Shown here: positions 1 through 64,000 of the stretch, piece by piece
How the letters are laid out: every line of letters begins with the position of its first letter
How positions within the stretch are numbered: the stretch's first letter is position 1
NCBI GenBank assembly: GCA_040902515.1
Contig: JBBDXB010000006.1
Coordinates: 404,763-468,762 of the forward strand
DNA from: Patescibacteria group bacterium
Lineage (GTDB): Bacteria > Patescibacteriota > SICC01
DNA: 64,000 bases
Direction of reading: 5' to 3'
Notes under the pieces: generated by a model
The model's input: only the letters and a program-made list of their open reading frames with translations
What the model was told of the DNA's origin: nothing
Databases searched by the model: none
Program-made: the position numbers and the translations under genes

Positions 1-816
1 GTCCGTGGCTTCTTCCCGAAGCCGGGCGAGGATGCGCGGCGACTGCGGGTCGTCGTCCGCCGTACCGCCGATCAGGACGAGCTGGAGTTCGGGTACCTGC
101 TGCTTGGCGAGCCGCCAGGCCTCGAGTACGCCGAGCGGGTCCTTCCATTGGTCGAAGCGGGAGACCTGCACGACGAACGGCCGGTCGGGATCGAGCGGGC
201 ACTGCGAGATCAGTTTCCGGGCCTCCGCCTTGGCCATCGGCTGGTTCTTCTCGGCCAGCGGGTCGATCGCCGGCGGGATGATCGCGGAATGGTCCGGCGC
301 GAATCCGGGCAGGCGGAACTTCTCCAGGCTGAAGATGCCACCCGTGTAGGACCCCAGGTACCGGACGAACCGCTGCTGGGCCGCGGGAAGCGGCTTTGAG
401 CTGTCGAGGTGGCATCGCCAGATCCACTCGGTCGCGTCGGCGTCGGGGTGGAAGAAAGGAATGGCGGCCGGCTGGGGGTCGTGGACGATGATGGCGTCCC
501 AGGCGGCCGGATCAAGCTGCGTACCGAGCTGCTTGCTGACCGCCTCGTACCGCTGCCATTCGGCGTCGGTCAGGTCGACCTGCTCGCCCTGCAGGGCGTT
601 ATGGATCTTCTTGGTGATCTCGAAGAAGTCGGGATCCGGCTCGATCACCTGCCACTCGGCCCGGATGCCGAGATCCTGCATCAGCGGAACCTCCGATCGC
701 AGGATTTCCGCTACGCCGCCGCCGTTGGCGGTGGAGTTGATGTGGAGAATGCGTTTGCCCTTGAGCTGCTCGCCCAGCTCTCTTAATGACGCGGCCTGTC
801 CTTCGGGTTGAGCCAC
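1..816 (-). CDS. treT: TreT-like trehalose glycosyltransferring synthase (GT4 fold). N-terminal ~270 aa lie in the window; the 3' end runs past the window start.
   Basis: Reverse translation gives ...SLRELGEQLKGKRILHINSTANGGGVAEILRSEVPLMQDLGIRAEWQVIEPDPDFFEITKKIHNALQG...WIWRCHLDSS...VSRFDQWKDPLGV... This is collinear with archaeal/bacterial TreT as remembered (HVNSTSFGGGVAEIL, FHNALQG, WRCHID, VSRFDPWKG motifs). The frame is open from the window edge. There is no in-frame ATG upstream of the conserved region, so a GTG near 814-816 is the likely start and is uncertain. Confidence 0.6.
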   Translation of the reverse strand, partial: MAQPEGQAASLRELGEQLKGKRILHINSTANGGGVAEILRSEVPLMQDLGIRAEWQVIEPDPDFFEITKKIHNALQGEQVDLTDAEWQRYEAVSKQLGTQLDPAAWDAIIVHDPQPAAIPFFHPDADATEWIWRCHLDSSKPLPAAQQRFVRYLGSYTGGIFSLEKFRLPGFAPDHSAIIPPAIDPLAEKNQPMAKAEARKLISQCPLDPDRPFVVQVSRFDQWKDPLGVLEAWRLAKQQVPELQLVLIGGTADDDPQSPRILARLREEATD

Positions 817-881
817 GCTGGCGCCGGGTCGTGATTTTGTTTCGATACTTCGGATACGCAGGCCGTAGTTATGGTTTAATC

Positions 882-897
882 TTAGCAAAAATGCTAA
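882..897. promoter_or_regulatory. Perfect 6-4-6 palindrome TTAGCAAAAATGCTAA in an AT-rich divergent intergenic region. Candidate operator.
   Basis: Read directly from the sequence. It sits between the divergent treT-like gene and the glycoside-hydrolase gene. This island (817-924) is about the only AT-rich stretch in a 65% GC neighbourhood. GATAC is also repeated at 846-863. Confidence 0.35.
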
Positions 898-924
898 TCT
901 GTCCGGCTGTCTCGAAAGGGAACC

Positions 925-2334
925 ATGCGACACGAACGGGAACACTTTTACCCGAGTGCATTGCGGGATTTCCGGAGCGTACGCGCTCCGGAGGGGCTTG
1001 GCGTGTTCGCCAGCGGTGATCGGCACTTCGACAACGCGGTGTTCGGCAGGGACTCCATCGAAGTCGCTGAGGACCTCCTTGGGAAGGACCCCGATCTCGT
1101 CGAAACGGTGATCCTTACGCTCGCGCGCCTGCAGGGAACTGACGATCGTGCTGTCTCCGAGGAGGAACCAGGGAAGATCCACCATGAATTCCGGCCGGGT
1201 GAGGTGGCCGGCAAGCCGATTCCCCGACATTCCGCCGCCATCCTCGACTCCTTGCTTGAGCGGTGGTCGGATCAGGCAGGCCGCGCAAGAAAGGAATTGA
1301 CCTACTATGGCTCCGTTGATGCCACCCCGGGGTATCTCAGACTGATTGGCCGATTTTGCGACGAGCATGGAAATGCCATCCTTAGCCGCGTCGTCGAAAG
1401 CCGTGCAGGGGAACGGACAACCGTACGGGAGACCGTCGATCGGGCCGCGGAGTGGCTTACCAGGAATCTGGAAGCATCACGTAGCGGATTACTGGAATAC
1501 CGACGTCGCAACCCCCGAAGCCTCAAGCATTTTTACTGGAAGGACTCCGGGACCGGGCTGCTGCATGAGGATGGCGCGGAACCGGCGATCGAAAGGCCGG
1601 TCGGCGCGACCGCTGTCCAGGGACTGGCCGTGGATGCTCTCGACTCGGCGGCGCAGCTGGTAGGGAAGAGCGATTCGGCGCAGGCGGAACGCTGGAAGCG
1701 GCTCGGGGCGCACGTCGCACGCAAGACCCTTTCGTTGCTTTGGTTGCCGGAGCGCGGCTACTTCGCATCGGGCTTTGACCGTTGCTCCGACGGGCGGTTA
1801 CGGCTTGTTACGACCGAGTCTTCGGACCAGGGGCTGCTGCTTGATTCGGCCATCTTCCAATACGAATCGCCGTCGGAATATCAGGGTCACGTCTCGGCCA
1901 TCCTGCGGCGGCTCTGCTCAAGCGAATTCATGACGGATTACGGCGTCCGCTCGCGGGCACTCCGACACGCTACCTTGACCGACCACGCCGACTATCACGG
2001 CTCCTTCGCCGTGTGGCCGAAGGAGACTCACGATCTGGCGCGAGGGATGCGCCGCCAAGGGTTCTCGCGTCTGGCGGATGAGCTGGAGCGCCGGAACATC
2101 AGGGCGGTGAATGAGAGCGGGGCCAACCAGGAACTGCTCTACGTGGACGAACGCGGGCATCTTGTCGATTATCGTTCATTGCCAGGTGCCCGGAGACCGG
2201 AACGGCTTCAGGCGTGGACCGTTTCAGCGATTCTGGAGGCGAAGCGTCGCCGTGGGAGCAGAGGCCTTCCCATATTTTCGGGGGCGGACGGATGGAAGCG
2301 TGCGCTGGAAACCGAATTGCTCGAATCGATCTGA
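925..2334 (+). CDS. Glycoside hydrolase of the (alpha/alpha)6-barrel type (amylo-alpha-1,6-glucosidase / GH15-GH63-like). Possibly acts on trehalose or a glucoside.
   Basis: 469-aa ORF with ATG at 925 and a GA-rich RBS. The composition is protein-like and the antisense frames are low-complexity. Family assignment is from general resemblance only (GDE/GH63-like motifs). Adjacent to the treT-like gene. Confidence 0.5.
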   Translation: MRHEREHFYPSALRDFRSVRAPEGLGVFASGDRHFDNAVFGRDSIEVAEDLLGKDPDLVETVILTLARLQGTDDRAVSEEEPGKIHHEFRPGEVAGKPIPRHSAAILDSLLERWSDQAGRARKELTYYGSVDATPGYLRLIGRFCDEHGNAILSRVVESRAGERTTVRETVDRAAEWLTRNLEASRSGLLEYRRRNPRSLKHFYWKDSGTGLLHEDGAEPAIERPVGATAVQGLAVDALDSAAQLVGKSDSAQAERWKRLGAHVARKTLSLLWLPERGYFASGFDRCSDGRLRLVTTESSDQGLLLDSAIFQYESPSEYQGHVSAILRRLCSSEFMTDYGVRSRALRHATLTDHADYHGSFAVWPKETHDLARGMRRQGFSRLADELERRNIRAVNESGANQELLYVDERGHLVDYRSLPGARRPERLQAWTVSAILEAKRRRGSRGLPIFSGADGWKRALETELLESI

Positions 2335-2358
2335 CTGACCCCTGTATACTCAGTTCGA

Positions 2359-3486
2359 ATGAAGAAACAAAAGCTGAGAATCGCGATTCTGGATTCCGTC
2401 CGCAACCCGGTTCCTTCGAAAGGAGTGATCCAGGCCAGCTCACGGATCGCGCTGCGTATCGCCGACGGCATGGCGATGCGCGGGCATGACATCACTTTGT
2501 TCGGGGCGAAGGGCTCCCGGAGCAAGGCGAATGTACGGACCGGAGGAATCAGGCCTGCCTCACGGACCCCGCTTTTCCGGCTGATCAAACATGAGCCGCC
2601 CGGTGCGCAGGCACGTGAGCGCGAGCGGGCCATCAATCTCTACGAGGGGCTTGGTCTGGCGGAGCTTTACCGCGAGCATTCCCGGAGGCCCTTCGACGTG
2701 GTCCATCTGCATCGGGCTCACCACGCGCTTCCTCAAGCGGCCTTGTTTCCTTCGTTGCCGCATCTCTTCACGTTCCATGACGAGGCGACGCCGTTGCGAC
2801 GCTTCGCCTATAAGCATTATGCGATGCCCAACATCCACTTCGTTGCCCTGAGTAAGCGTCAACGCCAGCTGGGAAAGGACATACCCTGGGCCGGTATCGT
2901 GCCGAATGGCATAGACGTGAACCGCTATCGCTTTTCGGATCGGCCTGAAAGGAGGCTCGTATTCGCCGGACGATTGGTCGAGGAGAAAGGGGCCCACCTG
3001 GCGATCGCCGCGGCCAAACGTGTCCGGTGGCCATTGAGGATCATCGGTCCGAGGACATTCCAGACGCTCACCGATACCGGTTACTGGGAACGGCAGGTGG
3101 AACCGCTGCTGGATAGCAGGATTCGTTATGCCGGATTCTTGCCTCCCGCCAAGCTGGCCGAAGAGTATTCAAGGGCAGCTGCGGTCCTGATGCCGATCGA
3201 TTGGGAGGAGCCGTTCGGTTTGGTAAGCGTCGAGGCGATGGCCTGCGGCACGCCGGTCATCGGCTTTCGACGCGGGGCGCTGCCCGAGATCATCAAGGAT
3301 GGTACGACGGGATTCTTGGTCGATGACGTCGCGGGAATGGTGCAGGCGATCCGGCGCGTTCAGGAGATCGACCGGACGGCTTGCCGCCGGCATGTCGAGC
3401 GCCACTTCACGGCCGACATGATGGTCGGGCGGTACGAAGACCTTTACTTTGATTTGGCACGGGCGCGACGAAAGAGGCGCTCGTAA
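2359..3486 (+). CDS. Glycosyltransferase family 4 (GT-B fold).
   Basis: C-terminal EX7E-type motif: EEPFGLVSVEAMACGTPVIGFRRGALPEIIKDGTTGFLVDD. Confidence 0.8.
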   Translation: MKKQKLRIAILDSVRNPVPSKGVIQASSRIALRIADGMAMRGHDITLFGAKGSRSKANVRTGGIRPASRTPLFRLIKHEPPGAQARERERAINLYEGLGLAELYREHSRRPFDVVHLHRAHHALPQAALFPSLPHLFTFHDEATPLRRFAYKHYAMPNIHFVALSKRQRQLGKDIPWAGIVPNGIDVNRYRFSDRPERRLVFAGRLVEEKGAHLAIAAAKRVRWPLRIIGPRTFQTLTDTGYWERQVEPLLDSRIRYAGFLPPAKLAEEYSRAAAVLMPIDWEEPFGLVSVEAMACGTPVIGFRRGALPEIIKDGTTGFLVDDVAGMVQAIRRVQEIDRTACRRHVERHFTADMMVGRYEDLYFDLARARRKRRS

Positions 3487-4481
3487 TCGTCCACCATTCG
3501 TGTTTCGGAAAACCGCCTGACTGCCTCTGAGCGGATAGCTGTCCGATCCAGTTGGGCGGAACGGGAGAGATAGTTTCCCAATCCAGCCGGTGTCTTGGCG
3601 AGGAACCCGGTGGTTCCATGGGAAACCAACTCCGGCATCGCCCCTCGGGGGACCGTCAGTACGGGTGTGCCGCAGGCCATCGCCTCGGCCGCCACCAGTC
3701 CGAACGGCTCCTCCCACTTGATCGGATTAAGCAAGGCGATGGCATCACGGTAGAATGAGACTTTCTTACGACCGTCGATTTCCCCTACGAATTCGATTTT
3801 TGATGATAGAAACGGCTTGACCTGCTTTTCGAAGTATCCCCGGTTTTCTTCGGTGACGAGGCCGGCAATCTTCAGTCGGAGTCCGTGCCGGCGGGCAAGC
3901 CGGGCCGCTTCGGCGGTACCCTTCTTTTCTGAAACCCAGCCGATCCAGGCGTAATATCCGCCATCCCCCTTACCCAGGGAAAACCGCCGTGTGTCCACGC
4001 CGTTGTAGACGGTTCCCGCGAATCGTACGGACCCGAACTGTTCCCGCTGTGAACGGGAAATGCTGACGAAATGAGAGTACTTGGAAGCCGCGGCATACAC
4101 GGATTCTTTCGTGAGGGAACGGGATCCGTGGATCGTAGTCAGCATCGGTGCCCGAAGTACGGGGGCTAGCGCCATGGCGCCGTAGTAAAGATGGTTCGAC
4201 CAGACGTCAATGTCCCGGGTGGCCAGGATATCGAGCAATTGCTTCGTCGTGGCAAGCTCCCGCATGACAGGGCTCTCGTCTTTGAGTTGCCTGGGCCAGG
4301 AATGGACCAGCTTGGCCGTGGTCCTGGAATCACCCGAAGCGAAGAGGGTCACTTGGTGGCCGCGACTCGTCAGTCCTTCGGCAAGGGCAGATACGATCCG
4401 TTCCGTTCCCGCATGACCGCGCGGCGGGATTGTCCGGTCGAGCGGGGCAATCAGTCCGATTCGAAGGCGTCGGCCTTTCAC
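3444..4481 (-). CDS. Glycosyltransferase family 4.
   Basis: EEPFGLVAAEAMACGTPVLTVPRGAMPELVSHGTTGFLAK. The N-terminus has RIGLIAP...PPRGHAG. Its 3' end overlaps the preceding GT4 gene convergently by 43 nt. Confidence 0.8.
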   Translation of the reverse strand: MKGRRLRIGLIAPLDRTIPPRGHAGTERIVSALAEGLTSRGHQVTLFASGDSRTTAKLVHSWPRQLKDESPVMRELATTKQLLDILATRDIDVWSNHLYYGAMALAPVLRAPMLTTIHGSRSLTKESVYAAASKYSHFVSISRSQREQFGSVRFAGTVYNGVDTRRFSLGKGDGGYYAWIGWVSEKKGTAEAARLARRHGLRLKIAGLVTEENRGYFEKQVKPFLSSKIEFVGEIDGRKKVSFYRDAIALLNPIKWEEPFGLVAAEAMACGTPVLTVPRGAMPELVSHGTTGFLAKTPAGLGNYLSRSAQLDRTAIRSEAVRRFSETRMVDDYERLFRRARAKSK

Positions 4482-5821
4482 TTCGAAGGTACCCCGTAGG
4501 TTTTCTTGGCGATATCAAGCTCATGCTTCCCACGTTCACTATCCTTGGCACTGAGGTGCGGTGCCTGTTTGTGGGCGTGTCTCCGTCGGGTCTGGGATGC
4601 GGCGCCCTGGTAATGGTTGACGAAACTATCCGCGATCAATCGCCAATCGAAACGTTCCTCGACGAGGCGTCGGGCTTCTGTGGACATACGTGTCCGCAAC
4701 TGCCCATCGGCAAGCAGCTTGTTAACCGCGCGGGCTATGGCAGCCCCGCTTCTAGCCCGGACCAGGAATCCGTTCTGGCCGTGCTTTACTACCGACCCGA
4801 TCCCACCCCGCTTGCTGGCCACGACCGGCGTGCCGCTGGACATCGCCTCAAGGGTGATCAGCCCGAGCGGCTCATCCCATACGGAAGGAACCACCATGAC
4901 GTCCGCGCGCCGATAGAACTCCGCCAGGGCTTCTCCTTTGACGTATCCGGGAAAGTGGACATGGGGATTCCGAGATGCCTGCTGCATAAGCCGTTTCCGT
5001 TCGGGGCCGTCACCCAGAACGAATACTTCCGCTTGCATCTGCCTTGCCGCGCGGATGAGATAGGTAACACCCTTGGTCGGTATCAATTTTCCCGTGAAAA
5101 GGACGACTTTCTTCCCCCTCAATCCGTACTGTCGTTCGACCCGGTGTGCCGGTCCATGCGCCGGGAATGCACGTGAGTCCACCCCGCCGGTGATCGTCCG
5201 GACTTTCGAGGTAAAGTCCTTTCCATAAACCCTGAACATCCATTTCCTTGTCTGCCCCGATACCACGCTGATCATGTCGGCGTGGTTAAGGGCGTCAATG
5301 GTCGGGACGACGAATCTGCGATCGAGGGTCGCGTTATAGACGTCCGTGCCATGTACCGTGACGAGATAGTTGATCCGATAGACGGCCCGGCAATAGTTGG
5401 CAATCCATGCCGTGTGGGCCGCGTGGTGGGCGTGAATGACGTCCGGCTCGAACGTTTCCACGGCCCTGGTGAATCCCCGGAGAAACGCCTGGTACATCTC
5501 ATTGATCTGGTCGGCCCGTAGTTCCGAATAACGTTTTGCGTGGGGATGTTCGGGATGGCTGGTGAAAGCTGCCATGAAAGGAAGGTCGACGTGGAATATC
5601 CGTACGCCCGGTACCCGCCGCCGGTCGGGGCAGGCGATCGCGATCTCGTACCCCTTGCGTGCCAAGGATTGGGCTAACTCTCTTGCATACACGCCGCTAC
5701 CCGAGCCCCACAGGGGATACATCAGGAACATCAGGATACGTGGCTTGCGTATGCGTGCGCCCATCGCAGTCAGTGTACTTGAAACAGCCCCCACTCTGCC
5801 CGAACCTTGACTGTTAGACAC
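4478..5821 (-). CDS. Glycosyltransferase family 4 with an N-terminal extension.
   Basis: DEPLGLITLEAMSSGTPVVASKRGGIGSVVKHGQNGFLVRA. The stop overlaps the start of the downstream GT4 gene (ATGA-type junction). The exact start (first ATG versus internal ATGs) is uncertain. Confidence 0.75.
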   Translation of the reverse strand: MSNSQGSGRVGAVSSTLTAMGARIRKPRILMFLMYPLWGSGSGVYARELAQSLARKGYEIAIACPDRRRVPGVRIFHVDLPFMAAFTSHPEHPHAKRYSELRADQINEMYQAFLRGFTRAVETFEPDVIHAHHAAHTAWIANYCRAVYRINYLVTVHGTDVYNATLDRRFVVPTIDALNHADMISVVSGQTRKWMFRVYGKDFTSKVRTITGGVDSRAFPAHGPAHRVERQYGLRGKKVVLFTGKLIPTKGVTYLIRAARQMQAEVFVLGDGPERKRLMQQASRNPHVHFPGYVKGEALAEFYRRADVMVVPSVWDEPLGLITLEAMSSGTPVVASKRGGIGSVVKHGQNGFLVRARSGAAIARAVNKLLADGQLRTRMSTEARRLVEERFDWRLIADSFVNHYQGAASQTRRRHAHKQAPHLSAKDSERGKHELDIAKKTYGVPSK

Positions 5822-5844
5822 TTTTGTGTTATGGTTAAGCGATT

Positions 5845-6855
5845 TTGAAATCTATGAGCAAATATCCCTCAGAGCTGCGCCGCGATTTACTCAGCAACCG
5901 CTGGGTGATGATCGCCGCCGGCCGGGCCAACCGCCCGAACGACTGGAAGAAGCCGTTCGTGAAGAACGACCGGCTTGACCCGTTCCGTCCGGAGAACATC
6001 CGTCCCGAAGACGTCGTGGACAAGGTGGCGAACACGGACGGCACGAAGTACGCCGTGGAAAGCGATTGGAAGGCGCTGGCGATCATCAACCGGTACCCGC
6101 TGGTCGGCAGTACGGGCCGCCCCCGGCTCTCCGGTGAGGCCGTCGACGGGTACGGGTATCACGAGATCGTAATCCACTCGCCTGACTCAGACAAGGATTT
6201 CGGGGAATTCCCGGAAGGGCAGGCCCAGGCGGTGATCGAGCTGTATCTCAAGCGATACAACCACCTCGCCCATCGGCCTCACATCCAGCATGTGCAGATC
6301 TTCACCAACCGCGGTCCGGAGGCCGGAGGCTCGATCGAGCATCCGCACAGCCAAGTCGTGGCGTTGCCGGTCGTGCCGCCTTACGTGCAGGAGCTGGTGG
6401 ATAACGCCCGCCGCCGGCACGACGAGGAAAAGCGGCTCGCCAGTGAGGATGAACTCGAGAAAGAGACGCACGATGCCGCGCGGATCATCTACGAGAACTC
6501 CCACTTCCTGGTGTACTGCCCGTTCGCACCCCACGCGGACTACCACATCCGGATCATGCCGAAGCATCCGGGATCCCGTTTCTTCGAGATCACCCAGGAC
6601 CAGCTGGAGCATCTTGCCCGGGTGATGAACCTGGCGCATCGTCGTCTCGACCGGATCGCCGGGCTGCCGCCCTATAACTCATACATCCGGACGGCGCCGG
6701 CGCATTTGCCCGAAAAAGAACTGCGCGGATTCCGCTGGCACATAGACATCCTGCCGCATCTCGCGACGCCGGGCGGCCTGGAACTCGCCACGGGCATCGA
6801 CGTGGTAACCGTGTCACCGGAGAACGCGGCGCATGCCCTGAGACAGGATTCATGA
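5845..6855 (+). CDS. GalT-family (HIT-like) hexose-1-phosphate uridylyltransferase or ADP-glucose phosphorylase-type nucleotidyltransferase.
   Basis: The HxH active-site motif sits in FTNRGPEAGGSIEHPHSQVVALP (His-Pro-His as in GalT class I). Size is ~336 aa. Located in the sugar gene cluster. Confidence 0.7.
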   Translation: MKSMSKYPSELRRDLLSNRWVMIAAGRANRPNDWKKPFVKNDRLDPFRPENIRPEDVVDKVANTDGTKYAVESDWKALAIINRYPLVGSTGRPRLSGEAVDGYGYHEIVIHSPDSDKDFGEFPEGQAQAVIELYLKRYNHLAHRPHIQHVQIFTNRGPEAGGSIEHPHSQVVALPVVPPYVQELVDNARRRHDEEKRLASEDELEKETHDAARIIYENSHFLVYCPFAPHADYHIRIMPKHPGSRFFEITQDQLEHLARVMNLAHRRLDRIAGLPPYNSYIRTAPAHLPEKELRGFRWHIDILPHLATPGGLELATGIDVVTVSPENAAHALRQDS

Positions 6856-6856
6856 C

Positions 6857-7243
6857 ATGAGCGACGCCAAGGACAGGCCGGGAAAGAATGAGGTCACGCT
6901 CGGGCGGGACGGCATCATCCGCATGTATTACCGTGGCCGTCAGACGGCGGAAGGTATCAGGGCGCTCAGCGAGGAAGGTGACACGTTGGTGGAACAGCTG
7001 CAGGAGAAGGGGAGCCCGATCCTGATCATGGTCGACCTCGGCGATCTCGGCGCGTTCGGTGAATCGGAACTCGCGGCGTGGCGGCGACTGATGGCGACGC
7101 GGACCTATGATCGCATGGCGATCATCCGGCTGAACCCGGCGCTTCGGGTGGTCCTGCACTTCATGGTGAAGATGGCCAACCGCCAGGATCGCGTGGAGGC
7201 TTTCGAGGACGAAGCTTCCGCCCTGAAGTGGCTTAACGAATAG
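6857..7243 (+). CDS. Hypothetical 128-aa protein, possibly STAS-like. Translationally coupled to the GalT-like gene.
   Basis: The ATG lies 1 nt after the upstream stop (TGACATG). The composition is protein-like. There is only weak resemblance to anti-sigma-antagonist folds. Confidence 0.45.
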   Translation: MSDAKDRPGKNEVTLGRDGIIRMYYRGRQTAEGIRALSEEGDTLVEQLQEKGSPILIMVDLGDLGAFGESELAAWRRLMATRTYDRMAIIRLNPALRVVLHFMVKMANRQDRVEAFEDEASALKWLNE

Positions 7244-7733
7244 CGTCCGGGGTGTCCTGCCGCATGGCGTGGCATAGCGCGACGGCGATCGCGTCGGTGA
7301 TGTCGTCGGGGCGGGGCGGTTCCTTGAGACCGACCAGGCGGCAGACCATGTGCGCCACCTGTGCCTTATCCGCATTGCCGTAAGCGGTGAGTTGCTGCTT
7401 GATGGTACCCGGCCCGTACTCCGCCACCGGCAACCCGCCGGCCGCCACGGTCGCCATCAGCACGCCGCGCGCCTCGGAGACCCGCATGGCGGTGGTGGTA
7501 TTCCTGGAGAAGAAGAGTTCTTCGATCGCGACGCTGGCCGGACGGTGGGTCGCCAGGACGGCTCCGGCCTTCTCCGCGAGTTCGCGGAGTCGGTGCTCGG
7601 GTGTGTCGGCCGGACGGGTCTCGATCAGGCCGGCCTCGATCAGCCGGAACGTCCGGCGGGCACTTTCCACGACCGCGAATCCGGTCCGGGCCGTACCGGG
7701 ATCGAACCCCGCTACCCGCCGCGGTTCAGCCAC
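7233..7733 (-). CDS. ruvC: Crossover junction endodeoxyribonuclease RuvC.
   Basis: MAEPRRVAGFDPGTARTGFAVVE...IEELFFSRNTTTAMRVSEARGV...DDITDAIAVALCHA is typical of RuvC. It overlaps the yebC stop by 8 nt, as in yebC-ruvC operons. Confidence 0.85.
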   Translation of the reverse strand: MAEPRRVAGFDPGTARTGFAVVESARRTFRLIEAGLIETRPADTPEHRLRELAEKAGAVLATHRPASVAIEELFFSRNTTTAMRVSEARGVLMATVAAGGLPVAEYGPGTIKQQLTAYGNADKAQVAHMVCRLVGLKEPPRPDDITDAIAVALCHAMRQDTPDAIR

Positions 7734-8472
7734 CGACCAACTCCGGGTCGATATCGGCGTTGGTAAAGACGGCGGTCACGTCGTCGAGCGATTCCAGATC
7801 GGTCACCAGCGCCACGACCGCCTCGGCCGTCTTGCGCTCGACGACCGGCACCTCGCTGGTCGGTACCTTCGCGAGTTCCGCCGTGCTGATCGGGTATCCT
7901 GCCTTCACCAGGGCATCACGGACGCTCGCGAGTTGCTCGCGCTCCGTCTCGATCTCGAAAGAGGCGCCGTCGCCGGAGACCTCATCAGCACCGGCGTCCG
8001 CCGCGGCGAGCGTCAGCTCGTCCTCGCCGATCCCCTCCTTGGGAACGGTGATGATTCCCTTGGTCCCGAACAGGTAGCCCACGGAGCCCGCCTCGCCGAG
8101 CGAGCCGCCCCGCTTAGTGACCGCGGCACGGACATCCGAGACCGTCCGGTTCCGGTTATCGGTGAGGCAATCGACCAGGACGGCCACGCCGCCCGGTCCG
8201 TATGCCTCGTACGTCACGGATTCAGGGACCGCCTCGCCGGTCAGGTCGCCGGTACCGCGCTTGATCGAGCGCACGATGTTGGCGTTCGGCATGTTCGCGG
8301 CCCGCGCTTTGTCGATCGCCATACGGAGCGAGATGTTCATGTCGGGGTCGCCGCCGCCCTCCCGGGCCGCCACGCTGATCGCGTGCGCCAGCTTGGTGAA
8401 GGCCGCTCCGCGCTTGGCATCGGCAGCGCCCTTTTTCCGCTTAATGGTGCTCCATTTGCTGTGTCCAGACAT
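7726..8472 (-). CDS. yebC: YebC/PmpR-family transcriptional regulatory protein.
   Basis: MSGHSKWSTIKRKKGAADAKRGAAFTKLAHAISVAAREGGGDPDMN... The track ORF begins 40 codons upstream. The true start is taken as the ATG at 8470-8472 (MSGHSKW). Confidence 0.85.
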   Translation of the reverse strand: MSGHSKWSTIKRKKGAADAKRGAAFTKLAHAISVAAREGGGDPDMNISLRMAIDKARAANMPNANIVRSIKRGTGDLTGEAVPESVTYEAYGPGGVAVLVDCLTDNRNRTVSDVRAAVTKRGGSLGEAGSVGYLFGTKGIITVPKEGIGEDELTLAAADAGADEVSGDGASFEIETEREQLASVRDALVKAGYPISTAELAKVPTSEVPVVERKTAEAVVALVTDLESLDDVTAVFTNADIDPELVGG

Positions 8473-8572
8473 GTCCCGTCCATTGTACCGCAGCGGCCGC
8501 GGCCTGACGGTGGTTGACGCCGGACGGTAATTGTGGTATGGTTGTCTAATTTTTGAATAGACCCAACCCGAC

Positions 8573-9169
8573 ATGCATACCCACATCCTCAACCTGCTGC
8601 CCGACCAGGAAAAACAAAAGCGCCGCGTGGACGCGCTGAATTACTACACGCTGACGGCAGGTATCGTACTGGTGACCGGCGCCCTGGTGCTGGCCGGCAT
8701 CCTGCTCCTGTTCGACCAGGTGTACCGGACCAATCTGGCCAATCTCCAGCAGGAACGGTCCCAGGCGGAAAGCCAGTCGGCGGCGTACCTCGACATCGAG
8801 AAGGAAGCCAAGGACCTCGAGCTCCAGCTGGCCAACCTCCAGAAGGCGAACCAGGAGACGACCCGTTGGGCGTCCCTGATCGCGGCGCTCCGTTCGTTCA
8901 CGCCGCCGTCGGTCTCGATCAAGACGCTCGAATTCCAACCTGCCACGGACGCAGCCGCGGAGACGACCGTTCCCGATCGGCAGAACCGCAGCCGGATCTC
9001 CGGCAGCGCCGATAGCCGGCGGAGCCTGGGACAGTTCCAGCTGGCACTGTCCGAATCGCCGTTCCTGAAGAACGTGGAGATCGAGACCACTACGCTGAGC
9101 GAGAAGTTCGTCCAGTACTCGATCTCCATGGAAGTCGATTACCAGAAGCTGGAGGGACCGGCCACATGA
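8573..9169 (+). CDS. PilN-like type IV pilus assembly protein (second paralog, orphan).
   Basis: N-terminal INLLP-type motif (MHTHILNLLPDQEKQ), then one TM (LTAGIVLVTGALVLAGILLLF) and a coiled coil. This is the PilN architecture. No pilM or ATPase gene is adjacent. Confidence 0.6.
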   Translation: MHTHILNLLPDQEKQKRRVDALNYYTLTAGIVLVTGALVLAGILLLFDQVYRTNLANLQQERSQAESQSAAYLDIEKEAKDLELQLANLQKANQETTRWASLIAALRSFTPPSVSIKTLEFQPATDAAAETTVPDRQNRSRISGSADSRRSLGQFQLALSESPFLKNVEIETTTLSEKFVQYSISMEVDYQKLEGPAT

Positions 9170-9768
9170 GCCCGCACGTGAACGTCTCGCTCGGCTCGCT
9201 GAAACCGCCCCGCGGCCGCCTGTACTATTACCTGATCGCCGGCAATGCGGTGGTCCTGGCGCTGATCGGTTTCTTCGTGCTCCGTCCGGTATTCGGGGCA
9301 CTCAGTGCCCATGCCGACGAGATCGCACGGACCAAGGCCGATATCGCCACGTTGCAGCAAAAGACCGACGAGCTCCGCCAGCTCAAGGAAACGCTTCCGG
9401 CCGTCCAGGCCGCGTACGGCGGAGTAATCCAGAATGCCCCGAAGACGAAGGACATCGCCGGCTATCAGACCGAACTGGAGGAGCTGGCCGCGCTGACCAA
9501 GACCCGGCTGGTAACCGTGGATACCACCGGTGCCGGTCCGGACGGGCAGAGCCCGGCCACGCAGACGACCCAGACGGTCGCCGGATTTCCGACCTTCCCC
9601 GTGAAGATCGACGTGACCGGTGCGTATGCCTCGACGCTCGACTTCCTGAACCGGCTGGAGACGATGGATCGTTTCACGCGGGTGACAAGCGTCACGATCA
9701 ACCAGGCCGATGAAGCCGGCGGCGTGCAGCTGACCATCACCGCCCAATCCATTTACTTCGGTACCTGA
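9166..9768 (+). CDS. PilO-like membrane protein (second paralog).
   Basis: It overlaps the PilN-like stop (ATGA). There is one N-terminal TM, then a coiled coil (ADEIARTKADIATLQQKTDELRQLKE) and a C-terminal alpha/beta region. Position and architecture match PilO. Confidence 0.5.
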   Translation: MSPHVNVSLGSLKPPRGRLYYYLIAGNAVVLALIGFFVLRPVFGALSAHADEIARTKADIATLQQKTDELRQLKETLPAVQAAYGGVIQNAPKTKDIAGYQTELEELAALTKTRLVTVDTTGAGPDGQSPATQTTQTVAGFPTFPVKIDVTGAYASTLDFLNRLETMDRFTRVTSVTINQADEAGGVQLTITAQSIYFGT

Positions 9769-9769
9769 G

Positions 9770-11053
9770 ATGCGTATCTTCCTCACCATCCTCGAACTGC
9801 TGCTCGAACATCCGCTCCGGGCCGGACGGTGGGGTGTCCGGCAGCTGGACCGTGCCATCCTGGCACTGGTCGACCGGGCCGATGCGGGAATCGTCGGACT
9901 GGTACACGCCGTCGAACGCCGGACTCTCACGCTGACGGCACCGGCCCGCCGGGGCGTGCGCCGGATCGCGGCATGGACCGTCGCGCTGCTGCATAGGACG
10001 TGGCGGTGCGTCACCTGGCCGGCACGGGCCATGTTCCACGGAACCGTCGCGGTCATCCGTTCGGTTCACCGGACGGAACGGAATATCGTGCGGGCAATCC
10101 GTCGGACCGTGGACGCCGCCGCCGGGATGGCGGGTCGGACGGTCCGGACATTCGTCGGTGAAGTGATTTCGCTGCTGGGGGCGATCCTCGGTGCACCGGG
10201 ACGTCTCGGGAGGTCCCTGGAAGCACTGGTGCTGTACTGGATCACCGGCATCCGTCGCGTCGTCGAGGCGATCTTCGGACGGACGTTCGACTGGGCGCTC
10301 CGACCGATCCGAAAGCGCCAGGCCGCGCGGCTGCGCCGCGAGGCCGGCATTACCATGCCGATGACCCCCGACCACCACGCGCAACGGGAACTGCTGGCCC
10401 TGGCCGCCGGCGTCCTGCTCCTGGCCGCCGCCGGATGGCTGTATCTCGGCGGCACGGTGCCATCCGTCAGTACGATCGGAATCGGTTCCGGAATCTCGTT
10501 CGGGTCGGTGACCGACGCGGTGGCGGCGATGTCGCCGCTCCGGATGACGATCCTGGCCGCCGTCCTGGCACTGTTCGCCGTCGCCACGGTGTTCTGGGTG
10601 CGGATGCTTCGGGACAGTTACCGCCGGGAATACCCCACGGCCGTCGAGCGGACGCAGTGGCGGCTGGTAACGACCCTGCTCTTCATTCCCGGGGCGGTGC
10701 TCTACTTCTTCAAGCAATACAACCGTCTGCCGCTTCGTCGTTTCGCGGCCCGGCACCTGCTGTCATTGATGGTGACCGGCATGGCGGTGATCGTCGCATC
10801 CTCGACGTACGGGACCCTCTGGTACTTCAATCAGCAGGCCGAGGCCGAGGTGGACGGTACCGGCTACGCGGCCCCGAGTCTCCAGCTCGACCCCCGGGAT
10901 CGGGAGGAGATCCTCTCGCGCGACAAGTACGGTGCGCCGCTCCGTCGTGCGGAATCCGGCCGTTCCGACCCGTTCGCGCCGCTGCCGGGCGAGCAGCGGG
11001 AGGTCACGGACCCGGGTGCGTCACCGAGCCCGAGCCCGACGCCGGAATCCTGA
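9770..11053 (+). CDS. Hypothetical polytopic membrane protein with an Arg-rich amphipathic N-terminal region. Follows the PilN/PilO-like pair.
   Basis: The ATG is 1 nt after the PilO-like stop. About 200 aa of Arg-rich repeats come first (ILALVDRADAGIVGLVHAVERR / VRAIRRTVDAAAGMAGRTVRTFVGEVISLLG). Four predicted TM helices follow, then a Pro/Ser-rich tail. The antisense ORFs are low-complexity. Confidence 0.45.
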   Translation: MRIFLTILELLLEHPLRAGRWGVRQLDRAILALVDRADAGIVGLVHAVERRTLTLTAPARRGVRRIAAWTVALLHRTWRCVTWPARAMFHGTVAVIRSVHRTERNIVRAIRRTVDAAAGMAGRTVRTFVGEVISLLGAILGAPGRLGRSLEALVLYWITGIRRVVEAIFGRTFDWALRPIRKRQAARLRREAGITMPMTPDHHAQRELLALAAGVLLLAAAGWLYLGGTVPSVSTIGIGSGISFGSVTDAVAAMSPLRMTILAAVLALFAVATVFWVRMLRDSYRREYPTAVERTQWRLVTTLLFIPGAVLYFFKQYNRLPLRRFAARHLLSLMVTGMAVIVASSTYGTLWYFNQQAEAEVDGTGYAAPSLQLDPRDREEILSRDKYGAPLRRAESGRSDPFAPLPGEQREVTDPGASPSPSPTPES

Positions 11054-11627
11054 ATCGGCGATTAAAGGGACCGTAGTAATCGACCGCGTCGATCCGCGCG
11101 ACGGTCTGTCCGCCCGTGACGGAGACGGTCAGGATGGACCGGTCGCTGCAGTGCGACGCTTCGTATCCCGACTGGCCCGCAAGCTGCCGTTCACAGCGGG
11201 CGCCGGCGGTATAGTAGCCGCGGTATCCCGGGTCGGTGGCTTTCGAAACGCTGTATACCCGGTACGTTCCGGCCGGGACGGCCAGACGGTAGCCGAGTCC
11301 ATGTAAGAATCCGGCTCCCTCCGTGACTTCCGCACAGGCGGTGAACGGCCGGTCCGTCGCTTCGGCGCAGACCGTAAGGTCGGCCGGTGCGGAGCCCGCC
11401 GGATACGCCGCTGATCCGGTAAGCGTTCCTTCTGCCCCGGGCATCACCTTGGAAATGTCCTGGCCGGGCGCCAGGATTTCCGGAGAAGCCGCAGGGGGTG
11501 AAGTTGCCGATCGGCTGCCGCTCTCTCCAAGAATGAGCAAGGAGGTGCCGGCCAAGGCGACGGCCGCGAGGACCGCGGCGGCGGCAAGGACGTTCACGTG
11601 ACCAATACGGTTCCATAACATATGCAC
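11004..11627 (-). CDS. Hypothetical secreted protein (signal peptide, 4 Cys).
   Basis: N-terminus MHMLWNRIGHVNVLAAAAVLAAVALAGTSLLILG looks like a signal peptide. Convergent ~50-nt overlap with the upstream membrane-protein gene. Start uncertain. Confidence 0.4.
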   Translation of the reverse strand: MHMLWNRIGHVNVLAAAAVLAAVALAGTSLLILGESGSRSATSPPAASPEILAPGQDISKVMPGAEGTLTGSAAYPAGSAPADLTVCAEATDRPFTACAEVTEGAGFLHGLGYRLAVPAGTYRVYSVSKATDPGYRGYYTAGARCERQLAGQSGYEASHCSDRSILTVSVTGGQTVARIDAVDYYGPFNRRFRIPASGSGSVTHPGP

Positions 11628-11750
11628 TATGGTTGTCTGCTTATGTCAAGCGTATCGCCAATTGACAAAGCAGTCAAGCATTAGTTACGATCATAGAGCA
11701 AGGTTGCTTGCTCATTAACAAGCAGCGGACCCAAACAGAAAGGACGCGCC

Positions 11751-13052
11751 ATGATCGGAGCGCTCTTCCGTGGGCTGTTCTGGTTCACGGTGATGATGGT
11801 CGCTTTCGCGCTTATCGTCGCCGAGAGTCAGGCACAGCCCCCGACATACTTGCCGTGGGATTACGGCAAGACCTACCGCATCACGCAGGGAAACGGATAC
11901 GGCGGTCACGGATTTCCCTATAATCATTACTCATGGGATTTCGCGATGCCGACCGGCACGCCGGTCCGGTCGGCCGCCGCCGGCACCGTTCGCGAGGCGG
12001 GGTACGCCTTTGGCCGGGGTTGGGGCAACGTCGTGCTGGTGTGCTACGGCGACGGGACCTGCTCCCGGTACGCCCATCTGTCTTCGATCGCCGTCCGGGT
12101 CGGGCAACGGGTCGGCCGGTACGCGTTCCTGGGAAGGGTCGGCTCGACCGGCCATTCCTCGGGGCCGCATCTGCATTACCAGCTCGAGCGGTCGGGCCGG
12201 CGTGACGTGAGCATTCCCTCACGGTTCGTGGAGGCTGGAGTACCTGGTTCGTGGCAGTGGGTCACCAGCCGGAATCGTCCGGTACGGGCCGGGCTGACGT
12301 TCGGCCAGGCCAGGGTGTACTCCTCGCCGACGCTATCCGTGGCGGCGGGCGGCTCGGTACGTGCGGTCGTGACCGCGCGCTACACCGGCGGCTGGCGGGT
12401 GCCTTGCGGCCGGATGAACCTCGGTGTACGGGGTGACGGTCCGGCCCGCTTCGCCGACCATCAGGCCGGCTGGTGGCCAAGGTCGACCTGGCGCTATCCG
12501 AACCGGGTGGCCGCGGTGGATTGTCTCGGCTACCTTGATCCCGGTGAGTATGCGCGCTGGGACCTTCGGTTCCACGTACCGGAGGATACCCCGGACGGCA
12601 CGTACCTTACCGGCGTCTATGCGCCGGTCCATGAGGGCAAGGCCTGGTCCGCCCTCCGGATTCCGATCCGGTTGCGCGTGCAGGGTGCCTATCGTGCCCG
12701 GTACGTCGGCCAGTCGGGACCCCCGTCAGTCGCTCCGGGCGGCTCGGGAGCCGTGCGGTTCCTGCTCTGGAACACCGGGCGGGCGACGTGGCGTCGTGGC
12801 GAGGTAAACCTCGGCACGCGGGAAGACAGGAAGTTTCCGTTCGCCGATGCCAGCTGGGGCCGCCATGCCAACCGCCTGCTGCTGCACGAGCAGGCGGTAC
12901 CGCCCGGATCCACGGGCACGTTCGAGGGAACGTTCCGCGTTCCCCCAGGGACTCCGCCAGATCGGTATCGTCAGGACTTCGCACCCGTCGCGGAGCACAA
13001 GCAGTGGTTCGGAGAGAAGATCGGTATCTACATGGTCTTCACCGTGGAGTGA
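11751..13052 (+). CDS. Secreted M23 (LytM-type) metallopeptidase with two C-terminal Ig-like domains (NBR1-like, assigned from memory).
   Basis: Signal peptide. The M23 core reads YNHYSWDFAMPTGTPVRSAAAGTV...GNVVLVCYGDGTCSRYAHLSS...GSTGHSSGPHLHYQLE (HxxxD ... HxH). Two ~110-aa repeats follow (LLWNTGRATWRRGEVNLG...FEGTFRVPPGTPPDRY). Confidence 0.8.
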   Translation: MIGALFRGLFWFTVMMVAFALIVAESQAQPPTYLPWDYGKTYRITQGNGYGGHGFPYNHYSWDFAMPTGTPVRSAAAGTVREAGYAFGRGWGNVVLVCYGDGTCSRYAHLSSIAVRVGQRVGRYAFLGRVGSTGHSSGPHLHYQLERSGRRDVSIPSRFVEAGVPGSWQWVTSRNRPVRAGLTFGQARVYSSPTLSVAAGGSVRAVVTARYTGGWRVPCGRMNLGVRGDGPARFADHQAGWWPRSTWRYPNRVAAVDCLGYLDPGEYARWDLRFHVPEDTPDGTYLTGVYAPVHEGKAWSALRIPIRLRVQGAYRARYVGQSGPPSVAPGGSGAVRFLLWNTGRATWRRGEVNLGTREDRKFPFADASWGRHANRLLLHEQAVPPGSTGTFEGTFRVPPGTPPDRYRQDFAPVAEHKQWFGEKIGIYMVFTVE

Positions 13053-13233
13053 CGGGCAGGCACCCTTGAAACAAAAGCGAGGATCGCGCGGTTGGGGATG
13101 AATCGTGTCCGGCATGGGCCGTGACGCTACTCGTCCTCAGCCGCGCTCCTCGCTCTTTTTCCGATGTCCGCCGATCCGGTATGGCAGCCGGACGCGGGCG
13201 ACCCGCGGCTTCCCGGTTGGTACAATAGGAAGC

Positions 13234-14397
13234 GTGAAAGAAGCCCTGCGAAACATCTGGCGGCGGAAGACCCGTTCGGCCCTGACCATCTTCGGGGTGG
13301 GAATCGGCATCTTCGCGTTCGTCACCATGGGCGCCCTCTCCCAGAGCCTGGGCAAATCGGTCCAGGTCGGTATCGACTACTTCAGCAACCGCATCCTGGT
13401 CACCCAGGACAGCGGCGGTTTCGGCGGGCCGTTCGCGGTCGGTCCGCAGCTGCCGGCCAGCATCACCGAGCGGATCGAGGTGATCGACGGCGTGGAGCGG
13501 GCCTACCCGACGCTATTGCTCCTGGCGGAGAAGGGCGCGGACTTCTCGGTCACGTCGTCACCCGATACGATCCAGGGCGTGCCGCCGGCCGAGACCGCCA
13601 AGGACCGGTTCAAGCTCGAGATCAGCGAGGGGCGCGCGTTGCGGCCGGACGATACCGGCAAGACGGTGATCGGTTCGAACGTCGTCCAAAAGCAGGGGTT
13701 GGGCGTCGGCGACACGGTCGAGCTGCGCGGCAAGCGGTTCGAGGTCGTCGGGACTCTGCGACGGACCTCCGCCCGCCCCGATTCCTTTTATGTGGTACCC
13801 CTTGCCGATGCGGTCGAGCTCTCCCGGAACATCACCCAGTTCACGACCAGTACCGAAGAGTTGGTCACGAACATCAATGTCTTCCCCGAAGAGGGGGTGG
13901 ATTCCACCGTGCTGACCGAGCGGATCGAGTCGACGATCAGCGGCGTGGACGGCACCCCGCCCGAGCAGCTGCAGGAATCATTGGAAGAAGTGTCCGCCGT
14001 CTTCAACCTGATCGTCCTCGGCAGCGCGCTGCTCGCCATCCTGGTCGGCGGACTTTCCGTGATCAATACCATGGTGATGAGCGTCGCGGAACGCCGGAAG
14101 GAGATCGGCATCAAGCGGGTGGTCGGTGCCCGTGCCCGCCATATCATCCGTGAGACGGTCACGGAGACGGCGTTGATGGGACTGTTCGGCGGCGCGATCG
14201 GGTCTGCGGGCGGACTGCTGCTCACGAATATCATCAACGCGCAGACGCGGAAAGAGGGCCTCGAGCTCTTCCTGGTCACGCCGGAACTGCTTGCCGCCGC
14301 ATTCGGGTTCGCGTTTTCGCTCGGCATCCTTGCCGGCCTCTACCCGGCATGGCGTGCCACCCGGGTAAAACCGGTAAACGTATTGAGGGAATCATGA
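13234..14397 (+). CDS. ABC transporter permease of the FtsX/MacB type.
   Basis: VKEALRNIWRRKTRSALTIFGVGIGIFAF is the MacB/FtsX N-terminal TM1 signature. A C-terminal FtsX-like four-TM region follows. Start taken as GTG 13234, 8 nt after a TACAAT box. The track start at 13105 adds an implausible 43-aa leader. Confidence 0.75.
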   Translation: MKEALRNIWRRKTRSALTIFGVGIGIFAFVTMGALSQSLGKSVQVGIDYFSNRILVTQDSGGFGGPFAVGPQLPASITERIEVIDGVERAYPTLLLLAEKGADFSVTSSPDTIQGVPPAETAKDRFKLEISEGRALRPDDTGKTVIGSNVVQKQGLGVGDTVELRGKRFEVVGTLRRTSARPDSFYVVPLADAVELSRNITQFTTSTEELVTNINVFPEEGVDSTVLTERIESTISGVDGTPPEQLQESLEEVSAVFNLIVLGSALLAILVGGLSVINTMVMSVAERRKEIGIKRVVGARARHIIRETVTETALMGLFGGAIGSAGGLLLTNIINAQTRKEGLELFLVTPELLAAAFGFAFSLGILAGLYPAWRATRVKPVNVLRES

Positions 14398-15254
14398 TCC
14401 GGTTCCGCAAGAAGCAGGCGCCCAAGGCGACCGGCGGGAAGTTCTTCACCAAGCAGGAGACGAAGGACCTGCCGCCGATCGTCGAACTGAAAGACGTCCA
14501 TCGGAATTACCGGGAGGGCGCCCAGCCGGTGAAGGCGCTGCGTGGCGTGAACCTGGACGTAGGGCGCGGTGAGATGATCGCGATCATGGGGCCGTCCGGT
14601 TCGGGCAAGACGACGTTACTGAACATCGTCGGGCTCCTGGATACGCCGGATGCCGGCACCGTGAAGTTCGCCGGCGTCGACCTGGGGGAACTCAAGCGCC
14701 GGAAGGTGCCGGTGTTCCGCCAGAACGAAGTCGGCATGATCTTCCAGCAGAAGAACCTGATCCCATCGTTGACCGCGTTCGAGAACGTGTACCTCCCGTT
14801 CCGTTACGCGCGCGGTAAGCGTTCCCAGGGGCGGGAACAGGCGCGCGAGGCACTCCGGCTGGTGGGGATGCTCGAGCGCTCAGAACACCTGCCGCATCAG
14901 TTGTCGGGCGGTGAGAAGCAGCGGGTAGCGGTCGCTCGGGCCCTGGTGCTTTCGCCCGCGGTGGTGCTGGCCGACGAGCCGACAGGGGAACTGGATTCCG
15001 CCAACAGCCACCACGTGATGGAGCTGCTCCGCGAACTCAACCGACGGACCGGCCAGACGTTCATCATCGTTACGCATGACCGGTCGGTCGCGGACGTCTG
15101 CGACCGGACGCTGCACATGGAAGACGGGAAGATCAAGGAGACGACGCGGAAGCGACCGGTGCAGAAGGCACCGGAGAAGGCCTCCGCCAAACGGCCGTCC
15201 GCGAAGCGTCCTGCCGCACCCGTTCAGCGCGCCGGAAAAGCGAGGAAGCGCTGA
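14394..15254 (+). CDS. ABC transporter ATP-binding protein with a Lys/Ala/Pro-rich C-terminal tail.
   Basis: Walker A GPSGSGKTT, signature LSGGEKQRVAVARAL and Walker B VLADEPTGELD are present. ATGA overlap with the permease stop. Tail: KRPVQKAPEKASAKRPSAKRPAAPVQRAGKARKR. Confidence 0.85.
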   Translation: MIRFRKKQAPKATGGKFFTKQETKDLPPIVELKDVHRNYREGAQPVKALRGVNLDVGRGEMIAIMGPSGSGKTTLLNIVGLLDTPDAGTVKFAGVDLGELKRRKVPVFRQNEVGMIFQQKNLIPSLTAFENVYLPFRYARGKRSQGREQAREALRLVGMLERSEHLPHQLSGGEKQRVAVARALVLSPAVVLADEPTGELDSANSHHVMELLRELNRRTGQTFIIVTHDRSVADVCDRTLHMEDGKIKETTRKRPVQKAPEKASAKRPSAKRPAAPVQRAGKARKR

Positions 15255-15472
15255 TGTTCGGCTACTCCTTCCCGCTGCTCTTCGGCCGGTTGTTCGGCGT
15301 GGGGCTCTTCGTGCTCGGCCTGATCTTTCTCAAGCGGTTCCGTCGTGACGACGATCCGATGCTGGTGCTCAAGAGTTCGTTGAAGAGTCCGTGGGTCTGG
15401 TTCTTTACCGTCCTGGCGTGGGTCGCGTTCGCATTCGAGATCATCTACCTCCAGAACCAACCGGTGTCGTAA
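15254..15472 (+). CDS. Possible 72-aa two-TM microprotein coupled between the ABC ATPase and murD.
   Basis: TGATG overlap with the ATPase stop and TAATG overlap with the murD start. Two hydrophobic helices. No homology recognised. Confidence 0.35.
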   Translation: MFGYSFPLLFGRLFGVGLFVLGLIFLKRFRRDDDPMLVLKSSLKSPWVWFFTVLAWVAFAFEIIYLQNQPVS

Positions 15473-16854
15473 TGGAGCGTCGCCCGGCGACGGTCACGGA
15501 AGTCCGTGGACGACGGGTCGCCGTGCTGGGCCTCGGCGTGGAGGGAACCTCCGCGGCGCGGTGGCTCTTGCGACACGGCGCTGAAGTCACGGTATGTGAC
15601 CGGCGAACCCGGACGGCGCTCGGGCCGGTCATCCGCGAGCTTGTCGGGCATGGGGTCACGGATTTCCGGCTCGGCCCGCGGCACGCGGATCGGTTGACCG
15701 ACTTCGACATAGTTATCCGGACTCAAAGCCGTCCGTATCGTGACCCGCGGATCCAACGGGCGATACGCCGCGGAACGACAGTCACCTCGGTAACCAAGCT
15801 CTTCTTCGAGCGCTGCCCCGCGAAAGTCATCGGCGTCACGGGAACCAAGGGCAAGGGCACGACCAGCTCCCTGATCGCAAGGATGCTCAAGGCGGCCGGT
15901 AAACGTGTCTATCTCGGGGGCAACATCGGCATGTCCCCGCTCGATTTCCTGGACCGACTCCGGAAAGGTGACCACGTGGTGCTGGAGCTCTCAAGCTTCC
16001 AGTTGCAGGACCTCACGCAGTCACCATCGATCGCCGTGGTGACCAACGTCACGGCGGACCATCTCGATCATCACGCGAGCGTCCGTGAATACCGGTCGGC
16101 GAAACGCCCGATCACCAGGCACCAGCGCCGGACTGACTTGGCGATCCTGAACGCCGACGATCCTGGCAGTCACCCGTTCGCCGGAGACCCCGGCCGGACG
16201 AGCTGGTTTTCGACCCGTCGCCCGCAGCCACGGGGCGCCTGCGTCCGGGACGGCTGGGTGGTCGTCCGCGGTCGCCGGGTGCTTCGGACCGCGGACATCG
16301 TGGTGCCGGGAACCCACAACCTCCGGAACGTCCTCGCGGCGAGCCTCGCGGCTGACGCGCTCGGCATCGGACCGCGGGTCATCACGAAGACCGTCAGGCG
16401 CTTCCGGGGACTCCCGTACCATTTCGAGTATCTCGGGACCAAGCAGGGAGTGCGGTACTTCAACGATTCCTACGCGACCAATCCGACCGCGGCCATCCCG
16501 GCGATCGAAAGTATCGATACTCCGTTGGTGCTGATCGTGGGCGGTGCGAAGAAGGGCCTTTCGTACGATGGGTTGGCACGGGCCATCCTCGTCAAGAAGG
16601 TCCGGGCGATCATTACGATTCCGCCGGAGGGCGCGCGGGTCGCGCGGGCAGTCAGGATCGCGGCCCGACGGTCGGGCAAGCCGGCTCCGCGGGTCGTCGG
16701 TGCCGTGCGTAAAGGCGATCTGGTGCGGTTGGCCCGGCGTCATGCCGAACCCGGCGACACCGTCCTGTTTTCCCCGGCAGCGGCCAGCTTCGGCTGGTTC
16801 CCCGACTACACGGAGCGCGGACGGTACTTCACTGAACAAGTGAAGGGCCGGTAG
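15472..16854 (+). CDS. murD: UDP-N-acetylmuramoylalanine--D-glutamate ligase MurD.
   Basis: N-terminal Rossmann RVAVLGLGVEGTSAARWLLRHGAEVTVCD. Mur-ligase P-loop VIGVTGTKGKGTTSSLIARML. Start taken at ATG 15472 (MERRPATV) rather than the track start. Confidence 0.8.
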   Translation: MERRPATVTEVRGRRVAVLGLGVEGTSAARWLLRHGAEVTVCDRRTRTALGPVIRELVGHGVTDFRLGPRHADRLTDFDIVIRTQSRPYRDPRIQRAIRRGTTVTSVTKLFFERCPAKVIGVTGTKGKGTTSSLIARMLKAAGKRVYLGGNIGMSPLDFLDRLRKGDHVVLELSSFQLQDLTQSPSIAVVTNVTADHLDHHASVREYRSAKRPITRHQRRTDLAILNADDPGSHPFAGDPGRTSWFSTRRPQPRGACVRDGWVVVRGRRVLRTADIVVPGTHNLRNVLAASLAADALGIGPRVITKTVRRFRGLPYHFEYLGTKQGVRYFNDSYATNPTAAIPAIESIDTPLVLIVGGAKKGLSYDGLARAILVKKVRAIITIPPEGARVARAVRIAARRSGKPAPRVVGAVRKGDLVRLARRHAEPGDTVLFSPAAASFGWFPDYTERGRYFTEQVKGR

Positions 16855-16943
16855 GCGACGGAGCGGAACCACGTTGCTCAGCCCCGACCAACTTGCTTAT
16901 TCGCAGGGCCCTCGATATGCTACGGTGTCGTAGGTAACGAGCG

Positions 16944-17579
16944 ATGACAAGCGAACAACTGACCATCCTCTTCGGTTCCAAGACCCGCGTGAAGCTCCTT
17001 CGCCATTTCCTGAAGGATCCCGGGCAGAAATACTACGTCCGCGAGCTGACGCGGATGCTGTCGGACCACATCAACGCGATCCGGCACGAGCTCGGCAATC
17101 TCGAGACGGCCGGCCTGGTGACCAAGAAGAAGAGCCAGGGCAAGCTCTACTACCGACTGGACCAGTCCGCGCCGGGGATCAGCGAACTGCGGCTGCTGTT
17201 CGCGGAAGAGCCGAACCGTCCGGCGGAGCATGAGGAGGTCGCCCAGCGCCAGGTGCTCGGGACGCTCCCGGGTGAACCGACCCCGCCGCCATCGATCGGC
17301 AGCGTCAAGCTGCTGGTCCAAAACGGCAAGTTCGTCAGTTCCAAGGAAGCCCCGGCCGACCTCTTGGTGGTCGGCGAGCCGGACGAGGACCTCTTCTCCG
17401 ACTATCTCAAGGGACTGCAGAAGAAGCACGGCGAGATCCGCTACACTATCATGAGCGAGACGGAGTACGCGTACCGCACCCAGTTGTTCGACCGGTTCCT
17501 GACCCTGATGCTTTCCGATCCGAAGAAAGTCGTGATCGACGAGCTCAGCGTCCAGATGCGCCAGCCGGTCAAGTACTGA
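16944..17579 (+). CDS. Winged-helix DNA-binding protein (ArsR/MarR-like N-terminus) with an uncharacterised C-terminal domain.
   Basis: KTRVKLLRHFLKDPGQKYYVRELTRMLSDHINAIRHELGNLETAGLVTKK is a typical wHTH. A TTGCTT-N17-TATGCT promoter-like element lies at 16896-16924. Confidence 0.55.
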   Translation: MTSEQLTILFGSKTRVKLLRHFLKDPGQKYYVRELTRMLSDHINAIRHELGNLETAGLVTKKKSQGKLYYRLDQSAPGISELRLLFAEEPNRPAEHEEVAQRQVLGTLPGEPTPPPSIGSVKLLVQNGKFVSSKEAPADLLVVGEPDEDLFSDYLKGLQKKHGEIRYTIMSETEYAYRTQLFDRFLTLMLSDPKKVVIDELSVQMRQPVKY

Positions 17580-17606
17580 TTCTGGCCCCGGCGGCCGTCA
17601 TCTTCG

Positions 17607-18032
17607 CTACAGCGTCAGCAGGTACCCCGCGGCCACCGCGGTGATTGCGAGCTGCGGCCAGAGGCCGTACCGCAGCGGCACCTCCCAATGGAGCTTGCCG
17701 TGGAAGCGCTCGTAACCGCGGAGCCAACGGACCCGGAAGAGGAAGCGCACGCCGAGGATGATGTCCGGAACCGTCCCGGCGAACGCCCCGATCGCGATCT
17801 CCGGCCGGTCCGGGAACGCGAACCAGAGGAAGACGGCCAATGCCTCGGCGATCACGAAGTCCCCGATCACGAACGCATAGAGTGCCCTGGAACGGAACGG
17901 AAAGTTCGGATTCCAGTGCGGCACGACATCGCCCGCGAAGTGCGAGGCGATCGCCGCCGGTGCCGCCGCGACCGGGTTGCCCGTCGCCGCCCCGACCGCC
18001 GCTCCGATGACGCTGTGCGGCGTCTCAAGCAA
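17607..18032 (-). CDS. Membrane-bound metal-dependent hydrolase-like protein (DUF457/YdjM-like). Start uncertain.
   Basis: Hydrophobic protein with an N-terminal SHFAGDVVPHWNP-type H/D motif. The track ORF overlaps the upstream gene by 95 nt. A TTG at 18030-18032 would give an 8-nt overlap, hence low confidence on the start. Confidence 0.45.
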   Translation of the reverse strand: MLETPHSVIGAAVGAATGNPVAAAPAAIASHFAGDVVPHWNPNFPFRSRALYAFVIGDFVIAEALAVFLWFAFPDRPEIAIGAFAGTVPDIILGVRFLFRVRWLRGYERFHGKLHWEVPLRYGLWPQLAITAVAAGYLLTL

Positions 18033-18735
18033 GGTCGGACCGTGCGGTGCGGGTGAGCATGATGTACGAGAGCAACCGGTGGTCATGGTTGCGCCGCGAG
18101 GAGAACAGGTTCTCACCATGGAACGTACACCGTGCGTCCATCTCGATCCGCCGCACGCCGACGGACCCCGCCTGCTCGGTGAGCACCCCGACCAGGGAGA
18201 AGAGCCGCTTATCGCCGCGGGTGCTGAGATGCTTCTTGGCCTCGGGGTATCGCTCGAGCAGTTGCAGGTTTCGCTCCGACATGGTGTAGCAGGACTGGCA
18301 GATGTGCGGTCCGAAACGCACCGTCAAGTCCTCGGGACGGATCTTGTACTCGCGGCGCATCGCCCGGACGGCGCGGGGGAAGACCTGCTTGAGGGCTCCC
18401 GCCATGCCGGCGTGCACGATCCCCACCGCCTCCGGGGATTCCAGGAAGATCGGCACGCAATCGGCGGTCCGGACGGTCAGCAGCACGTCCGGACGGTCGG
18501 TGATCAGGGCATCCGCCCGGCCGATGCCGCCTTCCTCCGTGTCTCCGACCGGCACCACCTGGGCGCCGTGGACCTGCTCCAGCCAGACCACGCGCCGCGG
18601 GGCCTTGCCGTGCCGTCGCGCGAGCAGGGCGGCCAGGCTGTCGAGCTGTCGGGAGAGCCGGTCCACGTGCCAGTTGCCGTCGGAGCGGCTGGTCGTTCCG
18701 GATATCACGTGGCCGGTTGCGGTCGCGATCGTCAT
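18025..18735 (-). CDS. pgeF: PgeF/YfiH-family (DUF152) purine nucleoside phosphorylase / peptidoglycan editing factor.
   Basis: MTIATATGHVISGTTS...ADALITDRPDVLLTVRTADCVPIFLESP...VGIVHAGMAGALKQV matches YfiH motifs. The track ORF (478 aa) continues upstream as antisense of the MBL gene. The true start is taken as ATG 18733-18735. Confidence 0.75.
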   Translation of the reverse strand: MTIATATGHVISGTTSRSDGNWHVDRLSRQLDSLAALLARRHGKAPRRVVWLEQVHGAQVVPVGDTEEGGIGRADALITDRPDVLLTVRTADCVPIFLESPEAVGIVHAGMAGALKQVFPRAVRAMRREYKIRPEDLTVRFGPHICQSCYTMSERNLQLLERYPEAKKHLSTRGDKRLFSLVGVLTEQAGSVGVRRIEMDARCTFHGENLFSSRRNHDHRLLSYIMLTRTARSDLA

Positions 18736-18780
18736 GTACCCACGATACATCACCGTGATTCCGCGATATACTGGATAGCG

Positions 18781-19422
18781 ATGGACATTACCTGGCACGG
18801 CCATGCCTGTTTTACCGTCCGTGGCACCTCTGCGGCGGTCGCGATCGATCCGTTCGGGGACATCGGGTTGAAGGAACCGAAGTTGACGGCGGACATCCTG
18901 CTGGTCTCGCACGACCACTACGATCACGCCAACACAGGCGCCGTGGACGGCGACCCGTACGTGGTCGACACGCCGGGCGAATATGAATCCGGCGGCGTGA
19001 TGATCGAAGGCATCCCGACCTATCACGACGACGAGGAAGGCGCGGAGCGCGGCCGGAACACGGTCTTCTCCTTCATCGTGGACGGACTGCACCTGGTCCA
19101 TCTCGGGGACCTCGGGCACGTGCTGGACGAAGCGACGGTCGAGCAGCTCGGCGACGTGGACATCCTCTTCATCCCGGTCGGCGGCCACTTCACGATCGAC
19201 GCCAAGGCTGCGGCGGAAGTGACGAAGCGGCTCCAACCGCGGATCACGATCCCGATGCACTACCAGGTGCCGAAGCTGAAGATCAAGGAGCTGAAGCCGG
19301 TGGATGACTTCCTGAAACAGGCCGGCGGCAAGGTCCGGAAGCTTGACAAGAAACTGTTCAAGCTCAAGCCGTCGGACCTTCCGGAGGACGAATCCCTGGT
19401 GGTCGTTTTCCCGAACCCGTAA
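18781..19422 (+). CDS. MBL-fold metal-dependent hydrolase (UPF0173-like).
   Basis: MDITWHGHACFTVRG...LLVSHDHYDHAN...GDLGH... The track fused it to 800 nt of antisense. The real ATG is at 18781. Confidence 0.8.
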   Translation: MDITWHGHACFTVRGTSAAVAIDPFGDIGLKEPKLTADILLVSHDHYDHANTGAVDGDPYVVDTPGEYESGGVMIEGIPTYHDDEEGAERGRNTVFSFIVDGLHLVHLGDLGHVLDEATVEQLGDVDILFIPVGGHFTIDAKAAAEVTKRLQPRITIPMHYQVPKLKIKELKPVDDFLKQAGGKVRKLDKKLFKLKPSDLPEDESLVVVFPNP

Positions 19423-19444
19423 TCGGGTACAATCGAAAGCACGT

Positions 19445-20125
19445 ATGGACCAACCGCACACGCCCTCGCATTCCGACGAAACGCCCGCGAACCGGCCCTC
19501 GCTGACCCAGCACGCCGTGGGGACGTGGAAGCTGGCCCACCGGTTCGTCCTCGATCTCTACAAGGTCTCCAGCCGCTTGCCGCACGACGAGCGCGAGGGC
19601 CTGGTGCCGATGCTGCGCGGCGGCGCGATGAAGGTCGCCTCGAGCATCGTGGCGGGACACGCCCGGAAGGAAGAGGCGACGTTCGCCGGCCACGCCAGCG
19701 ACGCGGCGGCGGCGCTTGAAGAGACGAAGTACGCGCTGCTGGTTGCGCGCGACCTCGGGTACCTGGCCGAAGTGACGTATGATCGGCTGATGGCGGACGC
19801 GGAACTGCTGACCGAACGGTTGGAAGAGTTGCGTGGGCGGCTTGGCACTGACAAGACGGAGGTTCCGGCGGTTTCTGCCAAGGCGTCCGACACGGGGCTG
19901 GACCAGTCCGGTGCGGGCGGGGAGCTGCCGTTCATGCCGGCGGAGCGCCGCACGTTCGCCACGACCAAAGGTGTCGGTTCGGCGGTGAAGGACCTGTGGG
20001 GCTGGCTCCGCGGCACGCCGGGACGGGTTTCCGGCAAGCACGATGACATCGAAGGCAGGATCTGGACGGAAGATTCGTCGCCGAACTATCTCGAGCAGCC
20101 GGACGACGAGTTGGCGCGACGATAG
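19445..20125 (+). CDS. Four-helix-bundle protein of the 23S-rRNA-intervening-sequence / bAvd family, with a ~100-aa C-terminal extension.
   Basis: WKLAHRFVLDLYKVSSRLPHDEREGLVPMLRGGAMKVASSIVAGHARKE...ETKYALLVARDLGYL matches that family. The extension is Gly/Asp-rich and unrecognised. Start taken at ATG 19445. Confidence 0.6.
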   Translation: MDQPHTPSHSDETPANRPSLTQHAVGTWKLAHRFVLDLYKVSSRLPHDEREGLVPMLRGGAMKVASSIVAGHARKEEATFAGHASDAAAALEETKYALLVARDLGYLAEVTYDRLMADAELLTERLEELRGRLGTDKTEVPAVSAKASDTGLDQSGAGGELPFMPAERRTFATTKGVGSAVKDLWGWLRGTPGRVSGKHDDIEGRIWTEDSSPNYLEQPDDELARR

Positions 20126-20240
20126 AACGCGTTCGCCGATAGGTTGCCCGGCGGATAGCCCGGCTCAACACACGCTCTGCCCCTGAGATCGGAAGGGCCT
20201 CGCTTAAGCGTCTCAGTGTTTCGCCGGACTATCCGGCGCG

Positions 20241-20582
20241 CTACTTCTTCGCGTTCGCAGCCTTCTTTGCCGGCGGCTTGGCGGCAGCCTTCTTCGCCGG
20301 CTTCGCCGCGGGCCGCTTCTTCGGCTTGGTCACCTCCGGGCGATCCTTCTGCAGTTTGGTGAGATTCCGGATCGTCTTGGCATCCAGCTTCACGCGCACG
20401 AGTTTGCCGTCCACCAGGACCTTCGTCTTCTGGAGGTTCGGGCGGAACAGCCGCTTGGTCTTGTTCTGGGCGTGCGAGACGTTATGGCCGGATTGCGGCC
20501 GTTTCTCGACGACGCCGAGTTTGGCCAACGCCCGCCGCTTGGCGGCACGCCGGTTGTTCTTCGGATGTGTAGAAGCTCGCAT
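20241..20582 (-). CDS. rpmB: 50S ribosomal protein L28 with a Lys/Ala-rich C-terminal tail.
   Basis: RPQSGHNVSHAQNKTKRLFRPNLQKTKVLVDGKLVRVKLDAKTIRNL is the L28 core. The tail is KPKKRPAAKPAKKAAAKPPAKKAANAKK. Confidence 0.8.
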   Translation of the reverse strand: MRASTHPKNNRRAAKRRALAKLGVVEKRPQSGHNVSHAQNKTKRLFRPNLQKTKVLVDGKLVRVKLDAKTIRNLTKLQKDRPEVTKPKKRPAAKPAKKAAAKPPAKKAANAKK

Positions 20583-20642
20583 ACCGGAACAGTATACCGT
20601 GTCTGTCGGGGTTGGGGCAGGGGTCGGGCCGGAAGAAACCCG

Positions 20643-21404
20643 CTATCCGTGGTCAGGAATCGACCGCACCTTTCCCCGCCGCCGGCTAAGCAGGCCCGCC
20701 TCCCGCATCCGTTCCACTCCCCGGTCGGCGAGCATGGCGGCGGACCGGCGCCGGTCCAGCCCGGCATACCCCTGGTTGCTCCGGTAGGCTTTCGCCGCGA
20801 CGGCTTCGAGCCGCTCCAGGGCGGTGAGCAGCTCGTCGACGTTCCGGTGATACGGGTATATCATCCGTATCAATGTCGGCCGCAGCTCCTCCAAGAATTC
20901 CGCTTCTTCCGCCAGTGCCGCCAATTCCTCGACCTTCTCCGGGAGCGCTCCCTGCGGCTCGGCGGGCGCGGGGCTTCGCTCCTCGATCATCCGCGGGTAG
21001 GATTCGAGCCGTTGCCGCAACGGCTCAAGCTCCTCTGCTGACTCCGGCCGGCTGCGATATGTCTCCATGGCACGCTGGATGGACGAGTGGGATCGATTGA
21101 AGACGGTTCCCAGCTCCACGGTGCTGATCCGGAGAGTATCGTAAAGCAGGCACGCCGCCCGGGCGCGCATGTGCGAAGCCTCATGGGTCTGCGACCCACC
21201 GAGCACCTCTTCGATGGTGACACCCGGCCGTGAGCTCGTCGTGACCAGTAAGCCGAGCGCGGCCTCTTCCCGCTGCGAGGGCCGCAGGACATCCAGTCGT
21301 TCCCAAAGCAGCTCGTAATCCTCGCGCGGAAATGCCTCCCATACGTCGGGAACGGTCCGTTCTGCCCCACCGAAGCCTGCTTGTTCGATTCCTTCCGTGC
21401 TCAT
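20643..21404 (-). CDS. Hypothetical protein with a DnaA-C-terminal-like helix-turn-helix.
   Basis: LLYDTLRISTVELGTVFNRSHSSIQRAMETYR resembles the DnaA domain IV HTH. Start ambiguous (ATG 21404 giving MSTEGIEQ, or GTG 21485). Confidence 0.45.
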   Translation of the reverse strand: MSTEGIEQAGFGGAERTVPDVWEAFPREDYELLWERLDVLRPSQREEAALGLLVTTSSRPGVTIEEVLGGSQTHEASHMRARAACLLYDTLRISTVELGTVFNRSHSSIQRAMETYRSRPESAEELEPLRQRLESYPRMIEERSPAPAEPQGALPEKVEELAALAEEAEFLEELRPTLIRMIYPYHRNVDELLTALERLEAVAAKAYRSNQGYAGLDRRRSAAMLADRGVERMREAGLLSRRRGKVRSIPDHG

Positions 21405-21505
21405 GCTCTCGCGGTTAACGGATAAGTCTAGATGACGGGAACCGCGGGCGCAACGAGCGTAGTGGTTTGCCGGAGCGTCTGCCACCCTGCGTATACTGAT
21501 GGAAG

Positions 21506-22183
21506 ATGACCGGCATCTTCATCCTCGATTACTTCCTGCAGTCGCCGCTCGACGCGGTGTTCGTGCTGATCGCGATCCTAATCGCGCTCACCGTGCACGA
21601 GTCCGCACATGCCTGGGTGGCGTCGCGGCAGGGCGACCAGACCGCCCGGATGCTCGGCCGCGTCTCGCTGAACCCGCGGGCACACCTGGACCCCGCCGGC
21701 TCATTCCTGTTCCTGGTGGCCGGCATCGGTTGGGGCAAGCCCGTGCCGGTGGATCCGCGCTTCCTCAAGGACGGCCGGCTCGGCGACTTCTACGTGTCGA
21801 TCGCCGGCATCGTCACGAACCTGCTGATTGCGTTCATCTTCGCGATCCCGCTCCGCCTGCTGGACTTCACCGGCGCCGACATCACCGTGATGAACGAGAC
21901 CTGGCTGCGGTTCACCACGATCGTCGCGGACATCAACATCCTGCTGGCGGCGTTCAACCTGCTGCCGATCCCGCCGCTGGACGGCTCGAAGGCGATCGGC
22001 ATCTTCGTGCCGCGCCGGTTCCAGCCGATGTATCAGGAATATCTCCGCGTCGGGCCGGTGCTCCTGATCGGCATCTTCCTGTTCGCGATCGCGTTCAACT
22101 CGCGGATCCTGGGTGTGATCCTGGATCCGATCCTCGCCGTCTTCAGCTACTTCGTGAAGGCGTTCCCGGCGGGGCTGGTGTAG
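21506..22183 (+). CDS. Site-2 protease-family (M50) intramembrane metalloprotease.
   Basis: HExxH in LTVHESAHAWVA. Second motif NLLPIPPLDGSKA. Multi-TM. Confidence 0.8.
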   Translation: MTGIFILDYFLQSPLDAVFVLIAILIALTVHESAHAWVASRQGDQTARMLGRVSLNPRAHLDPAGSFLFLVAGIGWGKPVPVDPRFLKDGRLGDFYVSIAGIVTNLLIAFIFAIPLRLLDFTGADITVMNETWLRFTTIVADINILLAAFNLLPIPPLDGSKAIGIFVPRRFQPMYQEYLRVGPVLLIGIFLFAIAFNSRILGVILDPILAVFSYFVKAFPAGLV

Positions 22184-22370
22184 GGGTCCCAGGTTTTGTA
22201 AATAAATCCAAAGGACACCGGCGGCTTCTGTCGCTAGAATGAGCTTGCCCGACCGGCTGTATTGAACCTTCGTCAATACAACGGGAATCCTAGATTGTCG
22301 GCCGTCGTGGCGGCTACGACTGCGGACACCCACCTGGTCGCACCAGGTCATCAATACCCGGTCCAGGGCG

Positions 22371-22408
22371 TAAGGAAACCCCGGCGCTTCGCGAGAGGCG
22401 CCGGGGTC
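22371..22408. terminator. Bidirectional GC hairpin (CCCCGGCGC-N10-GCGCCGGGG) flanked by A/T tracts, immediately 3' of tRNA-Pro.
   Basis: A 9-bp perfect stem read from the sequence. GTTTGTGTG follows on the plus strand and a T-rich tail on the minus strand. Confidence 0.45.
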
Positions 22409-22427
22409 GTTTGTGTGGTGGCCCGTG

Positions 22428-22501
22428 TCGGGGCGGCCGGATTCGAACCGGCGACCTCACGGCCCCCAGCCGTACGCGCTGCCAGGCTGCGCCACGCCCC
22501 G
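22428..22501 (-). tRNA. tRNA-Pro, anticodon GGG, 74 nt, CCA not encoded.
   Basis: Manual cloverleaf: acceptor CGGGGCG/CGCCCCG, D-arm GCGC-AGCCTGGCA-GCGC, anticodon arm TACGG-CTGGGGG-CCGTG, T-arm GCCGG-TTCGAAT-CCGGC, discriminator A. The track ORF 22262-23239 runs through it and is rejected in this region. Confidence 0.85.
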
Positions 22502-22564
22502 TGGTTCCTATTATTGCATGACGGGAAACTGGCTTCTCGTAGCGACCGACCGACCACCGGTAGT

Positions 22565-23239
22565 ATGCTGGGACCGATGCCCGATCGATCCGACCTCACC
22601 GCCGTCCTCTTCAACTGCACGCTCAAGCGGTCGTCGACGGAGTCGAATACCGGCGCGCTGCTCGACATCGTCACCGGTCACTTCGACACGCTCGGCGTGG
22701 CGCACGAGACCGTCCGGGTGGTCGACCACCACGTCCCGTTCGGCGTGACGTCGGATGAGGGCGAGGTGGACGGCAAGGCCGACCAGTGGCCGGAGCTCCT
22801 CGCCAAGATCAAGGCGGCGGACATCTTCGTGCTCGGCACGCCGATCTGGTTCGGGGTTCGCGGCAGCGTGGCACAGCTCGTGATCGAGCGGCTGGATGGC
22901 ACGTACAACGAGACGAACGAGGCCGGGCAGTATCCGATGTACAACAAGGTCGCCGGCGTGGCGGTGACCGGCAATGAGGACGGCGCGCATGACGCGGCCG
23001 GGACGACGCTCTACAACCTCTCGCATCTCGGCTTCACGATCCCGCCCAACGCCGACACGTACTGGGTCGGCGAGGCCGGACCGGGCCCGAGCTTCATCGA
23101 GGCCGGCGGCGCGGATCATGAGTACACGAAGAAGACGGCCGGTTGGATGGCGCACAACCTCGTGCACTTGGCGCGGAAGCTCAAGGATTCGCCGATTCCG
23201 CCGGAGGGGAACACCGTGCCGTGCAAGCATGGCGGATAG
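22565..23239 (+). CDS. Flavodoxin-like NAD(P)H-dependent FMN reductase / quinone reductase family protein.
   Basis: LTAVLFNCTLKRS...ADIFVLGTPIWFGVRGSVAQL is a flavodoxin-like-fold signature. Start at ATG 22565 or 22577. Confidence 0.65.
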   Translation: MLGPMPDRSDLTAVLFNCTLKRSSTESNTGALLDIVTGHFDTLGVAHETVRVVDHHVPFGVTSDEGEVDGKADQWPELLAKIKAADIFVLGTPIWFGVRGSVAQLVIERLDGTYNETNEAGQYPMYNKVAGVAVTGNEDGAHDAAGTTLYNLSHLGFTIPPNADTYWVGEAGPGPSFIEAGGADHEYTKKTAGWMAHNLVHLARKLKDSPIPPEGNTVPCKHGG

Positions 23240-23361
23240 TGCCCGCGCGCCACTTTCCGCTTGCCCGATTGACCCTCTCGCCTGCCCGGCGCTATGCTGA
23301 AGTGCTCTTTTCGCAAACCTTGTGAAGGGAACGTAGCTTCGACAATCAGCCGGGCAGTGCG

Positions 23362-23562
23362 TTGAGCGCTGACCGACAGCAAACGACCGACGACGGAGGT
23401 ACCGACGTGCCCATACGTCCGCAACAGTGGACGAAGTTCTGGGACGACCTGTCACCGCGGACCAAGGAGTGGATCACGGGAATCGTCCTGACCCTGATGG
23501 CCCTGGCCATCTGCGCGAGCATCGTGGTGGGAACCATGAACGGCGACATCGAGATGTGGTAG
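23362..23562 (+). CDS. Possible 66-aa single-TM microprotein.
   Basis: WITGIVLTLMALAICASIVVG is a TM helix. A TTGACC-N18-TATGCT promoter-like element lies at 23272-23301. No homology. Confidence 0.3.
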   Translation: MSADRQQTTDDGGTDVPIRPQQWTKFWDDLSPRTKEWITGIVLTLMALAICASIVVGTMNGDIEMW

Positions 23563-23717
23563 CGCCATCACCAGGACCCGCCAAAGCCGCGTCGCACCGG
23601 ATTCGAGACGAATGAACCATTCCCTCAGATCCAGCGACGCGGCTTTTCCCTTTGTCGATTTCGACCGGGGAAACGTCGAGAATAACGCAAAATTACCTCA
23701 GTTAAGCAGTTTAGACC

Positions 23718-23745
23718 TTGACAGTCCGGAACCTCTCCGTATAGT
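23718..23745 (+). promoter_or_regulatory. Sigma-70-like promoter TTGACA-N16-TATAGT, about 240 nt upstream of the 23988 ORF.
   Basis: Read directly: TTGACA at 23718-23723 and TATAGT at 23740-23745. Confidence 0.45.
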
Positions 23746-23987
23746 GGACAGGCAATCCGTGCGGTGCGGCCAGACGAAGGCCTTGCCGCCGGTGCGCGCA
23801 CCTTAGCAACCAGGGACTGCGAAGAAACCGGATTCTTTGGTCTCCCCGCGGGGATGGTTTAGTAATGCGCTGCGATACGCGCGCCGCCTATCCGTCCGTG
23901 CGGAGAGGCCAAGGAAGTTCCTCGGTTTCATGCAAGCGCAAACGATGGCTGCCCTCGGGTGGTCCATGAAAGGAAAGGTGATCCTCC

Positions 23988-24953
23988 ATGATCACGAAGC
24001 TCGGCATGAGGAAGCTCATCCTGGGCCTGGTGCTGGGGGTGATCCTCCTCGGTACTGCGGGTGCGGGGTCGGCGTGGGCGTTGCCCGCTCCGTTTGCCTG
24101 GTGCGACGGTCAGCCCCGGGATGCGGAGGCTGGGTGGGTGGAGTGCCGTACCGGTCAGGAGGTCAAGGCGGTTACCCGCCAAAACCTCCTTGACCCAAAC
24201 GACACGCCTGTGCCTGCCGACTGGGACCCTCATTACGAGAACGACACGTTCCAGCCGGAGCAGTTCGATACGACTACGTTCCGGTACGTCTACACGGTGC
24301 CGGGTACGTATGTCGTTCACTTTCGGACTGATGATGGGCGACAGGGCAGGATGGTGGTTCAAATCACCGACTCTGCCATCCTCACCCAGGAGCCCGCGTT
24401 CCAGTTCACGCCCGTTCATCCGCGGCGTCCGAACGGCGGCGACCAGTACGAGACCCGTCTGTTCAGGGGCGGCGAGCATCGGGGCAAGTGCATGGTGGAG
24501 CGTTCGGTCGGCTACTATGCCTACCGTGACCACACCTACCGTGCGGGCATCGTCATCCGGTACCGGTTCGTGAAAAGGAAGCGTGTCCGCGGCTCGAAGC
24601 GCGTCCGGCGTGTCGTCCGTAAGGGCCGGCTGGGAGCGGATCGTGATCCAGGCACGACCTACACGGCCTCGCAGGACCATCGCTTCGCAGGCGTAGGCGT
24701 GCTGTTCGCGGCACGTGGAAGCAAGGAGGCGCGCCGTCGCTTCCGCCGTTTCGAGCGCCTCGGCACCCGGTTCGTAGTGATCCTGCGTGAGCGGATCGTC
24801 GCTGCCGACGGTTCGACGCTCTACTACACCAAGCGTCGTAACTGGCTGGATCCGACCTCGTGTTCGTTCATCGACAAACCACGAAGACGGGTCCAGAAGA
24901 AGCGCACGCGCCGAAAGCAGTCCATGGCAACAACCCGGTCACCCAATCGCTGA
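23988..24953 (+). CDS. Hypothetical secreted protein with an extremely basic Arg/Lys-rich C-terminal third.
   Basis: Signal peptide MITKLGMRKLILGLVLGVILLGTAGAGSAWA. RBS GGAAAGGTGA. The C-terminus reads RYRFVKRKRVRGSKRVRRVVRKGR...KPRRRVQKKRTRRKQ. Confidence 0.55.
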   Translation: MITKLGMRKLILGLVLGVILLGTAGAGSAWALPAPFAWCDGQPRDAEAGWVECRTGQEVKAVTRQNLLDPNDTPVPADWDPHYENDTFQPEQFDTTTFRYVYTVPGTYVVHFRTDDGRQGRMVVQITDSAILTQEPAFQFTPVHPRRPNGGDQYETRLFRGGEHRGKCMVERSVGYYAYRDHTYRAGIVIRYRFVKRKRVRGSKRVRRVVRKGRLGADRDPGTTYTASQDHRFAGVGVLFAARGSKEARRRFRRFERLGTRFVVILRERIVAADGSTLYYTKRRNWLDPTSCSFIDKPRRRVQKKRTRRKQSMATTRSPNR

Positions 24954-25030
24954 TTGCTGACCGGCTGAACGCCGCCCAACCATCTGTGCCCTTCGGGGAA
25001 CAACACAGGTGCGGGCGGCGTTTTCAGTGG

Positions 25031-25059
25031 TTGACAAAACCACTTAACGGTGGTATCAT
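25031..25059 (+). promoter_or_regulatory. Consensus sigma-70-type promoter TTGACA-N17-TATCAT embedded in two overlapping inverted repeats.
   Basis: TTGACA at 25031-25036 and TATCAT at 25054-25059, about 30 nt upstream of the GTG of the 1267-aa ORF. GTGGTT-GACAA-AACCAC and ACCAC-TTAACG-GTGGT flank and overlap the -35. Confidence 0.5.
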
Positions 25060-25089
25060 CACATAATTTACAAAATCAAAAGAAAACAC

Positions 25090-28000
25090 GTGCGCTCGAT
25101 TCCAGTTCCCAGATTTCTGAAACTGCTCCAGTTTGCCGCCATTGTCGTCGGCGGGCTTTCCGGTGGTGTGGCCGCGGGGGATGTCGCAGAGGCGTACCGG
25201 TACATAGTGCCGCCGACGAATTTTGGCGGTGAAGTGCATATCCGGACGACAATCAACCAGTCGTATGTATCCAACGACCCGGCGGAAGATGGTCCCCCAA
25301 GGGATAGTCAGTCAGATACCATCGCTTATATGCCGACGCAGTATCTGGTGTTTTCAAAAAGCCGGGACATCCGTATCGATATCAAAGGAGGACGTTTCGA
25401 TTTTGACGACTGGGGGGACACTATCAGGACCTGTCCGTCCCCCGGCTGTGAGGGACCACTTGCGAGCGGCAGAAGCTTTATCTATGAGCTGTATCAACTA
25501 GAGGAACTGAATCGACTGAGTGGAGAAAACCAACGATTGGCGGCGGTCGGTGCTCGAAGCGGACATCCGTCCATGAGCACAACGAACATTGCTGCCAACG
25601 ACGCGAACTGGGATCCCGACCCACTCTTTGATACCGGAAACGTCAGTGTTTCGGCGCGTCGATTCAAGGACGAACAGGGCCTCTATCCGCAGTGGAAAGG
25701 GTATTATGTCTTTCTGATCAAGGTCGTGCACGACCGCGATCAGAACAACGGATACATAGATCGCGCCGATCGATTCATTAGAAGTTTCCAGAATGATCCC
25801 TTTTTCAACGGTGGTGCTGAGCGTAATTTCGACGAATATGTGGAAGAGCGCGGTTGTGCGGTGATTAATGGAAAATACCTTGAGCCCGATGCTCCCGTAG
25901 TCTGTCCCGACAGGTGGCGAGAAAGCGTAGCTGTCGATTTCAATGAAGCTTTTGAGATCGCAGGAAACACTCACTGGATCCGTACGCCAAACAGTTCTGA
26001 GGATGGACATCCTGTCTACATGGCAAGCGCGCCCTCGGAGCTTGCTTTCAACGTGCGCCAGAACTTCTACGACAGCTCCTTGCCCAGCACGCACGCCCAG
26101 ACCTCGACCGGGCTTCGCATCAACACGGTCGGTGAGGAAGCGGGCTGCCGTAATGACGGCACCCCACGACCGCGGCTGACGAACACCGACTGGGACCGGG
26201 CCGCCGAAGTGCAGGATGGTCCACCGCCAGCAGGCAGCGTCGACAACAGACCGAAGGCGGAAATCAGGTTCCCCGGGCGGGGCTCGGTGCCGATTGACGC
26301 CGGCGTGACCGGTGGTCCGCCACCCGATGGTTACTTCCCCAGCGGTCTTGGACGGGTCGGTACGTTCCCGATGGCGGTAGCGGGCGTCGGTCCCAACGTC
26401 CAGACCGCCATGAACCTCTACAGCTTCGGAAGGAATAACCAGCTCTACATGGGTGGTGCGTACATCACCGCGACGGGGCCGTTCGTGGGGCCGATCGTCG
26501 GGTGCGTCCAGGACATCCAGGTGTCGCCGCTCTCGCCGAGGAGCGTATTCTCCGGCTACCGCTATAACGGTCGGGACTCGTTCTCTGTGACGTCCGGACA
26601 CACGCAGGGACTGCTGAACTTCCGGTTCCAGTACCGCAACGTGGGTAGCTATGCCCCACAGGTCGGCCAGGCGGACTGGCGGGTCGAGGTGGCCGGAGTC
26701 GGCCAGGTCGGCAGTGGCCGGGACATCTTCACGAACGATTCGCAGCCGACCCAGTGGAACGCCCGTGCCGTGAACAACGTCGACATGGGCGGGCACGCCG
26801 GCTTCCGCCTGTGGCGCGCCTGCGTGAATGCGGCTGGCAAGGATCGCTGCTCCGGCTGGGTCACGTTCCAGGTCAACGACGGTCCGATCGCCCAGATCCT
26901 CTCGCCCGCCAACAACGCGAACGTGAACCATAACCAGTGCACGCCGCTGACCTCGCGCATGACCGACCCGGACACGGGTGAACGCGTGGGCGCCCGCTTC
27001 AACGTCACCTGGAACGACAGCCGCGGCTCGAACGTGGTCTACACCCGCCTGTATGACTATCCGGCTACGCTCAAGAACAACGGGTCAACGTTCTCAGCAG
27101 ACGAACTCCGCGTGGAGAGCTGGCAGACCAATGGCAGCAACCAGTCGTTCGTTCCGAACATCACCCTGACCGACTTCATCCGGCGGTACGTGCCCGACGG
27201 CGTGGACGTCAACTGGAACTCCCGCGGCTACGACTTCACCGGAGCCTCCGACCTGAACGGCACCCGCCGGTTCCACGCGAATCTCTACAGCCCGCCGATC
27301 AGTCTGCTGGACACGCTCCAGACTTCCACGCCTCACTTCCGCTGGGGACTCGCGGCCGGCGCGGCGTACCACCGCAACACGCGGCCGATCCTCGACGCCA
27401 GTCCGCAGACCGCCAAGAACCTCTACGATCTGAGCGACAGCGGGTTCGCGACGCCGCTTACCAACGTCACCGACGGACAGACCGTCCGGGTCCGGACCGT
27501 CGTGACCAACTCCGGCGAGACGCCGACGCCGTTCTACCAGATATATGACTACCTCGGCAGCACCCGTGACTTCGAGAAGCCGAAGAGCGTGAGCATCCGC
27601 AAGGGCGACGGCGGCACCAGGACGTTCATGCGCGCCAACGAGGTTGATGACCTGATCAAGCAGGTCATGGTCCGTAACGAGGATAATCCGAACCTGGACC
27701 AGGAAGGGCCGTTCCCCACGGACAGCGCGGACTACCGAAACTCCGCCTGGCGGATCGACTTCGGCGCGAATACCGCCTCCGGTTCGCTCCTGAACCGGGC
27801 CGCCGGTTCCAGCCAACTGAATCCGGGCGAGAAGATCATCATCGAATATACCATTCGTGCCAACCGGAACCAGGCGATTACTCCGCCGCAGATCGACCCC
27901 GATGCCGCCGACGAGGAAGGGAACTTCCAGCGCCGGCAGCCGGTGGGTGATTCCCGCGGCGGCGTGGCTCCGTCCGACACCCACACGCACCTGTACTATC

Positions 28001-28893
28001 AGGAGGACTACTGCGACCCCTCCGTGCGGGTCCGCAAGAACCCCGAGTCGCGCCAGGGTGACGTGCTCGCCCCGTGGCTGCGAGCCGGGCGCGGTTCCGT
28101 GCACTCGAACGAGGGTGTCTTCGGCTACGACAACCTCGGCCAGAACAACGCCACCTTCACGGTGACGGCCAACGGCAGCATCTTCCACTTCACCGGCCAA
28201 AACTCGTACCCGGGCTACCGGGCCGCCAACCAGAAGTGCCGGGACGACGGCCGGGTCGACTGGCGGAAGGAGATGGCCGGTAACGCGCAGCGGATCATCG
28301 ATAATCCCGACCACAACAACGGGCAGACCACCTCGACGTTCGTCACCCAGGGTACCATCGACATGGACGCGGGCGGCGATACCTGGGTCCGGAACGGAAG
28401 CCTCACGATCGGCGCCAAGCAGTTCACCGGCGTGGGGACGCTCGTGGTGAAGGGCGATCTGCGGATCAGGGGCAACCAGAGCTATGGCTCGGACAGCGCC
28501 GGCCGGCCCAACTCCCTCGGCGTGATCGTACTTGGCAACCTGATCATCGACAAGGACGTACAGAACCTGGTGGGCACGTACTACGTGTCCGACGTCCAGC
28601 TCAGCGGCGGTAACATCCAGTTCGACGACGACGGCTGCCCGCTCTACAATCCCGCCGCGACCAACCGGGGCGTGGTCTCCACCGGCGTCTCCGCCCGGCA
28701 ACTCAATGTCCAGGGCGTGATGGTGGCGCGGAAGTTCGAATTCCAGCGCTACCACGTGAACCCGGGAGCGGATCCGGACGCGCCGAACGATGCCGCGGAG
28801 AACGTCTACTACGACGGCCGGGTGGTCGCCAGCACGCCGCCGGGATTCGGGACGTTTCGCGATACCGCCGCCTGGTATGAAATCGCACCGTAA
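25090..28893 (+). CDS. Giant (1267 aa) secreted protein of unknown function immediately upstream of pilM. Candidate pilus-associated or surface adhesin.
   Basis: GTG start. N-terminal hydrophobic signal (LKLLQFAAIVVGGLSGGVAAG). Rich in Asn/Gly/Thr/Asp beta-type sequence. No LPXTG and no recognised domain. The antisense 611-aa ORF is low-complexity and rejected. Confidence 0.75.
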   Translation: MRSIPVPRFLKLLQFAAIVVGGLSGGVAAGDVAEAYRYIVPPTNFGGEVHIRTTINQSYVSNDPAEDGPPRDSQSDTIAYMPTQYLVFSKSRDIRIDIKGGRFDFDDWGDTIRTCPSPGCEGPLASGRSFIYELYQLEELNRLSGENQRLAAVGARSGHPSMSTTNIAANDANWDPDPLFDTGNVSVSARRFKDEQGLYPQWKGYYVFLIKVVHDRDQNNGYIDRADRFIRSFQNDPFFNGGAERNFDEYVEERGCAVINGKYLEPDAPVVCPDRWRESVAVDFNEAFEIAGNTHWIRTPNSSEDGHPVYMASAPSELAFNVRQNFYDSSLPSTHAQTSTGLRINTVGEEAGCRNDGTPRPRLTNTDWDRAAEVQDGPPPAGSVDNRPKAEIRFPGRGSVPIDAGVTGGPPPDGYFPSGLGRVGTFPMAVAGVGPNVQTAMNLYSFGRNNQLYMGGAYITATGPFVGPIVGCVQDIQVSPLSPRSVFSGYRYNGRDSFSVTSGHTQGLLNFRFQYRNVGSYAPQVGQADWRVEVAGVGQVGSGRDIFTNDSQPTQWNARAVNNVDMGGHAGFRLWRACVNAAGKDRCSGWVTFQVNDGPIAQILSPANNANVNHNQCTPLTSRMTDPDTGERVGARFNVTWNDSRGSNVVYTRLYDYPATLKNNGSTFSADELRVESWQTNGSNQSFVPNITLTDFIRRYVPDGVDVNWNSRGYDFTGASDLNGTRRFHANLYSPPISLLDTLQTSTPHFRWGLAAGAAYHRNTRPILDASPQTAKNLYDLSDSGFATPLTNVTDGQTVRVRTVVTNSGETPTPFYQIYDYLGSTRDFEKPKSVSIRKGDGGTRTFMRANEVDDLIKQVMVRNEDNPNLDQEGPFPTDSADYRNSAWRIDFGANTASGSLLNRAAGSSQLNPGEKIIIEYTIRANRNQAITPPQIDPDAADEEGNFQRRQPVGDSRGGVAPSDTHTHLYYQEDYCDPSVRVRKNPESRQGDVLAPWLRAGRGSVHSNEGVFGYDNLGQNNATFTVTANGSIFHFTGQNSYPGYRAANQKCRDDGRVDWRKEMAGNAQRIIDNPDHNNGQTTSTFVTQGTIDMDAGGDTWVRNGSLTIGAKQFTGVGTLVVKGDLRIRGNQSYGSDSAGRPNSLGVIVLGNLIIDKDVQNLVGTYYVSDVQLSGGNIQFDDDGCPLYNPAATNRGVVSTGVSARQLNVQGVMVARKFEFQRYHVNPGADPDAPNDAAENVYYDGRVVASTPPGFGTFRDTAAWYEIAP

Positions 28894-28952
28894 GGTAGCA
28901 TGAACGAAGAAAAGGGGATAATGAAACAAATACGGAAACGAAGGGGCTAGGG

Positions 28953-30038
28953 ATGGGTCTGTTCAGTCAACAGAAACAGTTCTTCGGGCTCGACATCTCG
29001 GGCACTTCGGTAAAGGTGGTCGAGCTCAAGCACGGTCCGTCCAAGCCTACGCTTGTCGCCTACGGCGGCATGGTCCTGCCGGTCGGCTCGATGCAGTCCG
29101 ACTCGGAAGTTGACCTGCAGAACGTGTCCAACGCGATCCGTCAGGTCGTGAAGAAGGCGAAGATCCAGGCCGACCAGTGCGTAGCGGCCCTGCCGGGTTC
29201 CGGCGTCTTCACCAGCATCATCCGGCTTCCCGAGATGCCCAAAAGCGAGTTGGCCGATTCCATCCGCTGGCAGGCCAAGCAGTACGTGCCATCGCCGCTC
29301 GACGAGGTCATCCTCGACTGGCACGTGGTCGGCGAGACGTCCACGCCGGCCGCGCGACCCCGCGCCGGCGACACGGAAGGCCAGGCGAAGAGCAACAAGG
29401 AAGTCGAAGTGATGTTGATCGCCGCGCCGATCGCGCTGGTCAAGAAGTATGTGAAGATCATCACCGGCGCCGGGTTGAAGCCCCAGGCGCTGGAGATCGA
29501 ACCGCTTTCGCTGGCCCGGTCGGTGGTCGGCGTGCGCGAGGAGCCGGTGGTCGTGCTCGACATGGGCCAAGCCGGTTCTGAGATCTCGATCGTCCAGAAC
29601 GGGATCATCCGCCTGAATCGCAACACCACGGCCGGCGGCGGGGCGCTCACCCGTGCGATCTCCCAGAGCCTCGGCGTGGACGCCAACCGTGCCGAGCAGT
29701 TCAAGCGTGACTTCGGCCTTCGCGCCGACAAGCTGGAGGGGCAGATCCCGAAGGCGGTGAAGCCGGTGCTCGACACGCTGGTCGGCGAGATCCGGCGCTC
29801 CCTCGATTACTACCGCGAACAACCCCACAGCCAGCTCGATATCCGCGAGATGGTCGTCGTCGGCGGTACGGCCCGGATGCCGGAACTCCTCGCGTTGCTC
29901 TCGGGTACGTTCGGTTTGGAGACCAAGATCGGTGACCCGTGGGCCAACGTGAACTACGCGTCGGGACTTAAGCAGCAATTGTCCGAACTCGCACCGTCAT
30001 TCGCCGTGACGGTCGGGCTCGCGATGCGTGAAGGATAA
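28953..30038 (+). CDS. pilM: Type IV pilus assembly protein PilM (actin-like ATPase fold).
   Basis: FFGLDISGTSVKVVELK...VAALPGSGVFTSIIRLPEM...SIRWQAKQYVP matches PilM. Confidence 0.85.
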   Translation: MGLFSQQKQFFGLDISGTSVKVVELKHGPSKPTLVAYGGMVLPVGSMQSDSEVDLQNVSNAIRQVVKKAKIQADQCVAALPGSGVFTSIIRLPEMPKSELADSIRWQAKQYVPSPLDEVILDWHVVGETSTPAARPRAGDTEGQAKSNKEVEVMLIAAPIALVKKYVKIITGAGLKPQALEIEPLSLARSVVGVREEPVVVLDMGQAGSEISIVQNGIIRLNRNTTAGGGALTRAISQSLGVDANRAEQFKRDFGLRADKLEGQIPKAVKPVLDTLVGEIRRSLDYYREQPHSQLDIREMVVVGGTARMPELLALLSGTFGLETKIGDPWANVNYASGLKQQLSELAPSFAVTVGLAMREG

Positions 30039-30055
30039 GATTCCGGAGAACCATC

Positions 30056-30769
30056 GTGCCGACACTCAACATCAACCTTCTCAGGAAAGAACAACGACAG
30101 GTGGACCGCCTGTCGCAGGCGACGGTGATCGTCGGTGCGGTATCCGGCTCGGTCGTCGCACTCTCGCTGCTGGTCGTGGTCTTCCTCTACACCACGATCG
30201 CGATCAAGGACAGCCAGAAGCAGGGATTGATCGAGGATCGCGACCGGTTCGCCGGCGAGATCGACGAGCTTGCCGAGTTCGAACAGCCGTTTTACCCCGA
30301 GATGACGCTGTCGCAGCAGGCCGGGGCCTACCAGCAGCAGGTGGACGGACTCCGGGAGCTGATCGACAACCACAAGTACTTCACGCTCTATCTTTCGGAA
30401 ATCGCGGTCAACACGCCGCTTTCCGTGATCTACCGGTCCTTCGCGTCGGAAAGCAACGACCGCCTGACCGTGACCGGTCGTGCTAAGACCTACGGCGACG
30501 TCTCGAAGCTCGCGAAGAAGTTCGAGAACCTCTCGTTCGCCCGCTCCTCCAGCATCCAGGACGCGCAGCTGGAGCGGACGGAGAGGGAGTATCCGGTGCA
30601 GTTTACGCTGGTGATCGAGCTGAAGTCCGCGGCGGAGCTCAAGAAGCTGCCGGGACCGAGCCAGGCGGGAGAGTCGGGCGCCGCCTCGCCGCAGCCGACG
30701 CCGAATGCCTCGCCGCCGCAGCCGCCCGAAGGCGCGGATGACGTACCCTTACCGCTCGGGGGCTCCTGA
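30056..30769 (+). CDS. pilN: PilN.
   Basis: MPTLNINLLRKEQRQ (INLL motif), one TM, coiled coil, Pro/Ala-rich tail. Confidence 0.8.
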   Translation: MPTLNINLLRKEQRQVDRLSQATVIVGAVSGSVVALSLLVVVFLYTTIAIKDSQKQGLIEDRDRFAGEIDELAEFEQPFYPEMTLSQQAGAYQQQVDGLRELIDNHKYFTLYLSEIAVNTPLSVIYRSFASESNDRLTVTGRAKTYGDVSKLAKKFENLSFARSSSIQDAQLERTEREYPVQFTLVIELKSAAELKKLPGPSQAGESGAASPQPTPNASPPQPPEGADDVPLPLGGS

Positions 30770-31440
30770 TGGCCAAGCAGATCTTCAACGTGAGCAGCCG
30801 GTATAACGTGATCGCCGCGCTCGTCGCAGGCGGACTGCTTGGGGTGATCCTGATCGTCTCGTTGCTGGTCGCACCGGCCTGGAACCGCCTGCAGGAGCTG
30901 GGCCGCGAAGTGCCGGTCGAGCAACAGAAGCGCGACCAGGCGGAGCAGGACCTGAAGAACCTCAAGGACGCCAAGCAGTTCTTCGAGGAACAGGCCACTG
31001 ACGTGGAACGGGTGAACCTGGCGCTTCCGGTCCGCCCCGAGGTCCCGACGATCCTGGCCATCCTGGAAAGCCTGGCGGTGGATGCGGGCGTCTACCTCGA
31101 CGGTTTCACGCCGCAGCAGCTGGGAACCGCGGAGGTGGCGGCGGCCGGAGCGCCGACTGAGGTCGCGCCTGGCGGCGTCGATTCGCTGGAAGTCACGGCC
31201 AACTTCAGCGGCACGTATCCAGCGCTCCTGAATTTTCTCTACAGCCTGGAACGGAGCCTCCGGATCGTGGACGTGAAGGTCATCAACGTCAGTGCGGTGG
31301 AAGATACTGGTGCGATTACCGGCAGCATCTCGTTCCGCACGTACTATAAGACGGTCGAGGGATCGGCACCGGCCGGTGGCGATCCGGCCGCGGACGCGTC
31401 CGGCGGCGCGGCGGCTCCGGCCGGAGGAGGAACCCCATGA
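30769..31440 (+). CDS. pilO: PilO.
   Basis: TM (VIAALVAGGLLGVILIVSLLVA), coiled coil (QQKRDQAEQDLKNLKDAKQFFEEQ), C-terminal domain. Position after pilN. Confidence 0.75.
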   Translation: MAKQIFNVSSRYNVIAALVAGGLLGVILIVSLLVAPAWNRLQELGREVPVEQQKRDQAEQDLKNLKDAKQFFEEQATDVERVNLALPVRPEVPTILAILESLAVDAGVYLDGFTPQQLGTAEVAAAGAPTEVAPGGVDSLEVTANFSGTYPALLNFLYSLERSLRIVDVKVINVSAVEDTGAITGSISFRTYYKTVEGSAPAGGDPAADASGGAAAPAGGGTP

Positions 31441-31721
31441 ACCGCCTGCAGAATTTCGCGCCGTGGCAGATCATCCTGGTCGCCGTCGGTGTCCTGATCG
31501 TCGTTCTGGTGGGCGGATACTTCCTCGTGACCATGCTCACGACCACGCCGCCGGCCGAGGAAGCCACGGCTACCGTACCGGCCGACCTGGGTGGTGAACG
31601 GAATGCCGAGGTGCTCTCGCAACTCGAGGTCTTCGAGGAACCGCAGGGCCTGCCGGGCGCGCCGGAACCGGTCCAGACCATCGATCCGAACGCGCCGAGC
31701 ACGGTCAATCCGTTCGAGTAG
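31437..31721 (+). CDS. Small (94 aa) single-TM protein in the PilP position.
   Basis: ATGA overlap with pilO. TM WQIILVAVGVLIVVLVGGYFLV, then a Pro/Glu/Ala-rich tail. An imperfect hairpin plus T-run follows the gene. The pilB promoter TTGACG-N17-TACAGT lies at 31750-31778. Confidence 0.5.
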   Translation: MNRLQNFAPWQIILVAVGVLIVVLVGGYFLVTMLTTTPPAEEATATVPADLGGERNAEVLSQLEVFEEPQGLPGAPEPVQTIDPNAPSTVNPFE

Positions 31722-31827
31722 GGACGTTTGCCTCCGCGCTACCCGACCCTTGACGGACGGGCGTTTTTATGCTACAGTGAGGTAATTTTCCTGGGATCAA
31801 CCCGGAAGGTTATACACACAAACATCC

Positions 31828-33594
31828 ATGCTGAACGATGCCGCCAACCCGGTCCGCTCGACCGCCACGAAGTTCCAGGAAGCCCTGGTCGAGCTTGAGC
31901 TGCTGACGCCCGAGCAGGCGAAGAACCTGCGCTTGCAGAGCATTAATTCCGGCACGCCGCTGGAACAGCTCGCCCGTGACATGGGGCTCGTCGACGACGA
32001 GAGCATCGCCCAAGCTCGAGGCAAGGTGCTCGGCCTGCCCTACGTGGACCTGCGCAACGAGAGCATCTCACGGGAGCTGCTCCAGACCGTTCCCCAGCAG
32101 GTCGCCAAGAACTACTCCTTGGTGGCGTTCGCCAAACGGGGAAGCCGGTACCAGATCGCGATGGCGGATCCCCGGAACGTCCAGGCGCTCGAGGCGCTGG
32201 AATTCGTCACCAAGCGCGAGAAACTGGCCGTCGACCTCCACATCGCCTCGCAGTCGAGCATCAAGCAGGCGGTCAGCCAGTACGGCTCGCTGTCCGGCGA
32301 AGTGAACGAAGTACTCAAGGAAGCGCCGCCCGACGAGATGGTGATCGAGGACGTGGACGAGGATCTCGGCTCCGCCAAGATGCTCGAGAAGGTCGTCTCC
32401 GACGCGCCGATCGCCAAAGCGATCGCGGCGATCCTCAAGTATGCCGTGAAGAAGAACGCCTCCGACATCCACGTCGAACCGACCGAGAAGGTAATCCAGG
32501 TGCGGTACCGGCTGGACGGCGTGCTCGAGAACACGCTGACCCTGCCGCGGAAGACGCTGTCCGCGCTGGTATCCCGGATCAAGATCCTCTCCAATCTGAA
32601 GATCGACGAAAGCCGGATCCCGCAGGACGGCCGCTTCAATTCCAAGCTCGAAGGGCGGGAGATCGACTTCCGTGTCTCCACGTTCCCGACCGTCCATGGC
32701 GAGAAGGTCGTGATGCGGCTCCTCGACAAGAGCCAGGGCCTGAAGACGCTCGAGGAAATCGGCGTCTCCGGCCGCGGCTTCGACAAGATGGTCGAAGGGC
32801 TCGAGAAGCCGTACGGCATGACCCTGGTGACCGGCCCGACCGGTTCCGGTAAGTCTACCACGCTGTATGCCTCGCTCGGCCGGCTGAATGACGTCGGCGT
32901 GAACATCGTCACGCTGGAAGATCCGGTGGAATACTCCATGGAAGGCATCAACCAGTCGCAGATCAACCCGCAGATCGGATACAGCTTCGCCTCCGGCCTC
33001 CGGAGCATCCTCCGTCAGGACCCGGACATCGTGATGGTCGGTGAGATCCGCGACCAGGAGACCGCCGACATGGCGGTGAACGCCGCGCTGACCGGCCACA
33101 TCGTGCTCTCCACGCTCCACACCAACGATGCCGCCGGCGCCCTGCCGCGCCTCGTGGACATGGGCGTGGAACCGTTCCTGATCGCCTCGTCCGTCAACAC
33201 GCTGGTCGCCCAACGACTGGTCCGGAAGATCTGCGATGCCTGCACCCAGGAAGTCACGCTCTCGGAGGTCGAGCGGAAGACGATCGAAGAGACCGTTGCC
33301 ACGATGCCGAAGGCGGTCCGCGATAAGCTGAAGCCGCTCAAGGAGCACCGGGTCCGAAGGGGCGCCGGCTGCGACAAGTGCGGCAAGAGCGGGTATCGCG
33401 GCCGGATCGGTATCTTCGAGGTGCTGCCGATGTCGGACGGTATCAAGGACCTGTTGCTGAAGAACGCCTCCGGCAGCGCGATCGCCAAGGAAGCGATCAC
33501 GGAAGGCATGGTCACCATGCAGATGGACGGCGTCCTGAAAGTGCTTGCCGGTATCACCACGCTTGAAGAAGTAATGCTGAGGACAAAGGAGTAA
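31828..33594 (+). CDS. pilB: Type IV pilus assembly ATPase PilB (GspE family).
   Basis: N-terminal GSPII_E_N-like domain. Walker A LVTGPTGSGKSTTLYA. Asp/His boxes and tetracysteine (CDAC...CDKCGKSGYRGR). Confidence 0.9.
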   Translation: MLNDAANPVRSTATKFQEALVELELLTPEQAKNLRLQSINSGTPLEQLARDMGLVDDESIAQARGKVLGLPYVDLRNESISRELLQTVPQQVAKNYSLVAFAKRGSRYQIAMADPRNVQALEALEFVTKREKLAVDLHIASQSSIKQAVSQYGSLSGEVNEVLKEAPPDEMVIEDVDEDLGSAKMLEKVVSDAPIAKAIAAILKYAVKKNASDIHVEPTEKVIQVRYRLDGVLENTLTLPRKTLSALVSRIKILSNLKIDESRIPQDGRFNSKLEGREIDFRVSTFPTVHGEKVVMRLLDKSQGLKTLEEIGVSGRGFDKMVEGLEKPYGMTLVTGPTGSGKSTTLYASLGRLNDVGVNIVTLEDPVEYSMEGINQSQINPQIGYSFASGLRSILRQDPDIVMVGEIRDQETADMAVNAALTGHIVLSTLHTNDAAGALPRLVDMGVEPFLIASSVNTLVAQRLVRKICDACTQEVTLSEVERKTIEETVATMPKAVRDKLKPLKEHRVRRGAGCDKCGKSGYRGRIGIFEVLPMSDGIKDLLLKNASGSAIAKEAITEGMVTMQMDGVLKVLAGITTLEEVMLRTKE

Positions 33595-33596
33595 CC

Positions 33597-34736
33597 ATGC
33601 CAGCCAATCCCAACCAGTCCGCGTCGGAAAAAGCCCCTACCGTGAGCGTCGGTGCGGCGGTTCCGCCTGATCCCGAGCAGCAGATGGGACAACTGTTGGA
33701 GCTGGTAGTGTCGCATGACGCCTCCGACCTCCATCTCACCGTCGGCATGCGCCCGGTCCTCCGGATCGACGGCCAGCTGCATCAGGTCGGTGATCATGAC
33801 GTCCTGACGCCGGAGCGGATCGAAGGCCTGCTCAGCACGGTCATGAATACCGAGCAGAAGAAGCGCCTCAAGGAGGACAAGGAACTCGATTACTCGCTTC
33901 CCTACGAGGACAAGGCCCGGTTCCGGGTGAACGTCTTCACCCAGCGGGGCTATCTGGCCGGAGCGTTCCGGCTGATTCCGATGACGCTCAAGAGCTACAA
34001 GGACCTGCAGCTACCCGGCGAGATCGGCGGCTTCGCCAAGCTGAAACAGGGACTGGTACTGTTCGCCGGCCCGACCGGTCACGGTAAATCGACGACCCAG
34101 GCCGCGATCATCGACGACATCAACTCGAACCGGGCGGAACATATCCTGACCATCGAGGACCCCGTGGAGTACACGCACGTCCACAAGAAGTCGATCGTAG
34201 ACCAGCGCGAGGTCGGACAGGACACCAAGAGCTTCGCCAAGGCGCTGCGCTCCGCGCTCCGCGAGGATCCGGACGTCGTGCTGATCGGTGAGATGCGCGA
34301 CCCCGAGACAATGGCGGCCGCCATGACTATCGCGGAGACCGGACACCTGGTGTTCGCGACGGTGCACACCAACGACGCGCCGCAGACCATCGACCGGATC
34401 GTCGACAGTTTCCCCAGCTACCAGCAGGGGCAGATCCGTTCGCAGCTGGCACAGGTGCTCTCGGGCGTGGTCAGCCAACGGTTGCTTCCGGCGATCGGCG
34501 GCGGCCGGGTGCCGGCGGTCGAGATCATGATCGCCACGCCGGCGATCCGCAACCTGATCCGCGAGGAGAAGTCGCACCAGATCCCGAGCGCGATCCAGAC
34601 CAGTTCGGAGCAGGGCATGGTCTCGATGGAGAAGGCGTTGGCGGAACGGGTCCAACGCGGCCTGGTTAAGTACGACGACGCGATTCTGTATGCTAACGAC
34701 AAGCGGACACTCGGCAAACTGGTAAAGGGATACTAA
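33597..34736 (+). CDS. pilT: Twitching-motility retraction ATPase PilT.
   Basis: LFAGPTGHGKSTTQAAIID and AIRNLIREEKSHQI are present. N-terminal ~30-aa extension. Confidence 0.9.
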   Translation: MPANPNQSASEKAPTVSVGAAVPPDPEQQMGQLLELVVSHDASDLHLTVGMRPVLRIDGQLHQVGDHDVLTPERIEGLLSTVMNTEQKKRLKEDKELDYSLPYEDKARFRVNVFTQRGYLAGAFRLIPMTLKSYKDLQLPGEIGGFAKLKQGLVLFAGPTGHGKSTTQAAIIDDINSNRAEHILTIEDPVEYTHVHKKSIVDQREVGQDTKSFAKALRSALREDPDVVLIGEMRDPETMAAAMTIAETGHLVFATVHTNDAPQTIDRIVDSFPSYQQGQIRSQLAQVLSGVVSQRLLPAIGGGRVPAVEIMIATPAIRNLIREEKSHQIPSAIQTSSEQGMVSMEKALAERVQRGLVKYDDAILYANDKRTLGKLVKGY

Positions 34737-34746
34737 GACACACACC

Positions 34747-35961
34747 ATGGCTGATTACGTATACAAAGCACGCAACGCCGCCGGACAGATCAAGACCGGT
34801 GAGATCTCGGCCGCCACGGAGCAGGCCGCGGCCGAGCTATTGTCAGAACACCAGCTGATTCTGACCAAGCTGCAGGAGAAGAAAGAGCGGAGCTTCGACG
34901 TCTCGAAGCTCGTGGCCGCCCTCAACCGCATCGGCATGAAGGACAAGGTCATCTTCACCCGCCAGCTCGGGACGATGATCAAGTCCGGGCTTCCGATCGT
35001 GCAGGCGCTCAGCATCCTGTCCGAGCAGACGCAGAACCAGAAGTTCAAGGGCGTCATCGAGGACATCGCTTCGGGCATCGAGGGCGGCGGCAGCTTCTCC
35101 TCGATGCTTGCCAAGTACCCGAAAGTCTTCGACCGGGTCTACGTCAACATGGTCAGGGCCGGCGAGGCCTCCGGCCAGCTCGATGAGACCCTGAACCGCC
35201 TGGCGACGCAGCAGGAAAAGGCGTACGGCATCGTCAAGAAGGTCCGGGGTGCCATGCTCTACCCGGCGTTCGTGGTACTGGCCCTGATCGGCGCGACGAT
35301 CCTCATGTTGATCGTGGTGATCCCGCCGCTGAAGAACATCTTTGAAGGCGCGGGGGCGGAACTGCCGTTCATCACCCAGATGCTGATCACGATGTCCGAC
35401 GCCTTGCGCGGATTCTGGTATCTCTTCCTGATCGGCGCGGTCGCGCTGGTAGCGGGAGGACGGCAGCTGCTGAAGAGCGAGGGCGGCAAGAGCGCCTTCG
35501 ACCGGCTCAAGCTGAAGCTCCCGATCTTCGGCGGCCTCTTCCAGAAGATCTACGTCGCGCGGTTCACCCGCACGCTGGCCTCGCTGATCGGCGGCGGCGT
35601 GCCGATTATCCAGGCGCTTGAGATTACGGCCGATTCCATCGGCAACGGCGTCTACCAGAAGGGGCTGCTCAAGGCCGCCAAGCAGATCGAAGGCGGCGCC
35701 CAGCTCTCGCAACCGATCCGCGCGAACCCGAACTTCCCCCCGCTCGTGCCGCAGATGATCTCCGTCGGTGAGCAGACCGGAAAGATGGACGAGGTCCTGA
35801 ACAAGCTGTCCGACTTCTACGAAGAGGAGGTCGACAACCTGGTCAAGAACCTTTCCACTCTGATGGAACCGATCCTGATGGTGATCATGGGTATCGCCGT
35901 CGGTGGATTGCTGATCGCGATCCTGCTCCCGATCTACAACCTCGGCAACGTGATCCAGTAG
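34747..35961 (+). CDS. pilC: Type IV pilus platform protein PilC (GspF family).
   Basis: Two GspF repeats (ERSFDVSKLVAALNRIGMKDKVIFTRQLGTMIKSGLPIVQAL...). 3+3 TM. Confidence 0.9.
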   Translation: MADYVYKARNAAGQIKTGEISAATEQAAAELLSEHQLILTKLQEKKERSFDVSKLVAALNRIGMKDKVIFTRQLGTMIKSGLPIVQALSILSEQTQNQKFKGVIEDIASGIEGGGSFSSMLAKYPKVFDRVYVNMVRAGEASGQLDETLNRLATQQEKAYGIVKKVRGAMLYPAFVVLALIGATILMLIVVIPPLKNIFEGAGAELPFITQMLITMSDALRGFWYLFLIGAVALVAGGRQLLKSEGGKSAFDRLKLKLPIFGGLFQKIYVARFTRTLASLIGGGVPIIQALEITADSIGNGVYQKGLLKAAKQIEGGAQLSQPIRANPNFPPLVPQMISVGEQTGKMDEVLNKLSDFYEEEVDNLVKNLSTLMEPILMVIMGIAVGGLLIAILLPIYNLGNVIQ

Positions 35962-35967
35962 GTCCCG

Positions 35968-36408
<441 letters not shown>

Positions 36409-36613
36409 GCATATTGACGCGTATCGGGGCGTCCGCTACGCTGAGGCCAGTTTAGGCGGGCTCCCCGCTTAGGCGAAACAAAACGGAAAAAAGAATGTCG
36501 TTATCGGAACATACCAGACGTATGAGTCACCATACCTGTCGCCATCGCGGAGGGTTTTTTGATACTGCTTTCGTTGACAGAAAAATACACCATCGAAAGG
36601 GGGTGATATACGA

Positions 36614-37075
36614 ATGACACACGCCATCAAATCCATGACGACGCGCGGCCAGCGGGGCTTTACCCTGATCGAGCTGCTCGTGGTCATCGCCATCATCGGT
36701 ATCCTGGCGGCGCTGATCCTGGCGGCGCTCAACAGCGCCCAGAAGGGTGCCCGCGACTCCGAGCGGAAGAGCGACCTCAACCAGTACAAGACGGCGCTCG
36801 CGCAGTACAAGGCGGACAACGCGACCTACCCGGTGCAAGCCGCGGCGACGGCAATGACCAACGCCAACGCACCGTACAGTTCGCTGAACCCGAACTACAT
36901 TTCTGCGTTCCTGGACGATCCGACGAACGGTGCCAGCTATTACTACATAGGCTCGGCCACGCAGTTCGGCGTTTGCGCCAACCTTGAGCGTAAGTCCGGA
37001 TCGCGCTTTGAAGTCGGCCCGACGATCAGTCAGGAGACTTCCGGTGCAGCCAGTAGCTGTGCGCTGCTTAACTGA
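36614..37075 (+). CDS. Type IV pilin (second tandem paralog).
   Basis: MTHAIKSMTTRGQRGFTLIELLVVIAIIGILAALILAAL. GGGGGTG RBS. Confidence 0.85.
   Translation: MTHAIKSMTTRGQRGFTLIELLVVIAIIGILAALILAALNSAQKGARDSERKSDLNQYKTALAQYKADNATYPVQAAATAMTNANAPYSSLNPNYISAFLDDPTNGASYYYIGSATQFGVCANLERKSGSRFEVGPTISQETSGAASSCALLN
36663..36726 (+). repeat. 64-nt exact direct repeat, copy 2.
   Basis: Identical to 35999-36062. Confidence 0.9.
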
Positions 37076-37081
37076 TTCCTA

Positions 37082-37124
37082 GCCGGTCGTCCTCCGGTTA
37101 CGGCCGGGGGACGACCCGGCGAAG
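37082..37124 (+). terminator. Long GC hairpin (GCCGGTCGTCC...GGACGACCCGGC) after the second pilin gene, with a T-run ~20 nt downstream.
   Basis: Inverted repeat read from the sequence. May attenuate read-through into pilD. Confidence 0.4.
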
Positions 37125-37159
37125 GGCCTTTCACTACGAGGTTTTTCGCCACGAACGAT

Positions 37160-38011
37160 ATGTACACGATTCTCGTCTTCATCCTGGGCCTGATTTTCGG
37201 CAGCTTCCTGTCGACGGTGTTCCACCGTCTCGAAATCGAAACCGAGACGGATTCCGCACGGAGAGGAAAATCCCGTCGTCGAAAGAAAGCTGCGGAAGGG
37301 CTCGCCTCGGGCCGGTCCCGCTGCGACCATTGCAAGCGGCAGATCCCCTGGCATGACAACATTCCGCTGGCTTCGTTCCTGCTGCTGCGCGGGAAATGCC
37401 GCCACTGTGGCAAGCAGATCAGCGAGTACCATCCGGTGCTCGAGCTGACGTCCGGCCTGGCGCTGGTCGCCGCGTTCCTCGCATACGGGTTCTCCTGGCA
37501 GTTCTTAGTGGCCGGCTTCTTCGGACTGGTGATGGTCTTCCTCTTCGCCTACGACCTCCGGCACCAGATCATCCCGAATGTCGTCGTGATTCCGGCGATC
37601 GCCGTGGCCCTGGTCGTGATCCTCTTCCAGTACGTGCTGTTCCAGCAGGGCGTTCCGATTCCGCTCGGGCTCTGGTCCGCCGATCCCGACACATACCTGC
37701 TCGGGGGCGGCGTGGCCGGCCTGTTCTTCCTCGGGCTCTCCGCGGCGTCGGGGGGCCGCTGGATCGGCGGGGGTGATGTGAAGCTCGCGGCGCTGATCGG
37801 ACTGGTGCTCGGCTGGCCGGCGGTCGTGGTCGCGATCTTCATCGCTTATCTGATCGGCCTGCTTTACGCGCTGATCCTGCTCGCCACCCGCCATGCCACG
37901 CTCAAAAGCTACGTCCCCTTCGGGCCGATGCTGGTCGCCGGGTACTTCATCGCGGCATTCTACGCCGACTATTTCCTGAATTGGTACGAGGGGCTGGTGC
38001 TGCTGCAATGA
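37160..38011 (+). CDS. pilD: Prepilin peptidase PilD (A24 family) with a Lys/Arg-rich insertion in the zinc-binding N-terminal region.
   Basis: CDHCKRQIPWHDNIPLASFLLLRGKCRHCGKQIS tetracysteine. Multi-TM. Insert: DSARRGKSRRRKKAAEGLASGRS. Confidence 0.85.
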   Translation: MYTILVFILGLIFGSFLSTVFHRLEIETETDSARRGKSRRRKKAAEGLASGRSRCDHCKRQIPWHDNIPLASFLLLRGKCRHCGKQISEYHPVLELTSGLALVAAFLAYGFSWQFLVAGFFGLVMVFLFAYDLRHQIIPNVVVIPAIAVALVVILFQYVLFQQGVPIPLGLWSADPDTYLLGGGVAGLFFLGLSAASGGRWIGGGDVKLAALIGLVLGWPAVVVAIFIAYLIGLLYALILLATRHATLKSYVPFGPMLVAGYFIAAFYADYFLNWYEGLVLLQ

Positions 38012-38619
38012 AGCGGCTCGGCGCCAAGCTTGCCTTCCTGTTCCGCGACCAGCGCGGCTTCACCATGCTCGAGATGGTGACCGTGCTGGCGATCGTCGGC
38101 GTGCTGTCGGCGCTGGTCATCGTGAACACCGCGGTCGGTGACCGACGGCAGGAACTCCGCGATGCTGCGTCCCAGTTCATCACCCACGTACGGAACGTCG
38201 AGGCGCGGGCGGCCGCTTCGGAAGCCATACCCGACGAGGAGGGCAATCCCGTCTCCCGCAAGGCATACGGAATCTGCGCTTCCTCGACGGTCTCGGACGA
38301 GCCGTGTGCCCTGCCTCCGTCCGGCACCCGGGCCGATGAGTACGAGCTGTATGCCCGCCAGACGGACGACACGGACTACGCTAGCCGGCCGACGAATCCG
38401 GACATCCTGCAGACGGTGATGCTCCCGGAAGACGTGGCGTTCAGCGTGTCCGGCGGCCATCTCGACTTCCTGCCGCCGCAACCGTCGATGCTGGTGGTCG
38501 GCTCGAGTGCGGACCGTGCGATCGGGTTTCAGTACCAGGACGTCAGTAACTGCGGCGGCAGCCCGGATTGCGTGACGATCAGGTTCCGGCCGCGGGCGGG
38601 GGTAGTCTATGTTGAATAA
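38008..38619 (+). CDS. Minor pilin / pseudopilin (prepilin-type N-terminus).
   Basis: ATGA overlap with pilD. RGFTMLEMVTVLAIVGVLSALVIV. Confidence 0.7.
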   Translation: MKRLGAKLAFLFRDQRGFTMLEMVTVLAIVGVLSALVIVNTAVGDRRQELRDAASQFITHVRNVEARAAASEAIPDEEGNPVSRKAYGICASSTVSDEPCALPPSGTRADEYELYARQTDDTDYASRPTNPDILQTVMLPEDVAFSVSGGHLDFLPPQPSMLVVGSSADRAIGFQYQDVSNCGGSPDCVTIRFRPRAGVVYVE

Positions 38620-39259
38620 GCGCCGCAATCAGCGAGGATTCACGCTGGTCGAGGTCATCGTGATGATGTCCATCGTCGTGATCGGCGTCCTGGCGACGCT
38701 CTCGGTAGCCAACCTCGCGGTGCGGGCCAGCGATGCCAACGAACAGCGGGTGGCCGCCGTGAACCTGTCCCGGGAGGGCGTGGAGCTGGTACGGGCGATC
38801 CGGGACTCGAACTGGGCCGCCGCGTCGGAAGGATCCGGCGCCTCCTGCTGGAACCACTATGCCCAGTCCCCGGAACAGGCCCGGGCCGTACCGTACACCA
38901 ACAGCTGCACCGACGCGATCGGTTCGCCGGGTAGTACCTGGCACTTCGTGGTGTATCCCAACACCGGCAACGGCATGCCGTACATGCAACGGGTACCATC
39001 CGCGAATACCACGGATCCTGCGTATCGCCTGTGCCGGGTGGGTACGCCGGCGCTCTACCGTCCCTACGCAAGCGCCTGTCCCTCGGGGCAGACGTTCTTC
39101 CGGCGGGTCTCGATCAGCGTAGGCAAGGACCTGGGAACCGACGCGGATGACGGTCGGCGCAAGTACAGTTACCGGATCCGGTCATACGTGACCTGGCCCG
39201 ACAATGACCGTCCCGAGGTGTTGGTCGAGGAATACATCACCGACTGGAGGAAGCCATGA
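38609..39259 (+). CDS. Minor pilin (PilW/FimT-like).
   Basis: NQRGFTLVEVIVMMSIVVIGVLATLSVANLAV. 11-nt overlap with the upstream gene. Confidence 0.7.
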   Translation: MLNKRRNQRGFTLVEVIVMMSIVVIGVLATLSVANLAVRASDANEQRVAAVNLSREGVELVRAIRDSNWAAASEGSGASCWNHYAQSPEQARAVPYTNSCTDAIGSPGSTWHFVVYPNTGNGMPYMQRVPSANTTDPAYRLCRVGTPALYRPYASACPSGQTFFRRVSISVGKDLGTDADDGRRKYSYRIRSYVTWPDNDRPEVLVEEYITDWRKP

Positions 39260-40509
39260 TCGGGCGGCGGATCCGCGGTGTGCTCCGCGACCAGCGGGGA
39301 TACACCCTGATCGAGCTGGTCGTCTCCTCGACCATCTTCATCCTGCTGGCGGTCGTAGTGGTCGGCGTGTTGGTCAGCGTTACCCAGACTTCCAGCAAGA
39401 CCGCCGCCCAGCGCAAGGTTCAACAGGATGCCCGGGTGAACATCGAGGAGGTCGCCCGTGCGGTCCGGACGTCGAGAATCGACTACTCGTTCTATCGTGA
39501 GAATGCCGGCGACGCCCGTTGCCGGTTGCCTGGCGACGCGACCGGCAGCCGGGCCTTGCCGTTGCTGCAGACCGTGGCGGGGCCGGCCAATGCGCCGGAC
39601 GACAGCACGCGCGTGGTCTTCTTCTACGACCCGGGAACGGCTGCGGATGGTAGCGAGGGGGCTCTGTATCGCTATGAGAACAGTGCGGATGCGGCGGCAC
39701 CGACCTGCAATGAGCTGTTCGCGGCCGCGGACAACGTCCGGTTGACCGCGGACAACGTCGCGGTCACGGCGACCCGCTTCTTCGTCAGCCCGCTGACCGA
39801 TCCCGACGGAGCGGACTGTCCCGGGGCCGTCCCGAACGCCTCCTGCCAGCTCCCGAAGAATACCCATCCCCGCGTGACCATCAGCGCGACCGTGCGCACG
39901 AAGCAAGTGGTCGCCCTGACTCCGAACGAACAGGCGGAGACCAGCGAGACGGTCCTCCAGACGACCGTCGGCAGCCGGTCGTATCCGATCGACAACCTGT
40001 CGGGGCAATCGGAAGGATCCGCTCCCGGACCCGCGCCGGTAATCCTGATCAAGGATGGAAACGACTACGCGCTCTGCCAGGATTCCAGCCGTTCCGATTA
40101 CTGCCAGAGCGACCCCGCCAAACCTACCGCGGTCTACTCGCTCAGCGGCGGCACGGGAGGGAACCCGGTGTTCCGCACGGCGTACATCTTCTCGGTGCCA
40201 TCCGCCGGCACGTACGACCTGAAGCTTTCCTATTACAACTTTTCGCTCGGGGGATTGAATCCTCCCTCCGGGTACAGCTACGAGGTCACGGCATGGGTAC
40301 TCCTGCCGAGCGGCTGGAGACAGGAGGTCGTCAATCTGCCGATCGAGGCCGCGCCCACCAGCTCCAACCCGCGTGGCGGAACCCTGATCACCGGCCTGAG
40401 CCTTCCCGAGGATGACGCCGTCGTCGTGATCGACTGGGCGAACGACTCCTACCAGGCCGGCGTGTATGACGCGAACTTCGGCATCGTTAACGTTTCCCTG
40501 GAGCAATGA
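39256..40509 (+). CDS. Large minor pilin (417 aa).
   Basis: RGYTLIELVVSSTIFILLAVVVVGVLVSV. ATGA overlap. Confidence 0.65.
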   Translation: MIGRRIRGVLRDQRGYTLIELVVSSTIFILLAVVVVGVLVSVTQTSSKTAAQRKVQQDARVNIEEVARAVRTSRIDYSFYRENAGDARCRLPGDATGSRALPLLQTVAGPANAPDDSTRVVFFYDPGTAADGSEGALYRYENSADAAAPTCNELFAAADNVRLTADNVAVTATRFFVSPLTDPDGADCPGAVPNASCQLPKNTHPRVTISATVRTKQVVALTPNEQAETSETVLQTTVGSRSYPIDNLSGQSEGSAPGPAPVILIKDGNDYALCQDSSRSDYCQSDPAKPTAVYSLSGGTGGNPVFRTAYIFSVPSAGTYDLKLSYYNFSLGGLNPPSGYSYEVTAWVLLPSGWRQEVVNLPIEAAPTSSNPRGGTLITGLSLPEDDAVVVIDWANDSYQAGVYDANFGIVNVSLEQ

Positions 40510-42197
40510 TGAAGCGCTTCCTGCGAGACCGTGTCGGCAACCGGGGCAACGCCGTCCTGTTCTCCCTGGTAATCATGGGTTCGGCGTTGACGGCCAGTCT
40601 CGGCATGACCGCCCTGGTCGCGAGCGAGATCCGGAACGTGGCACTGATTCCGCCATCGGAACGGGCGTACTACAAGGCGGAGAGCTATATCGAGCAGGGG
40701 CTTTGGGAGAAGAAGCAGGATCCGAACTTCCAGCACCCCCCCGCGGATGACCCGGACGCCGCGCTGCCGACCGACTTCCTGTGTCCCGGGGGCGATTGCT
40801 TCGAGAGCGATCCCGGCGACCAGGCCGGCCTGCTGACCGAATTCGTGGCCACTACTTCTCCGGTCGAAGAAGAGGTGCCGCTCAAGCAGGACGTGCCTCA
40901 GCAATTGGACATCGCCACCACTGCGACCACCCCCGATAGCGGTTGCCTGGACCTTGGAACCGTCTCCGGCGAGAGCGGCTTCAATGGCGTGGAGGTCTCG
41001 ATCATCGCGTTCCCAGACAGCGATGCCACCGACCGGTTCCCGACCGACAACCCCTCGACCCCGGTGTTCGTCGAGAAGAAGGTGATTCCGGCGGGCGACA
41101 GTCCGGACATCCTGCTCGGTGCGGGAACCACGAACGCGCTCGGCGAGCAGTCGCCGCCGCTCAAGGATTCCACGTTCCGCCTGCGGCTCAAGGCGCTTGG
41201 CGCCGACGCGAGCATCGAACCGCGGGTCAGCACGGGCGGCTGCGGGAGCGGGAACCTGCTGGCACTCCGCAGCCCCGACTTCACGGTCCGGGCGGTAGCC
41301 AAGGATGCCTCCGCGCAACGCGGGATCCAGGTGCTGACGCCGGCGGCCGAGGAAATCGTGAATGTCTTCGATCACGTCCTGTTCTCCGACCTCGACTTGT
41401 CCAAACTCGATGCCAAGGTACCGGAGGAGGCCACCAGCCAGTCGGTCGTGGTGCCGGTACGGATGGTCAGCAACTGCAGCTCGGGCAGCGAGCGGCCGAT
41501 TCCCGCGATCGACCACGGGTCGTCGATCCTGAACGTGACGATTACCGGCGGCCAGAGCGCGCCGGTAGGCTCCGGCAGTCAGGTGATCTTCACCAACCTG
41601 GAGCCAGGACTGGAGTACCAGGTCAATACCACTTCCGCAGGAAACTGGTATATGAGCTGCGGTGCCCGTTCGGTGGTTACCCAAGCGAACCAGCAGGTGA
41701 CTGCACCGACCCTCCGCGTGGTACCGCGGTCTCGGATACCGCTGTACCGGTTGTGGAGCCTTTCGCACTTCGCCGACCACTTCTATACCATCAACGTCAA
41801 TGAGTACAACCAGCGGCGGGACCTTATCTCGGGAGCGGCACCGTATAATTCGCCGGAAGGAATTACCGGCTACGTCTACCAGACCCAGAAACCGGGGACC
41901 GGCCCGTTTTACCGACTGTGGAAACCGGGCGTGGCGGACCACTTCTATACGATGAGTACGGCGGAGCGTAATAGTGCGGTAGCCGTCCATGGGTACGTCT
42001 ACCAGAACATTTCCGGGTATATGTGGCCATACAACGGCACGTGTCCCGAAGGCACTACCCAGCTCTACCGCAGCAACCGGGGTGATGACCACCTGTACAC
42101 CACCAGTATTAGTGAGTGGAATTCCGCCGCCGCCGCGAGCCCGCCCTGGGTGAAAGAGGGCATCGCCGGCTGCATCTGGACCACACCGCAACTATGA
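40506..42197 (+). CDS. PilX-N-terminal-like pilus protein with three C-terminal DUF5648-type ~40-aa repeats. Candidate tip adhesin.
   Basis: N-terminus NRGNAVLFSLVIMGSALTASLGMTALVASEI (PilX_N-like). Repeats: PLYRLWSLSHFADHFYTINVNEY...EGITGYVY, PFYRLWKPGVADHFYTMSTAERN...HGYVY and QLYRSNRGDDHLYTTSISEWN...EGIAGCIW. Family names recalled from memory. Confidence 0.65.
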   Translation: MMKRFLRDRVGNRGNAVLFSLVIMGSALTASLGMTALVASEIRNVALIPPSERAYYKAESYIEQGLWEKKQDPNFQHPPADDPDAALPTDFLCPGGDCFESDPGDQAGLLTEFVATTSPVEEEVPLKQDVPQQLDIATTATTPDSGCLDLGTVSGESGFNGVEVSIIAFPDSDATDRFPTDNPSTPVFVEKKVIPAGDSPDILLGAGTTNALGEQSPPLKDSTFRLRLKALGADASIEPRVSTGGCGSGNLLALRSPDFTVRAVAKDASAQRGIQVLTPAAEEIVNVFDHVLFSDLDLSKLDAKVPEEATSQSVVVPVRMVSNCSSGSERPIPAIDHGSSILNVTITGGQSAPVGSGSQVIFTNLEPGLEYQVNTTSAGNWYMSCGARSVVTQANQQVTAPTLRVVPRSRIPLYRLWSLSHFADHFYTINVNEYNQRRDLISGAAPYNSPEGITGYVYQTQKPGTGPFYRLWKPGVADHFYTMSTAERNSAVAVHGYVYQNISGYMWPYNGTCPEGTTQLYRSNRGDDHLYTTSISEWNSAAAASPPWVKEGIAGCIWTTPQL

Positions 42198-42595
42198 TCA
42201 CGATCCATACCGACGGCGGAGCCCGCGGCAACCCCGGTCCGGCGGCGATCGGCGGCGTGATCGCCCGCGACGGTGAAGTGCTTGAGGAATTCTCGGCGTA
42301 CATCGGTCGTGCGACCAACAACCAGGCGGAGTATCAGGCGCTGCTGGCCGGCCTCGACCGGGCGCGTAAACACACAGACGAGGACGTCCGGTGTACGCTC
42401 GATTCCGAGCTGCTCGTGAAACAGCTCAACGGTGAGTACAAGATCAAAAGCCCGGAACTGAAGAAGCTCGCGCACCAGGTGCGGGGACTCGAAGAACATT
42501 TCCGGAGCGTGCGGTACGAGCACACGTATCGCGAGGGCAACAAGCGGGCCGACGCGCTCGTGAACCGGGCGCTTGACCGCGAGCTGGCCGGTTGA
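42194..42595 (+). CDS. rnhA: Ribonuclease HI.
   Basis: MITIHTDGGARGNPGPAAIGGVI...NNQAEYQALLAGL...TLDSELLVKQLNGEYK...YEHTYREGNKRADALVN. ATGA overlap with the upstream pilus gene. Confidence 0.85.
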   Translation: MITIHTDGGARGNPGPAAIGGVIARDGEVLEEFSAYIGRATNNQAEYQALLAGLDRARKHTDEDVRCTLDSELLVKQLNGEYKIKSPELKKLAHQVRGLEEHFRSVRYEHTYREGNKRADALVNRALDRELAG

Positions 42596-42624
42596 TTTCG
42601 ACGCGGGAACCGGCTATGCTACGC

Positions 42625-43014
42625 GTCCGGTCGGCAGACTACGCAGCCGCCGGGCACCTTATCAGTGCCGGGAGGAAAGTCCGAGCACCATCGGGCGGCG
42701 CGGTCGGTAACCCCGACCCGGAGCAATCCGAGGGATAGTGCCACAGAGACCATACCGCCGATGGCCCGTCTCGCGACGGGCACAGGCAAGGGTGAAAAGC
42801 GTGCGGTAAGAGCGCACGGTCGCCGCCGGTGACGGCGGCGGGAGGTAAACCCCGCGCGGTGCAAGGTAAACAGGACCAGGGCGGCCCGTCCGTTACGGTC
42901 CGGGTTACCGCTCGATCCCGCGGGCAATCGCGGGGCTAGATGGATGGCTGCGCTGCTTCGCACCGCGAGGCGCGGAGCACGACAGAACTCGGCTTACCGG
43001 TCCGCCGGCCGTGG
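42625..43014 (+). ncRNA. rnpB: RNase P RNA (bacterial type A).
   Basis: Conserved blocks GGGAGGAAAGTCCGAGCACC, AGGGTGAAAAGCGTGCGGTAAGAGCGCACG and ACAGAACTCGGCTTACCGGTC. P1 pairing CGGTCGGC(42628)/GCCGGCCG(43011). A hairpin plus T-run at 43026-43059 would terminate it. Overlapping minus-strand ORFs are rejected. Confidence 0.8.
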
Positions 43015-43116
43015 ACACATCGTGAGACGCTCCCTGACGGGGGCGTTTTGCGTTTCCCGGACGGATCCGGCCGCGTGAGGACAGGTCGCCCTTGGTCGCG
43101 GTAAGCTGGGAGGGAA

Positions 43117-44514
43117 ATGAAACGTTCGGAACTGGCCATCTCCGCTCTGCTGGTGCCGCTTGACGCGCTCGCGGTCTTCGCCGCGTTCCTGATCTCCTAC
43201 TACGTCCGCGTGGAGTCGGGGGCGTTGCCGGTGGCCACGGTCCTGCCGCTTGAACGCTACTTGGTGATCGCGGCCGGCATCACCGCCGTCTGGCTGGTGA
43301 TCTTCGCGTTGTTGAAGATGTACCGGCAGCAGAGCACCCGCCGCGGCCTGAGCGAGTTCGCACGGATCCTGGCGGGCTCGACGATCGGCACGCTGGCGGT
43401 CGTGGCGCTGATCTTCTTCCTGCGGGTGGACTTCTTCTCGCGATTCGTGATCCTGTTCGGGTTCGTGGCGAGCATCCTGCTGGTCACGCTCGTCCGGGCC
43501 GCCGTCCGGCTGCTCCAGCAGTACCTCTTCCGGTACGGGATCGGTGTCCGCCGGGCCGTGGTCATCGGGACCGGCCCGACCGCCCGGACTCTCGCCCGCG
43601 AACTCGCGGCCGGCAGCCGCGGGTACCGGATCCTCGGTTTCGTCGCGACAGGCGGCCCGGCACGCGGCAAGGAGGTCCTGGGACGCCAGAAGGACCTGTC
43701 GAGGATCCTGAAGCGGTACCGTCCTGACGAGCTGATCGATGCCGATCCGGACCTGTCGGACGAACAGAAGCTCTCGCTGCTCCACGCCACCGAAGATGCC
43801 CATGTGGACTTCCGGTTCGTACCGAGCACGCCGGAACTGGCTACCGGTCGCGTCGGCGTGGCGGCGATCGGCGGGATCCCGGTGATGACGCTGCTCCGGA
43901 CGCCGCTCGAAGGCTGGGGCCGGATCGGCAAGCGGGTCCTCGACCTTGCCGGCAGCATCCTGGTGCTGCCGTTCTTCCTGGTGCTCCTGCCGTTCGTCGC
44001 CGTGGCGATCAAGCTCGACTCGCGCGGCCCGGTGATCTTCAAGCAAACGAGGGTCGGCCGGGCGGGGAAGCCCTTCACGTACTATAAATTCCGGGGCATG
44101 GTGAAGGACGCCGAGAAGCGGCTTCCCGGGCTCCGACGCTACAATGAGGCCAGCGGCCCCGTCTTCAAGATGAAGGATGATCCGCGGGTGACCCGGGTCG
44201 GCGGGTTCCTCCGGAAGACCAGTCTCGATGAGCTGCCGCAGGTCATCAACGTCCTGAAGGGCGACATGAGCCTGGTCGGACCACGCCCGCCGATTCCCTC
44301 GGAGGTGAGGCAATACACCCGCGAGCAGCGCCGCCGCCTGACGATCAAGCCGGGTATCACCGGACCGTGGCAGGTCTCGGGCCGGAGTGACGTCGGGTTC
44401 GACGAGTGGATCCGGCTCGACCTCTACTACATCCAGCACTGGTCGCTGCTGCTCGACCTGACGATCCTGCTCAAGACCGTGAAGGTCGTACTCGCGAGGA
44501 AGGGAGCGTACTAG
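43117..44514 (+). CDS. Polyprenyl-phosphate sugar-1-phosphate transferase (WbaP/CpsE-type bacterial sugar transferase).
   Basis: [57 protein letters not shown]...[20 protein letters not shown]. Confidence 0.85.
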
Positions 44515-44518
44515 CCGG

Positions 44519-45640
44519 ATGAGCCGGAAACTCCGGGTCGCGCTCGTGCACGACCATCTCGTGCAGGACGGCGGTGCCGAGCAGGTGCTCCGCGTCTTCA
44601 TGCGGATGTGGCCGGAGGCGCCGGTCTACACCGCGTTCTTCGACCCGGTCAGGATGGGCAAGGACTTCGCCAAGCAGGACATCCGTACCAGCTTCCTGGA
44701 CGACCTGCCGCTGGCGCGACGCTACTACAAATGGACGCTCCGCTGGTTGGACGGGGCGTTCCGGCGGTTCGATCTCTCGGACTACGACATCGTACTCTCT
44801 TCGGCGTCCGGCTGGGCCAAGTCGGTCCGGACCGGTCCCGGGACGCTCCACGTCTGCTACTGTCATACGCCGATTCGGTACATCTGGAGCGATGTCGACC
44901 GCTACATCACGGAAACCGGCTACCCGGCACCGCTCAAGGCGATGTTCCGGAGGATGCTCGCCGGGTTCCGTCGCCGCGACCTTCGGGCCGCCGCCGGCGT
45001 CGATGACTTAATCGCCAATTCGGAGTACGTCCGCCGGCGTATCCGCCGGTACTACGGCCGCCCGGCCGCGGTAATCCATCCGCCGGTGGACATCGCTAAG
45101 TTCAAGCCGTCGCGACGGCAGGGAGGATACTTCCTCGTTGCCGGGCGGCTCGAACCGTACAAGCGCAATGACATCGTGATCGAAGCGACGAACCGCTTGC
45201 AGGCCCCGCTCGTCGTGATGGGTGACGGCACCGACCGCCCCCGGCTGCAGCGGCTCGCCGGGAAGACCGTCCGGTTCACCGGGAGGGTCTCCGATGCCCG
45301 GCGCCGGACGGTCTTCTCCGAAGCGACGGCCCTGGTCAATCCGCAGGACGAGGACTTCGGGATTACCGCGGTGGAGGCGCTGGCTTCCGGCACCCCCGTG
45401 ATCGCATACCGGAAAGGCGGCGCGACGGAAATCCTCACGCCGCGGACCGGCCGGTTCTTCACCGCCCAAACGCCCGCCGCGGTCGCGGCGGCGATGCGGG
45501 CGTTCGATCGGGACGCCTTCTCCCGCCAGGACCTGGTTGCCCGCGCCCGCGAGTTCGCGGTGGCGCGGTTCGAGCGGCGGATCCGCAGCCATGTCGACGA
45601 AGCGTATGACCGGTTCACGCGCCATGCGGATCGCGGTTGA
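44519..45640 (+). CDS. Glycosyltransferase family 4.
   Basis: DEDFGITAVEALASGTPVIAYRKGGATEIL. Confidence 0.8.
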   Translation: MSRKLRVALVHDHLVQDGGAEQVLRVFMRMWPEAPVYTAFFDPVRMGKDFAKQDIRTSFLDDLPLARRYYKWTLRWLDGAFRRFDLSDYDIVLSSASGWAKSVRTGPGTLHVCYCHTPIRYIWSDVDRYITETGYPAPLKAMFRRMLAGFRRRDLRAAAGVDDLIANSEYVRRRIRRYYGRPAAVIHPPVDIAKFKPSRRQGGYFLVAGRLEPYKRNDIVIEATNRLQAPLVVMGDGTDRPRLQRLAGKTVRFTGRVSDARRRTVFSEATALVNPQDEDFGITAVEALASGTPVIAYRKGGATEILTPRTGRFFTAQTPAAVAAAMRAFDRDAFSRQDLVARAREFAVARFERRIRSHVDEAYDRFTRHADRG

Positions 45641-46739
45641 TGCGCGGAGCCTCGCCGCACCGACCGGGCGGGGGGTAAGCCACTATGCCGAATCCTTGCT
45701 CGGTGAGCTGGCCCGGCGGCACCCGGAGGACGAATGGGTGCTGCTCCAGATGGGACGCCGGGCCTGGCATCCCCCGCGTGTGCTCCGGCGCCGGAACGTC
45801 ACCGTCTGCCACCGGCGCCTCCCGAACAAATTCCTCAACGCGTCGCTCGCTGCCACCGGGATGCCGAGCCTGCGCTCGCTGGCCGGTGACGTGGACGCGT
45901 TCTTCATGCCGAACCTGGGGTTCCTGCCGCGCCTCGGCGGCGTGCCGCTGGTCCTGACCGTGCATGATCTCTCGTTCGAAACGTATCCGCGGTTCTACTC
46001 GCCGCGGGAGCGGCTCTGGCACGCGGCGGTCCGGCCCCGGCACCTGGTCGGGAAAGCGTCCCGTATCCTCGCCGTCTCGGGCCAGACCGAACGCGAGCTC
46101 ATGCGGACGTACGGCACGCGGCGGAACCGGATCACCGTCGTATCTCCCGGGGTGGATGCGGGATACCGACCGCCCTCCGCTCGGGAACGTGGCCGGATCC
46201 GGCGGAAATACCGGCTGCCCCGGTCCTATTTCCTGTACGTCGGCGCCTACGAGCCGCGCAAGAACCTGCCGCTCCTTTTGGACGGCTATGCTCGTGCCCG
46301 TGCCGCGGGGCTGACGGCCGAGCTGGTATTGGTCGGCCCGGGGACCGGCCGAGCCGCTGATCGGGCCCGTCGCGCCGACGCCACGGTACTTGGCTACGTC
46401 CCGGAACGGGACAAGGCCGGATTGTACGGCGGTGCGTTGGCGGTGACGCTGCTTTCCCGCCATGAGGGGTTCGGCCTGCCGCCGCTGGAGGCGCTGGCCT
46501 GCGGCACGCCCTCCCTGGTCAGTCCGCTTCGGATCTTCGACGAGACGGTCGGGCCGGCGGCGCTCCGGGCCGGTACCGTTCGGGACGTGGCGAGTGAGCT
46601 GGTACGCTTGGAACGTAGCCCGGGGCTGCGTTCGGGGCTGGTGCGCCGCGGCAAGGACCGGCTCTCGCAATTCCGCTGGCCGGAAACGGCGGAGAAAGCA
46701 TATGAAACGATCAGCAAGACCGTCCATGAGCATACGTGA
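45624..46739 (+). CDS. Glycosyltransferase family 4.
   Basis: HEGFGLPPLEALACGTPSLVSPLRIFDET. Start taken at ATG 45624 (MRIAVDARSL) with a 17-nt overlap, rather than the track start at 45537. Confidence 0.75.
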   Translation: MRIAVDARSLAAPTGRGVSHYAESLLGELARRHPEDEWVLLQMGRRAWHPPRVLRRRNVTVCHRRLPNKFLNASLAATGMPSLRSLAGDVDAFFMPNLGFLPRLGGVPLVLTVHDLSFETYPRFYSPRERLWHAAVRPRHLVGKASRILAVSGQTERELMRTYGTRRNRITVVSPGVDAGYRPPSARERGRIRRKYRLPRSYFLYVGAYEPRKNLPLLLDGYARARAAGLTAELVLVGPGTGRAADRARRADATVLGYVPERDKAGLYGGALAVTLLSRHEGFGLPPLEALACGTPSLVSPLRIFDETVGPAALRAGTVRDVASELVRLERSPGLRSGLVRRGKDRLSQFRWPETAEKAYETISKTVHEHT

Positions 46740-48813
46740 TGACATCAGGCCGCGGCGGCGGCCTGCCACGCAGTCAACTCCGGTTCGCCGGAGTGGGCCG
46801 GTTCCCGCTCCGCCCGCCCGCCCGCCCCACCGGCCGGTGCGGCATGTTCCTTCGCCGCACGTCCCGGCGCCTGAACTTCCGGTGCCGCCGCCCGATCCGG
46901 CCGCCGCTATCGTTGCCGGTCCGGTCACCGCGGACCGCTCGGCGGGACCCGCACCGTCCCGGCGCTTCGCTGCCGGATCGCTGCTCCGCACCGCTGTGGT
47001 CGTCCTGATGGTCTTCGGGCTGGCGGTCCAGGTTCGGGGGGAAGGAGCCTTCGTCCAGGAAGAGATCATGGACCAGGTCACCGTCGCCAAGGAGGCACTG
47101 GCCGCTTCCCGTAGCGCATTCGCCGCAGGGGACCTGATCGCCGCCGAGGACCAGCTCGGTATCGCGGAACATTCCCTGCATCAGGCCAACCGTTCCGTGG
47201 CCTCGCTTGGCCAGCAGGGAGGCATCTCGCTCGGGCCCGCCGCCGGCGACCGTGCGGTGGCGGCCGAACTTCTCGCGACGGGGGAGCGTTCCATCCGCAC
47301 TGTCCGCGCCTTGGTCAAGGACGTTCGTACCATTCCGGACCGCGCCGCGGAGGCGGAGGGCGGGTTCTACGCCACCGGCCAGGTGGTACTTGATGACGTG
47401 CCGGAAATCCGCGGGCACCTCGAGGCCTTGGACGGTGAACTCGGGCTGATCGCAGTGCTCGCCGAGCGTGCGAAAGGCAGCGACCGGGCGGAGCTTCGCG
47501 ATGCCGGCGAGCAGTTCGTGGCGATGGTCCCGGACGCCGACGCGTCCCTGGACCGGGCGCGGGACGTCGCCGCGGCTCTCCCGGACCTGCTCGGCGAGGA
47601 TGAGTTCCGCCGCTACCTGGTCTGGTTCCAGAATCCCGCCGAGATCCGTCCGACCGGCGGGTTCGTGGGGACGCTGGGGGTCCTGACGCTCGAGCGTGGT
47701 GCGGTGAAGGATCTTGCGGTGGATTCGATCTACGACATTGCCAATCAGGCCAACCGTTCGATCGAAGACGAACAGCCGGACCCGTTCCGCCGTTTCGCGC
47801 GTTCGGACGATCCGGCCTGGAGCCTCCAGAACGCGAACTGGTCGCCGGACTTCCCGAGCGCCGCCCGTCGTTTCCAGCGGTACTATGAGCGCGGCGGCGG
47901 CGCCACGACCGACGGCGTGGCCGCGATCACGATCACGCCGTTCGTCGAGCTGCTGGAGGTCCTCGGGCCGATCGAGATGCCGGAATACGGCTACACGTTC
48001 ACGGCGGAAAACTTCCAGACCACGATGCAGGATGACCAGCTCGAACGCTCGCAGGCCGGTGACCGCGACCCCAAGCGGATCCTCCGGGACTTCGTACCGA
48101 AGCTGCTGGCCAGCATCGGCGAGGCTGACGAAGCCACCCGCGCCAAGGCCGTGGCGATCCTGGCGGATGCCGCGCGCTCCGGCGACCTCCAGTTGTACTT
48201 TACGCGCGACCGCCACCAGGACCTGCTTGGTGAAGCGAAACTCGCCGGGCGGCTCGAGCCGGCGACCGGCCGGCTGGCGCTGGTTGATGCCAACATCGCC
48301 GGTTACAAGACCAGCCGTGACATAGCCACCGAACTAGAACGCGGCGTGACGATCGCGGAGGACGGCACGGTCTCGGAGACGCTGACTGTCATCCGCGAGC
48401 ACTCCGGCGAGTCCGACACTCGGGACAACTTGAACTACACGCGGCTCTTCCTGCCGCCGGGATCGCGGGTCACCGGCCACGACGGCTGGAACGCCGAGAC
48501 GTTGCAGGGTCAGGAACCGGTCACGTGGGAGCCGGTCGTGGGCGGCTGGACGGACGTGCCGGTCTTCGGGGAGCGCGAGTATTCGCTCAGGTATGACCGC
48601 GGCCAGCTGGCCGACCTCACCGCGGGCACGTTCTCGCTGAGCTACCGGGCCCAGCCTGGCACCGCGGTGAACGTCCGCACGGTCATCACGCTGCCCGAAG
48701 GATACGCCTGGAGCGGCCGGGAAGGGGCGACGGTCTCCGGCCGCCGCATCACCCTTACCGAGACAGCGGACACCGATCTCCTGTATGATTTGACGTTCAC
48801 CCGCACCGACTGA
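46702..48813 (+). CDS. DUF4012-family membrane protein with a Pro-rich N-terminal region.
   Basis: Pro-rich ~100 aa, then TM LLRTAVVVLMVFGLAVQV. WFQNPAEIRPTGGFVGTLGVLTL matches the DUF4012 core as remembered. Start ATG 46702 or 46726; the track start 46462 is in the upstream gene. Confidence 0.6.
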   Translation: MKRSARPSMSIRDDIRPRRRPATQSTPVRRSGPVPAPPARPPHRPVRHVPSPHVPAPELPVPPPDPAAAIVAGPVTADRSAGPAPSRRFAAGSLLRTAVVVLMVFGLAVQVRGEGAFVQEEIMDQVTVAKEALAASRSAFAAGDLIAAEDQLGIAEHSLHQANRSVASLGQQGGISLGPAAGDRAVAAELLATGERSIRTVRALVKDVRTIPDRAAEAEGGFYATGQVVLDDVPEIRGHLEALDGELGLIAVLAERAKGSDRAELRDAGEQFVAMVPDADASLDRARDVAAALPDLLGEDEFRRYLVWFQNPAEIRPTGGFVGTLGVLTLERGAVKDLAVDSIYDIANQANRSIEDEQPDPFRRFARSDDPAWSLQNANWSPDFPSAARRFQRYYERGGGATTDGVAAITITPFVELLEVLGPIEMPEYGYTFTAENFQTTMQDDQLERSQAGDRDPKRILRDFVPKLLASIGEADEATRAKAVAILADAARSGDLQLYFTRDRHQDLLGEAKLAGRLEPATGRLALVDANIAGYKTSRDIATELERGVTIAEDGTVSETLTVIREHSGESDTRDNLNYTRLFLPPGSRVTGHDGWNAETLQGQEPVTWEPVVGGWTDVPVFGEREYSLRYDRGQLADLTAGTFSLSYRAQPGTAVNVRTVITLPEGYAWSGREGATVSGRRITLTETADTDLLYDLTFTRTD

Positions 48814-49523
48814 TGTTCGAGCTCATCCATTTCATCTTCCACGACCTGCTGTACCGGCCGGTCTACAACCTGGTGATCTTCACGTACCAGACGTTACCGG
48901 GCAACGACATGGGACTGACGATCATCTATCTGGCGCTCCTGGTCCGGATCGCGCTATTGCCGGCCTCCCTGGTCGGCTCGGCGTCAGCACGGAAGATGGA
49001 GGAAGTCCGTCCGCAGCTGGAGCGGCTGCAGCGGATGCCGGAGGTGGGGCGCCGCCGTTCGCTCACCAAGCGCCTGCTCAAGCAGCACCAGATCAACATC
49101 TATGCCACCGCGATGGTGCTGGTCGCCCAGCTGGTCTTCCTGGCGATCCTGTACCAGGTGTTCCAGGCGGGATTCCAGCACGACGCCGCCGAGCTCGCAT
49201 ACTTTCCGCTCAGCGAGCCGATCGACACTACGTTCTTCGGCCTGTTCGACCTGGCGGAGCGCAACTGGTGGCTCCCGCTGGTCACCGCCGGCCTGCTGTA
49301 CCTCCTGCTCTCGCTGACCACGCCGGAGCCGGAGCCCGGCGCCAAGCTGTCCGACGTCTGGTACGTGATCGCCCTCCCGGTACTGGTCTTCGGCATCCTG
49401 CTCCTGCTGCCGGCTGCCAAGTCCCTGTTCCTGCTCACCTCGATCCTCTTCTCGATAGGGTTCTTCGCGGTCGGGAAGTACGTGTTCCGGGTCGAAACGA
49501 CGCCGGGCACCGATCCGGAGTAG
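48813..49523 (+). CDS. yidC: Short YidC/Oxa1-family membrane protein insertase.
   Basis: LPGNDMGLTIIYLALLVRIALLPASLVG...KQHQINIYATAM. 5 TM. TGATG overlap with the upstream stop. Confidence 0.7.
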   Translation: MFELIHFIFHDLLYRPVYNLVIFTYQTLPGNDMGLTIIYLALLVRIALLPASLVGSASARKMEEVRPQLERLQRMPEVGRRRSLTKRLLKQHQINIYATAMVLVAQLVFLAILYQVFQAGFQHDAAELAYFPLSEPIDTTFFGLFDLAERNWWLPLVTAGLLYLLLSLTTPEPEPGAKLSDVWYVIALPVLVFGILLLLPAAKSLFLLTSILFSIGFFAVGKYVFRVETTPGTDPE

Positions 49524-49590
49524 CTCATATAATCGCCTAACCAAGGTAAAAAGTTGCGTTATTAGGATTCGGGCGTATACTGAAACCTCG

Positions 49591-50154
49591 ATGAACAAGC
49601 TCGTCGTATCATTTCTGCTTGATGACGTCCTGCTCGGACTTTTCATCTCCGTGCCCCCGGGTCACGTGGCCTGCGTCTATGACCGCGGTCGCGGCGTACT
49701 CAAGAAGGTCTGGAAGCCGGGACTCCACCTGAAGATCCCGTTTTGGCAGAAGGCTAAGCTGTTCAACGTACAGACGCTCGAATACCAGATGAAACGGGGA
49801 TTCGACCTGTCGGACCTCGCCCTGATGGGTGACGAGGCGATCACCGGACGCACGGCCGAGGGATCCGACGTACAGCTCCAGGGCACGATCCTCTTCCGGC
49901 TCGACGAGAACGAAGTGCCGCGCGTCTGGCAGGAGATCGGCGAGGACTACGTGGAGAAGATCATCCGTCCGATCACCCGGTCGCGGATCCGTCTCGTGAT
50001 CAGCCGGCACAAGCTCGATGACATCGTGAGCAAGAAGCGGGACGCGATCGAGGACGAGATCACCCAGGAGCTGACGAAGAGCTTCAAGGAGAAGGGCATC
50101 ATCATCGAGGACGTCCTGCTGTCGCACGTGCTTAAGGCCGCGAGCCAGGTCTAG
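49591..50154 (+). CDS. SPFH/band-7 (prohibitin-like) domain protein.
   Basis: N-terminal TM, then VPPGHVACVYDRGRGV...GLHLKIPFWQKAKLFNVQTLEY. A TTGCGT-N16-TATACT promoter-like element lies at 49543-49570. Confidence 0.7.
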   Translation: MNKLVVSFLLDDVLLGLFISVPPGHVACVYDRGRGVLKKVWKPGLHLKIPFWQKAKLFNVQTLEYQMKRGFDLSDLALMGDEAITGRTAEGSDVQLQGTILFRLDENEVPRVWQEIGEDYVEKIIRPITRSRIRLVISRHKLDDIVSKKRDAIEDEITQELTKSFKEKGIIIEDVLLSHVLKAASQV

Positions 50155-50323
50155 TAGGATAGGGACATGGGCAAACTGGTCACCGAGAAGCAGGAGAGCA
50201 CAGGCACCATCGCCAAGGCAGGGGTGTTTTGGGTGATCCTGGCGGTACCGCTCTTCATCTGGCGAAAGCTCCGCAAGCGCCGCTAGGCTATTGTCGGGCA
50301 CTGCCAGGCGTGGTACAAACTGA

Positions 50324-50791
50324 TTGAACCCAAAAGACAAACATAAGGAGGAATCCATGTCAGATGACTTAAGAGACATCAGTACCCGAGGCGCAATCCT
50401 CGCGATCGCGATCGCGGTCATCGTAATGGCGGGCGTGATGACGCTCGGCATGCTCGGCGGTTACCCGGGCAAGGTGCCGGCAGATGACAAGTACCAGGCG
50501 GTCTTCCTGACCAACGGGCAGGTCTACTTCGGCAAGCTGGGACGGGTCGGCGCGCAGTACGTGACGCTGAACGACGTCTACTACATCCAGAACAACCCGC
50601 AGCAGTCGTCACCGGCCCCATCACCGGGTCCGCAGCTTTCGCTGGTGCAGCTGGGCAACGAGATCCATGGTCCGGAGCGTTCGATGCAGATCAACTCCGA
50701 CCAGATCATCTTCTGGGAAGACCTCAAGGATGACGGACGGGTCGTCGAGGCGATCAACCAGCAGCAGGATAACGAAAACGAAGACGAGTAA
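50324..50791 (+). CDS. Hypothetical membrane-anchored protein with an acidic Gln/Asn/Glu-rich C-terminus.
   Basis: TM AILAIAIAVIVMAGVMTLGML. AAGGAGGAAT RBS. No homology recognised. Confidence 0.45.
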   Translation: MNPKDKHKEESMSDDLRDISTRGAILAIAIAVIVMAGVMTLGMLGGYPGKVPADDKYQAVFLTNGQVYFGKLGRVGAQYVTLNDVYYIQNNPQQSSPAPSPGPQLSLVQLGNEIHGPERSMQINSDQIIFWEDLKDDGRVVEAINQQQDNENEDE

Positions 50792-50858
50792 CGTCTCGCG
50801 ACGATTTGAGACCGGCGCCCGAGCGGCGCCGGTTTTCTTTTCGCGGTACGCTTGAGAC

Positions 50859-51506
50859 ATGGCCGTACGGAAACTCTTCTTCGATATAGAAACGGTGCCC
50901 GCCCCGAAGGCGCTGGAGCCCAAGTTGCGCGAGCTGTATACGCTCAAGCAGCAGAAGGCCGCGGCGAATAACGGAAAGTCCCAGAGCTTCAAGGCGTTCG
51001 TGGCAAACACCAGCTTCGACGGCGCGTTCGGGCGGATCTGCTGTCTGGCGTACGCCGTGGACGACGGTCCGGTGGGGGTGCTGGCGGGCGGTGAACGGGA
51101 AGTCCTGGAAAAGTTCTGGGAGCAGGCGACGCCGGGAACGCGGTTCGTCGGCCACAACATCTTCGACTTCGACCTGCCGTTCGTCCTCAAGCGATCGCGG
51201 ATCCTCGGCGTGCGGCCGTCGGTGATGCCGAGCATGGCCCGGTACCGGAGCCACCCCGTCTACGACACCATGCACGAATGGACCGGCTGGGGCCGCCATG
51301 GCACGTCGCTGCATGCGCTTTCGGTCGCGTTCGGCCTGCCGACCTCGAAGGACGACATCGACGGCTCGCAGGTGGCCGGCTACTACGCGGACGGCCGCCT
51401 CCCGGAGATCGCGGAGTACTGCAAGAAGGACGTGGAGCTCACGCGGCAGGTCTACAAGAGGCTCACGTTCGACGACACGATTCCCGAGCCCAGCTTCGGG
51501 CGTTAA
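50859..51506 (+). CDS. PolB-like 3'-5' exonuclease (RNase H-like fold, DEDD-type).
   Basis: LFFDIETVP...ICCLAYAV...FVGHNIFDFDLPFV...YCKKDVELT. Exo I/II/III-like motifs. Confidence 0.65.
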   Translation: MAVRKLFFDIETVPAPKALEPKLRELYTLKQQKAAANNGKSQSFKAFVANTSFDGAFGRICCLAYAVDDGPVGVLAGGEREVLEKFWEQATPGTRFVGHNIFDFDLPFVLKRSRILGVRPSVMPSMARYRSHPVYDTMHEWTGWGRHGTSLHALSVAFGLPTSKDDIDGSQVAGYYADGRLPEIAEYCKKDVELTRQVYKRLTFDDTIPEPSFGR

Positions 51507-51602
51507 CGCTCGAAGGGCCGGGGCCTATTCGTTGCTTGCCCGCCGGTGCGCGGGCTATACTCGGGACGATGACACAAACACGCAGGGAAGGGGGTGATAC
51601 GC

Positions 51603-51977
51603 ATGGTTAAGACTTACGCAACCGTACTTGGTGCGGTATTCGTCCTGCTCGGCATCCTCGGCTTCATCTCGCCGCTGAATCCGGACGGGAACCTCTTCGG
51701 CATCTTCCATGTCGACGTGGCACACAACGTGGTACATCTGATTTCCGGCCTCGCGGTGCTCGGCGCCGTCCTGGCAGGCGGCGTGTACCCACGCCTCGCG
51801 GCGCAGGTGATCGGCCTGGTGTACGGCGTCATCGCCGTCCTGGGCTTCCTGGTCGGCCAAGGAGTCGTCCTGGGCTTCCTGGAGGTGAACGTGGCGGACA
51901 ACGCCCTGTACGCCGTGATCGCGCTGTCGGCGCTGTACGCGGGCTTCATGCCCGAAGCCGAGCCCGCACGGAAGTAG
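51603..51977 (+). CDS. DUF4383-family small membrane protein.
   Basis: MVKTYATVLGAVFVLLGILGFI...HVDVAHNVVHLISGL. 4 TM. A TTGCTT-N18-TATACT promoter-like element lies at 51535-51564. Confidence 0.6.
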   Translation: MVKTYATVLGAVFVLLGILGFISPLNPDGNLFGIFHVDVAHNVVHLISGLAVLGAVLAGGVYPRLAAQVIGLVYGVIAVLGFLVGQGVVLGFLEVNVADNALYAVIALSALYAGFMPEAEPARK

Positions 51978-51996
51978 GCTCTCCCGTCTTCGTAAG

Positions 51997-52023
51997 AAAA
52001 CCCCGTAAGCGTGCGGGGTTTTC
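51997..52023 (+). terminator. Rho-independent terminator AAAACCCCG-taagcgtg-CGGGGTTTT, then CACTTTCT.
   Basis: Read from the sequence. Flanked by A4 and T4, so potentially bidirectional. Confidence 0.55.
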
Positions 52024-52359
52024 ACTTTCTGTCGCCGGTGGCTGTGGATTCAAGCATCGGGAAAACTGTCAATATTGCCTGTTTTTGGCTCAATGAGGTT
52101 ATTCTTGTATTTCGCAGCGCATACTTCATCCACAGCTGGAAAAGCAGGCAACCTAAGATATGGGGAGGAGACGAGCCCGTTTTCGCGATTCGTGCCTGGA
52201 ACCCTCGTATTCAGGCGTCATCTTGAGCAACTATACCTTTGTTGTGCGAGTTTTTTGCGTTTCTTGACAGCTCCGGGACCTGTGCTAAAGTTTGCACTCG
52301 TGTGCAACAGAGCACACGTTTTTTATTAGTAATGCGTAATCACGGAGGTTACTCCATCC

Positions 52360-52845
52360 ATGAAACCCATTCGACCAAAGAAGATGCTTTCAAACGCTGG
52401 CCGCGCCGGCGCGGTGATGGCTGCCGTGGTCCTGAGCCTTGGCTCGACCGGCGCGGACGCCGTCCGGGGGGGCACGTTTATCGCGACGGCACCGTCGCTT
52501 GATCCGGACCCGATCATCTCGGATAGCGTGGACCCGATCGTCGAGCAGCGGGTCGTCAAGGTCGAGCCGACCCCGCCGCCGGCTCCGGTCGTGACCCAGC
52601 AGGTACAACGAAGCTCAGGCGGCGGCAGCTGTTCCCTGGGCGATATCAAGCGCATGGAGTCGGGCGGTGACTATCGCGCCCAGAATCCCGTCAGTACGGC
52701 CTCAGGCGCGTATCAGGTGCTGAACGGTACCTGGGGAGGTTACGGTGGCTATAGCCGCGCCGGAGACGCTCCTCCGGAGGTCCAGGACAAGTTTGCGCGG
52801 GAACTGTACGCCAAGCACGGTTCGCAGCCGTGGGTGGTCTGCTAG
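52360..52845 (+). CDS. Secreted Rpf-like transglycosylase-domain protein (resuscitation-promoting-factor family).
   Basis: Signal peptide. IKRMESGGDYRAQNPVSTASGAYQVLNGTWGGYGG...AKHGSQPWVVC matches the Rpf/transglycosylase-like core. GGAGGT RBS. Confidence 0.7.
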   Translation: MKPIRPKKMLSNAGRAGAVMAAVVLSLGSTGADAVRGGTFIATAPSLDPDPIISDSVDPIVEQRVVKVEPTPPPAPVVTQQVQRSSGGGSCSLGDIKRMESGGDYRAQNPVSTASGAYQVLNGTWGGYGGYSRAGDAPPEVQDKFARELYAKHGSQPWVVC

Positions 52846-52871
52846 GCGCTCGGAGCGTACGACAGAAACAG

Positions 52872-52900
52872 GAAAACCGCCCCGCGAGGGCGGTTTTCTG
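52872..52900 (+). terminator. Rho-independent terminator AAAACCGCCC-cgcga-GGGCGGTTTTCT.
   Basis: Perfect 7-bp GC stem plus U-tract, 27 nt after the rpf-like stop. Confidence 0.6.
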
Positions 52901-53022
52901 ATTCCCTTTCGACCTGAGCTTCCCAGGTCTCGTCAGTCGCTATGCGAGAGGGTCGGGGGCGGCAGGCAATGGAGATGTGAAATCTCGCATATACCTGCCG
53001 GAATCCCCCTATGTGTGCTTCG

Positions 53023-53505
53023 TCAGGCGGTGACCGGAACCTTCGGGCCCTCGCTGTTGAGCGTGCCCAGCACGCTGCGAATCTGTCGCAGGGTGACCTG
53101 GTGCCGTTGCAGCCGGGTGATCCGCTTCGTCAGCTTGAGGCGCTGGTCGAAGTCCTTGGTCTTCCTGAGCTCCTGCTGCGCCTCGTGGATCTTGCCGATG
53201 GTCGCGAGGAACATGCGCGGTGCCGTCACGTGGAGAGCCCAGTCAGCGACCATGTCGCTGGTGACCTTGGGACGCCCCGCCGCGAAGGCCTCCAACGCCT
53301 TCTCGAGGTCCCGGATGGTCACCATGGAGAACGTCTCGTCCTTCATGAACATGACCAAGACGGCGTTGATCGCCCCGCGGGCCGCCCCTTGCACGTAGTG
53401 GTGCGGCTGCTCCACGTACGCCGCGGCGATCGCCCCCTTCAGGGTCTGGTGCATCGTCATGTACTCTCCATGCTGCATCCTGCGCTTGTGACGGCTGGAC
53501 GCCAT
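53023..53505 (-). CDS. Hypothetical 160-aa protein with a C-terminal coiled coil.
   Basis: Perfect RBS AAGGAGGAAG 5 nt before ATG 53505. Protein-like composition. The plus-strand ORF 53011-53661 is its low-complexity antisense. A minus-strand TTGATT-N17-TATAAA promoter lies at 53655-53683. Confidence 0.55.
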   Translation of the reverse strand: MASSRHKRRMQHGEYMTMHQTLKGAIAAAYVEQPHHYVQGAARGAINAVLVMFMKDETFSMVTIRDLEKALEAFAAGRPKVTSDMVADWALHVTAPRMFLATIGKIHEAQQELRKTKDFDQRLKLTKRITRLQRHQVTLRQIRSVLGTLNSEGPKVPVTA

Positions 53506-53813
53506 ACACTTCCTCCTTGTGTCAAAGCACATCGGTTGATAGACATGACCGGTATCCGGTCTGGCACCACCATGGCAAAGCTGGTGAAGCCGGTTCCGGA
53601 TGCTGGCAGTCCGGTATCAAGGTGCAAGCTGCCGTACGCTGACGACAGGATGTATTTATAGCAGCACTAAGGTAATAAATCAATATTCCGCCGACCACGG
53701 TAGTTCGATTTCGGGTGCCTCAGGGCAGACGACAAGAACGGCTAAGGTGAGACATAAGAGGGGAATCCGTATTGCCACCAGGCACTCGCTCCTCTCTTTC
53801 ACCTTGTCTCGTG

Positions 53814-53886
53814 TGACCCCACGGGGAGTCGAACCCCGGTTTCCAGGATGAGAACCTGGTGTCCTAGGCCACTAGACGATGGGGCC
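53814..53886 (-). tRNA. tRNA-Glu, anticodon CTC, 73 nt, CCA not encoded.
   Basis: Manual cloverleaf: GGCCCCA-TC-GTC-TAGTGGCCTAG-GAC-A-CCAGG-TTCTCAT-CCTGG-AAAC-CGGGG-TTCGACT-CCCCG-TGGGGTC-A. The D-arm is typical of tRNA-Glu. Confidence 0.85.
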
Positions 53887-53960
53887 GGGCACCAATCCAT
53901 TGTACGAAGCAAACGGCGGCGAGGAAACCACCGCCGGTGCTCCTTATCCCTGAAGGCTAC

Positions 53961-54839
53961 TTACAAGTAGCTCGCCGAGATAATGATCGCAAGCAGTGCC
54001 GCGCTCGTCGCGACCTGCTTTGCCGTCACGCGCTCTTTGAGGATCATCGAGCAGGACAGGTAGAACAGGCTGGGGCCGAGCAGGAGGATCAGGATGGTGA
54101 AGTTCAGCCCGAGTTCGCGGATCGAGTAGTATTCGGCGAGGTTGGCGACCAGGTAGGCGATTCCGCCGGCGATGCCGTACCCGACCTGCTTCCGGCTCAG
54201 CTTCCGGAGGCCGAGTCGCCGCATCAGTAGCGGCGCCAACGCCAGGATTCCGACGGTCCGGATCAGCAGCAGGTAGAACGGATCGATGCGCTCCAGGCCG
54301 AACTTATAGATGCTGGCCAGGATCGCGGAGCAGACTGCCGCCAGGAACAGATAGAACACGCCGCGGTCCCACTGGAGTCTCAATCGCCGGTTCGAGTTGC
54401 CCCAGTAGAGGATGAGCGAGCCGAGGATGATCGCGGCGACGTACTTGACCTCGCGTTCGGACGGGAAGATCGCGAAGGCCAGGAAACTGGCCAGGATCGG
54501 CTTGAAGTTGTGGATCGGCTCGCGGACCGCGAGGTTCGTCATGCTGAGCCCCTTGAAGTCGAAGTAGTTCTGGCCGAAGGACACGACGATCATCAGCGCG
54601 AGGGCGGCGCCGAGGGCGAGCGAGATGTCCGGCAGCGGTGGACGGATGACCGGAAGTGAAACCAGGATGCCGGCGAGCATCGTCCCGAACAGCAGTATGA
54701 TCAGTTCGTTCGAGCCGATATTATTGCGGTTGAAGTTCAGTTTGTCGATCGTCTTGCCGGCGACTTCGCCGAGCACGGCAATGAACGGGAAAATAAAAAC
54801 CATGCATAGAGCATATAAGAAATGGCTATACAAACCCAC
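53961..54839 (-). CDS. Ten-TM DMT-superfamily (EamA-like) transporter.
   Basis: Two 5-TM halves. Family call from topology and size only. A GC hairpin 3' of the gene reads CGGCGG-N9-CCGCCG. Confidence 0.55.
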   Translation of the reverse strand: MGLYSHFLYALCMVFIFPFIAVLGEVAGKTIDKLNFNRNNIGSNELIILLFGTMLAGILVSLPVIRPPLPDISLALGAALALMIVVSFGQNYFDFKGLSMTNLAVREPIHNFKPILASFLAFAIFPSEREVKYVAAIILGSLILYWGNSNRRLRLQWDRGVFYLFLAAVCSAILASIYKFGLERIDPFYLLLIRTVGILALAPLLMRRLGLRKLSRKQVGYGIAGGIAYLVANLAEYYSIRELGLNFTILILLLGPSLFYLSCSMILKERVTAKQVATSAALLAIIISASYL

Positions 54840-54899
54840 TAGTTAGCGCGTCTTCTCACTGGAGAAGAAGCGGAACCTTATCTGGGAGTAACCGTACCG

Positions 54900-55313
54900 C
54901 TACTTGGCGGCCTTTTCGGTCCCGGCGGTCTCTTTGCCCTTCGCGGCTTTCTCCGCCTTCGCCAATCCCGCCTTGGCATCCTTGGCGATCGCCGTGAACG
55001 CCGTGGGGTCGGAGTAGGCGAGTTCCGCCAACATCTTCCGGTTCAGCTCGATGCCTGCCGCCTTCGCGCCGGCCATGAACTGGGAGTAAGACATTCCTTC
55101 CTGTCGTGCCGCCGCGTTGATCCGCTGGATCCAGAGCCGCCGGAAGTCACGCTTCTTGGTTCGCCGGTCGCGGTACGCGTGGGTCCACGCCTTCATCAGC
55201 GCTTCGCGCGCCTTCTTGATCGAATGGCGGCGGAGGCCCTGGTAGCCTTTCGTCTGGCGCAGGACCCGCTTGTGGCGGCGGTGGGCGGTCACGCCCCGCT
55301 TCACGCGTGCCAT
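54900..55313 (-). CDS. rplT: 50S ribosomal protein L20 with a Lys/Ala-rich C-terminal tail.
   Basis: MARVKRGVTAHRRHKRVLRQTKGYQG...FRRLWIQRINAAAR. Tail: KAGLAKAEKAAKGKETAGTEKAAK. Confidence 0.9.
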   Translation of the reverse strand: MARVKRGVTAHRRHKRVLRQTKGYQGLRRHSIKKAREALMKAWTHAYRDRRTKKRDFRRLWIQRINAAARQEGMSYSQFMAGAKAAGIELNRKMLAELAYSDPTAFTAIAKDAKAGLAKAEKAAKGKETAGTEKAAK

Positions 55314-55510
55314 CAGCCCTTCCCCAGCAGCTTACGGGCTCGCCGGGCGTCTGCCTTGGCGAGGTCGTCCACGCCGTGCTTGGCCCGCTTCCGTGCCACG
55401 GACTTGTGCTCGAGGTTATGCGAAACGAACGCGCGGCGGCGCTTCAACTTGCCGTCGGCAGTCGCCTTGATCCGCTTGGCGGTTCCGCGATGGGTCTTCA
55501 TTTTCGGCAT
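55313..55510 (-). CDS. rpmI: 50S ribosomal protein L35.
   Basis: MPKMKTHRGTAKRIKATADGKLKRRRAFVSHN. Start at the second ATG of the track ORF. Confidence 0.85.
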   Translation of the reverse strand: MPKMKTHRGTAKRIKATADGKLKRRRAFVSHNLEHKSVARKRAKHGVDDLAKADARRARKLLGKG

Positions 55511-55545
55511 ACGGAGCACAGTTTACAGGATTCTATGATGCCGAG

Positions 55546-56127
55546 CTACGCTTCCGGTGCGCCCGTGGATGCGGTGCCGGCCACCAGGGACCGGCGGGAG
55601 AGCTCTCCGTACATCTCATTGGCGATCTTTCCAGGCGCTTCCGTGGAGAAAATCCGGATGTCGGTGTCGATCGCGAGGTACTTCGGGTGTCTGGCCAAGA
55701 ACCGTTCCCGCTCCTTTTCGGGGGACGTTTCCAGGTATCCCCGGGACAGGTGGCGCCGGACGATCAGGTCGACCGTTTCATGCGGGTCGCGGGACGGAAG
55801 CAGCAGGATGATGGTCCCGTTCGCCCTGAGTGTCTGGTGATTATCCCTTGCCATCTCGGGAGCTTCCTCGTGCACCAGGAATCCCGACGGCAGCGGGAAG
55901 ACGGTAGGGGCCTCCGACCGTTCGAGCAGGCGCCGGACTAGGGCGGCGTTTTCCCGGCAGTAGGCCACGTAGCCGTGTGCTTGGATGTAGTCACCAATCG
56001 GCATGACTTCGTGGCAGAATGCCAGATCGACATCGATGAACCGGTATCCTGATCGTCCGGCTAGCCGCTTACCGGCCGTGCTTTTGCCGACGCTGCCGGG
56101 ACCGACGATGAAGACATGCTTTGTCAT
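55546..56127 (-). CDS. P-loop NTPase of the shikimate-kinase-like (AAA_33/SKI) type, inserted between infC and rpmI.
   Basis: KHVFIVGPGSVGKSTAGKRLAGRSGYRFIDVDLAF is a Walker A in the shikimate/gluconate kinase arrangement. Function not assignable. Confidence 0.55.
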   Translation of the reverse strand: MTKHVFIVGPGSVGKSTAGKRLAGRSGYRFIDVDLAFCHEVMPIGDYIQAHGYVAYCRENAALVRRLLERSEAPTVFPLPSGFLVHEEAPEMARDNHQTLRANGTIILLLPSRDPHETVDLIVRRHLSRGYLETSPEKERERFLARHPKYLAIDTDIRIFSTEAPGKIANEMYGELSRRSLVAGTASTGAPEA

Positions 56128-56161
56128 GGCTGGCTCGGGACGGGCGGCACTGGACCAATTC

Positions 56162-56749
56162 CTAGCTCTTTTCGGCCGCTTCAGTGTCGGAGGATTTCTT
56201 TTCTGAGTCCTCCGCGCCTTTCTCGTCCGCCGGCTTCAATCCACCCTTCGGCGGCGCCACCACGATCGAGATGCTCCGGCCGGCCCGGACGGGATCCGCA
56301 TCCATCTTCACCTCGGGGAAGTGCCGCAGGATCAGCTCCTTGACCCGTTCTTTCGCGGCTCGCGGGTTCGCGTTCTCGCGGCCTTTCATCATCAGGTTGA
56401 ACTTCACCTTCTGGCCTTCCTCCAGGAACGTCCGCGCCTTCTTAACGCGGTACGAGAGGTCGTGTTCGCCGATCTTCATCGAGAGCCGGATTTCCTTCAC
56501 CAGGCCGGCGCGCTGCTTCTTCTGTTGCTTCTGCTGCTTGTCCTGCTCGTAACGGTACTTCCCGAAGTCCATGATCCGGGCGACCGGCGGGTCGGCCTGC
56601 GGCGCTACCTCGACCAGGTCGAGTTCCGCGGCCTTGGCCTTCTCCAGCGCTTCGTCACGCGAAAGGATGCCGAGCTGTTCGCCGCCAGCACCGAGTACCC
56701 TGAGCTTCGGCGCGGGAATTCCCGCGCCGACACGATATTTCTTAGCTAT
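56162..56749 (-). CDS. infC: Translation initiation factor IF-3. Probable non-canonical AUA start. Lys/Glu-rich C-terminal extension.
   Basis: The track ORF starts at the internal Met of PPVARIMDFGKYRYEQDK (E. coli CRIMDYGKFKYEQ). The frame stays open upstream through (I)AKKYRVGAGIPAPKLRVLGAGGEQLGILSRDEALEKAKAAELDLVEVAPQADPPVAR, which aligns with the IF-3 N-domain. A TGA follows immediately upstream. No ATG/GTG/TTG lies in that interval. ATA at 56747-56749 is preceded by AAGGTG. Confidence 0.75.
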   Translation of the reverse strand: MAKKYRVGAGIPAPKLRVLGAGGEQLGILSRDEALEKAKAAELDLVEVAPQADPPVARIMDFGKYRYEQDKQQKQQKKQRAGLVKEIRLSMKIGEHDLSYRVKKARTFLEEGQKVKFNLMMKGRENANPRAAKERVKELILRHFPEVKMDADPVRAGRSISIVVAPPKGGLKPADEKGAEDSEKKSSDTEAAEKS

Positions 56750-56842
56750 GGTCGCACCTTTCGAAGGCTGTCATGCGCTGTCATACGGTTCCCACGATAA
56801 GGAGTTTTCCGCACAGAGACAAGGTTCTCGGGCTGCGGCCCG

Positions 56843-57262
56843 TCATTCCCACAGTCCGAACAACGAAGTGCCGAGGTCGCCGATCAGGCCCGTCTGGGCG
56901 TCGAGGATGCCGATCGCCGCAACGATCAGCGTGAACACGCCGATCTGGATGCCGAGCCGCCGGAGATCGCCGCCGATCCGCTCCTGTTCGGCGCCGACCA
57001 GGGCCTCGCTCTTGGTGGACGGGGTGAAGGTGGCGGATACTGTTGCAGGTTCGGGGTCGGCGGGGACTGCGGGAGCGGGTCCCGGTTCCGTGACGGGCTG
57101 CTCGGGTTGCGGCTCGGTACCCGTGGACCGCTCGGCGGCCGGTTCGACGGGGGGCACGACCGTCTCGCGCGGCGCGGCCGCCGGCTTCGGCGTATCGCCG
57201 GTCCGGTGCCGCGCCCGTCGCGACAGCTTCTTCCGCTTTTTATGCTTCTTGGGGCGTTTGGA
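56843..57262 (-). CDS. Hypothetical protein: basic N-terminus, Pro/Glu-rich linker, C-terminal TM.
   Basis: MSKRPKKHKKRKKLSRR...IQIGVFTLIVAAIGIL. Could be a high-GC artefact. The plus-strand alternative is junk. Confidence 0.35.
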   Translation of the reverse strand, partial: SKRPKKHKKRKKLSRRARHRTGDTPKPAAAPRETVVPPVEPAAERSTGTEPQPEQPVTEPGPAPAVPADPEPATVSATFTPSTKSEALVGAEQERIGGDLRRLGIQIGVFTLIVAAIGILDAQTGLIGDLGTSLFGLWE

Positions 57263-57347
57263 CATACGCTTCCAGCTTACCGCCGCGGGGCCGTTCACTC
57301 CAGCATTAAAGGTTGATTGGTTATGTATAGCAAGCTACCATGTTCAC

Positions 57348-58859
57348 ATGGTGGCACGGGTACGGACGGCGACGTTGGCGGGGCTGGTGATGCAGCCGGT
57401 GACCGTCGAGGTGGAAGTGGCGAACGGCCTGCCGGGGCTGTCCATCGTGGGCCTTCCGGACAAGGCCGTGGACGAGAGCCGCGAGCGGGTGCGGGCAGCG
57501 ATCCGCCAGGCCGGGTTCACGCTACCGGCCCGCCGGATCACCGTGAACCTGGCGCCGGCGGGTACCCGGAAGGCCGGCTCAGGACTGGACCTGCCAATCG
57601 CGGTGGGTATCCTAGCGGCGGCCGGGGAACTGCCGGAGCCGGATCCCGGCGTGCTGTTCCGGGCCGAGCTCTCGCTGGACGGCCGGCTCCAGGGCGTGTC
57701 CGGTTCGCTTCCGGTCGCGCTGGGAGCGAAGGAGCGGGGCATGGAGCGGCTGGTGGTGGCCGAGGCGAACGCGGCCGAGGCGGCGCTGGCCGGCGCGCCG
57801 CCGGTACACGGCATCGCTTCGTTGGAAGTGCTGGTCGGGTACCTGCGCGGCGGGCGGCAGGTAGCGCCGACGCCTCCCGGTGAATACTCCGGGACCGCCA
57901 TCCCGGCCCTCGACCTCGGCGAGATCCGCGGACAGGCACACGCCAAACGGGCGCTGGAGGTAGCGGCGGCGGGCGGGCACAACCTGCTGCTGACCGGACC
58001 TCCCGGCACCGGCAAGAGCATGCTGGCCAAGGCGCTGGCCGGCATCCTGCCCCCGCCGTCGCGCGGGGAACTGCTGGAGATCACCGCGGCACATAGCGTG
58101 GCGGACCTCCTGCCGCCCGAGCGTCCCCTGGTGGGATACCGGCCGCTCCGGAACCCGCACCACTCGGTTTCCCTGGCCGGGCTGCTCGGTGGCGGCAGCA
58201 ACCCGCGTCCGGGCGAGATCAGCCTGGCGCATCGCGGCGTCCTCTTCCTCGACGAGCTTCCGCAGTTCCCGCCGCACGTGCTTGAGGCGCTCCGGGTACC
58301 GCTCGAGGAACGCCGGGTCCGGATCAGCCGTGCGGGACGGACCGTGGAATTCCCGGCCGACTGCATGCTGGTCGGGAGTCAGAACCCTTGTCCGTGCGGG
58401 TTCGCCGGGGACCCAGACAAACCGTGCGTCTGTAGTCCCGCCGCCGCAGCGCGGTACCGCCAGCGCCTCTCCGGTCCGCTCCGCGACCGGTTCGACCTTC
58501 TCGCCGGTGTTCCGCGGGTCGCGTACGCGGAGCTTTCGGCGCGCGACGGCGAATCGAGCGCCGTGGTGCGGCAGCGGGTACGGACCGCCCGGCAGCGGCA
58601 GGGCCACCGCCTCGGCGCCGGGCGGACTAACGCCGCGATGACGCTCGCCGAGATGGCGGAACACGCCCGGCCGGACGATGCCGGAGACGCGTTGCTGCAC
58701 CGCGCGGTGGACCGCTGGCATCTCTCCGTGCGGGCGTGCCACCGGGTGCTGCGCGTCTCCCGGACGATCGCGGATCTCGCCGCCGCCCCGGTGATCACCG
58801 AAGGCCACGTCGCGGAGGCGATCCAATACCGCGAGCGCCTGGCCGAACAGCCGGTCTGA
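57348..58859 (+). CDS. comM: YifB/ComM-family Mg-chelatase-like AAA+ ATPase.
   Basis: MVARVRTATLAGL...GLPDKAVDESRERVRAAIRQAGF...LLLTGPPGTGKSMLAKALAGILPP...LFLDELPQF. The track ORF 56571-58859 is extended as infC antisense. The true ATG is at 57348. TTGATT-N17-TACCAT lies just upstream, so the mRNA may be leaderless. Confidence 0.85.
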   Translation: MVARVRTATLAGLVMQPVTVEVEVANGLPGLSIVGLPDKAVDESRERVRAAIRQAGFTLPARRITVNLAPAGTRKAGSGLDLPIAVGILAAAGELPEPDPGVLFRAELSLDGRLQGVSGSLPVALGAKERGMERLVVAEANAAEAALAGAPPVHGIASLEVLVGYLRGGRQVAPTPPGEYSGTAIPALDLGEIRGQAHAKRALEVAAAGGHNLLLTGPPGTGKSMLAKALAGILPPPSRGELLEITAAHSVADLLPPERPLVGYRPLRNPHHSVSLAGLLGGGSNPRPGEISLAHRGVLFLDELPQFPPHVLEALRVPLEERRVRISRAGRTVEFPADCMLVGSQNPCPCGFAGDPDKPCVCSPAAAARYRQRLSGPLRDRFDLLAGVPRVAYAELSARDGESSAVVRQRVRTARQRQGHRLGAGRTNAAMTLAEMAEHARPDDAGDALLHRAVDRWHLSVRACHRVLRVSRTIADLAAAPVITEGHVAEAIQYRERLAEQPV

Positions 58860-58868
58860 GCCGGGTGA

Positions 58869-59708
58869 CTACTTCTTCTTTTCCTTGACCTTGGGTTCGG
58901 CGATGCGCTGCCGGTACGCTTCCCAGCAGCGTTCGCGATACTCCTTGGCCCGTACCGCCGGTTTCGGATCCTGGATGATGCCCCGGCCGACGATCAACAC
59001 GTCGGCACCCGCGTCCACCAACGCATCCGGGGAGGCGTAGCGCTGGCCGAGTGTGTCGCTGCCGCCGCCGATCTTGGCGCCTGGCGTGAAGATGATGAAT
59101 CCCGGCGGCGCCTGTTTGGCCAGCGAGGGCAACGCCTTCAGTCCCGCGCCGATGAATCCCGTCACGAAATCGGCGTTCTCCTTGGCCATCGCGACCACTT
59201 TCTTGGTGTAGTCGGCATCCAGGAGGTTGTCGGCCGAACTCATCTGGGCCAGCAGCAGGATGCCGCGCCGTTCCGCCATGTCATGGGCTTCGGCTGCCTC
59301 GCGGAGCCCCTGGATGATGCCCGGCCCCGGCAAGGCGTGGGCGTTCACGATGTCGGCCCATTCGATGATCGAGAACGCCCCCGTGGTGTACTGGTTCTTG
59401 ACCGTCTGCCCGATGTCCGCGAACTTCCGGTCCTCGAAGATCAGGAAGTTGTGTTCCCGGGCCAGGCTGCTGAGCTCCAGCGTCAGTTTGGGCGTGAACT
59501 GTTCGATGGTATCGACGTGCGTCTTCAGCACGGCCACGTGCGGGGCCACCATCTCGGCGATGCGCAGAAACCGTACCGGGTCGGTCTCGTCCACGGCCAC
59601 GCAGAGGTTGGTCTCCTTCTCGACCATCAGCCCGAAGAGGTGCCGCGCCAGCGGATTATCCGCGGTCTCGGCACGGTCGGTGTAGGTGGCGTTCCGGTGT
59701 TCGCTCAC
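58869..59708 (-). CDS. pyrF: Orotidine-5'-phosphate decarboxylase (URA3-like type).
   Basis: LCVAVDETDP...LKTHVD...FLIFEDRKFADIGQTVKNQY...IEWADIVNAH. GTG start overlapping the pyrE stop (GTGA). Confidence 0.8.
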   Translation of the reverse strand: MSEHRNATYTDRAETADNPLARHLFGLMVEKETNLCVAVDETDPVRFLRIAEMVAPHVAVLKTHVDTIEQFTPKLTLELSSLAREHNFLIFEDRKFADIGQTVKNQYTTGAFSIIEWADIVNAHALPGPGIIQGLREAAEAHDMAERRGILLLAQMSSADNLLDADYTKKVVAMAKENADFVTGFIGAGLKALPSLAKQAPPGFIIFTPGAKIGGGSDTLGQRYASPDALVDAGADVLIVGRGIIQDPKPAVRAKEYRERCWEAYRQRIAEPKVKEKKK

Positions 59709-60358
59709 GACTCGAGTCCCATCTTCTTGCCCCAGCCGGCGGGATCCTTGGCCCACTCGAGTACGCGCTCCTTGGACTCCGGCGTGAGCTGGCCGAGCTG
59801 TTCGGCCGCCTCGGTCAGCGCTTCGAAGTTCGTCAGGGTGGAGAGGGGAATGCCCGCCTCCCGGAACCCGTCCACGGCCGTCCGCATCCCGTACGTGAAG
59901 ATCGCGACCACCCCGAGCGGTTCGGCACCCACCTCGCGGACGGCCTGTGCCGCCCCCAGCGCGCTCCCGCCGGTACTGATCAGGTCCTCGATCACCAGTG
60001 TCTTCGAACCCGGCGGCAGCACGCCCTCGATCTGGTTCTTCTGGCCATGGTCCTTGGCCTTGCCGCGTACGTAGACCATCGGGATGTTCATGCCGGCGCC
60101 GAGCCAGGCCGCCCAGGCGATGCCGGCGGTGGCCGTCCCCGCGACGACTTCGATCTTCGGGTGTGTCTCGCGGGCCAGTTCCTCCAGCGCCTTGGCGACG
60201 GTCTTCCGGGCCTCGGGGTGGGATATCAGGACGCGATTGTCGGTATAGATCGGCGAGAGGATCCCGGAGGTATAGCGGAACGGCTCGTCCGGCCGGAGCG
60301 TGACGGCATCCACTTCGAGCAGGATCTTGGCGATGGTCCGGGCGCTGGTGTTGGTCAC
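59705..60358 (-). CDS. pyrE: Orotate phosphoribosyltransferase.
   Basis: PRPP motif VIEDLISTGGS. GTG start at 60356-60358, preceded by a perfect SD AAGGAGGAAG. The track ORF start would overlap gatD by 52 nt. Confidence 0.8.
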   Translation of the reverse strand: MTNTSARTIAKILLEVDAVTLRPDEPFRYTSGILSPIYTDNRVLISHPEARKTVAKALEELARETHPKIEVVAGTATAGIAWAAWLGAGMNIPMVYVRGKAKDHGQKNQIEGVLPPGSKTLVIEDLISTGGSALGAAQAVREVGAEPLGVVAIFTYGMRTAVDGFREAGIPLSTLTNFEALTEAAEQLGQLTPESKERVLEWAKDPAGWGKKMGLES

Positions 60359-60374
60359 GGGCTTCCTCCTTGAG

Positions 60375-61112
60375 TCAGGCGAACCGCCGAGCGAGTTCGC
60401 GGTTAGTCGTTTCCTCCAGCGTATCATCGAGAGCAGCCAGCCGGACGCGCTTGTGCCGCCGCCGGAGCGCCCGTTCGATCAGCCAGTCGGCGAGGTGGGG
60501 GTTCTTCGGCAGGAGCGAACCGTGGAAGTACGTGCCGACCGCGCCGCCGGCGACGCAGCCCTCCGTCCGGTCCCGGCCGTTGTTGCCGTGACCGCGGGTC
60601 ACTCGGGCGAGAGGTTTCACTGCCTCACCGAGGAAGGTCAGGCCGGAATGGTTCTCGAAGCCGACCAGCGGCTGCTTGCCCAGGCCGGTGAGCAGCGGGG
60701 TAGCGACGACGTTGCCGATGAAGCGCTCGGGGCCGGCCTCGGTGTAGGCATCGAAGACGCCGATACCTTCGAGCCGCTTGTTCGCGTCGGGCTGGTAGTA
60801 TCGGCCGAAGAGCTGGTAACCGCCGCAGACGGCGAGGGCGGCCGCGCCGCGGTCGATCGCCTCCTTGATCGCCACTCCCTTACCGAGCCGGCCGGTGAGG
60901 TCGGCGGCCACGGCATCCTGCTCCTGATCTTGGCCGCCGCCGAAGAAGAAGAGGTCGTAGCGGGTGGCATCAAGCCGCTGCCCGCATTCGATCTCATCGA
61001 CGCTCACGGCGATTTCCCGCCAGCGGCTGCGGCGCACCAGCGTGAGGATATTGCCACGGTCGCCGTAGATATTCATCCGGCGGGGGTAGAGGTGGGCGAT
61101 TCGGAGGTGCAT
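60375..61112 (-). CDS. gatD: Lipid II isoglutaminyl synthase glutaminase subunit GatD (CobB/CobQ-like GATase).
   Basis: MHLRIAHLYPRRMNIYGDRGNILTL...YDLFFFGGGQD...VCGGYQLFG matches GatD as remembered from Staphylococcus and Mycobacterium. Confidence 0.8.
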   Translation of the reverse strand: MHLRIAHLYPRRMNIYGDRGNILTLVRRSRWREIAVSVDEIECGQRLDATRYDLFFFGGGQDQEQDAVAADLTGRLGKGVAIKEAIDRGAAALAVCGGYQLFGRYYQPDANKRLEGIGVFDAYTEAGPERFIGNVVATPLLTGLGKQPLVGFENHSGLTFLGEAVKPLARVTRGHGNNGRDRTEGCVAGGAVGTYFHGSLLPKNPHLADWLIERALRRRHKRVRLAALDDTLEETTNRELARRFA

Positions 61113-61126
61113 GGTTCGAGCGTACG

Positions 61127-62530
61127 TTAGGAGAGGTAGTGTTTCACGTGGCCGGCGCGAGTGAGCTCACGTCGGAGCGTCAGCATCGCGGTATAGGTAG
61201 GGAGCACGTAGAGTGTGTCGCCGGGGCCGGTACGAGCGAGTTCGGCCTTGAGGGCACTCTCGATGGAATCGTGGATCGGGATTTCTTCCGGATCCAGGCC
61301 GGCGTACTTGAGGCGGAGCGCCATGTCGGCGGCCCGGGTCCCTCCGACCGCGATCGTTTCTGCCTGGGGCAGGAGCTGCTCGAAATCGGTGTCCCAGAGC
61401 CAGGAAACGTCCAGACCGTCCGCGAAATTATCGTTGATCAGGACCAGAAAGCGCTTCTTCGCACGGTCCTCGGCGAACGTGTTGATGATCTCGTTGGCGC
61501 CGGTCGGATTCTTGATCAGGCCGATCACGACGCGCCGCCCCTCGACCTCGACCGCCTCCTGCCGCCCGAACACGGCCGCGGTCTCCGCGATCGCCTGCCC
61601 GGCTTTCGCGGGAGGCACGCCCGCTGCCTCCGCCGCCGCCAGCGCCGCGAGCGCGTTGTAGGCGTTGTAGAGGCCGGGAATCCGGAGCGACATGGTCACC
61701 GTCCGGCGGCCGAGGGCGACGGTCAGCTCGTAGCCGCGTCCCCGGACGGGGGAGAGGTCGGTCAGGCGGATGTGGGGATTGGGGCGCCGGAGCGCGCCGC
61801 CCCGGTAATGGCCAAGGTGCCCGACGAAGACGGCATCGTATGTCAGGAGTTCGCCGGTCTTCGGGTCGGATACGCTGTCGGCGGCGTGCGGCAGCCGCGG
61901 TTTCGAGCGCGAGGTGTCCTCGATGCCGAAGTAGCGGACGGTCTGGGGCAGGCCCTTGCCGAGCGCGGCCACCAGCGGATCGTCGGCATTGAGCAGCACG
62001 ATGCTCGACTTCGGGAGGGAGCGGAGACCGGTACGGAGCAGCTCGGCCGTCCGCTTGAGCTCGCCGTAGCGGTCGAGCTGGTCGCGGAAGAGGTTCGTCA
62101 CCACCACGACCTTCGGACGGAGCTCCCGGCACGCGGCCGGCATCGTCGCTTCGTCCACCTCGAACACTCCCCAGGGCTTCCGCTCGCCGCGCCGTCGCCG
62201 CCCCACCCGGAGCGCCAGCGTGGAGGCGATACCGCGGAGCAGGTTCGAGCCGGCCTGGTTGCGGATCACGGGACGCCCGGTCAGCTCCAGGGCGTTGCCG
62301 ATGAACTCGGAAGTGGTGGTCTTGCCGTTGGTACCGGTGACCACGATGCTGCCGGCGAGACGGTGGGAACGTCGGCGGATCAGGGCGGGGTCGATCTTCA
62401 GGCCCGCCAGGCCGGGGAGGCTGGTGGCGCCGCCGCCCTGGAGCCGGGAGATTCCGGCAAGCGTACGGGCTGCTCCGATGGCTGCCGCCGCCCTCATCTC
62501 CGCGGCTCCATCGTGCGTGCGTCCAGCCAT
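61127..62530 (-). CDS. murT: Lipid II isoglutaminyl synthase MurT (Mur-ligase family).
   Basis: VVTGTNGKTTTSEFIGNAL is the Mur ligase P-loop. Partner of gatD. An alternative start at ATG 62497 (MRAAAAIG) gives an ATGA overlap with the miaA stop. Confidence 0.8.
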   Translation of the reverse strand: MAGRTHDGAAEMRAAAAIGAARTLAGISRLQGGGATSLPGLAGLKIDPALIRRRSHRLAGSIVVTGTNGKTTTSEFIGNALELTGRPVIRNQAGSNLLRGIASTLALRVGRRRRGERKPWGVFEVDEATMPAACRELRPKVVVVTNLFRDQLDRYGELKRTAELLRTGLRSLPKSSIVLLNADDPLVAALGKGLPQTVRYFGIEDTSRSKPRLPHAADSVSDPKTGELLTYDAVFVGHLGHYRGGALRRPNPHIRLTDLSPVRGRGYELTVALGRRTVTMSLRIPGLYNAYNALAALAAAEAAGVPPAKAGQAIAETAAVFGRQEAVEVEGRRVVIGLIKNPTGANEIINTFAEDRAKKRFLVLINDNFADGLDVSWLWDTDFEQLLPQAETIAVGGTRAADMALRLKYAGLDPEEIPIHDSIESALKAELARTGPGDTLYVLPTYTAMLTLRRELTRAGHVKHYLS

Positions 62531-63420
62531 CCCGATACCAGTGCCTCGGCCTCATCCTCGCTTCCGACCCAGCGGATCGTCTCGTCGCGCTTGAACCAGG
62601 TCATCTGTCGCTTGGTGTACCGGACCAGTTCCGTGACCGACTCGCTCCGGGCCGCTTCGAACGTGAGGTCGCCTTGGAGGTGCTTCGCGAAACTGCGGTA
62701 GTGCAGGCCGAAGGACTCGATCTGCCCCCAGGACAACCCTTCTTCCTTGTGCAGGCGGGTGATTTCCTCGGTCAGTCCGCGCCGCAGCCAGTCTTCCAGG
62801 CGTTCGGCGATCCGGTCGGTGAGCACCTCCTTATCTAGGCGGATGCCGACCTTCAGGGTCGCGTACCGCGGCTCCCCGCGGTCCTGCAACCGTGAGATCG
62901 GGGTGCCGCTCGTCTCACTGACCTCGATTGCCCGGATCAGCCGCACCCGGTTATGCCGGTCGATGGCGGCGGCGTGCTCCGGATCCACCGCTTCCAGGCG
63001 CGCGACCAGCGCCGCGGTGTCGAGCTTCTCCAGCTCGTCACGCAGCCCGGACTGCGGCGGCACCTCGGGGATCCTCAGGTTCTCGATGACCGCCTGGACG
63101 TACAGTCCGGTGCCGCCGACCAGGAACGGCAGGAGCCCCCGTTGCAGGATGTGCCCGATCGCCCGGAACGCCCGTGTCTGGTACTCGGCCAGGGTGATCG
63201 GCTGCTTCGGGTGGGCGATGTCCAGCAGGTGGTGCCGTACCCGGGCCTGTTCCTCGGGCAGGACCTTGGCCGTCCCGATGTCCATGCCGCGGTATACCTG
63301 CCGGGAATCCGCGGAGACGATCTCGCCGTGGAATTCCTCGGCCAGTTCGACCGCCAGGGAGGACTTGCCCGACGCGGTCGGACCGACGATCGCGACCAGC
63401 GGCGGTTTCTTTTCGGCCAT
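62494..63420 (-). CDS. miaA: tRNA dimethylallyltransferase MiaA.
   Basis: LVAIVGPTASGKSSLAVELAEEFHGEIVSADSRQVYRGMDIGTAK. Start at MAEKK (63420). Confidence 0.85.
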   Translation of the reverse strand: MAEKKPPLVAIVGPTASGKSSLAVELAEEFHGEIVSADSRQVYRGMDIGTAKVLPEEQARVRHHLLDIAHPKQPITLAEYQTRAFRAIGHILQRGLLPFLVGGTGLYVQAVIENLRIPEVPPQSGLRDELEKLDTAALVARLEAVDPEHAAAIDRHNRVRLIRAIEVSETSGTPISRLQDRGEPRYATLKVGIRLDKEVLTDRIAERLEDWLRRGLTEEITRLHKEEGLSWGQIESFGLHYRSFAKHLQGDLTFEAARSESVTELVRYTKRQMTWFKRDETIRWVGSEDEAEALVSGWLDARTMEPRR

Positions 63421-63530
63421 ATCCACCACTATACCGGCAGATGTGGGCCGCAGATATGAAGAAGGCGTCAGCCGGATGTCGCGGGATGCGAGATACGGGA
63501 CTGACGCCTTCCTGGCTTTGCTGACGCACG

Positions 63531-63785
63531 CTACGCTCCTCGGGGTGTTCGTGGCTTCTCGATCCTGATGATCCTGAACGACCGGCCGAATGCCGATGGG
63601 TTGTTGGGCGGCCTGACGGTCACGGTCTCGTGCAAGTGATGGCCCAGGAAAGGATTACTCTCACCGATCTTCTCGATGGTCTTCTCCTCGCCCGTGTCCG
63701 TACTCTTCACCGTGATTTGGCAGCCCTCCTCGACCCGGCTCATGCTCGGACGTATGTCGTGCGTATCGGCCGTTGCCATATCCAC
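63531..63785 (-). CDS. Hypothetical 84-aa protein upstream of miaA.
   Basis: Protein-like composition. Not Hfq-like. No homology recognised. Confidence 0.35.
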   Translation of the reverse strand: MDMATADTHDIRPSMSRVEEGCQITVKSTDTGEEKTIEKIGESNPFLGHHLHETVTVRPPNNPSAFGRSFRIIRIEKPRTPRGA

Positions 63786-63900
63786 CTCCTCTCAGGGCCG
63801 ACGGTGTTAAGGGCTTACATCCAAGCACGCCCCGGGCGGTGAAGCAAGGGAGGATAGTACAACGGCTTCAAAACCGGTTGCCTTGGCATTCGTCTTTCGG

Positions 63901-64000
63901 TCAGAAGGTTTTCGAAAGGACCCGATCCGTCGCTTCCTTCGCGAGATCCTTCGTGACCGCGGCGATCTTCTTTACGCCGAGGTCGCCGCGGTGGTAGCTC
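63901..64000 (-). CDS. Possible C-terminal fragment (33 aa) of a gene continuing beyond the window end.
   Basis: The frame reads ...SYHRGDLGVKKIAAVTKDLAKEATDRVLSKTF-stop. The plus-strand ORF 63773-63997 competes with it. Unresolved. Confidence 0.2.
   Translation of the reverse strand, partial: SYHRGDLGVKKIAAVTKDLAKEATDRVLSKTF

Follow-up and report, generated by a model that had tools for sequence, protein, structure and literature searches.

Introduction

Of all the parts of the type IV pilus motor, the PilM-PilN-PilO assembly is understood least. In the PilM-PilN-PilO-PilP system of type IVa pili (P. aeruginosa, N. meningitidis, and T. thermophilus; HofMNOP in E. coli), pilN and pilO are followed by a third gene, which encodes PilP. 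Both PilN and PilO are bitopic, their ectodomains being ferredoxin-like, and the N terminus of PilN bears an (I/L)NLLP-type peptide. The third protein, PilP, is tethered to the membrane and has a motif of the RxDPFxP type within a segment that is unstructured. A pocket of PilM binds the highly conserved N-terminal motif of PilN (PMC5805733). PilP has been seen as a linker to the secretin that would logically be absent from single-membrane bacteria (PMC6916266). Saccharibacteria rely on their pili both to attach to the host and to move (PMC11623550).

Here, we analyzed a 64-kb stretch of DNA (the window) from a Saccharibacteria (CPR) genome, in which, besides a complete pilus locus containing only one pilM, a separate gene trio, pilN2-pilO2-ORF3, is located at positions 8573-11053 on the + strand. 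The trio shares with the type IVa system each of the features listed above, namely, the gene order, the architecture of PilN and PilO, the N-terminal peptide of PilN, and a membrane-tethered third protein with the motif in an unstructured stretch. However, the trio operon lacks pilM, and the pilus locus of this organism lacks a secretin. ORF3 resembles PilP (PF04351) in being encoded immediately downstream of pilO, but it has neither a lipobox nor the C-terminal, secretin-binding β-sandwich domain of PilP, and its motif is C-terminal rather than N-terminal. Moreover, ORF3 is polytopic, measures 427 aa, and includes a large domain that is presumably cytoplasmic.

Results

Organization and conservation of the trio locus

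The features of the locus, with positions counted in the window, are as follows.

8514..8542, + strand, promoter-like site (TTGACG-17 nt-TATGGT with a TG extension; consensus scan, a pattern match alone)
8573..9169, + strand, pilN2 (198 aa)
9166..9768, + strand, pilO2 (200 aa)
9770..11053, + strand, ORF3 (427 aa)
11004..11627, - strand, ORF4, convergent (207 aa)
28953..30038, + strand, pilM of the main pilus locus (Pfam PilM_2, 163.5 bits)

The promoter-like site sits in the 100-bp gap between pilN2 and the divergent yebC. An ATGA overlap at 9166-9169 joins the stop codon of pilN2 to the start codon of pilO2, and the TGA of pilO2 ends at 9768, leaving a 1-nt gap before the ATG of ORF3 at 9770. 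These junction sequences agree with the coupling proposed in the first-pass annotation, which had also called the genes fused; three separate ORFs are present, and the fusion does not hold. In each of the 13 related loci examined, down to 37-43% identity, the three genes lay side by side and were tightly coupled, with pilO2-ORF3 spacings ranging from a 4-nt overlap to 4 nt. An exhaustive HMM search with ORF3 returned 19 full-length cluster representatives. The trio occurs only in a narrow clade, with 19 clusters in a set of 1.84 billion proteins; the 11 ORF3 homologues at 37-75% identity were all full length. The dN/dS values were 0.05-0.20 for PilN2, 0.08-0.18 for PilO2, and 0.40-0.49 and 0.07-0.26 for the N-terminal part and the remainder of ORF3, respectively, so that PilN2, PilO2, and the ORF3 core and tail together span 0.05-0.26. 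GC3 of ORF3 was 0.78-0.85 over its whole length, indicating that all of it is coding. The trio is a real unit under purifying selection, and ORF3, whose standing as a genuine gene had been proposed earlier subject to a check of conservation and dN/dS, is intact, selected, and coupled to pilO2 in every relative.

These data bear on the possibility that a second pilus locus, in decay and stripped of its other genes and its function, left the trio behind and that the Arg-rich part of ORF3 is an annotation artifact of high GC content. Nanosynbacter lyticus TM7x does have two pilM-pilN-pilO sets, its locus 2 encoding PilB2, PilC2, PilM2, PilN2, and PilO2 (PMC11623550); out-of-frame Arg-rich ORFs are common at 65% GC, and the N-terminal part of ORF3 is poorly conserved. 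Against this, all three genes are intact across 13 loci spanning 37-97% identity, the dN/dS values are low even for the N-terminal part of ORF3, the in-frame GC3 is 0.78, and a hydropathy period of 3.67 residues is common to 26 ORF3 homologues, which an untranslated or out-of-frame stretch would lose. Selection and periodicity largely refute decay, which we regard as highly improbable. The GC3 and dN/dS values, together with the shared hydropathy period, led us to reject an internal start at Met196/Met198, which would drop the Arg-rich domain. Neither PADLOC nor PHROGs matched any protein of the trio or ORF4, and a defense or phage origin of the trio was rejected.

Genomic neighborhood

The upstream neighbor is the divergent yebC; pilM adjoins pilN2 in none of the 13 loci, and no pilM, ATPase, or pilin gene was found in or near the trio operon in any locus examined. 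Within the window, pilM, pilB, pilT, pilC, and prepilin-type signals occur only at 28953-42197, starting some 18 kb beyond the end of ORF3, so the pair is an orphan, as had been noted; another pilM, pilB, or pilC may be encoded outside these 64 kb. ORF4 encodes 4 Cys residues, overlaps ORF3 by 50 nt, and is kept in close relatives only; since unrelated genes stand in its place in more distant members, it was ruled out as a fourth component. The convergent Cys-containing protein described previously is present but is not a conserved partner of the trio.

The conserved neighbors are an M23 peptidase gene and recombination genes, none of them pilus related. The M23 gene lies two genes downstream of the trio in every locus with enough flank and is usually followed by genes for a MacB_PCD/FtsX permease and an ABC ATPase, with a MurD-like ligase gene also present in the window. 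Such surroundings, together with the lack of pilM, ATPase, and pilin genes, would suit a self-standing envelope complex in which the PilN-PilO scaffold was co-opted for a nonpilus task, as first suggested; in one version, the trio would position or regulate the M23 hydrolase and the MacB/FtsX-type ABC system in wall remodeling or division, with the Arg-rich domain of ORF3 as a membrane or curvature anchor. The marginal similarity of PilN2 and PilO2 to PilN1 and PilO1 of the main locus (E about 1e-3 or worse) points in the same direction, and there is a precedent in Campylobacterota, where PilM/N/O homologues form cages around the flagellar motor (PMC10823254) and the PilN/PilO paralogue set likewise lies apart from a pilus locus; the window contains no flagellar genes. 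However, the M23 gene, located beyond a convergent gene, forms a transcription unit of its own with a separate promoter-like site, MacB/FtsX genes are missing after M23 in one locus (L008), and synteny within one narrow clade is a weak sign of a functional link. Furthermore, the trio keeps pilus-specific interfaces (the invariant LNLLP of PilN2 and the conserved post-pilO tail motif of ORF3, described below), which speaks against a scaffold borrowed for a different complex, and we consider co-option unlikely. A fuller form of the idea makes the trio an autonomous, pilus-independent envelope machine, in which a new polytopic protein would hold a PilN-PilO ring and, through its 200-residue hendecad amphipathic domain, sense or shape the cytoplasmic membrane. 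The machine would open the wall together with the M23 hydrolase, e.g., at the site of host contact, and proteins with a DPFAP tail would more generally act as PilP-like stabilizers of PilN-PilO without a secretin, at odds with the present view of PilP as only a secretin linker; this we judge unlikely.

PilN2 and PilO2

Family calls were judged against Pfam gathering scores. PilN2 scored 31.5 bits with Pfam PilN (PF05137; cut-off, 22.8), a precomputed match to which was found on 22/22 PilN2 homologues. PilO2, a bitopic PilO/GspM-family protein, scored 41.0 bits with Pfam PilO (PF04350; cut-off, 22.0), 29.3 bits with T2SSM (cut-off, 27.8), and below the cut-off with NCBIfam GspM (E, 7.6e-9). Both original family calls are therefore above their cut-offs and, with the 9770 ORF conserved and intact, the earlier observation stands. 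A PilN2-PilO2 heterodimer is putative, its basis being the adjacency of the genes with a 4-nt overlap.

In PilN2, which is bitopic, a cytoplasmic N-terminal peptide precedes a single TM helix, and this is followed by a long coiled coil and, at the C terminus, an α-β-β domain. Its AF2 model (pLDDT only 67) comprises a helix at residues 11-109 and then a β-α-β domain, with strands at 114-120 and 140-146, a helix at 149-160, and strands at 165-176 and 179-188. In a Foldseek search, the ectodomain model superposed best on the periplasmic domains of PulL (5hl8; E, 3.6e-4), XcpY, and EpsL, and T. thermophilus PilN (4bhq) was also among the best matches. The trio thus shares features with GspL-GspM-GspC of type II secretion, including the T2SSM match of PilO2. 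However, PilN2 does not have the cytoplasmic (PilM-like) domain that is fused in GspL, the trio has no HR or PDZ domain as in GspC, and neither type II secretion genes nor an outer membrane is present here.

The N terminus of PilN2 reads MHTHILNLLP, with ILNLLP at residues 5-10, and N7, L8, L9, and P10 are invariant in 23 PilN2 sequences, although a neighboring pilM is missing from all of them. We take the LNLLP segment to be the PilM-binding motif, and PilN2 is thereby predicted to retain the PilM interface; a literature search on INLLP returned nothing. PilN2 is not encoded in a pilM-pilN-pilO operon, and a phmmer search of all ORFs of the window detected no other PilM-like ORF, from which we infer that the main-locus PilM is the in-trans partner of the LNLLP peptide.

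A single pilM in the window would also allow PilN2 to act as a regulatory decoy or checkpoint, competing with PilN1 for PilM and gating the number of pilus machines instead of supporting pilus assembly. The ILNLLP peptide of PilN2 is more canonical than the NINLLR peptide of PilN1, and the trio has its own promoter-like site, both of which would suit such a role. A decoy would require no more than the N-terminal peptide and a TM helix, whereas strong purifying selection also acts on the ectodomains of PilN2 and PilO2 and on the ORF3 core and tail, and a decoy function appears quite improbable to us.

Structure and topology of ORF3

Four regions of ORF3 are considered below.

9770..10354, + strand, residues 1-195, Arg-rich amphipathic helical domain with hendecad (11/3) periodicity, fast evolving
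10535..10717, + strand, residues 256-316, weak PLDc_N-like membrane module (FWxRMLRDSxRR...W..V..LFxPGAxxYFF)
10763..10825, + strand, residues 332-352, last TM helix, inside to outside as inferred by the positive-inside rule
10958..10993, + strand, residues 397-408, motif GRSDPFAPLPGE, proposed PilP-like docking peptide for PilN2-PilO2

Searches of ORF3 against Pfam and NCBIfam assigned no family, and a fold search with its model against the PDB gave no match with an E value below 1. Residues 1-195, which are probably cytoplasmic, contain 17% Arg (35 K+R versus 13 D+E) and are modeled by AF2 as long helices at 15-96, 104-139, and 145-191. Hydropathy of the N-terminal part has a power of 210 at a period of 3.67 residues versus 45 at 3.6, and its autocorrelation, averaged over 26 homologues, peaks at lags of 4, 7, 11, 15, 18, 22 ... 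40. Three clear hydrophobic helices follow (208-226, 259-277, and about 330-350), whereas a fourth at 298-316 is weaker and kinked by Pro-Gly, so that the "4 TM" arrangement may in fact be three TM helices and a re-entrant segment. The Arg-rich region of about 200 aa and the Pro/Ser tail (the protein ends in PSPSPTPES) that had been reported are both present, leaving the count of four TM helices in doubt.

Residues 256-316 are the most confidently modeled part of the protein (pLDDT, 79-92), and in the model the helix breaks at residue 304, immediately before the Pro-Gly. They share FWxxxMLxDxxRR...W...V..L.xPGAxxYFF with PLDc_N (PF13396), which is known from small two-helix membrane proteins and the N terminus of cardiolipin synthase, and a profile of the ORF3 family reaches small PF13396 proteins with E values of 1.5e-7 to 1e-3. 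Nevertheless, the module lies inside a larger protein, and both ORF3 (13.1 bits) and P0027, a short ORF3 form of 215 aa (17.3 bits), score below the Pfam cut-off of 23.3 bits.

The flank before the last TM helix, YNRLPLRRFAARH, has four K/R residues and the flank after it is acidic, which according to the positive-inside rule would place the tail outside the cell. The topology is ambiguous; if 298-316 spans the membrane, the tail would be cytoplasmic and the PilN-PilO ectodomains would be out of its reach. The tail is modeled as coil.

The tail motif and the proteins encoded after pilO

The ORF3 motif is GRSDPFAPLPG (general form, GRxDPFAPxPG), and D400, P401, F402, and P404 are invariant in 27 ORF3 homologues. 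An unbiased scan of metagenomes with the motif only returned 53 loci. Proteins of about 100 aa with the motif in their tails are encoded by 35 of these, between pilO and pilB, and pilO is directly upstream in 32/32 of the small-protein loci with room upstream, all in CPR pilus operons; three more loci encode ORF3 homologues preceded by pilN and pilO. Elsewhere, the motif is all but confined to the product of the gene that immediately follows pilO in type IV pilus operons.

These small Patescibacteria proteins (L007 7013-7324 and the 35 metagenome loci) and ORF3 have a common C terminus, ...LL.R..YG.PL/..PE..GRxDPFAP(I/L/V)PG, located in both behind a TM helix, and both genes directly follow pilO. 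hhalign aligned the ORF3 tail with the small family over about 29 columns with a probability of 94.3% and an E value of 1e-7, although the likeness could be that of a convergent short motif. In contrast to ORF3, the small proteins are four times smaller, have one TM helix, and lack the Arg-rich domain and the PLDc_N-like module; they are encoded in complete pilMNO-x-pilBTC operons, whereas no pilB follows ORF3. The 94-aa post-pilO protein of the window itself (31437-31721) showed no significant similarity to the DPFAP family, sharing with it only position, topology, and a terminal NPFE.

The motif or a related form of it is found in further proteins. E. coli HofP has MRDPFKPP (motif form, RDPFKPP), and the motif is presumably present in P. 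aeruginosa PilP too. In L022, GRDDPFAPLPG is located near the N terminus of a protein encoded directly upstream of a secretin gene; L022 is the only one of four loci with motif-bearing lipoproteins (L021, L022, L040, and L042) with a pilus-type context, and Pfam PilP did not match any of the four lipoproteins. No match at E values up to 10 was obtained for Pfam PilP (PF04351) on ORF3 and its tail or for the tail against PDB sequences, and a literature search for a DPF motif with PilP or PilO found nothing. On the basis of this sequence pattern, we propose that the ORF3 motif would bind PilN2-PilO2 in the way that the unstructured, membrane-tethered part of PilP binds the PilN-PilO heterodimer.

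Discussion

Because the tail of ORF3 shares the putative docking motif of the post-pilO proteins, it is most likely that the trio serves the type IV pilus machine as an accessory module and does not constitute an entirely new machine. We give about an even chance to the specific reading that it is a paralogous, clade-specific version of the PilN-PilO-PilP inner-membrane ("alignment/assembly") subcomplex, and we interpret ORF3 as an enlarged analogue of PilP without a secretin. In such an accessory module, PilN2 and PilO2 would, judging from their family membership, pair via their coiled coils and ferredoxin-like ectodomains, and the cytoplasmic LNLLP peptide of PilN2 would recruit PilM, whose only gene in the window is that of the main pilus locus. 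ORF3 would replace PilP, its last TM helix placing the acidic, Pro/Ser-ended tail outside the cell; without a secretin-binding β-domain, it would supply the PLDc_N-like membrane module and an Arg-rich cytoplasmic helix domain of about 200 residues. The 11/3-periodic domain would most plausibly lie on the anionic inner leaflet or form a right-handed coiled coil, and through it ORF3 might anchor some of the pilus machines or set their position, e.g., at a particular membrane site; this last step is speculative, and any role for the N-terminal domain is guesswork.

The trio system occurs only in a narrow clade that is uncultivated. The PilM-binding peptide is retained in a second PilN-PilO set, which suggests that a single motor can accept alternative scaffolds. 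In the tail-only proteins of about 100 aa, encoded in many pilus operons of Patescibacteria, and in the tail of ORF3, the putative PilP-type docking motif persists without a secretin-binding domain. If this motif binds PilN-PilO, PilP would serve chiefly to stabilize or regulate the PilN-PilO ring rather than to form a bridge to the outer membrane.

Genetic organization and conservation of the pilN2-pilO2-ORF3 trio

The window is 65% GC and derives from a Patescibacteria/Saccharibacteria MAG. The ORF listing returned four ORFs at exactly the positions in the first-pass annotation, and a consensus scan gave a sigma-70-like pattern in the 100-bp divergent region common to yebC and pilN2:

8514-8542, sigma-70-like site (pattern match)
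8573-9169 (+), pilN-like gene pilN2 (Pfam PilN)
9166-9768 (+), pilO-like gene pilO2 (Pfam PilO)
9770-11053 (+), ORF3 (ORF listing)
11004-11627 (-), convergent gene ORF4 (ORF listing)

The junction sequences bear out the proposed translational coupling, with an ATGA overlap between pilN2 and pilO2 and a 1-nt gap between pilO2 and ORF3, and both family calls clear their Pfam gathering thresholds (31.5 bits versus 22.8 for PilN, 41.0 versus 22 for PilO). In the AF2 model of PilN2 (pLDDT 67), a beta-alpha-beta domain comes after a long helix; the model's best counterparts in the PDB are Thermus PilN and the periplasmic domains of the GspL-type proteins PulL, XcpY, and EpsL. The pair had been described as an orphan, and in the 64-kb window it truly is one, because pilM, pilB, pilT, pilC, and the prepilin signals are confined to the main pilus locus (28953-42197). 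PilO2 matches the main-locus PilO1 at an E value of ~1e-3, and a search among the window ORFs gave no match between PilN2 and the main-locus PilN1; as judged by sequence, the orphan pair is a deep paralogue of PilN1/PilO1. PilN and PilO as such are ordinary, and the NCBI name for the first is already "PilN domain-containing protein."

The trio genes are adjacent in all loci examined (the window, L001-L006, L008/L009, L010, L015, L016, L035, and L038), overlapping by at most 4 nt or standing at most 4 nt apart; the closest related loci are labelled Candidatus Saccharibacteria or Saccharimonadia. In-frame GC3 of ORF3 is 0.78-0.85 across the full length, and 11 homologues (37-75% identity) are each full length. 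When 1.84 billion cluster representatives were searched exhaustively with the family profile, 19 full-length members emerged, outside which the ORF3 architecture was not found, and the PilN2 family (22 proteins, at least 43% identity) has the same narrow distribution. Within ORF3, pairwise dN/dS is highest in residues 1-195 (0.40-0.49), compared with 0.07-0.26 in the membrane core and 0.08-0.24 in the tail; the values of PilN2 and PilO2 are 0.05-0.20. ORF3 is a genuine gene. We found neither subthreshold PilN and PilO calls nor a nonconserved or frameshifted ORF3, the two outcomes on which the first-pass annotation was to fall, since both calls exceed their thresholds and ORF3 is full length in its homologues and under selection. 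A decaying remnant or an annotation artefact is largely excluded by these selection data and must be regarded as highly improbable.

Several other genes of the window deserve mention. Two lie directly 5' of pilM (23988-24953 [+] and 25090-28893 [+]); one product has 321 aa, a signal peptide, an extremely K/R-rich C-terminal half, and no Pfam match, the other is a secreted protein of 1267 aa, and the two are candidate pilus-associated adhesins or surface proteins. The long ORFs at 46462-48813 (+) and 56571-58859 (+), with Arg/Ser/Ala-rich N termini and second-position GC of 0.54 and 0.59 (a crude GC3-based call), may have been called in the wrong frame or may be real genes whose starts are misplaced.

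Architecture and membrane topology of ORF3

Residues 1-195 of ORF3 contain 17% Arg (35 K+R versus 13 D+E) and form three long helices in the AF2 model, which has no fold match in the PDB. Hydropathy along this region repeats sharply every 3.67 residues (11/3; power of 210 versus 45 at 3.6), with an autocorrelation undamped out to lag 40 (mean over 26 homologues). This period is the mark of predicted hendecad amphipathic helices, which would be either membrane-surface binders or right-handed coiled coils; the region changes fast in sequence, with composition and periodicity retained. The remainder of the protein is arranged as follows:

just before TM1, conserved juxtamembrane motif PIRKR..A..AK..AL....TPDH.SHREL
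residues 208-226, TM1
after TM1, uncharged Gly/Ser loop
residues 259-277, TM2
residues 298-316, hydrophobic segment with a Pro-Gly kink
residues 332-352, TM4, with a basic loop (YNRLPLRRFAARH) ahead of it
after TM4, acidic tail, terminal PSPSPTPES

TM2 and residues 298-316 fall in a weakly PLDc_N-like module, residues 256-316 (10535-10717): the family profile matches PF13396 proteins with E values of 1.5e-7 to 1e-3, and the ORF3 sequence itself scores under the Pfam cut-off. Because it fits the positive-inside rule best, we infer a topology in which the N terminus is inside, TM1 runs outward and TM2 inward, residues 298-316 are re-entrant, and TM4 runs outward, leaving the tail outside; were residues 298-316 membrane spanning, the tail would be cytoplasmic. 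PLDc_N-type proteins (P0028-P0064) carry positive charge on both flanks of the second hydrophobic segment, and several have an exported domain ahead of the first helix, which suggests that their second, Pro-Gly segment is re-entrant rather than spanning; if true, this would bear on the topology of all PF13396.

The ORF3 tail and small proteins encoded after pilO

Outside the membrane, conservation is highest in residues 380-408 (ILSRDKYGAPL...GRSDPFAPLPGE), where D400, P401, F402, and P404 are invariant among 27 homologues. The sole relative outside the ORF3 family in genome contigs is a 103-aa single-pass protein of locus L007 ending in ...GRPDPFAPIPGVSSK, whose gene (7013-7324) lies between pilO and pilB in a complete operon, pilM-N-O-x-B-(RR)-T-C-pilin. 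Two further members of this family, termed DPFAP, occur in the same arrangement (L013, 5001-5312; L014, 5001-5303), and profile-profile comparison joins the ORF3 and DPFAP families over the tail region only (probability 94.3%, E 1e-7).

A motif-only scan of 241 million metagenome records with back-translated GR.DPFAP[ILV]PG returned 53 loci. In 35 of these the motif stands at the extreme C terminus of an 88-186-aa protein; pilO is directly upstream in all 32 with enough upstream sequence (32/32), and pilB adjoins on the downstream side in the remaining 3. Wherever the flanks are long enough, pilN and pilM precede pilO, and pilB, pilT, and pilC follow downstream. Three of the 53 encode ORF3 homologues after pilN and pilO, without pilM or pilB; in four, the product is lipoprotein-like and carries the motif close to its N terminus; and the remaining loci have either a dubious ORF or none in frame. 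The genes for the ~100-aa single-pass DPFAP proteins invariably sit between pilO and pilB in type IV pilus operons of Patescibacteria (L007, L013, L014, and 35 loci among L018-L069), and the family is without a Pfam entry or name.

A single-domain response-regulator gene lies between pilB and pilT in DPFAP pilus operons (L007, 9200-9589; L013, 7188-7577; L014, 7123-7569). At the main locus of the window, a 94-aa TM protein with an acidic tail ending in ...STVNPFE is encoded after pilO (31437-31721 [+]); it shares position and topology with the DPFAP proteins and has no detectable homology to them.

Proposed relationship to PilP and HofP

A DPFAP-type motif is also N-proximal in diderm proteins encoded upstream of a secretin gene:

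L022, 2402-2878 (-), lipoprotein-like protein with GRDDPFAPLPG near the N terminus, directly 5' of the adjoining secretin gene, 769-2397 (-) (Pfam Secretin, 147 bits)
E. coli K-12 (L070), 1616-2020 (-), HofP, with MRDPFKPP straight after the signal peptide (MRVKRWLLAGIALCLLTG-MRDPFKPP)

In E. coli hofMNOPQ, hofP is flanked by hofO and hofQ, the latter being the secretin gene, and its motif is like that of the ORF3 tail. PilP is required for PilN-PilO stability and is regarded as missing from monoderms (PMC6916266). For the ORF3 tail, the best reading is a predicted PilP-type docking peptide minus the secretin-binding domain, and the DPFAP family looks like a "tail-only" PilP in secretin-less organisms.

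The other three lipoprotein-like loci (L021, 3283-4035 [-]; L040, 7936-8571 [-]; L042, 1467-2012 [+]) have no pilus-gene context in their flanks. Their products combine an N-proximal GRxDPFAPLPG with a C-terminal beta-rich domain and could be unrecognised PilP-like proteins encoded far from their pilus operons.

Genomic neighbourhood and possible function

Both sides of the trio are syntenic, with divergent RuvC and YebC genes upstream and a convergent gene, an M23 peptidase gene, and usually a MacB/FtsX ABC pair downstream. An autonomous non-pilus envelope complex, possibly tied to the M23 hydrolase, is a rather unlikely explanation of the trio. The cell-wall string of the window, at 11751-16854 (+), consists of genes for a secreted peptidase of the M23 type (93 bits), a permease (MacB_PCD/FtsX), an ABC ATPase, and a Mur ligase resembling MurD; in all related loci the M23 gene likewise lies two genes 3' of ORF3, and the M23/ABC string is reminiscent of an FtsEX-hydrolase arrangement. 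The trio and ORF4 gave no match to defence or phage families (PADLOC, PHROGs).

ORF4, which encodes a signal anchor and four conserved Cys, was rejected as a component of the unit because it is kept in close relatives only (the window and L001-L005); in the more distant L008, L015, and L016, an unrelated protein is encoded at the convergent-gene position. Its 50-nt overlap with ORF3 arises from a 17-aa C-terminal extension (RFRIPASGSGSVTHPGP) specific to the window copy.

All PilN2 homologues keep an N-terminal (I/L)NLLP, which we take to be the exact identity of the PilM-pocket motif; the E. coli HofN equivalent is INFLP, and PilN1 has NINLLR, less canonical than the PilN2 peptide. A passage of PMC5805733, citing Thermus and Pseudomonas structures, places a conserved PilN motif in the PilM pocket. 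No pilM adjoins pilN2, and the window's single pilM belongs to the main locus. That the trio is a regulator titrating PilM appears improbable.

The conserved three-gene architecture, the ORF3 family, and the link between the ORF3 tail, the widespread small Patescibacteria post-pilO protein, and PilP-HofP-type proteins all appear undescribed in the searched literature. The most economical reading, to which we give an even chance, is that the trio forms an accessory or alternative PilN-PilO-"PilP" sub-complex. Such a sub-complex would join the existing pilus motor via PilM, with ORF3 contributing the stabilising tail and adding a new domain, cytoplasmic and membrane-associated, through which the machines may be localised or regulated.

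Follow-up and report, generated by a model that had tools for sequence, protein, structure and literature searches.

Minor pilins and DUF5648 domains described to date

The closest described counterpart of the locus studied here belongs to Nanosynbacter lyticus TM7x, a member of the same phylum. In TM7x, the minor pilin PilX1 is a jelly-roll, lectin-like protein and PilX2 is a propeller, and both are without a predicted PilD signal (Grossman et al. 2024, PMC11623550). Deletion of PilX2 halves host binding, in which host cell-wall glycans matter, and pili are still formed in its absence (PMC11623550). The pilus encoded by locus one has been tied to twitching motility and essentiality, whereas the demonstrated host binding is that of PilX2, which belongs to the other pilus (PMC11623550).

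Elsewhere, the minor pilins PilX and GspK are known to lack Glu5 (PMC7541494). The minor-pilin tip complex is capped by such a Glu5-less subunit, and modular pilins bear grafted adhesive domains (PMC10191384). In Streptococcus sanguinis, PilB carries a grafted adhesive module and PilC is a minor pilin of a glycan-binding complex (PMC8179133, PMC9934059; reviewed in PMC10191384).

In BSAP-2 and BSAP-3, Bacteroidales toxins targeting O-antigen, DUF5648 has been described as the C-terminal domain that binds the receptor; it has further been described as an auxiliary domain of GH70 enzymes (glucanotransferases) and as a candidate cell-wall-binding domain of an enterococcal GH25 endolysin. Its proposed glycan binding rests, in this literature, on structural prediction and genetic inference. 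The five publications found to mention DUF5648 report no occurrence of the domain on a pilin.

The type IV pilus locus and the target gene

The window, i.e., the whole 64,000-nucleotide stretch of DNA analysed, comes from a metagenome-assembled genome (MAG) of a high-GC, uncultured, environmental lineage of Candidatus Saccharibacteria. It carries a complete pilMNO-pilBTC-pilin-pilD operon, and all features described below lie on the + strand. As assigned by Pfam, the machinery genes occupy positions 28953-35961 and encode PilM (28953-30038), PilN (30056-30769), PilO (30769-31440), PilB (31828-33594), PilT (33597-34736) and PilC (34747-35961). They are followed by two genes of the major-pilin type (35968-36408 and 36614-37075; N_methyl E 5e-11 and 5e-10, T2SSG) and by the gene of the prepilin peptidase PilD (37160-38011; A24_N_bact E 1.3e-25, Peptidase_A24 E 8.4e-15).

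Three minor pilins with Glu5 come next. The first (37981-38619; N_methyl E 8.3e-7) has the signal G↓FTMLE and is GspH-like, the GspH match (E 4.8e-10) being below the cut-off; ATG 38008, which overlaps the pilD stop, is more likely to be its start than TTG 37981. The second (38609-39259, 216 aa; N_methyl E 9.7e-7) has the signal G↓FTLVE and is PilV/GspI-like, with a TIGR02523 PilV match (E 6e-10) also below the cut-off. The third (39256-40509, 417 aa; N_methyl E 2.6e-5), with the signal G↓YTLIE, shows weak GspJ/ComGE-like matches and has a C-terminal beta-sandwich of its own at approximately residues 265-417.

The target gene (40506-42197, 563 aa), confirmed in the list of open reading frames of the window, is the fourth in this row. 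Its ATG at 40506 overlaps the stop of the preceding gene (...CAATGATG...), and an ATGA overlap is found at its other end too, where the ATG at 42194 of the next gene overlaps the target stop TGA at 42195-42197 (...CTATGATC...). That next gene (42194-42595) encodes RNase HI (RVT_3 E 4.7e-23, RNase_H E 6e-10), just as the first-pass annotation had named it, with the overlap. RNase HI stands outside the pilus system and is a conserved neighbour, present at the same place in the related loci L001-L004. Conserved synteny, 26 full-length homologues and a confidently predicted fold rule out a spurious reading frame of high-GC DNA.

The order of genes around the target is kept in nine related loci, as revealed by the comparison of the minor-pilin block that had been suggested at the first pass. 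In L001-L004, L017 and L018, PilD is followed by three minor pilins and then by a target-type protein; L015 is a short contig without pilD, where three small pilin-type genes still precede the target-type gene. Downstream of the target lies a conserved cluster encoding an initiating sugar transferase, GT4 glycosyltransferases and a DUF4012 protein. The locus contains no PilY1-like gene or domain and no secretin gene. In the absence of the former, it is the cap pilin itself that carries the adhesin module, which is not encoded by a gene of its own.

By its composition, the operon is of the same type as T4P locus one of TM7x (PilM, N, O, B, T, C, D and five pilins). Like PilX1 and PilX2, the target is the largest and last minor pilin of its locus, starts with a helix lacking a canonical PilD signal and carries lectin-like accessory domains; the jelly-roll is shared with PilX1, and a role as a tip adhesin for host glycans has likewise been proposed for the TM7x proteins. 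The likeness to PilX1 concerns locus organisation and the description of a jelly-roll, not sequence alignment. A profile search with 135 sequences against a set of 5.8 billion proteins returned environmental Patescibacteria proteins only, with neither TM7x PilX1 nor any named protein among them. Unlike PilX1, which ends after the jelly-roll, the target adds an Ig-like spacer and a three-bladed DUF5648 propeller; the propeller of PilX2, in contrast, is seven-bladed and of the RCC1 type. The two organisms also differ in that the target comes from a high-GC environmental lineage.

The N-terminal region

The target protein begins with a basic leader (residues 1-14, MMKRFLRDRVGNRG, 40506-40547) ending in Gly14, and a hydrophobic segment (residues 15-40) follows, the junction reading MMKRFLRDRVGNRG↓NAVLFSLVIMG... 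Conservation points to a putative prepilin-peptidase site, G↓NAVLF. Glycine is found at position -1 in 23 of 24 family members, and N15, A16, L18 and S20 are present in all 24, while position +5 is occupied in these 24 proteins by F or I and never by E. The family leader thus has the pattern Q-x-G↓NAVLFS without Glu5, and G14 is conserved in at least 90% of 135 relatives. At the level of sequence, cap subunits of the GspK/PilX kind are recognised by this very combination of a glycine retained at -1 and a missing Glu5. A PilD substrate would not usually have Asn at +1 and Phe at +5, which counts against the reading favoured here.

The hydrophobic segment forms the first part of a long alpha1 helix (residues 15-71, 40548-40718), which continues into a conserved, PilX_N-like motif, ERAYYKAESYIEQGLW. 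In the AF2 model, the helix spans residues 10-71 with a block-mean pLDDT of about 95-97 over residues 21-70 and of 78-90 at the helix ends. Residues E52, A54, Y55, Y56, E59, S60 and E63 are invariant in the family.

The Pfam family N_methyl, representing the canonical class III signal (IPR012902), is not matched by the target, as is to be expected of a cap subunit lacking Glu5. Pfam PilX_N (PF14341) gave no match on the target at E<=1 and none at E<=10 among 26 close family members, so the relationship to PilX_N was traced through distant relatives. With a profile of residues 1-305, 828 relatives were retrieved, most of them bare proteins of 250-330 aa. PilX_N is present in 42 of 100 sampled relatives (best E 3.3e-9), where the region matched corresponds to the consensus AYYAAESGxE, and in 9 of 30 longer ones. 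An hhalign comparison of the N-domain with PilX_N-bearing proteins gave a probability of 99.95% and an E-value of 1e-38 over 263 columns. As judged from these alignments, the N-domain of the target is homologous to PilX_N-bearing proteins, solely via intermediate sequences. The first-pass annotation had described the N-terminus as a pilin-like/PilX_N hydrophobic segment; the hydrophobic stretch is indeed there and is assigned to a prepilin segment of the GspK/PilX class, but a Pfam PilX_N match to it is absent. The prepilin-type character, on which the annotation had made its proposal depend, is borne out by the near-invariant glycine, the N-A-x-L-x-S pattern, the hydrophobic helix, the PilX_N homology and the position of the gene.

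The same features bear on whether the protein is a pilus subunit at all. It might instead be a surface lectin that stays in the cytoplasmic membrane, with its N-terminal helix as an uncleaved signal anchor, and that only shares a transcript with the pilus genes; it would then act as a short-range surface adhesin or as a part of the machinery connecting the pilus apparatus with the wall. Such a role would agree with the lack of direct PilX_N and N_methyl matches, with a head fold that is not pilin-like, with the formation of TM7x pili in the absence of PilX2 and with the proposal that DUF5648 of the endolysin binds the cell wall. However, a plain anchor needs neither a near-invariant glycine at -1 nor the N-A-x-L-x-S pattern, which are kept in more than 100 relatives, and it would not account for homology to PilX_N proteins. 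Moreover, the gene is always the fourth after three Glu5 minor pilins, as in GspHIJK and FimU-PilVWX, where the last member is devoid of Glu5. This makes a membrane-anchored lectin an unlikely reading, though the least unlikely of the three alternatives.

A cap-type minor pilin is thus preferred. With GspK, PilX, PilK and ComGG, the target shares the fourth place after three Glu5 minor pilins, Gly at -1, the lack of Glu5 and the transitive PilX_N homology. It differs from them in yielding no direct Pfam PilX_N match, in its jelly-roll head, which is not GspK-like, and in bearing an adhesin module of its own instead of docking PilY1 or a secretion substrate.

Head, spacer and DUF5648 domain

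From the N- to the C-terminus, the predicted architecture comprises the alpha1 helix, a jelly-roll head, an Ig-like spacer and a DUF5648 propeller. The globular head (residues 72-305, 40719-41420) is a jelly-roll-like beta-sandwich with an invariant Cys93-Cys98 pair and a conserved FDxVLFSDLxLxK tail; no likeness to solved minor pilins or to GspK, i.e., no classical pilin/GspK fold, was found in it. The spacer (residues 312-407, 41439-41726) resembles SdrD-B, CnaB and transthyretin-like domains and has a conserved Cys324-Cys385 pair. Together with Cys513-Cys556 of the C-terminal domain, these conserved pairs would suit an extracytoplasmic protein. The whole protein has no match in NCBIfam, and searches of PDB sequences with the full protein and with the N-domain profile gave chance-level matches only. 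A Foldseek search of PDB with the whole five-part model yielded tandem-Ig sortase pilins and capsids at a TM of about 0.1, which is uninformative.

The C-terminal domain (residues 411-558, 41736-42179) is assigned with much more certainty. PF18885 matches residues 412-556 with 150.6 bits (E 3.9e-44; profile positions 1-132 of 134) against a gathering threshold of 25 bits, a score much too high to be due to chance, and DUF5648 is also matched in 16 of 26 homologues. The Pfam scan therefore upheld the membership in DUF5648 that the first-pass annotation had put forward as open to refutation, and the structure prediction it had called for resolved three beta-beta-alpha-beta blades. The first blade corresponds to residues 411-465 (LYRLWSLSHFADHFYT...EGITGYVY; strands 411-418 and 424-428, helix 431-439, strand 449-458), the second to residues 466-517 (FYRLWKPGVADHFYT...QNISGYMW; strands 466-473 and 478-482, helix 485-495, strand 498-507) and the third to residues 518-563 (LYRSNRGDDHLYT...EGIAGCIW; strands 517-525 and 528-532, helix 535-542, strand 549-558). 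Through most of this domain, where the strand-strand-helix-strand order appears three times, the pLDDT lies at about 90. The three repeats noticed at the first pass are therefore real, but they measure 46-55 aa and not some 40; the spacing between LYR and DH is 8, 7 and 5 residues instead of a fixed seven; and they are not separate DUF5648-type units, all three together forming one DUF5648 domain. Across the six frames of the window, the motif D[HN]xY[TS] is confined to these repeats.

The predicted model matches the published (beta3-alpha)3 three-bladed propeller of the GH70 and BSAP domains. The target shares with BSAP-2, BSAP-3, the GH70 enzymes and the GH25 endolysin the Pfam domain, this fold and the location of a targeting module at the C-terminus of an extracellular protein; the difference is in the carrier, which is a pilin in place of a pore-forming toxin or an enzyme. 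By analogy with the O-antigen targeting of BSAP-2/3 and with the GH70 and endolysin contexts, the domain is a probable sugar-binding module. Its presence on a cap-type minor pilin makes the target a credible host-recognition adhesin.

Exchange of C-terminal modules

In most relatives, the helix and head (residues 1-305) stand alone as proteins of 250-330 aa, to which the Ig-like and DUF5648 domains have been appended in the target. This cap-pilin scaffold of helix and jelly-roll occurs across Patescibacteria. Target orthologues carry PA14 or an unnamed beta-sandwich module in place of DUF5648, and farther out among the relatives of the N-domain, CBM6, CBM96 or propeller modules are found. The module of the third minor pilin is homologous to the C-terminal modules of the target orthologues P0025 (E 2e-14) and P0017 (E 6e-7), so that a single type of beta-sandwich is found on the third minor pilin in one case and on the fourth in another. 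The target agrees with the definition of a modular type IV pilin, having a pilin N-terminal module joined to independent domains known from non-pilus proteins. In this it is similar to PilB and PilC of S. sanguinis, where a grafted adhesive or lectin domain is likewise presented on a pilin, with display at the tip supposed for the target, in a bacterium apparently without an outer membrane and PilY1, as the lack of secretin and PilY1 genes at the target locus suggests. The S. sanguinis proteins are unrelated to it in sequence and, unlike it, possess class III signals of the canonical type.

The variety of modules on a shared N-domain suggests that the module sets the binding specificity. The ligand could nevertheless be other than a host glycan: DUF5648 at the tip might bind the envelope polysaccharide of the bacterium itself or an abiotic or eukaryotic substrate, or might be structural, for example a docking site, and would then serve surface attachment, twitching or auto-aggregation. 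A self-made glycan would be available owing to the conserved downstream cluster (sugar transferase, GT4, DUF4012), and what has been linked to the homologous locus-one pilus of TM7x is twitching motility, not demonstrated host binding. On the other hand, the DUF5648 domains of BSAP-2 and BSAP-3 target the O-antigen of a foreign cell, rapid module swapping among orthologues better suits variable external targets than a conserved self glycan, and TM7x binding depends on host cell-wall glycans. Such a ligand is accordingly given little credence, a shade less than the membrane anchor considered above.

The first-pass annotation equated the position of the gene with that of PilY1/PilC, and a large, modular, lectin-like protein at the end of a minor-pilin block could recall a Sec-secreted, non-pilin tip adhesin of this type docked on the minor-pilin complex, but the analogy was rejected as highly improbable, since Pfam finds no PilY1/Neisseria_PilC propeller in the target and 25 homologues, the protein begins with a long helix of the PilX_N type and not with a type I signal peptide, and only three other minor pilins precede the gene, which consequently fills the PilX slot.

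Proposed function and mechanism

It is likely that the target is the fourth, Glu5-less minor pilin, of the GspK/PilX type, of a Saccharibacterial type IVa pilus, and that its tip module binds a host-surface glycan. From the architecture, the DUF5648 literature and the precedent of TM7x PilX1 and PilX2, we infer an adhesin function. The origin of the sequence from the MAG of an uncultured organism counts against this reading. The twitching and essentiality associated with TM7x locus one were also weighed on that side.

In the mechanism proposed, the target would enter the membrane by its N-terminal hydrophobic helix and would probably be cleaved by PilD after Gly14. With the three upstream Glu5 minor pilins, it would form a priming complex on the PilC/PilB platform. 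A subunit pairs through Glu5 with the N-terminus of the one above, and a protein lacking this residue could therefore take only the top position and would cap the filament. As a result of capping, the jelly-roll head, the Ig-like spacer and the three-bladed beta/alpha propeller of DUF5648 would project from the pilus tip, where DUF5648 would act as a lectin for a surface glycan of the host bacterium. Retraction driven by PilT would then draw the epibiont onto its host.

Significance

Patescibacteria (CPR) represent a large share of bacterial diversity; they are host-attached and mostly uncultured, and their host recognition is little understood. Studies of TM7x implicate lectin-like PilX minor pilins, together with glycans of the host cell wall, in this recognition. 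Modular lectin-like PilX adhesins, with different modules, are already described in cultured relatives, and no new principle is involved here. The target locus extends the TM7x picture to an environmental lineage, with a shared scaffold, varied grafts of glycan-binding type and a module on the third or fourth pilin. It also suggests a biological role for DUF5648, and it supplies in the target a concrete candidate for a determinant of host specificity.

A further, tentative suggestion, which we regard as rather less likely true than false, is that in environmental Saccharibacteria the C-terminal modules of the cap pilin and the third minor pilin constitute a swappable host-recognition cassette similar to phage receptor-binding proteins. 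DUF5648, PA14, CBM-like and propeller modules may be exchanged among orthologues and adjacent minor pilins, thereby setting the host glycan and the host. If this is true, the host range of uncultured Patescibacteria would be predictable from the sequence of one locus.

Pilus operon and gene order

As was found by ORF, Pfam and NCBIfam analysis, the target gene (40506..42197, + strand, 563 aa) is the last gene of a + strand type IVa pilus operon, which is complete. Pfam matches in this operon include PilM, PilN, PilO, PilB, PilT, PilC and PilD, the latter preceding the minor pilins. Two tandem major-pilin-type genes (35968-36408, 146 aa, and 36614-37075, 153 aa) lie between pilC and pilD, and both carry canonical G/FTLIE signals, where the slash marks the cleavage site; related loci from other genomes (L001-L004) contain one or two genes of this type. 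Three minor pilins with the canonical signals G/FTMLE, G/FTLVE and G/YTLIE are encoded between PilD and the target. The order of PilD, three small pilin genes and a target homologue is kept in the four loci of close relatives, L001-L004, and, with bare relatives of 290-308 aa, in L017, L018 and, for the three pilin genes on a short contig without pilD, L015, all from other Patescibacteria. Placed after PilD and three pilins, the target fills the PilX/GspK slot and not the PilY1/PilC tip-adhesin position proposed in the first-pass annotation; neither a gene nor a domain of PilY1 type occurs at the locus. The block in L017 and L018 is short (a pilin, PilD, three minor pilins and the PilX-like gene) and detached from pilBTC, with YfhO and PMT/TMEM260-type glycosyltransferases before it and a DNA ligase after it.

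The target ATG overlaps the stop codon of the preceding gene (…CAATGATG…), and at the 3′ end its TGA shares bases with the start codon (ATG at 42194) of the downstream gene (…CTATGATC…), the product of which is RNase HI (RVT_3, E 4.7e-23; RNase_H, E 6e-10). This rnhA gene (+ strand) is tightly linked to the pilin gene, including the ATGA coupling, and opens a gene set 3′ of the operon (42194-49523) that is conserved in L001-L003 and also comprises an initiating sugar transferase (43117-44514, Bac_transf), GT4 glycosyltransferases, a DUF4012 protein (46462-48813) and YidC (48813-49523). In L004, the shared order extends only to RNase HI and a CoA_binding_3 fragment. Directly upstream of pilM, a non-repetitive 1267-aa ORF with an N-terminal hydrophobic segment (25090-28893, + strand) had no Pfam match at E≤1e-3; its product may be a large protein of the cell surface, linked to the pilus locus. 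Two tRNA genes on the − strand, tRNA-Pro(GGG) (22427-22501) and tRNA-Glu(CTC) (53813-53886), are unrelated to the pilin finding.

The GC content of the window is 58-70%. An uncultured Candidatus Saccharibacteria MAG, a genome representative in GTDB, shows 99% identity over the N-domain, and other relatives belong to Saccharimonadia or "Patescibacteria group" MAGs.

DUF5648 domain and predicted structure

Residues 412-556 match Pfam DUF5648 (PF18885) over nearly the full profile (150.6 bits, E 3.9e-44), which establishes membership of this family. The three repeats reported earlier span residues 411-465, 466-517 and 518-563, each with the pattern (L/F)YR…DH(F/L)YT…E.N…G(Y/C).(Y/W), and represent three blades of one domain. 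The earlier observation is confirmed; the repeats are 46-55 aa long instead of about 40, and the LYR-to-DH spacing is 8, 7 and 5 residues instead of a constant seven. The motif was not found elsewhere within the window.

In the full-length AF2 model (mean pLDDT 75), a long helix at the N-terminus is followed by a beta domain (residues 110-280), an all-beta domain (residues 312-407) and the DUF5648 domain (residues 411-558). The latter is modelled as three beta-beta-alpha-beta units at a pLDDT of about 90 through most of its length, the same architecture as published for DUF5648 of GH70 enzymes and BSAP toxins. A classical pilin fold was not found in the target. The Cys 93/98 pair is invariant in the family, Cys 324/385 occurs in at least 24 of the 26 members and Cys 513/556 in most DUF5648-bearing members; these three conserved pairs fit an extracytoplasmic protein.

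N-terminal segment and its relationship to PilX_N

The target N-terminus reads MMKRFLRDRVGNRG/NAVLFSLVIMGSALTASLGMTALVAS, with the slash at the putative site of PilD cleavage. Gly occupies position −1 in 23 of the 24 full-length homologues covering the region, N+1, A+2, L+4 and S+6 are found in all 24, and position +5 holds either F or I and in no case Glu. An acidic residue is kept at Glu41 (40626-40628; E in 24/26, D in 2/26), within the alpha1 helix at the end of the hydrophobic segment and 27 residues past the putative cleavage site of this Glu5-less protein.

Pfam PilX_N and N_methyl gave no match in the target or 25 close homologues, even at E≤10, and the PilX_N relationship was therefore tested through intermediates. 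A profile of residues 1-305 of 20 family members, searched against 1.84 billion representative proteins, recovered 828 relatives at E≤1e-3 (104 at E≤1e-10), the majority being 250-330 aa long and matching both profile ends. PilX_N was matched by 42 of 100 relatives of this size (best E 3.3e-9) and by 9 of 30 longer ones. With the window sequence removed, hhalign aligned the close family with the relatives at 99.95% probability (E 1e-38, 263 columns). Near-invariant over 135 sequences are G14, A54, Y56, A58, E63, L66, D289 and K300, among them the Gly of the cleavage site and the AYYxAExxxE motif that characterises PilX_N. Within the core minor (pseudo)pilin set, Glu5 is absent from PilX homologues and GspK (PMC7541494). 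Taken together, the relatives' PilX_N matches, the hhalign result and the conserved Gly and AYYxAExxxE motif show that the N-terminus is a prepilin-type segment of the Glu5-less class. The PilX_N assignment of the first-pass annotation is thus upheld through established transitive homology, not through the Pfam model.

An uncleaved, membrane-anchored lectin outside the filament would agree with the non-pilin head and with the TM7x (Nanosynbacter lyticus) PilX proteins, which have no predicted PilD signal. It appears unlikely: Gly at −1 and the NAxLxS motif are conserved, homology to PilX_N is seen, and the gene has a constant fourth place in the locus.

Exchange of C-terminal modules

The 1-305 scaffold mostly occurs alone among the profile relatives. 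Close family members add an Ig-like spacer and a variable C-terminal module to it, the latter being DUF5648 in 16 of 26. The homologue P0022 carries PA14 instead, and an unnamed beta-sandwich ending …W(N/A)ND…DANF… takes the place of DUF5648 in P0017, P0020, P0021, P0025 and P0026. Distant long relatives possess CBM6, CBM96, GLUG, BNR/sortilin-type propeller domains or DUF5648. In the homologue P0003 (937 aa, L004 8001-10814), DUF5648-type repeats interrupt a surface loop of the N-terminal head domain; several further copies are C-terminal, and the Ig-like spacer is absent.

The same beta-sandwich, which has no Pfam family, is present in the third minor pilin of the window (39256-40509; residues about 265-417, …VVIDWANDSYQAGVYDANFGIVNVSLEQ), where it shares 39% identity across 105 aa with the P0025 module (E 2e-14) and matches P0017 (E 6e-7). 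This homology across orthologues and an adjacent pilin points to movement of modules both between orthologues and between the neighbouring third and fourth minor pilins. Size differences among genomes are also seen for minor pilins 2 and 3 (236-418 aa in L001-L004).

Proposed function

In BSAP-2 and BSAP-3, both of which target O-antigen, DUF5648 makes up the C-terminal, receptor-binding domain; it also serves GH70 alpha-glucanotransferases as an auxiliary domain, and a GH25 endolysin carries it as a candidate cell-wall-binding domain. TM7x has lectin-like PilX minor pilins; there, pilX2 deletion lowers host binding about as much as deletion of the major pilin, and exogenous rhamnose or altered host cell-wall polysaccharide changes binding (PMC11623550). 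The target is probably a cap pilin that would prime and cap the pilus and display DUF5648 at its tip, where the domain would act as a lectin on a glycan of the host surface; PilT retraction would then pull the cells together. The gene, its domains and homologies, the signal motif, the synteny and the swapping of modules are established by the data, and PilD cleavage, location at the tip, glycan binding and the part played in host recognition are inferred.

A second alternative, in which the target sits at the tip but its module recognises a self-made glycan or some non-host substrate, would be in line with the polysaccharide genes conserved downstream and with the role in twitching of the TM7x locus-one pilus; diversification of the modules and the precedent of the BSAP toxins speak against it, and we regard it as improbable. 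A PilY1-type non-pilin adhesin, which is hardly credible, was rejected on the domain content and signal type of the target.

The target would work like a GspK/PilX cap subunit that carries a fused adhesin. The same solution is met in the modular pilins PilB and PilC of Streptococcus sanguinis (PMC8179133, PMC9934059) and, as compared by locus organisation and published description, in PilX1 and PilX2 of TM7x. The target operon matches the gene content of TM7x T4P locus one, which includes PilM1N1O1, PilB1, PilT, PilC1, PilD and five pilins (PMC11623550). The literature found mentioning DUF5648 does not report it in pili. Lectin-tipped Saccharibacterial pili are an already published concept; the additions made here are the architecture combining DUF5648 and Ig, a bare scaffold that is widely distributed, and the exchange of modules. 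The field is active, and the prediction for the target is both useful and testable.

Follow-up and report, generated by a model that had tools for sequence, protein, structure and literature searches.

A region of low GC content lies between a DUF4383 gene and a gene for a secreted Rpf-like transglycosylase in the window, by which the whole 64,000-nt stretch of DNA that was analysed is meant (Table 1). Its GC content was found to be 47.6% over 336 nt (52024-52359), compared with 64.2% across the window. The original prediction had described this region as a low-GC stretch between two terminators that contains no credible coding frame, and in these respects it was confirmed: the terminator of the DUF4383 gene closes the region upstream, the SD sequence and the ATG at 52360 are present at its downstream end, and no frame within it is conserved in relatives, stops or frameshifts being found in the orthologous loci L006, L008 and L013.

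Table 1. Features of the locus, in window coordinates
Feature	Position	Strand	Description
DUF4383 gene	51594-51977		Upstream neighbour; family assigned by Pfam
Intrinsic terminator of the DUF4383 gene	51996-52023	+	Stem of 12 pairs with a T-rich tail behind it
Conserved block TGTCAA...GGCT...TTT...TCCACA	52067-52134		Seen in alignments; no ORF, no structured RNA
DnaA-box-like 9-mer TCATCCACA	52126-52134	+	8/9 matches to TTATCCACA; TCCACA core
A/T-rich tract, UP-element-like	52245-52263	+	T6 at 52251-52256; adjoins the -35 element upstream
Sigma-70-type promoter	52264-52291	+	-35 TTGACA 52264-52269; 16-nt spacer; TG 52283-52284; -10 TAAAGT 52286-52291
Hairpin TTGCAC-tcgt-GTGCAA	52292-52307	+	Unsupported as an anti-terminator; GTGC 52302-52305 common to the terminator stem
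Predicted transcription start zone	52296-52300	+	Canonical +1 at 52298, the 7th nt past the -10 hexamer; placed by geometry
Terminator-like stem-loop	52299-52324	+	CGTGTGC 52299-52305 / GCACACG 52312-52318; loop AACAGA; T6 52319-52324
Rest of the 5' UTR	52325-52359	+	A/U-rich; SD GGAGG 52344-52348
Secreted Rpf-like transglycosylase gene, 161 aa	52360-52845	+	Signal peptide, linker, PF06737 at residues 95-161
Terminator of the Rpf-like gene	52871-52899	+	Bidirectional hairpin

The label Rpf-like for the downstream gene product, already given in the original prediction, is correct. The match to PF06737 has an E-value of 5e-11 and a score of 43.5 bits, the Pfam cut-off being 27, and the closest solved structures are RpfE (4cge) and RpfC (2n5z) of M. 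tuberculosis, with an alignment that includes the ESGG motif. Furthermore, E100 is invariant in 14 homologs of the protein. An identical protein is also encoded on NCBI assembly GCA_040903945.1, its orthologs carry the annotation Patescibacteria group bacteria, and a protein search of 185,579 species genomes returned a Candidatus Saccharimonadia MAG as the sole match. The host is a high-GC Saccharimonadia/Patescibacteria (CPR) genome and no actinobacterium. An episymbiotic life on Actinobacteria is generally assumed for the Saccharimonadia.

Ten unique orthologous spacers, all drawn from one clade, were compared: that of the window and those of L003, L004, L005, L006, L008, L009, L012, L013 and L025, the proteins of which are 47-93% identical to the window protein. 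The gene order DUF4383, long spacer, transglycosylase is kept in most of these loci, the spacer being about 295-570 nt long in relatives, and equivalents of the DUF4383 terminator, differing in stem sequence, were found in most of them as well. A protein scan of JGI metagenomes yielded no additional orthologs. Two candidates for more distant orthologous loci, P0014 and P0018, were rejected on account of their phage-like contexts.

In the alignments, little of the spacer is still recognisable across the ten orthologs, and a block made of a promoter and a hairpin stands out. The promoter sequence TTGACA-N16-TAAAGT had been recorded at the same position in the original prediction, which nevertheless favoured a promoter further upstream; no other part of the spacer proved to be as well conserved. 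It was the only promoter-like site returned by a scan of 51400-53200, with hexamers matching at 10 of 12 positions and an extended -10 TG in addition. The -35 hexamer TTGACA is invariant in all ten orthologous spacers and the TG extension is present in every one, while the -10 element reads TAAAGT in nine of them and TATAGT in L025. The distance between the two hexamers is 16 nt throughout (10/10), with 12 of the 16 intervening columns variable and only four invariant, three of which form the GTG just 5' of the -10 element. Hexamers that are fixed, separated by a sequence that is free in composition but fixed in length, are the classic signature of a functional sigma-70 promoter. A T- or A-tract is found just upstream of the -35 element in every ortholog; that of the window resembles an UP element and may serve as one. 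Other genes in the window also have sites of the form TTGACn-N17-TGnTAnnnT a short way upstream, and these similar extended -10 sites suggest that the organism uses this type of promoter. With the promoter conserved at this position, the base of the hairpin is the most likely place for the transcript to begin, and both promoter and start site are very probably as given in Table 1. About 270 nt of the supposed 330-nt leader lie upstream of this predicted start and are probably not transcribed.

The terminator hairpin proposed in the original prediction, GTGTGC-aacaga-GCACAC followed by T6, proved to be real and is present in front of the Rpf-like gene in all ten orthologs. In the window it folds with -11.2 kcal/mol (z = -3.5), a value that was equalled by one of 200 shuffled sequences, and its energies in the orthologs range from -9.5 to -11.4 kcal/mol. 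The stem CGTGTGC/GCACACG is kept in 10/10 orthologs around a loop of 5-7 nt that varies in sequence, and a run of T5-T7 comes right after the stem in each of them, with one intervening G in L025. The anatomy of an intrinsic terminator, namely a G+C-rich stem, a loop of 3-8 nt and at least five U within 0-2 nt of the stem, is complete here, with five G-C pairs, a 5-7-nt loop and T5-T7. Across the orthologs no compensatory double changes were found in the stem; in L006 the closing C-G pair is lost and an inner U-A pair is gained from the loop. In all ten spacers precisely 7 nt separate the -10 element from the stem base, even though the 7-mer of L025 is TCTCTCT and not TTGCACT. Since the stem has stayed invariant in lineages in which both the DUF4383 terminator and the promoter spacer were free to diverge, its 14 unchanging bases suggest an extra, sequence-specific constraint beyond that of a plain terminator, and hint at a sequence-specific partner.

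The hairpin element was found to be a single one. Perfect hairpins with a T-run occur only three times on both strands of the window at its 64% GC; of the two besides this element, one is a terminator at the end of a gene. No second copy of the element was found in the window, and there is one per orthologous locus. A DNA pattern scan with TAAAGTNNGCAYTCGTGTGC gave nine loci, all of them chance matches that lack the 3' arm and the promoter, and a hairpin scan of IMG/VR gave two chance matches, both inside coding sequence. No regulon sharing the motif is visible in the window, the orthologous loci, or the JGI metagenome and IMG/VR scans. Likewise, a 5'-proximal hairpin with a U-run is not a general trait of the strong promoters of this genome.

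Downstream of the predicted start, the 5' UTR would be about 62 nt long in the window and 59-79 nt in relatives, and is A/U-rich. A weak hairpin enclosing the SD sequence and the AUG can be drawn from GGAG (52344-52347) with CUCC (52352-52355) and UCA (52340-52342) with UGA (52361-63); GGAG/CUCC recurs in most orthologs, joined by UUUCA/UGAAA in half of the lineages. As a translational switch this hairpin was rejected, because the translation-initiation region is not unusually stable: its energy of -8.6 kcal/mol leaves a residual of -0.5 sd when set against 66 crude gene starts in the window, with their mean corrected for GC.

The DNA upstream of the promoter contains little that is conserved besides the block from TGTCAA to TCCACA. 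Its consensus fold amounts to -0.84 kcal/mol and no covariation was detected in it, and the TGTCAA part is missing in L009, L012 and L025. A small ORF was considered for this block and rejected; a minus-strand frame looks coding-like in the window and in L003 but is broken in L006, L008 and L013. A minus-strand promoter built on TTGACA, the complement of TGTCAA, was rejected as well, since inspection by eye showed no acceptable -10 element in either the window or L003. The TCCACA core (starting at 52129) is invariant in 10/10 spacers; in eight of the ten it precedes the -35 element by 132-139 nt. The DnaA-box-like 9-mer that contains it takes the form TTCTCCACA in several orthologs, and in L025 it is a perfect TTATCCACA (9/9). 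Such boxes with at most one mismatch number five in the window against 4.1 expected, which is chance level, and there is a single one at the locus; the assignment to DnaA is only a lead that the sequence offers. The upstream block is probably protein-binding DNA, and 52024-52263 as a whole would be promoter-upstream DNA, the low GC content of which is typical of such DNA in a GC-rich genome.

In the original prediction the region was read as a transcribed leader. Spelled out, this model places a promoter near 52030-52110 and a transcribed leader of about 330 nt behind it, in which an aptamer, ydaO-like or new, chooses between the hairpins at 52292-52307 and 52299-52324. It can draw on the presence of both hairpins, overlapping, in the window sequence, on the long spacer being kept in relatives, and on actinobacterial genes for Rpf and cell-wall hydrolases that stand behind ydaO or other RNA switches (PMC9960051, PMC6009663). 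The last of these, offered as a guide in the original prediction, does not carry over, for the host belongs to the CPR and the actinobacterial ydaO precedent is an analogy only. Rfam models were searched with cmscan at the gathering score in the whole window and nine orthologous loci, and at E<=10 with permissive filters in 51900-52500. At the gathering score, the 64-kb window gave only RNase P and two tRNAs and the nine orthologous loci gave tRNAs only; the permissive search of 51900-52500 gave only look-alikes of the DUF4383 terminator (51996-52023) and noise, so that the leader model is without an Rfam match even at E<=10. The ydaO-yuaA riboswitch (RF00379) in particular was matched at no threshold in the window, in 51900-52500 or in the nine orthologous loci. 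The segment GGGGAGGAG...CCCG, which had been brought up as suggestive of ydaO, does exist but lies at 52162-52179 and not at 52142-52160.

Comparison of the orthologs tells against the leader as well. The upstream 270 nt or so are unconserved save for the short TGTCAA and TCCACA DNA motifs, neither a consensus structure nor covariation was found there, and the fold of the whole region reaches a z of only -1.9. No conserved upstream promoter is seen by eye in the alignments, and L009, L012 and L025 keep the promoter and the hairpin while lacking much of the upstream block. As the scans and alignments have it, there is no riboswitch in 52024-52359, and the leader model, now highly improbable, is to be regarded as largely refuted. 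A false lead is thereby removed: neither a c-di-AMP nor another riboswitch is to be sought here, and the 330-nt low-GC spacer is no leader RNA.

The proposed anti-terminator hairpin, TTGCAC/GTGCAA, deserves separate consideration, since mutually exclusive structures were at the centre of the original prediction. Both hairpins are present and share GTGC, as had been stated; the switch drawn from them is not upheld. The anti-terminator hairpin alone has -7.4 kcal/mol, seven of 200 shuffles being as good, and in folds that contain both hairpin sequences the terminator hairpin always wins. Its four-pair core GCAC/GTGC is kept in nine orthologs, a fifth pair in six of those nine, and in L025 there is none, so that the anti-terminator arm is not conserved, which is a further point against the leader model. 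Moreover, its 5' arm (52292-52297) falls on positions -6 to -1 relative to the start predicted for the conserved promoter; because it lies upstream of that +1, the hairpin pair cannot act as an RNA switch in transcripts that begin there. No conserved alternative pairing appeared when either arm of the terminator stem was blocked in silico.

What survives of the original idea is attenuation, in a sensor-free form founded on the hairpin and T-run of all ten orthologs and freed from the mutually exclusive structures, which are unsupported. It is the leading explanation, though held with slightly less than even confidence: the element at 52299-52324 would be a promoter-proximal terminator-like stem-loop that attenuates transcription and is no RNA switch. 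Transcription from the promoter would start close to 52298, where the 7-bp G+C-rich hairpin has its base, and the first 27 nt or so of the 5' UTR would be built throughout like an intrinsic terminator. The hairpin and U-tract would stop a fraction of the polymerases at about +27, and such termination would throttle the near-consensus promoter of a potentially self-lytic enzyme. The level of read-through may be set by kinetics, such as NTP level, temperature and elongation factors, or by a trans-acting factor, and the mRNAs that are read through would keep a paired 5' end and thereby be protected from 5'-end-dependent decay. If the hairpin attenuates in this way, it would be a very compact (~27 nt) and sensor-free restraint on a potentially lytic enzyme. 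It may be observed that a plain terminator needs neither a fixed distance to the promoter nor an invariant stem, and that a weaker promoter would do if damping sufficed; both count against an attenuator.

Two traits of the hairpin differ in the role that they suggest. Conservation of the U-tract speaks for termination or pausing, and the fixed position of the stem, predicted at +1/+2, for a role at the 5' end. On this account both roles would apply, attenuation likely being the primary one with 5'-end protection alongside. That the stem-loop is a 5' stabiliser only, blocking the entry of RppH and RNase J/E with little or no termination, and that the U-rich and A/U-rich tract after it serves as a ribosome-standby site or an S1-type translation enhancer, is a serious but rather unlikely rival. 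The 7-nt distance from the -10 element to the stem, held in 10/10 although the 7-mer of L025 differs, would set the stem at +1/+2, and a stem at the 5' end is the defining requirement of 5' stabilisers (PMC3997798); in favour of this reading, too, A/U-richness extends over the entire UTR, in a genome of 64% GC. A stabiliser needs no U5-U7 next to its stem, however, and yet this tract is kept in all ten orthologs while other parts of the UTR vary, with an anatomy that passes a terminator scan, and the invariant sequence of the stem is left unexplained by this reading too.

The fixed distance between -10 element and stem, the invariant stem with its variable loops and the conserved U-tract could also be those of a minimal attenuator with regulated termination, either by an NTP-dependent choice of start at 52298-52302, within the stem base, which would alter the completeness of the stem, or through an ssRNA-binding protein that recognises the invariant 5' arm CUCGUGUGC and keeps the hairpin from forming; the lack of room for an RNA sensor agrees with this. 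NTP-sensitive start-site switching at pyrC and the attenuation of pyrG are analogies. This mechanism is improbable, being purely inferential: a homopolymeric initial sequence is absent, no candidate binding protein is encoded nearby, and the motif occurs at no other gene in the window or the orthologous loci. There is a small chance that a sensor-free minimal attenuator of this kind couples expression of the Rpf-like muralytic enzyme in Saccharimonadia to the nucleotide or growth state. The invariant stem arms, as half-sites fixed in position relative to the promoter, could form a DNA operator, the perfect inverted repeat CGTGTGC-N6-GCACACG with a TGTGc-N6-gCACA core like that of CRP/FNR, lying over +1 as a repressor or activator site, and a further dyad, GCAC-N4-GTGC at 52294-52305, is present in nine of the ten. 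The analogue would be the control of rpfA by the CRP family in mycobacteria. The spacing of the half-sites is 5, 6 or 7 bp among the orthologs, whereas that of CRP/FNR sites, TGTGA-N6-TCACA, is fixed, and in L006 the outer half-site base is changed and the loop compensates, by which the hairpin is kept and the dyad is not. A spacing that varies by 2 bp, and the preservation in L006 of base pairing but not of the sequence itself, make a dimeric DNA operator unlikely; the adjoining T-run is unexplained by it and the site is without a second copy in 64 kb. Taken with these points, the operator is very unlikely. The preferred reading remains the promoter-proximal attenuator described above.

Among known systems, the promoter itself has the closest counterparts in sigma-70 promoters that have both an extended -10 and an UP element. 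The features in common are TTGACA, the 16-nt spacer, TG-n-TAAAGT and, at about -40 to -55, an A/T tract. It is otherwise unremarkable and differs from other extended -10 promoters only in that conservation here runs on through the discriminator (9/10) and into the transcribed hairpin. Identified by comparison, this footprint of a promoter and 5' UTR is one of few for a CPR (Saccharimonadia) gene.

In Actinobacteria, rpfA and genes for cell-wall hydrolases are preceded by the ydaO-yuaA c-di-AMP riboswitch (PMC9960051), and the present locus has in common with RF00379 only the class of the downstream gene and a terminator-like hairpin before it; there is no covariance-model match here, and the would-be aptamer region is unconserved and lies upstream of a conserved promoter. 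Conditional terminators are defined by a two-structure architecture (PMC5314783), which is lacking here. A nearer likeness is found in the 5'-UTR terminators discovered by 3'-end mapping in E. coli (PMC7815308) and in the rpfB attenuator of M. tuberculosis. Rpf-type enzymes, which are able to lyse the cell, are tightly controlled, and attenuation in the 5' UTR of rpfB has been documented (PMC6009663). As in both of these, a G+C-rich hairpin with a U-tract stands here between promoter and start codon, and as in the rpfB case it precedes an Rpf-type muralytic enzyme that needs restraint; the logic would also be that of the cell-wall hydrolases under ydaO control (PMC9960051). The present hairpin differs from them by beginning at about +2, with no RNA upstream of it for an anti-terminator or a sensor, by having no conserved alternative fold and a stem that is invariant rather than covarying, and by its host, a member of the Saccharimonadia (CPR).

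The stabilising 5' stem-loops of ompA, papA and B. subtilis aprE/ermC resemble it in another way. RppH needs two or more nucleotides that are free of pairing at the 5' end, and mRNAs are stabilised by 5'-terminal stem-loops (PMC3997798). In these mRNAs, as is predicted here, a stable hairpin leaves no more than 1-3 nucleotides of the 5' end unpaired and is followed by a single-stranded A/U-rich segment and then the ribosome-binding site. The known stabilisers differ in that they are not defined by an adjoining U5-U7 tract, and the start that places the present stem at the 5' end is a predicted one. In conclusion, the element before the Rpf-like gene is of an ordinary kind, a promoter with a 5' hairpin/terminator, found at an unusual place (+2) and in an under-studied phylum.

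The region upstream of the Rpf-like promoter contains a conserved block ending in a DnaA-box-like TCCACA core, which is invariant in the ten unique orthologous spacers; in eight of them, 132-139 nt separate it from the -35 element of the promoter downstream. A TGTCAA motif is found in seven lineages, 61-62 nt upstream of TCCACA, and a perfect TTATCCACA is present in L025, a locus from a related genome (563-574). Coding and structured-RNA identities were both considered for the block, and neither holds. The block may regulate the Rpf-like gene as a binding site for a transcription factor or for DnaA. In the L009 lineage, to which L010 is identical, the DUF4383 gene is absent and the spacer is 570 nt long; the stretch from the TCCACA box to the promoter holds GCCTGGCTAA(C/T) in tandem repeats as well as repeats of ACCACGAAAA (2200-2380 of L009).

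Features of the Rpf-like gene region and further promoter-like sites (window positions)
Feature	Position	Strand	Detail
Conserved upstream block	52067-52134		TCCACA core at 52129-52134
Small hairpin around SD and start codon	52340-52365		pairs GGAG/CUCC and UCA/UGA
Strong promoter-like site	5807-5850	+	TTGACn-N17-TGnTAnnnT
Strong promoter-like site	8514-8560	+	TTGACn-N17-TGnTAnnnT
Strong promoter-like site	25031-25075	+	TTGACn-N17-TGnTAnnnT
Strong promoter-like site	31750-31795	+	TTGACn-N17-TGnTAnnnT

The hairpin at the gene start is conserved in sequence, with the pairing UUUCA/UGAAA in five lineages, and shows no unusual stability relative to other gene starts within the window. In L008, another related locus, the start of the orthologous protein P0008 was called at the ATG at 1169 (region 1136-1171); a GTG 33 nt upstream of it, preceded by the conserved AAGGAGG, falls in the alignment where every other ortholog has its ATG. 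The P0008 start was probably called too far downstream, and starting at the GTG would restore the conserved MKTIP N-terminus. At each of the four further promoter-like sites, TAATTT or GATTTT occurs 4-6 nt after the -10 element. This motif, missing from the Rpf-like promoter, may be conserved in this genome as part of the start site or of the initially transcribed sequence.

The GC content of the window is 64%, although its relatives belong to the Saccharimonadia/Patescibacteria, in which GC is usually low to moderate. Gene order is kept between the window and the related locus L003: Band_7, a 39-aa ORF, a 142-aa ORF, a PolB-type exonuclease, DUF4383 and the Rpf-like gene. Outside the set of orthologs, the C-terminal Rpf-like domain has its closest relatives in L014 (gene 2501-2965) and L015 (gene 1026-1493), with 67-81% identity over the domain. 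Both genes reside in densely packed phage-like clusters, whose members include WhiB and a DNA methylase, which suggests that the domain was exchanged between actinophages or Actinobacteria and Saccharimonadia.
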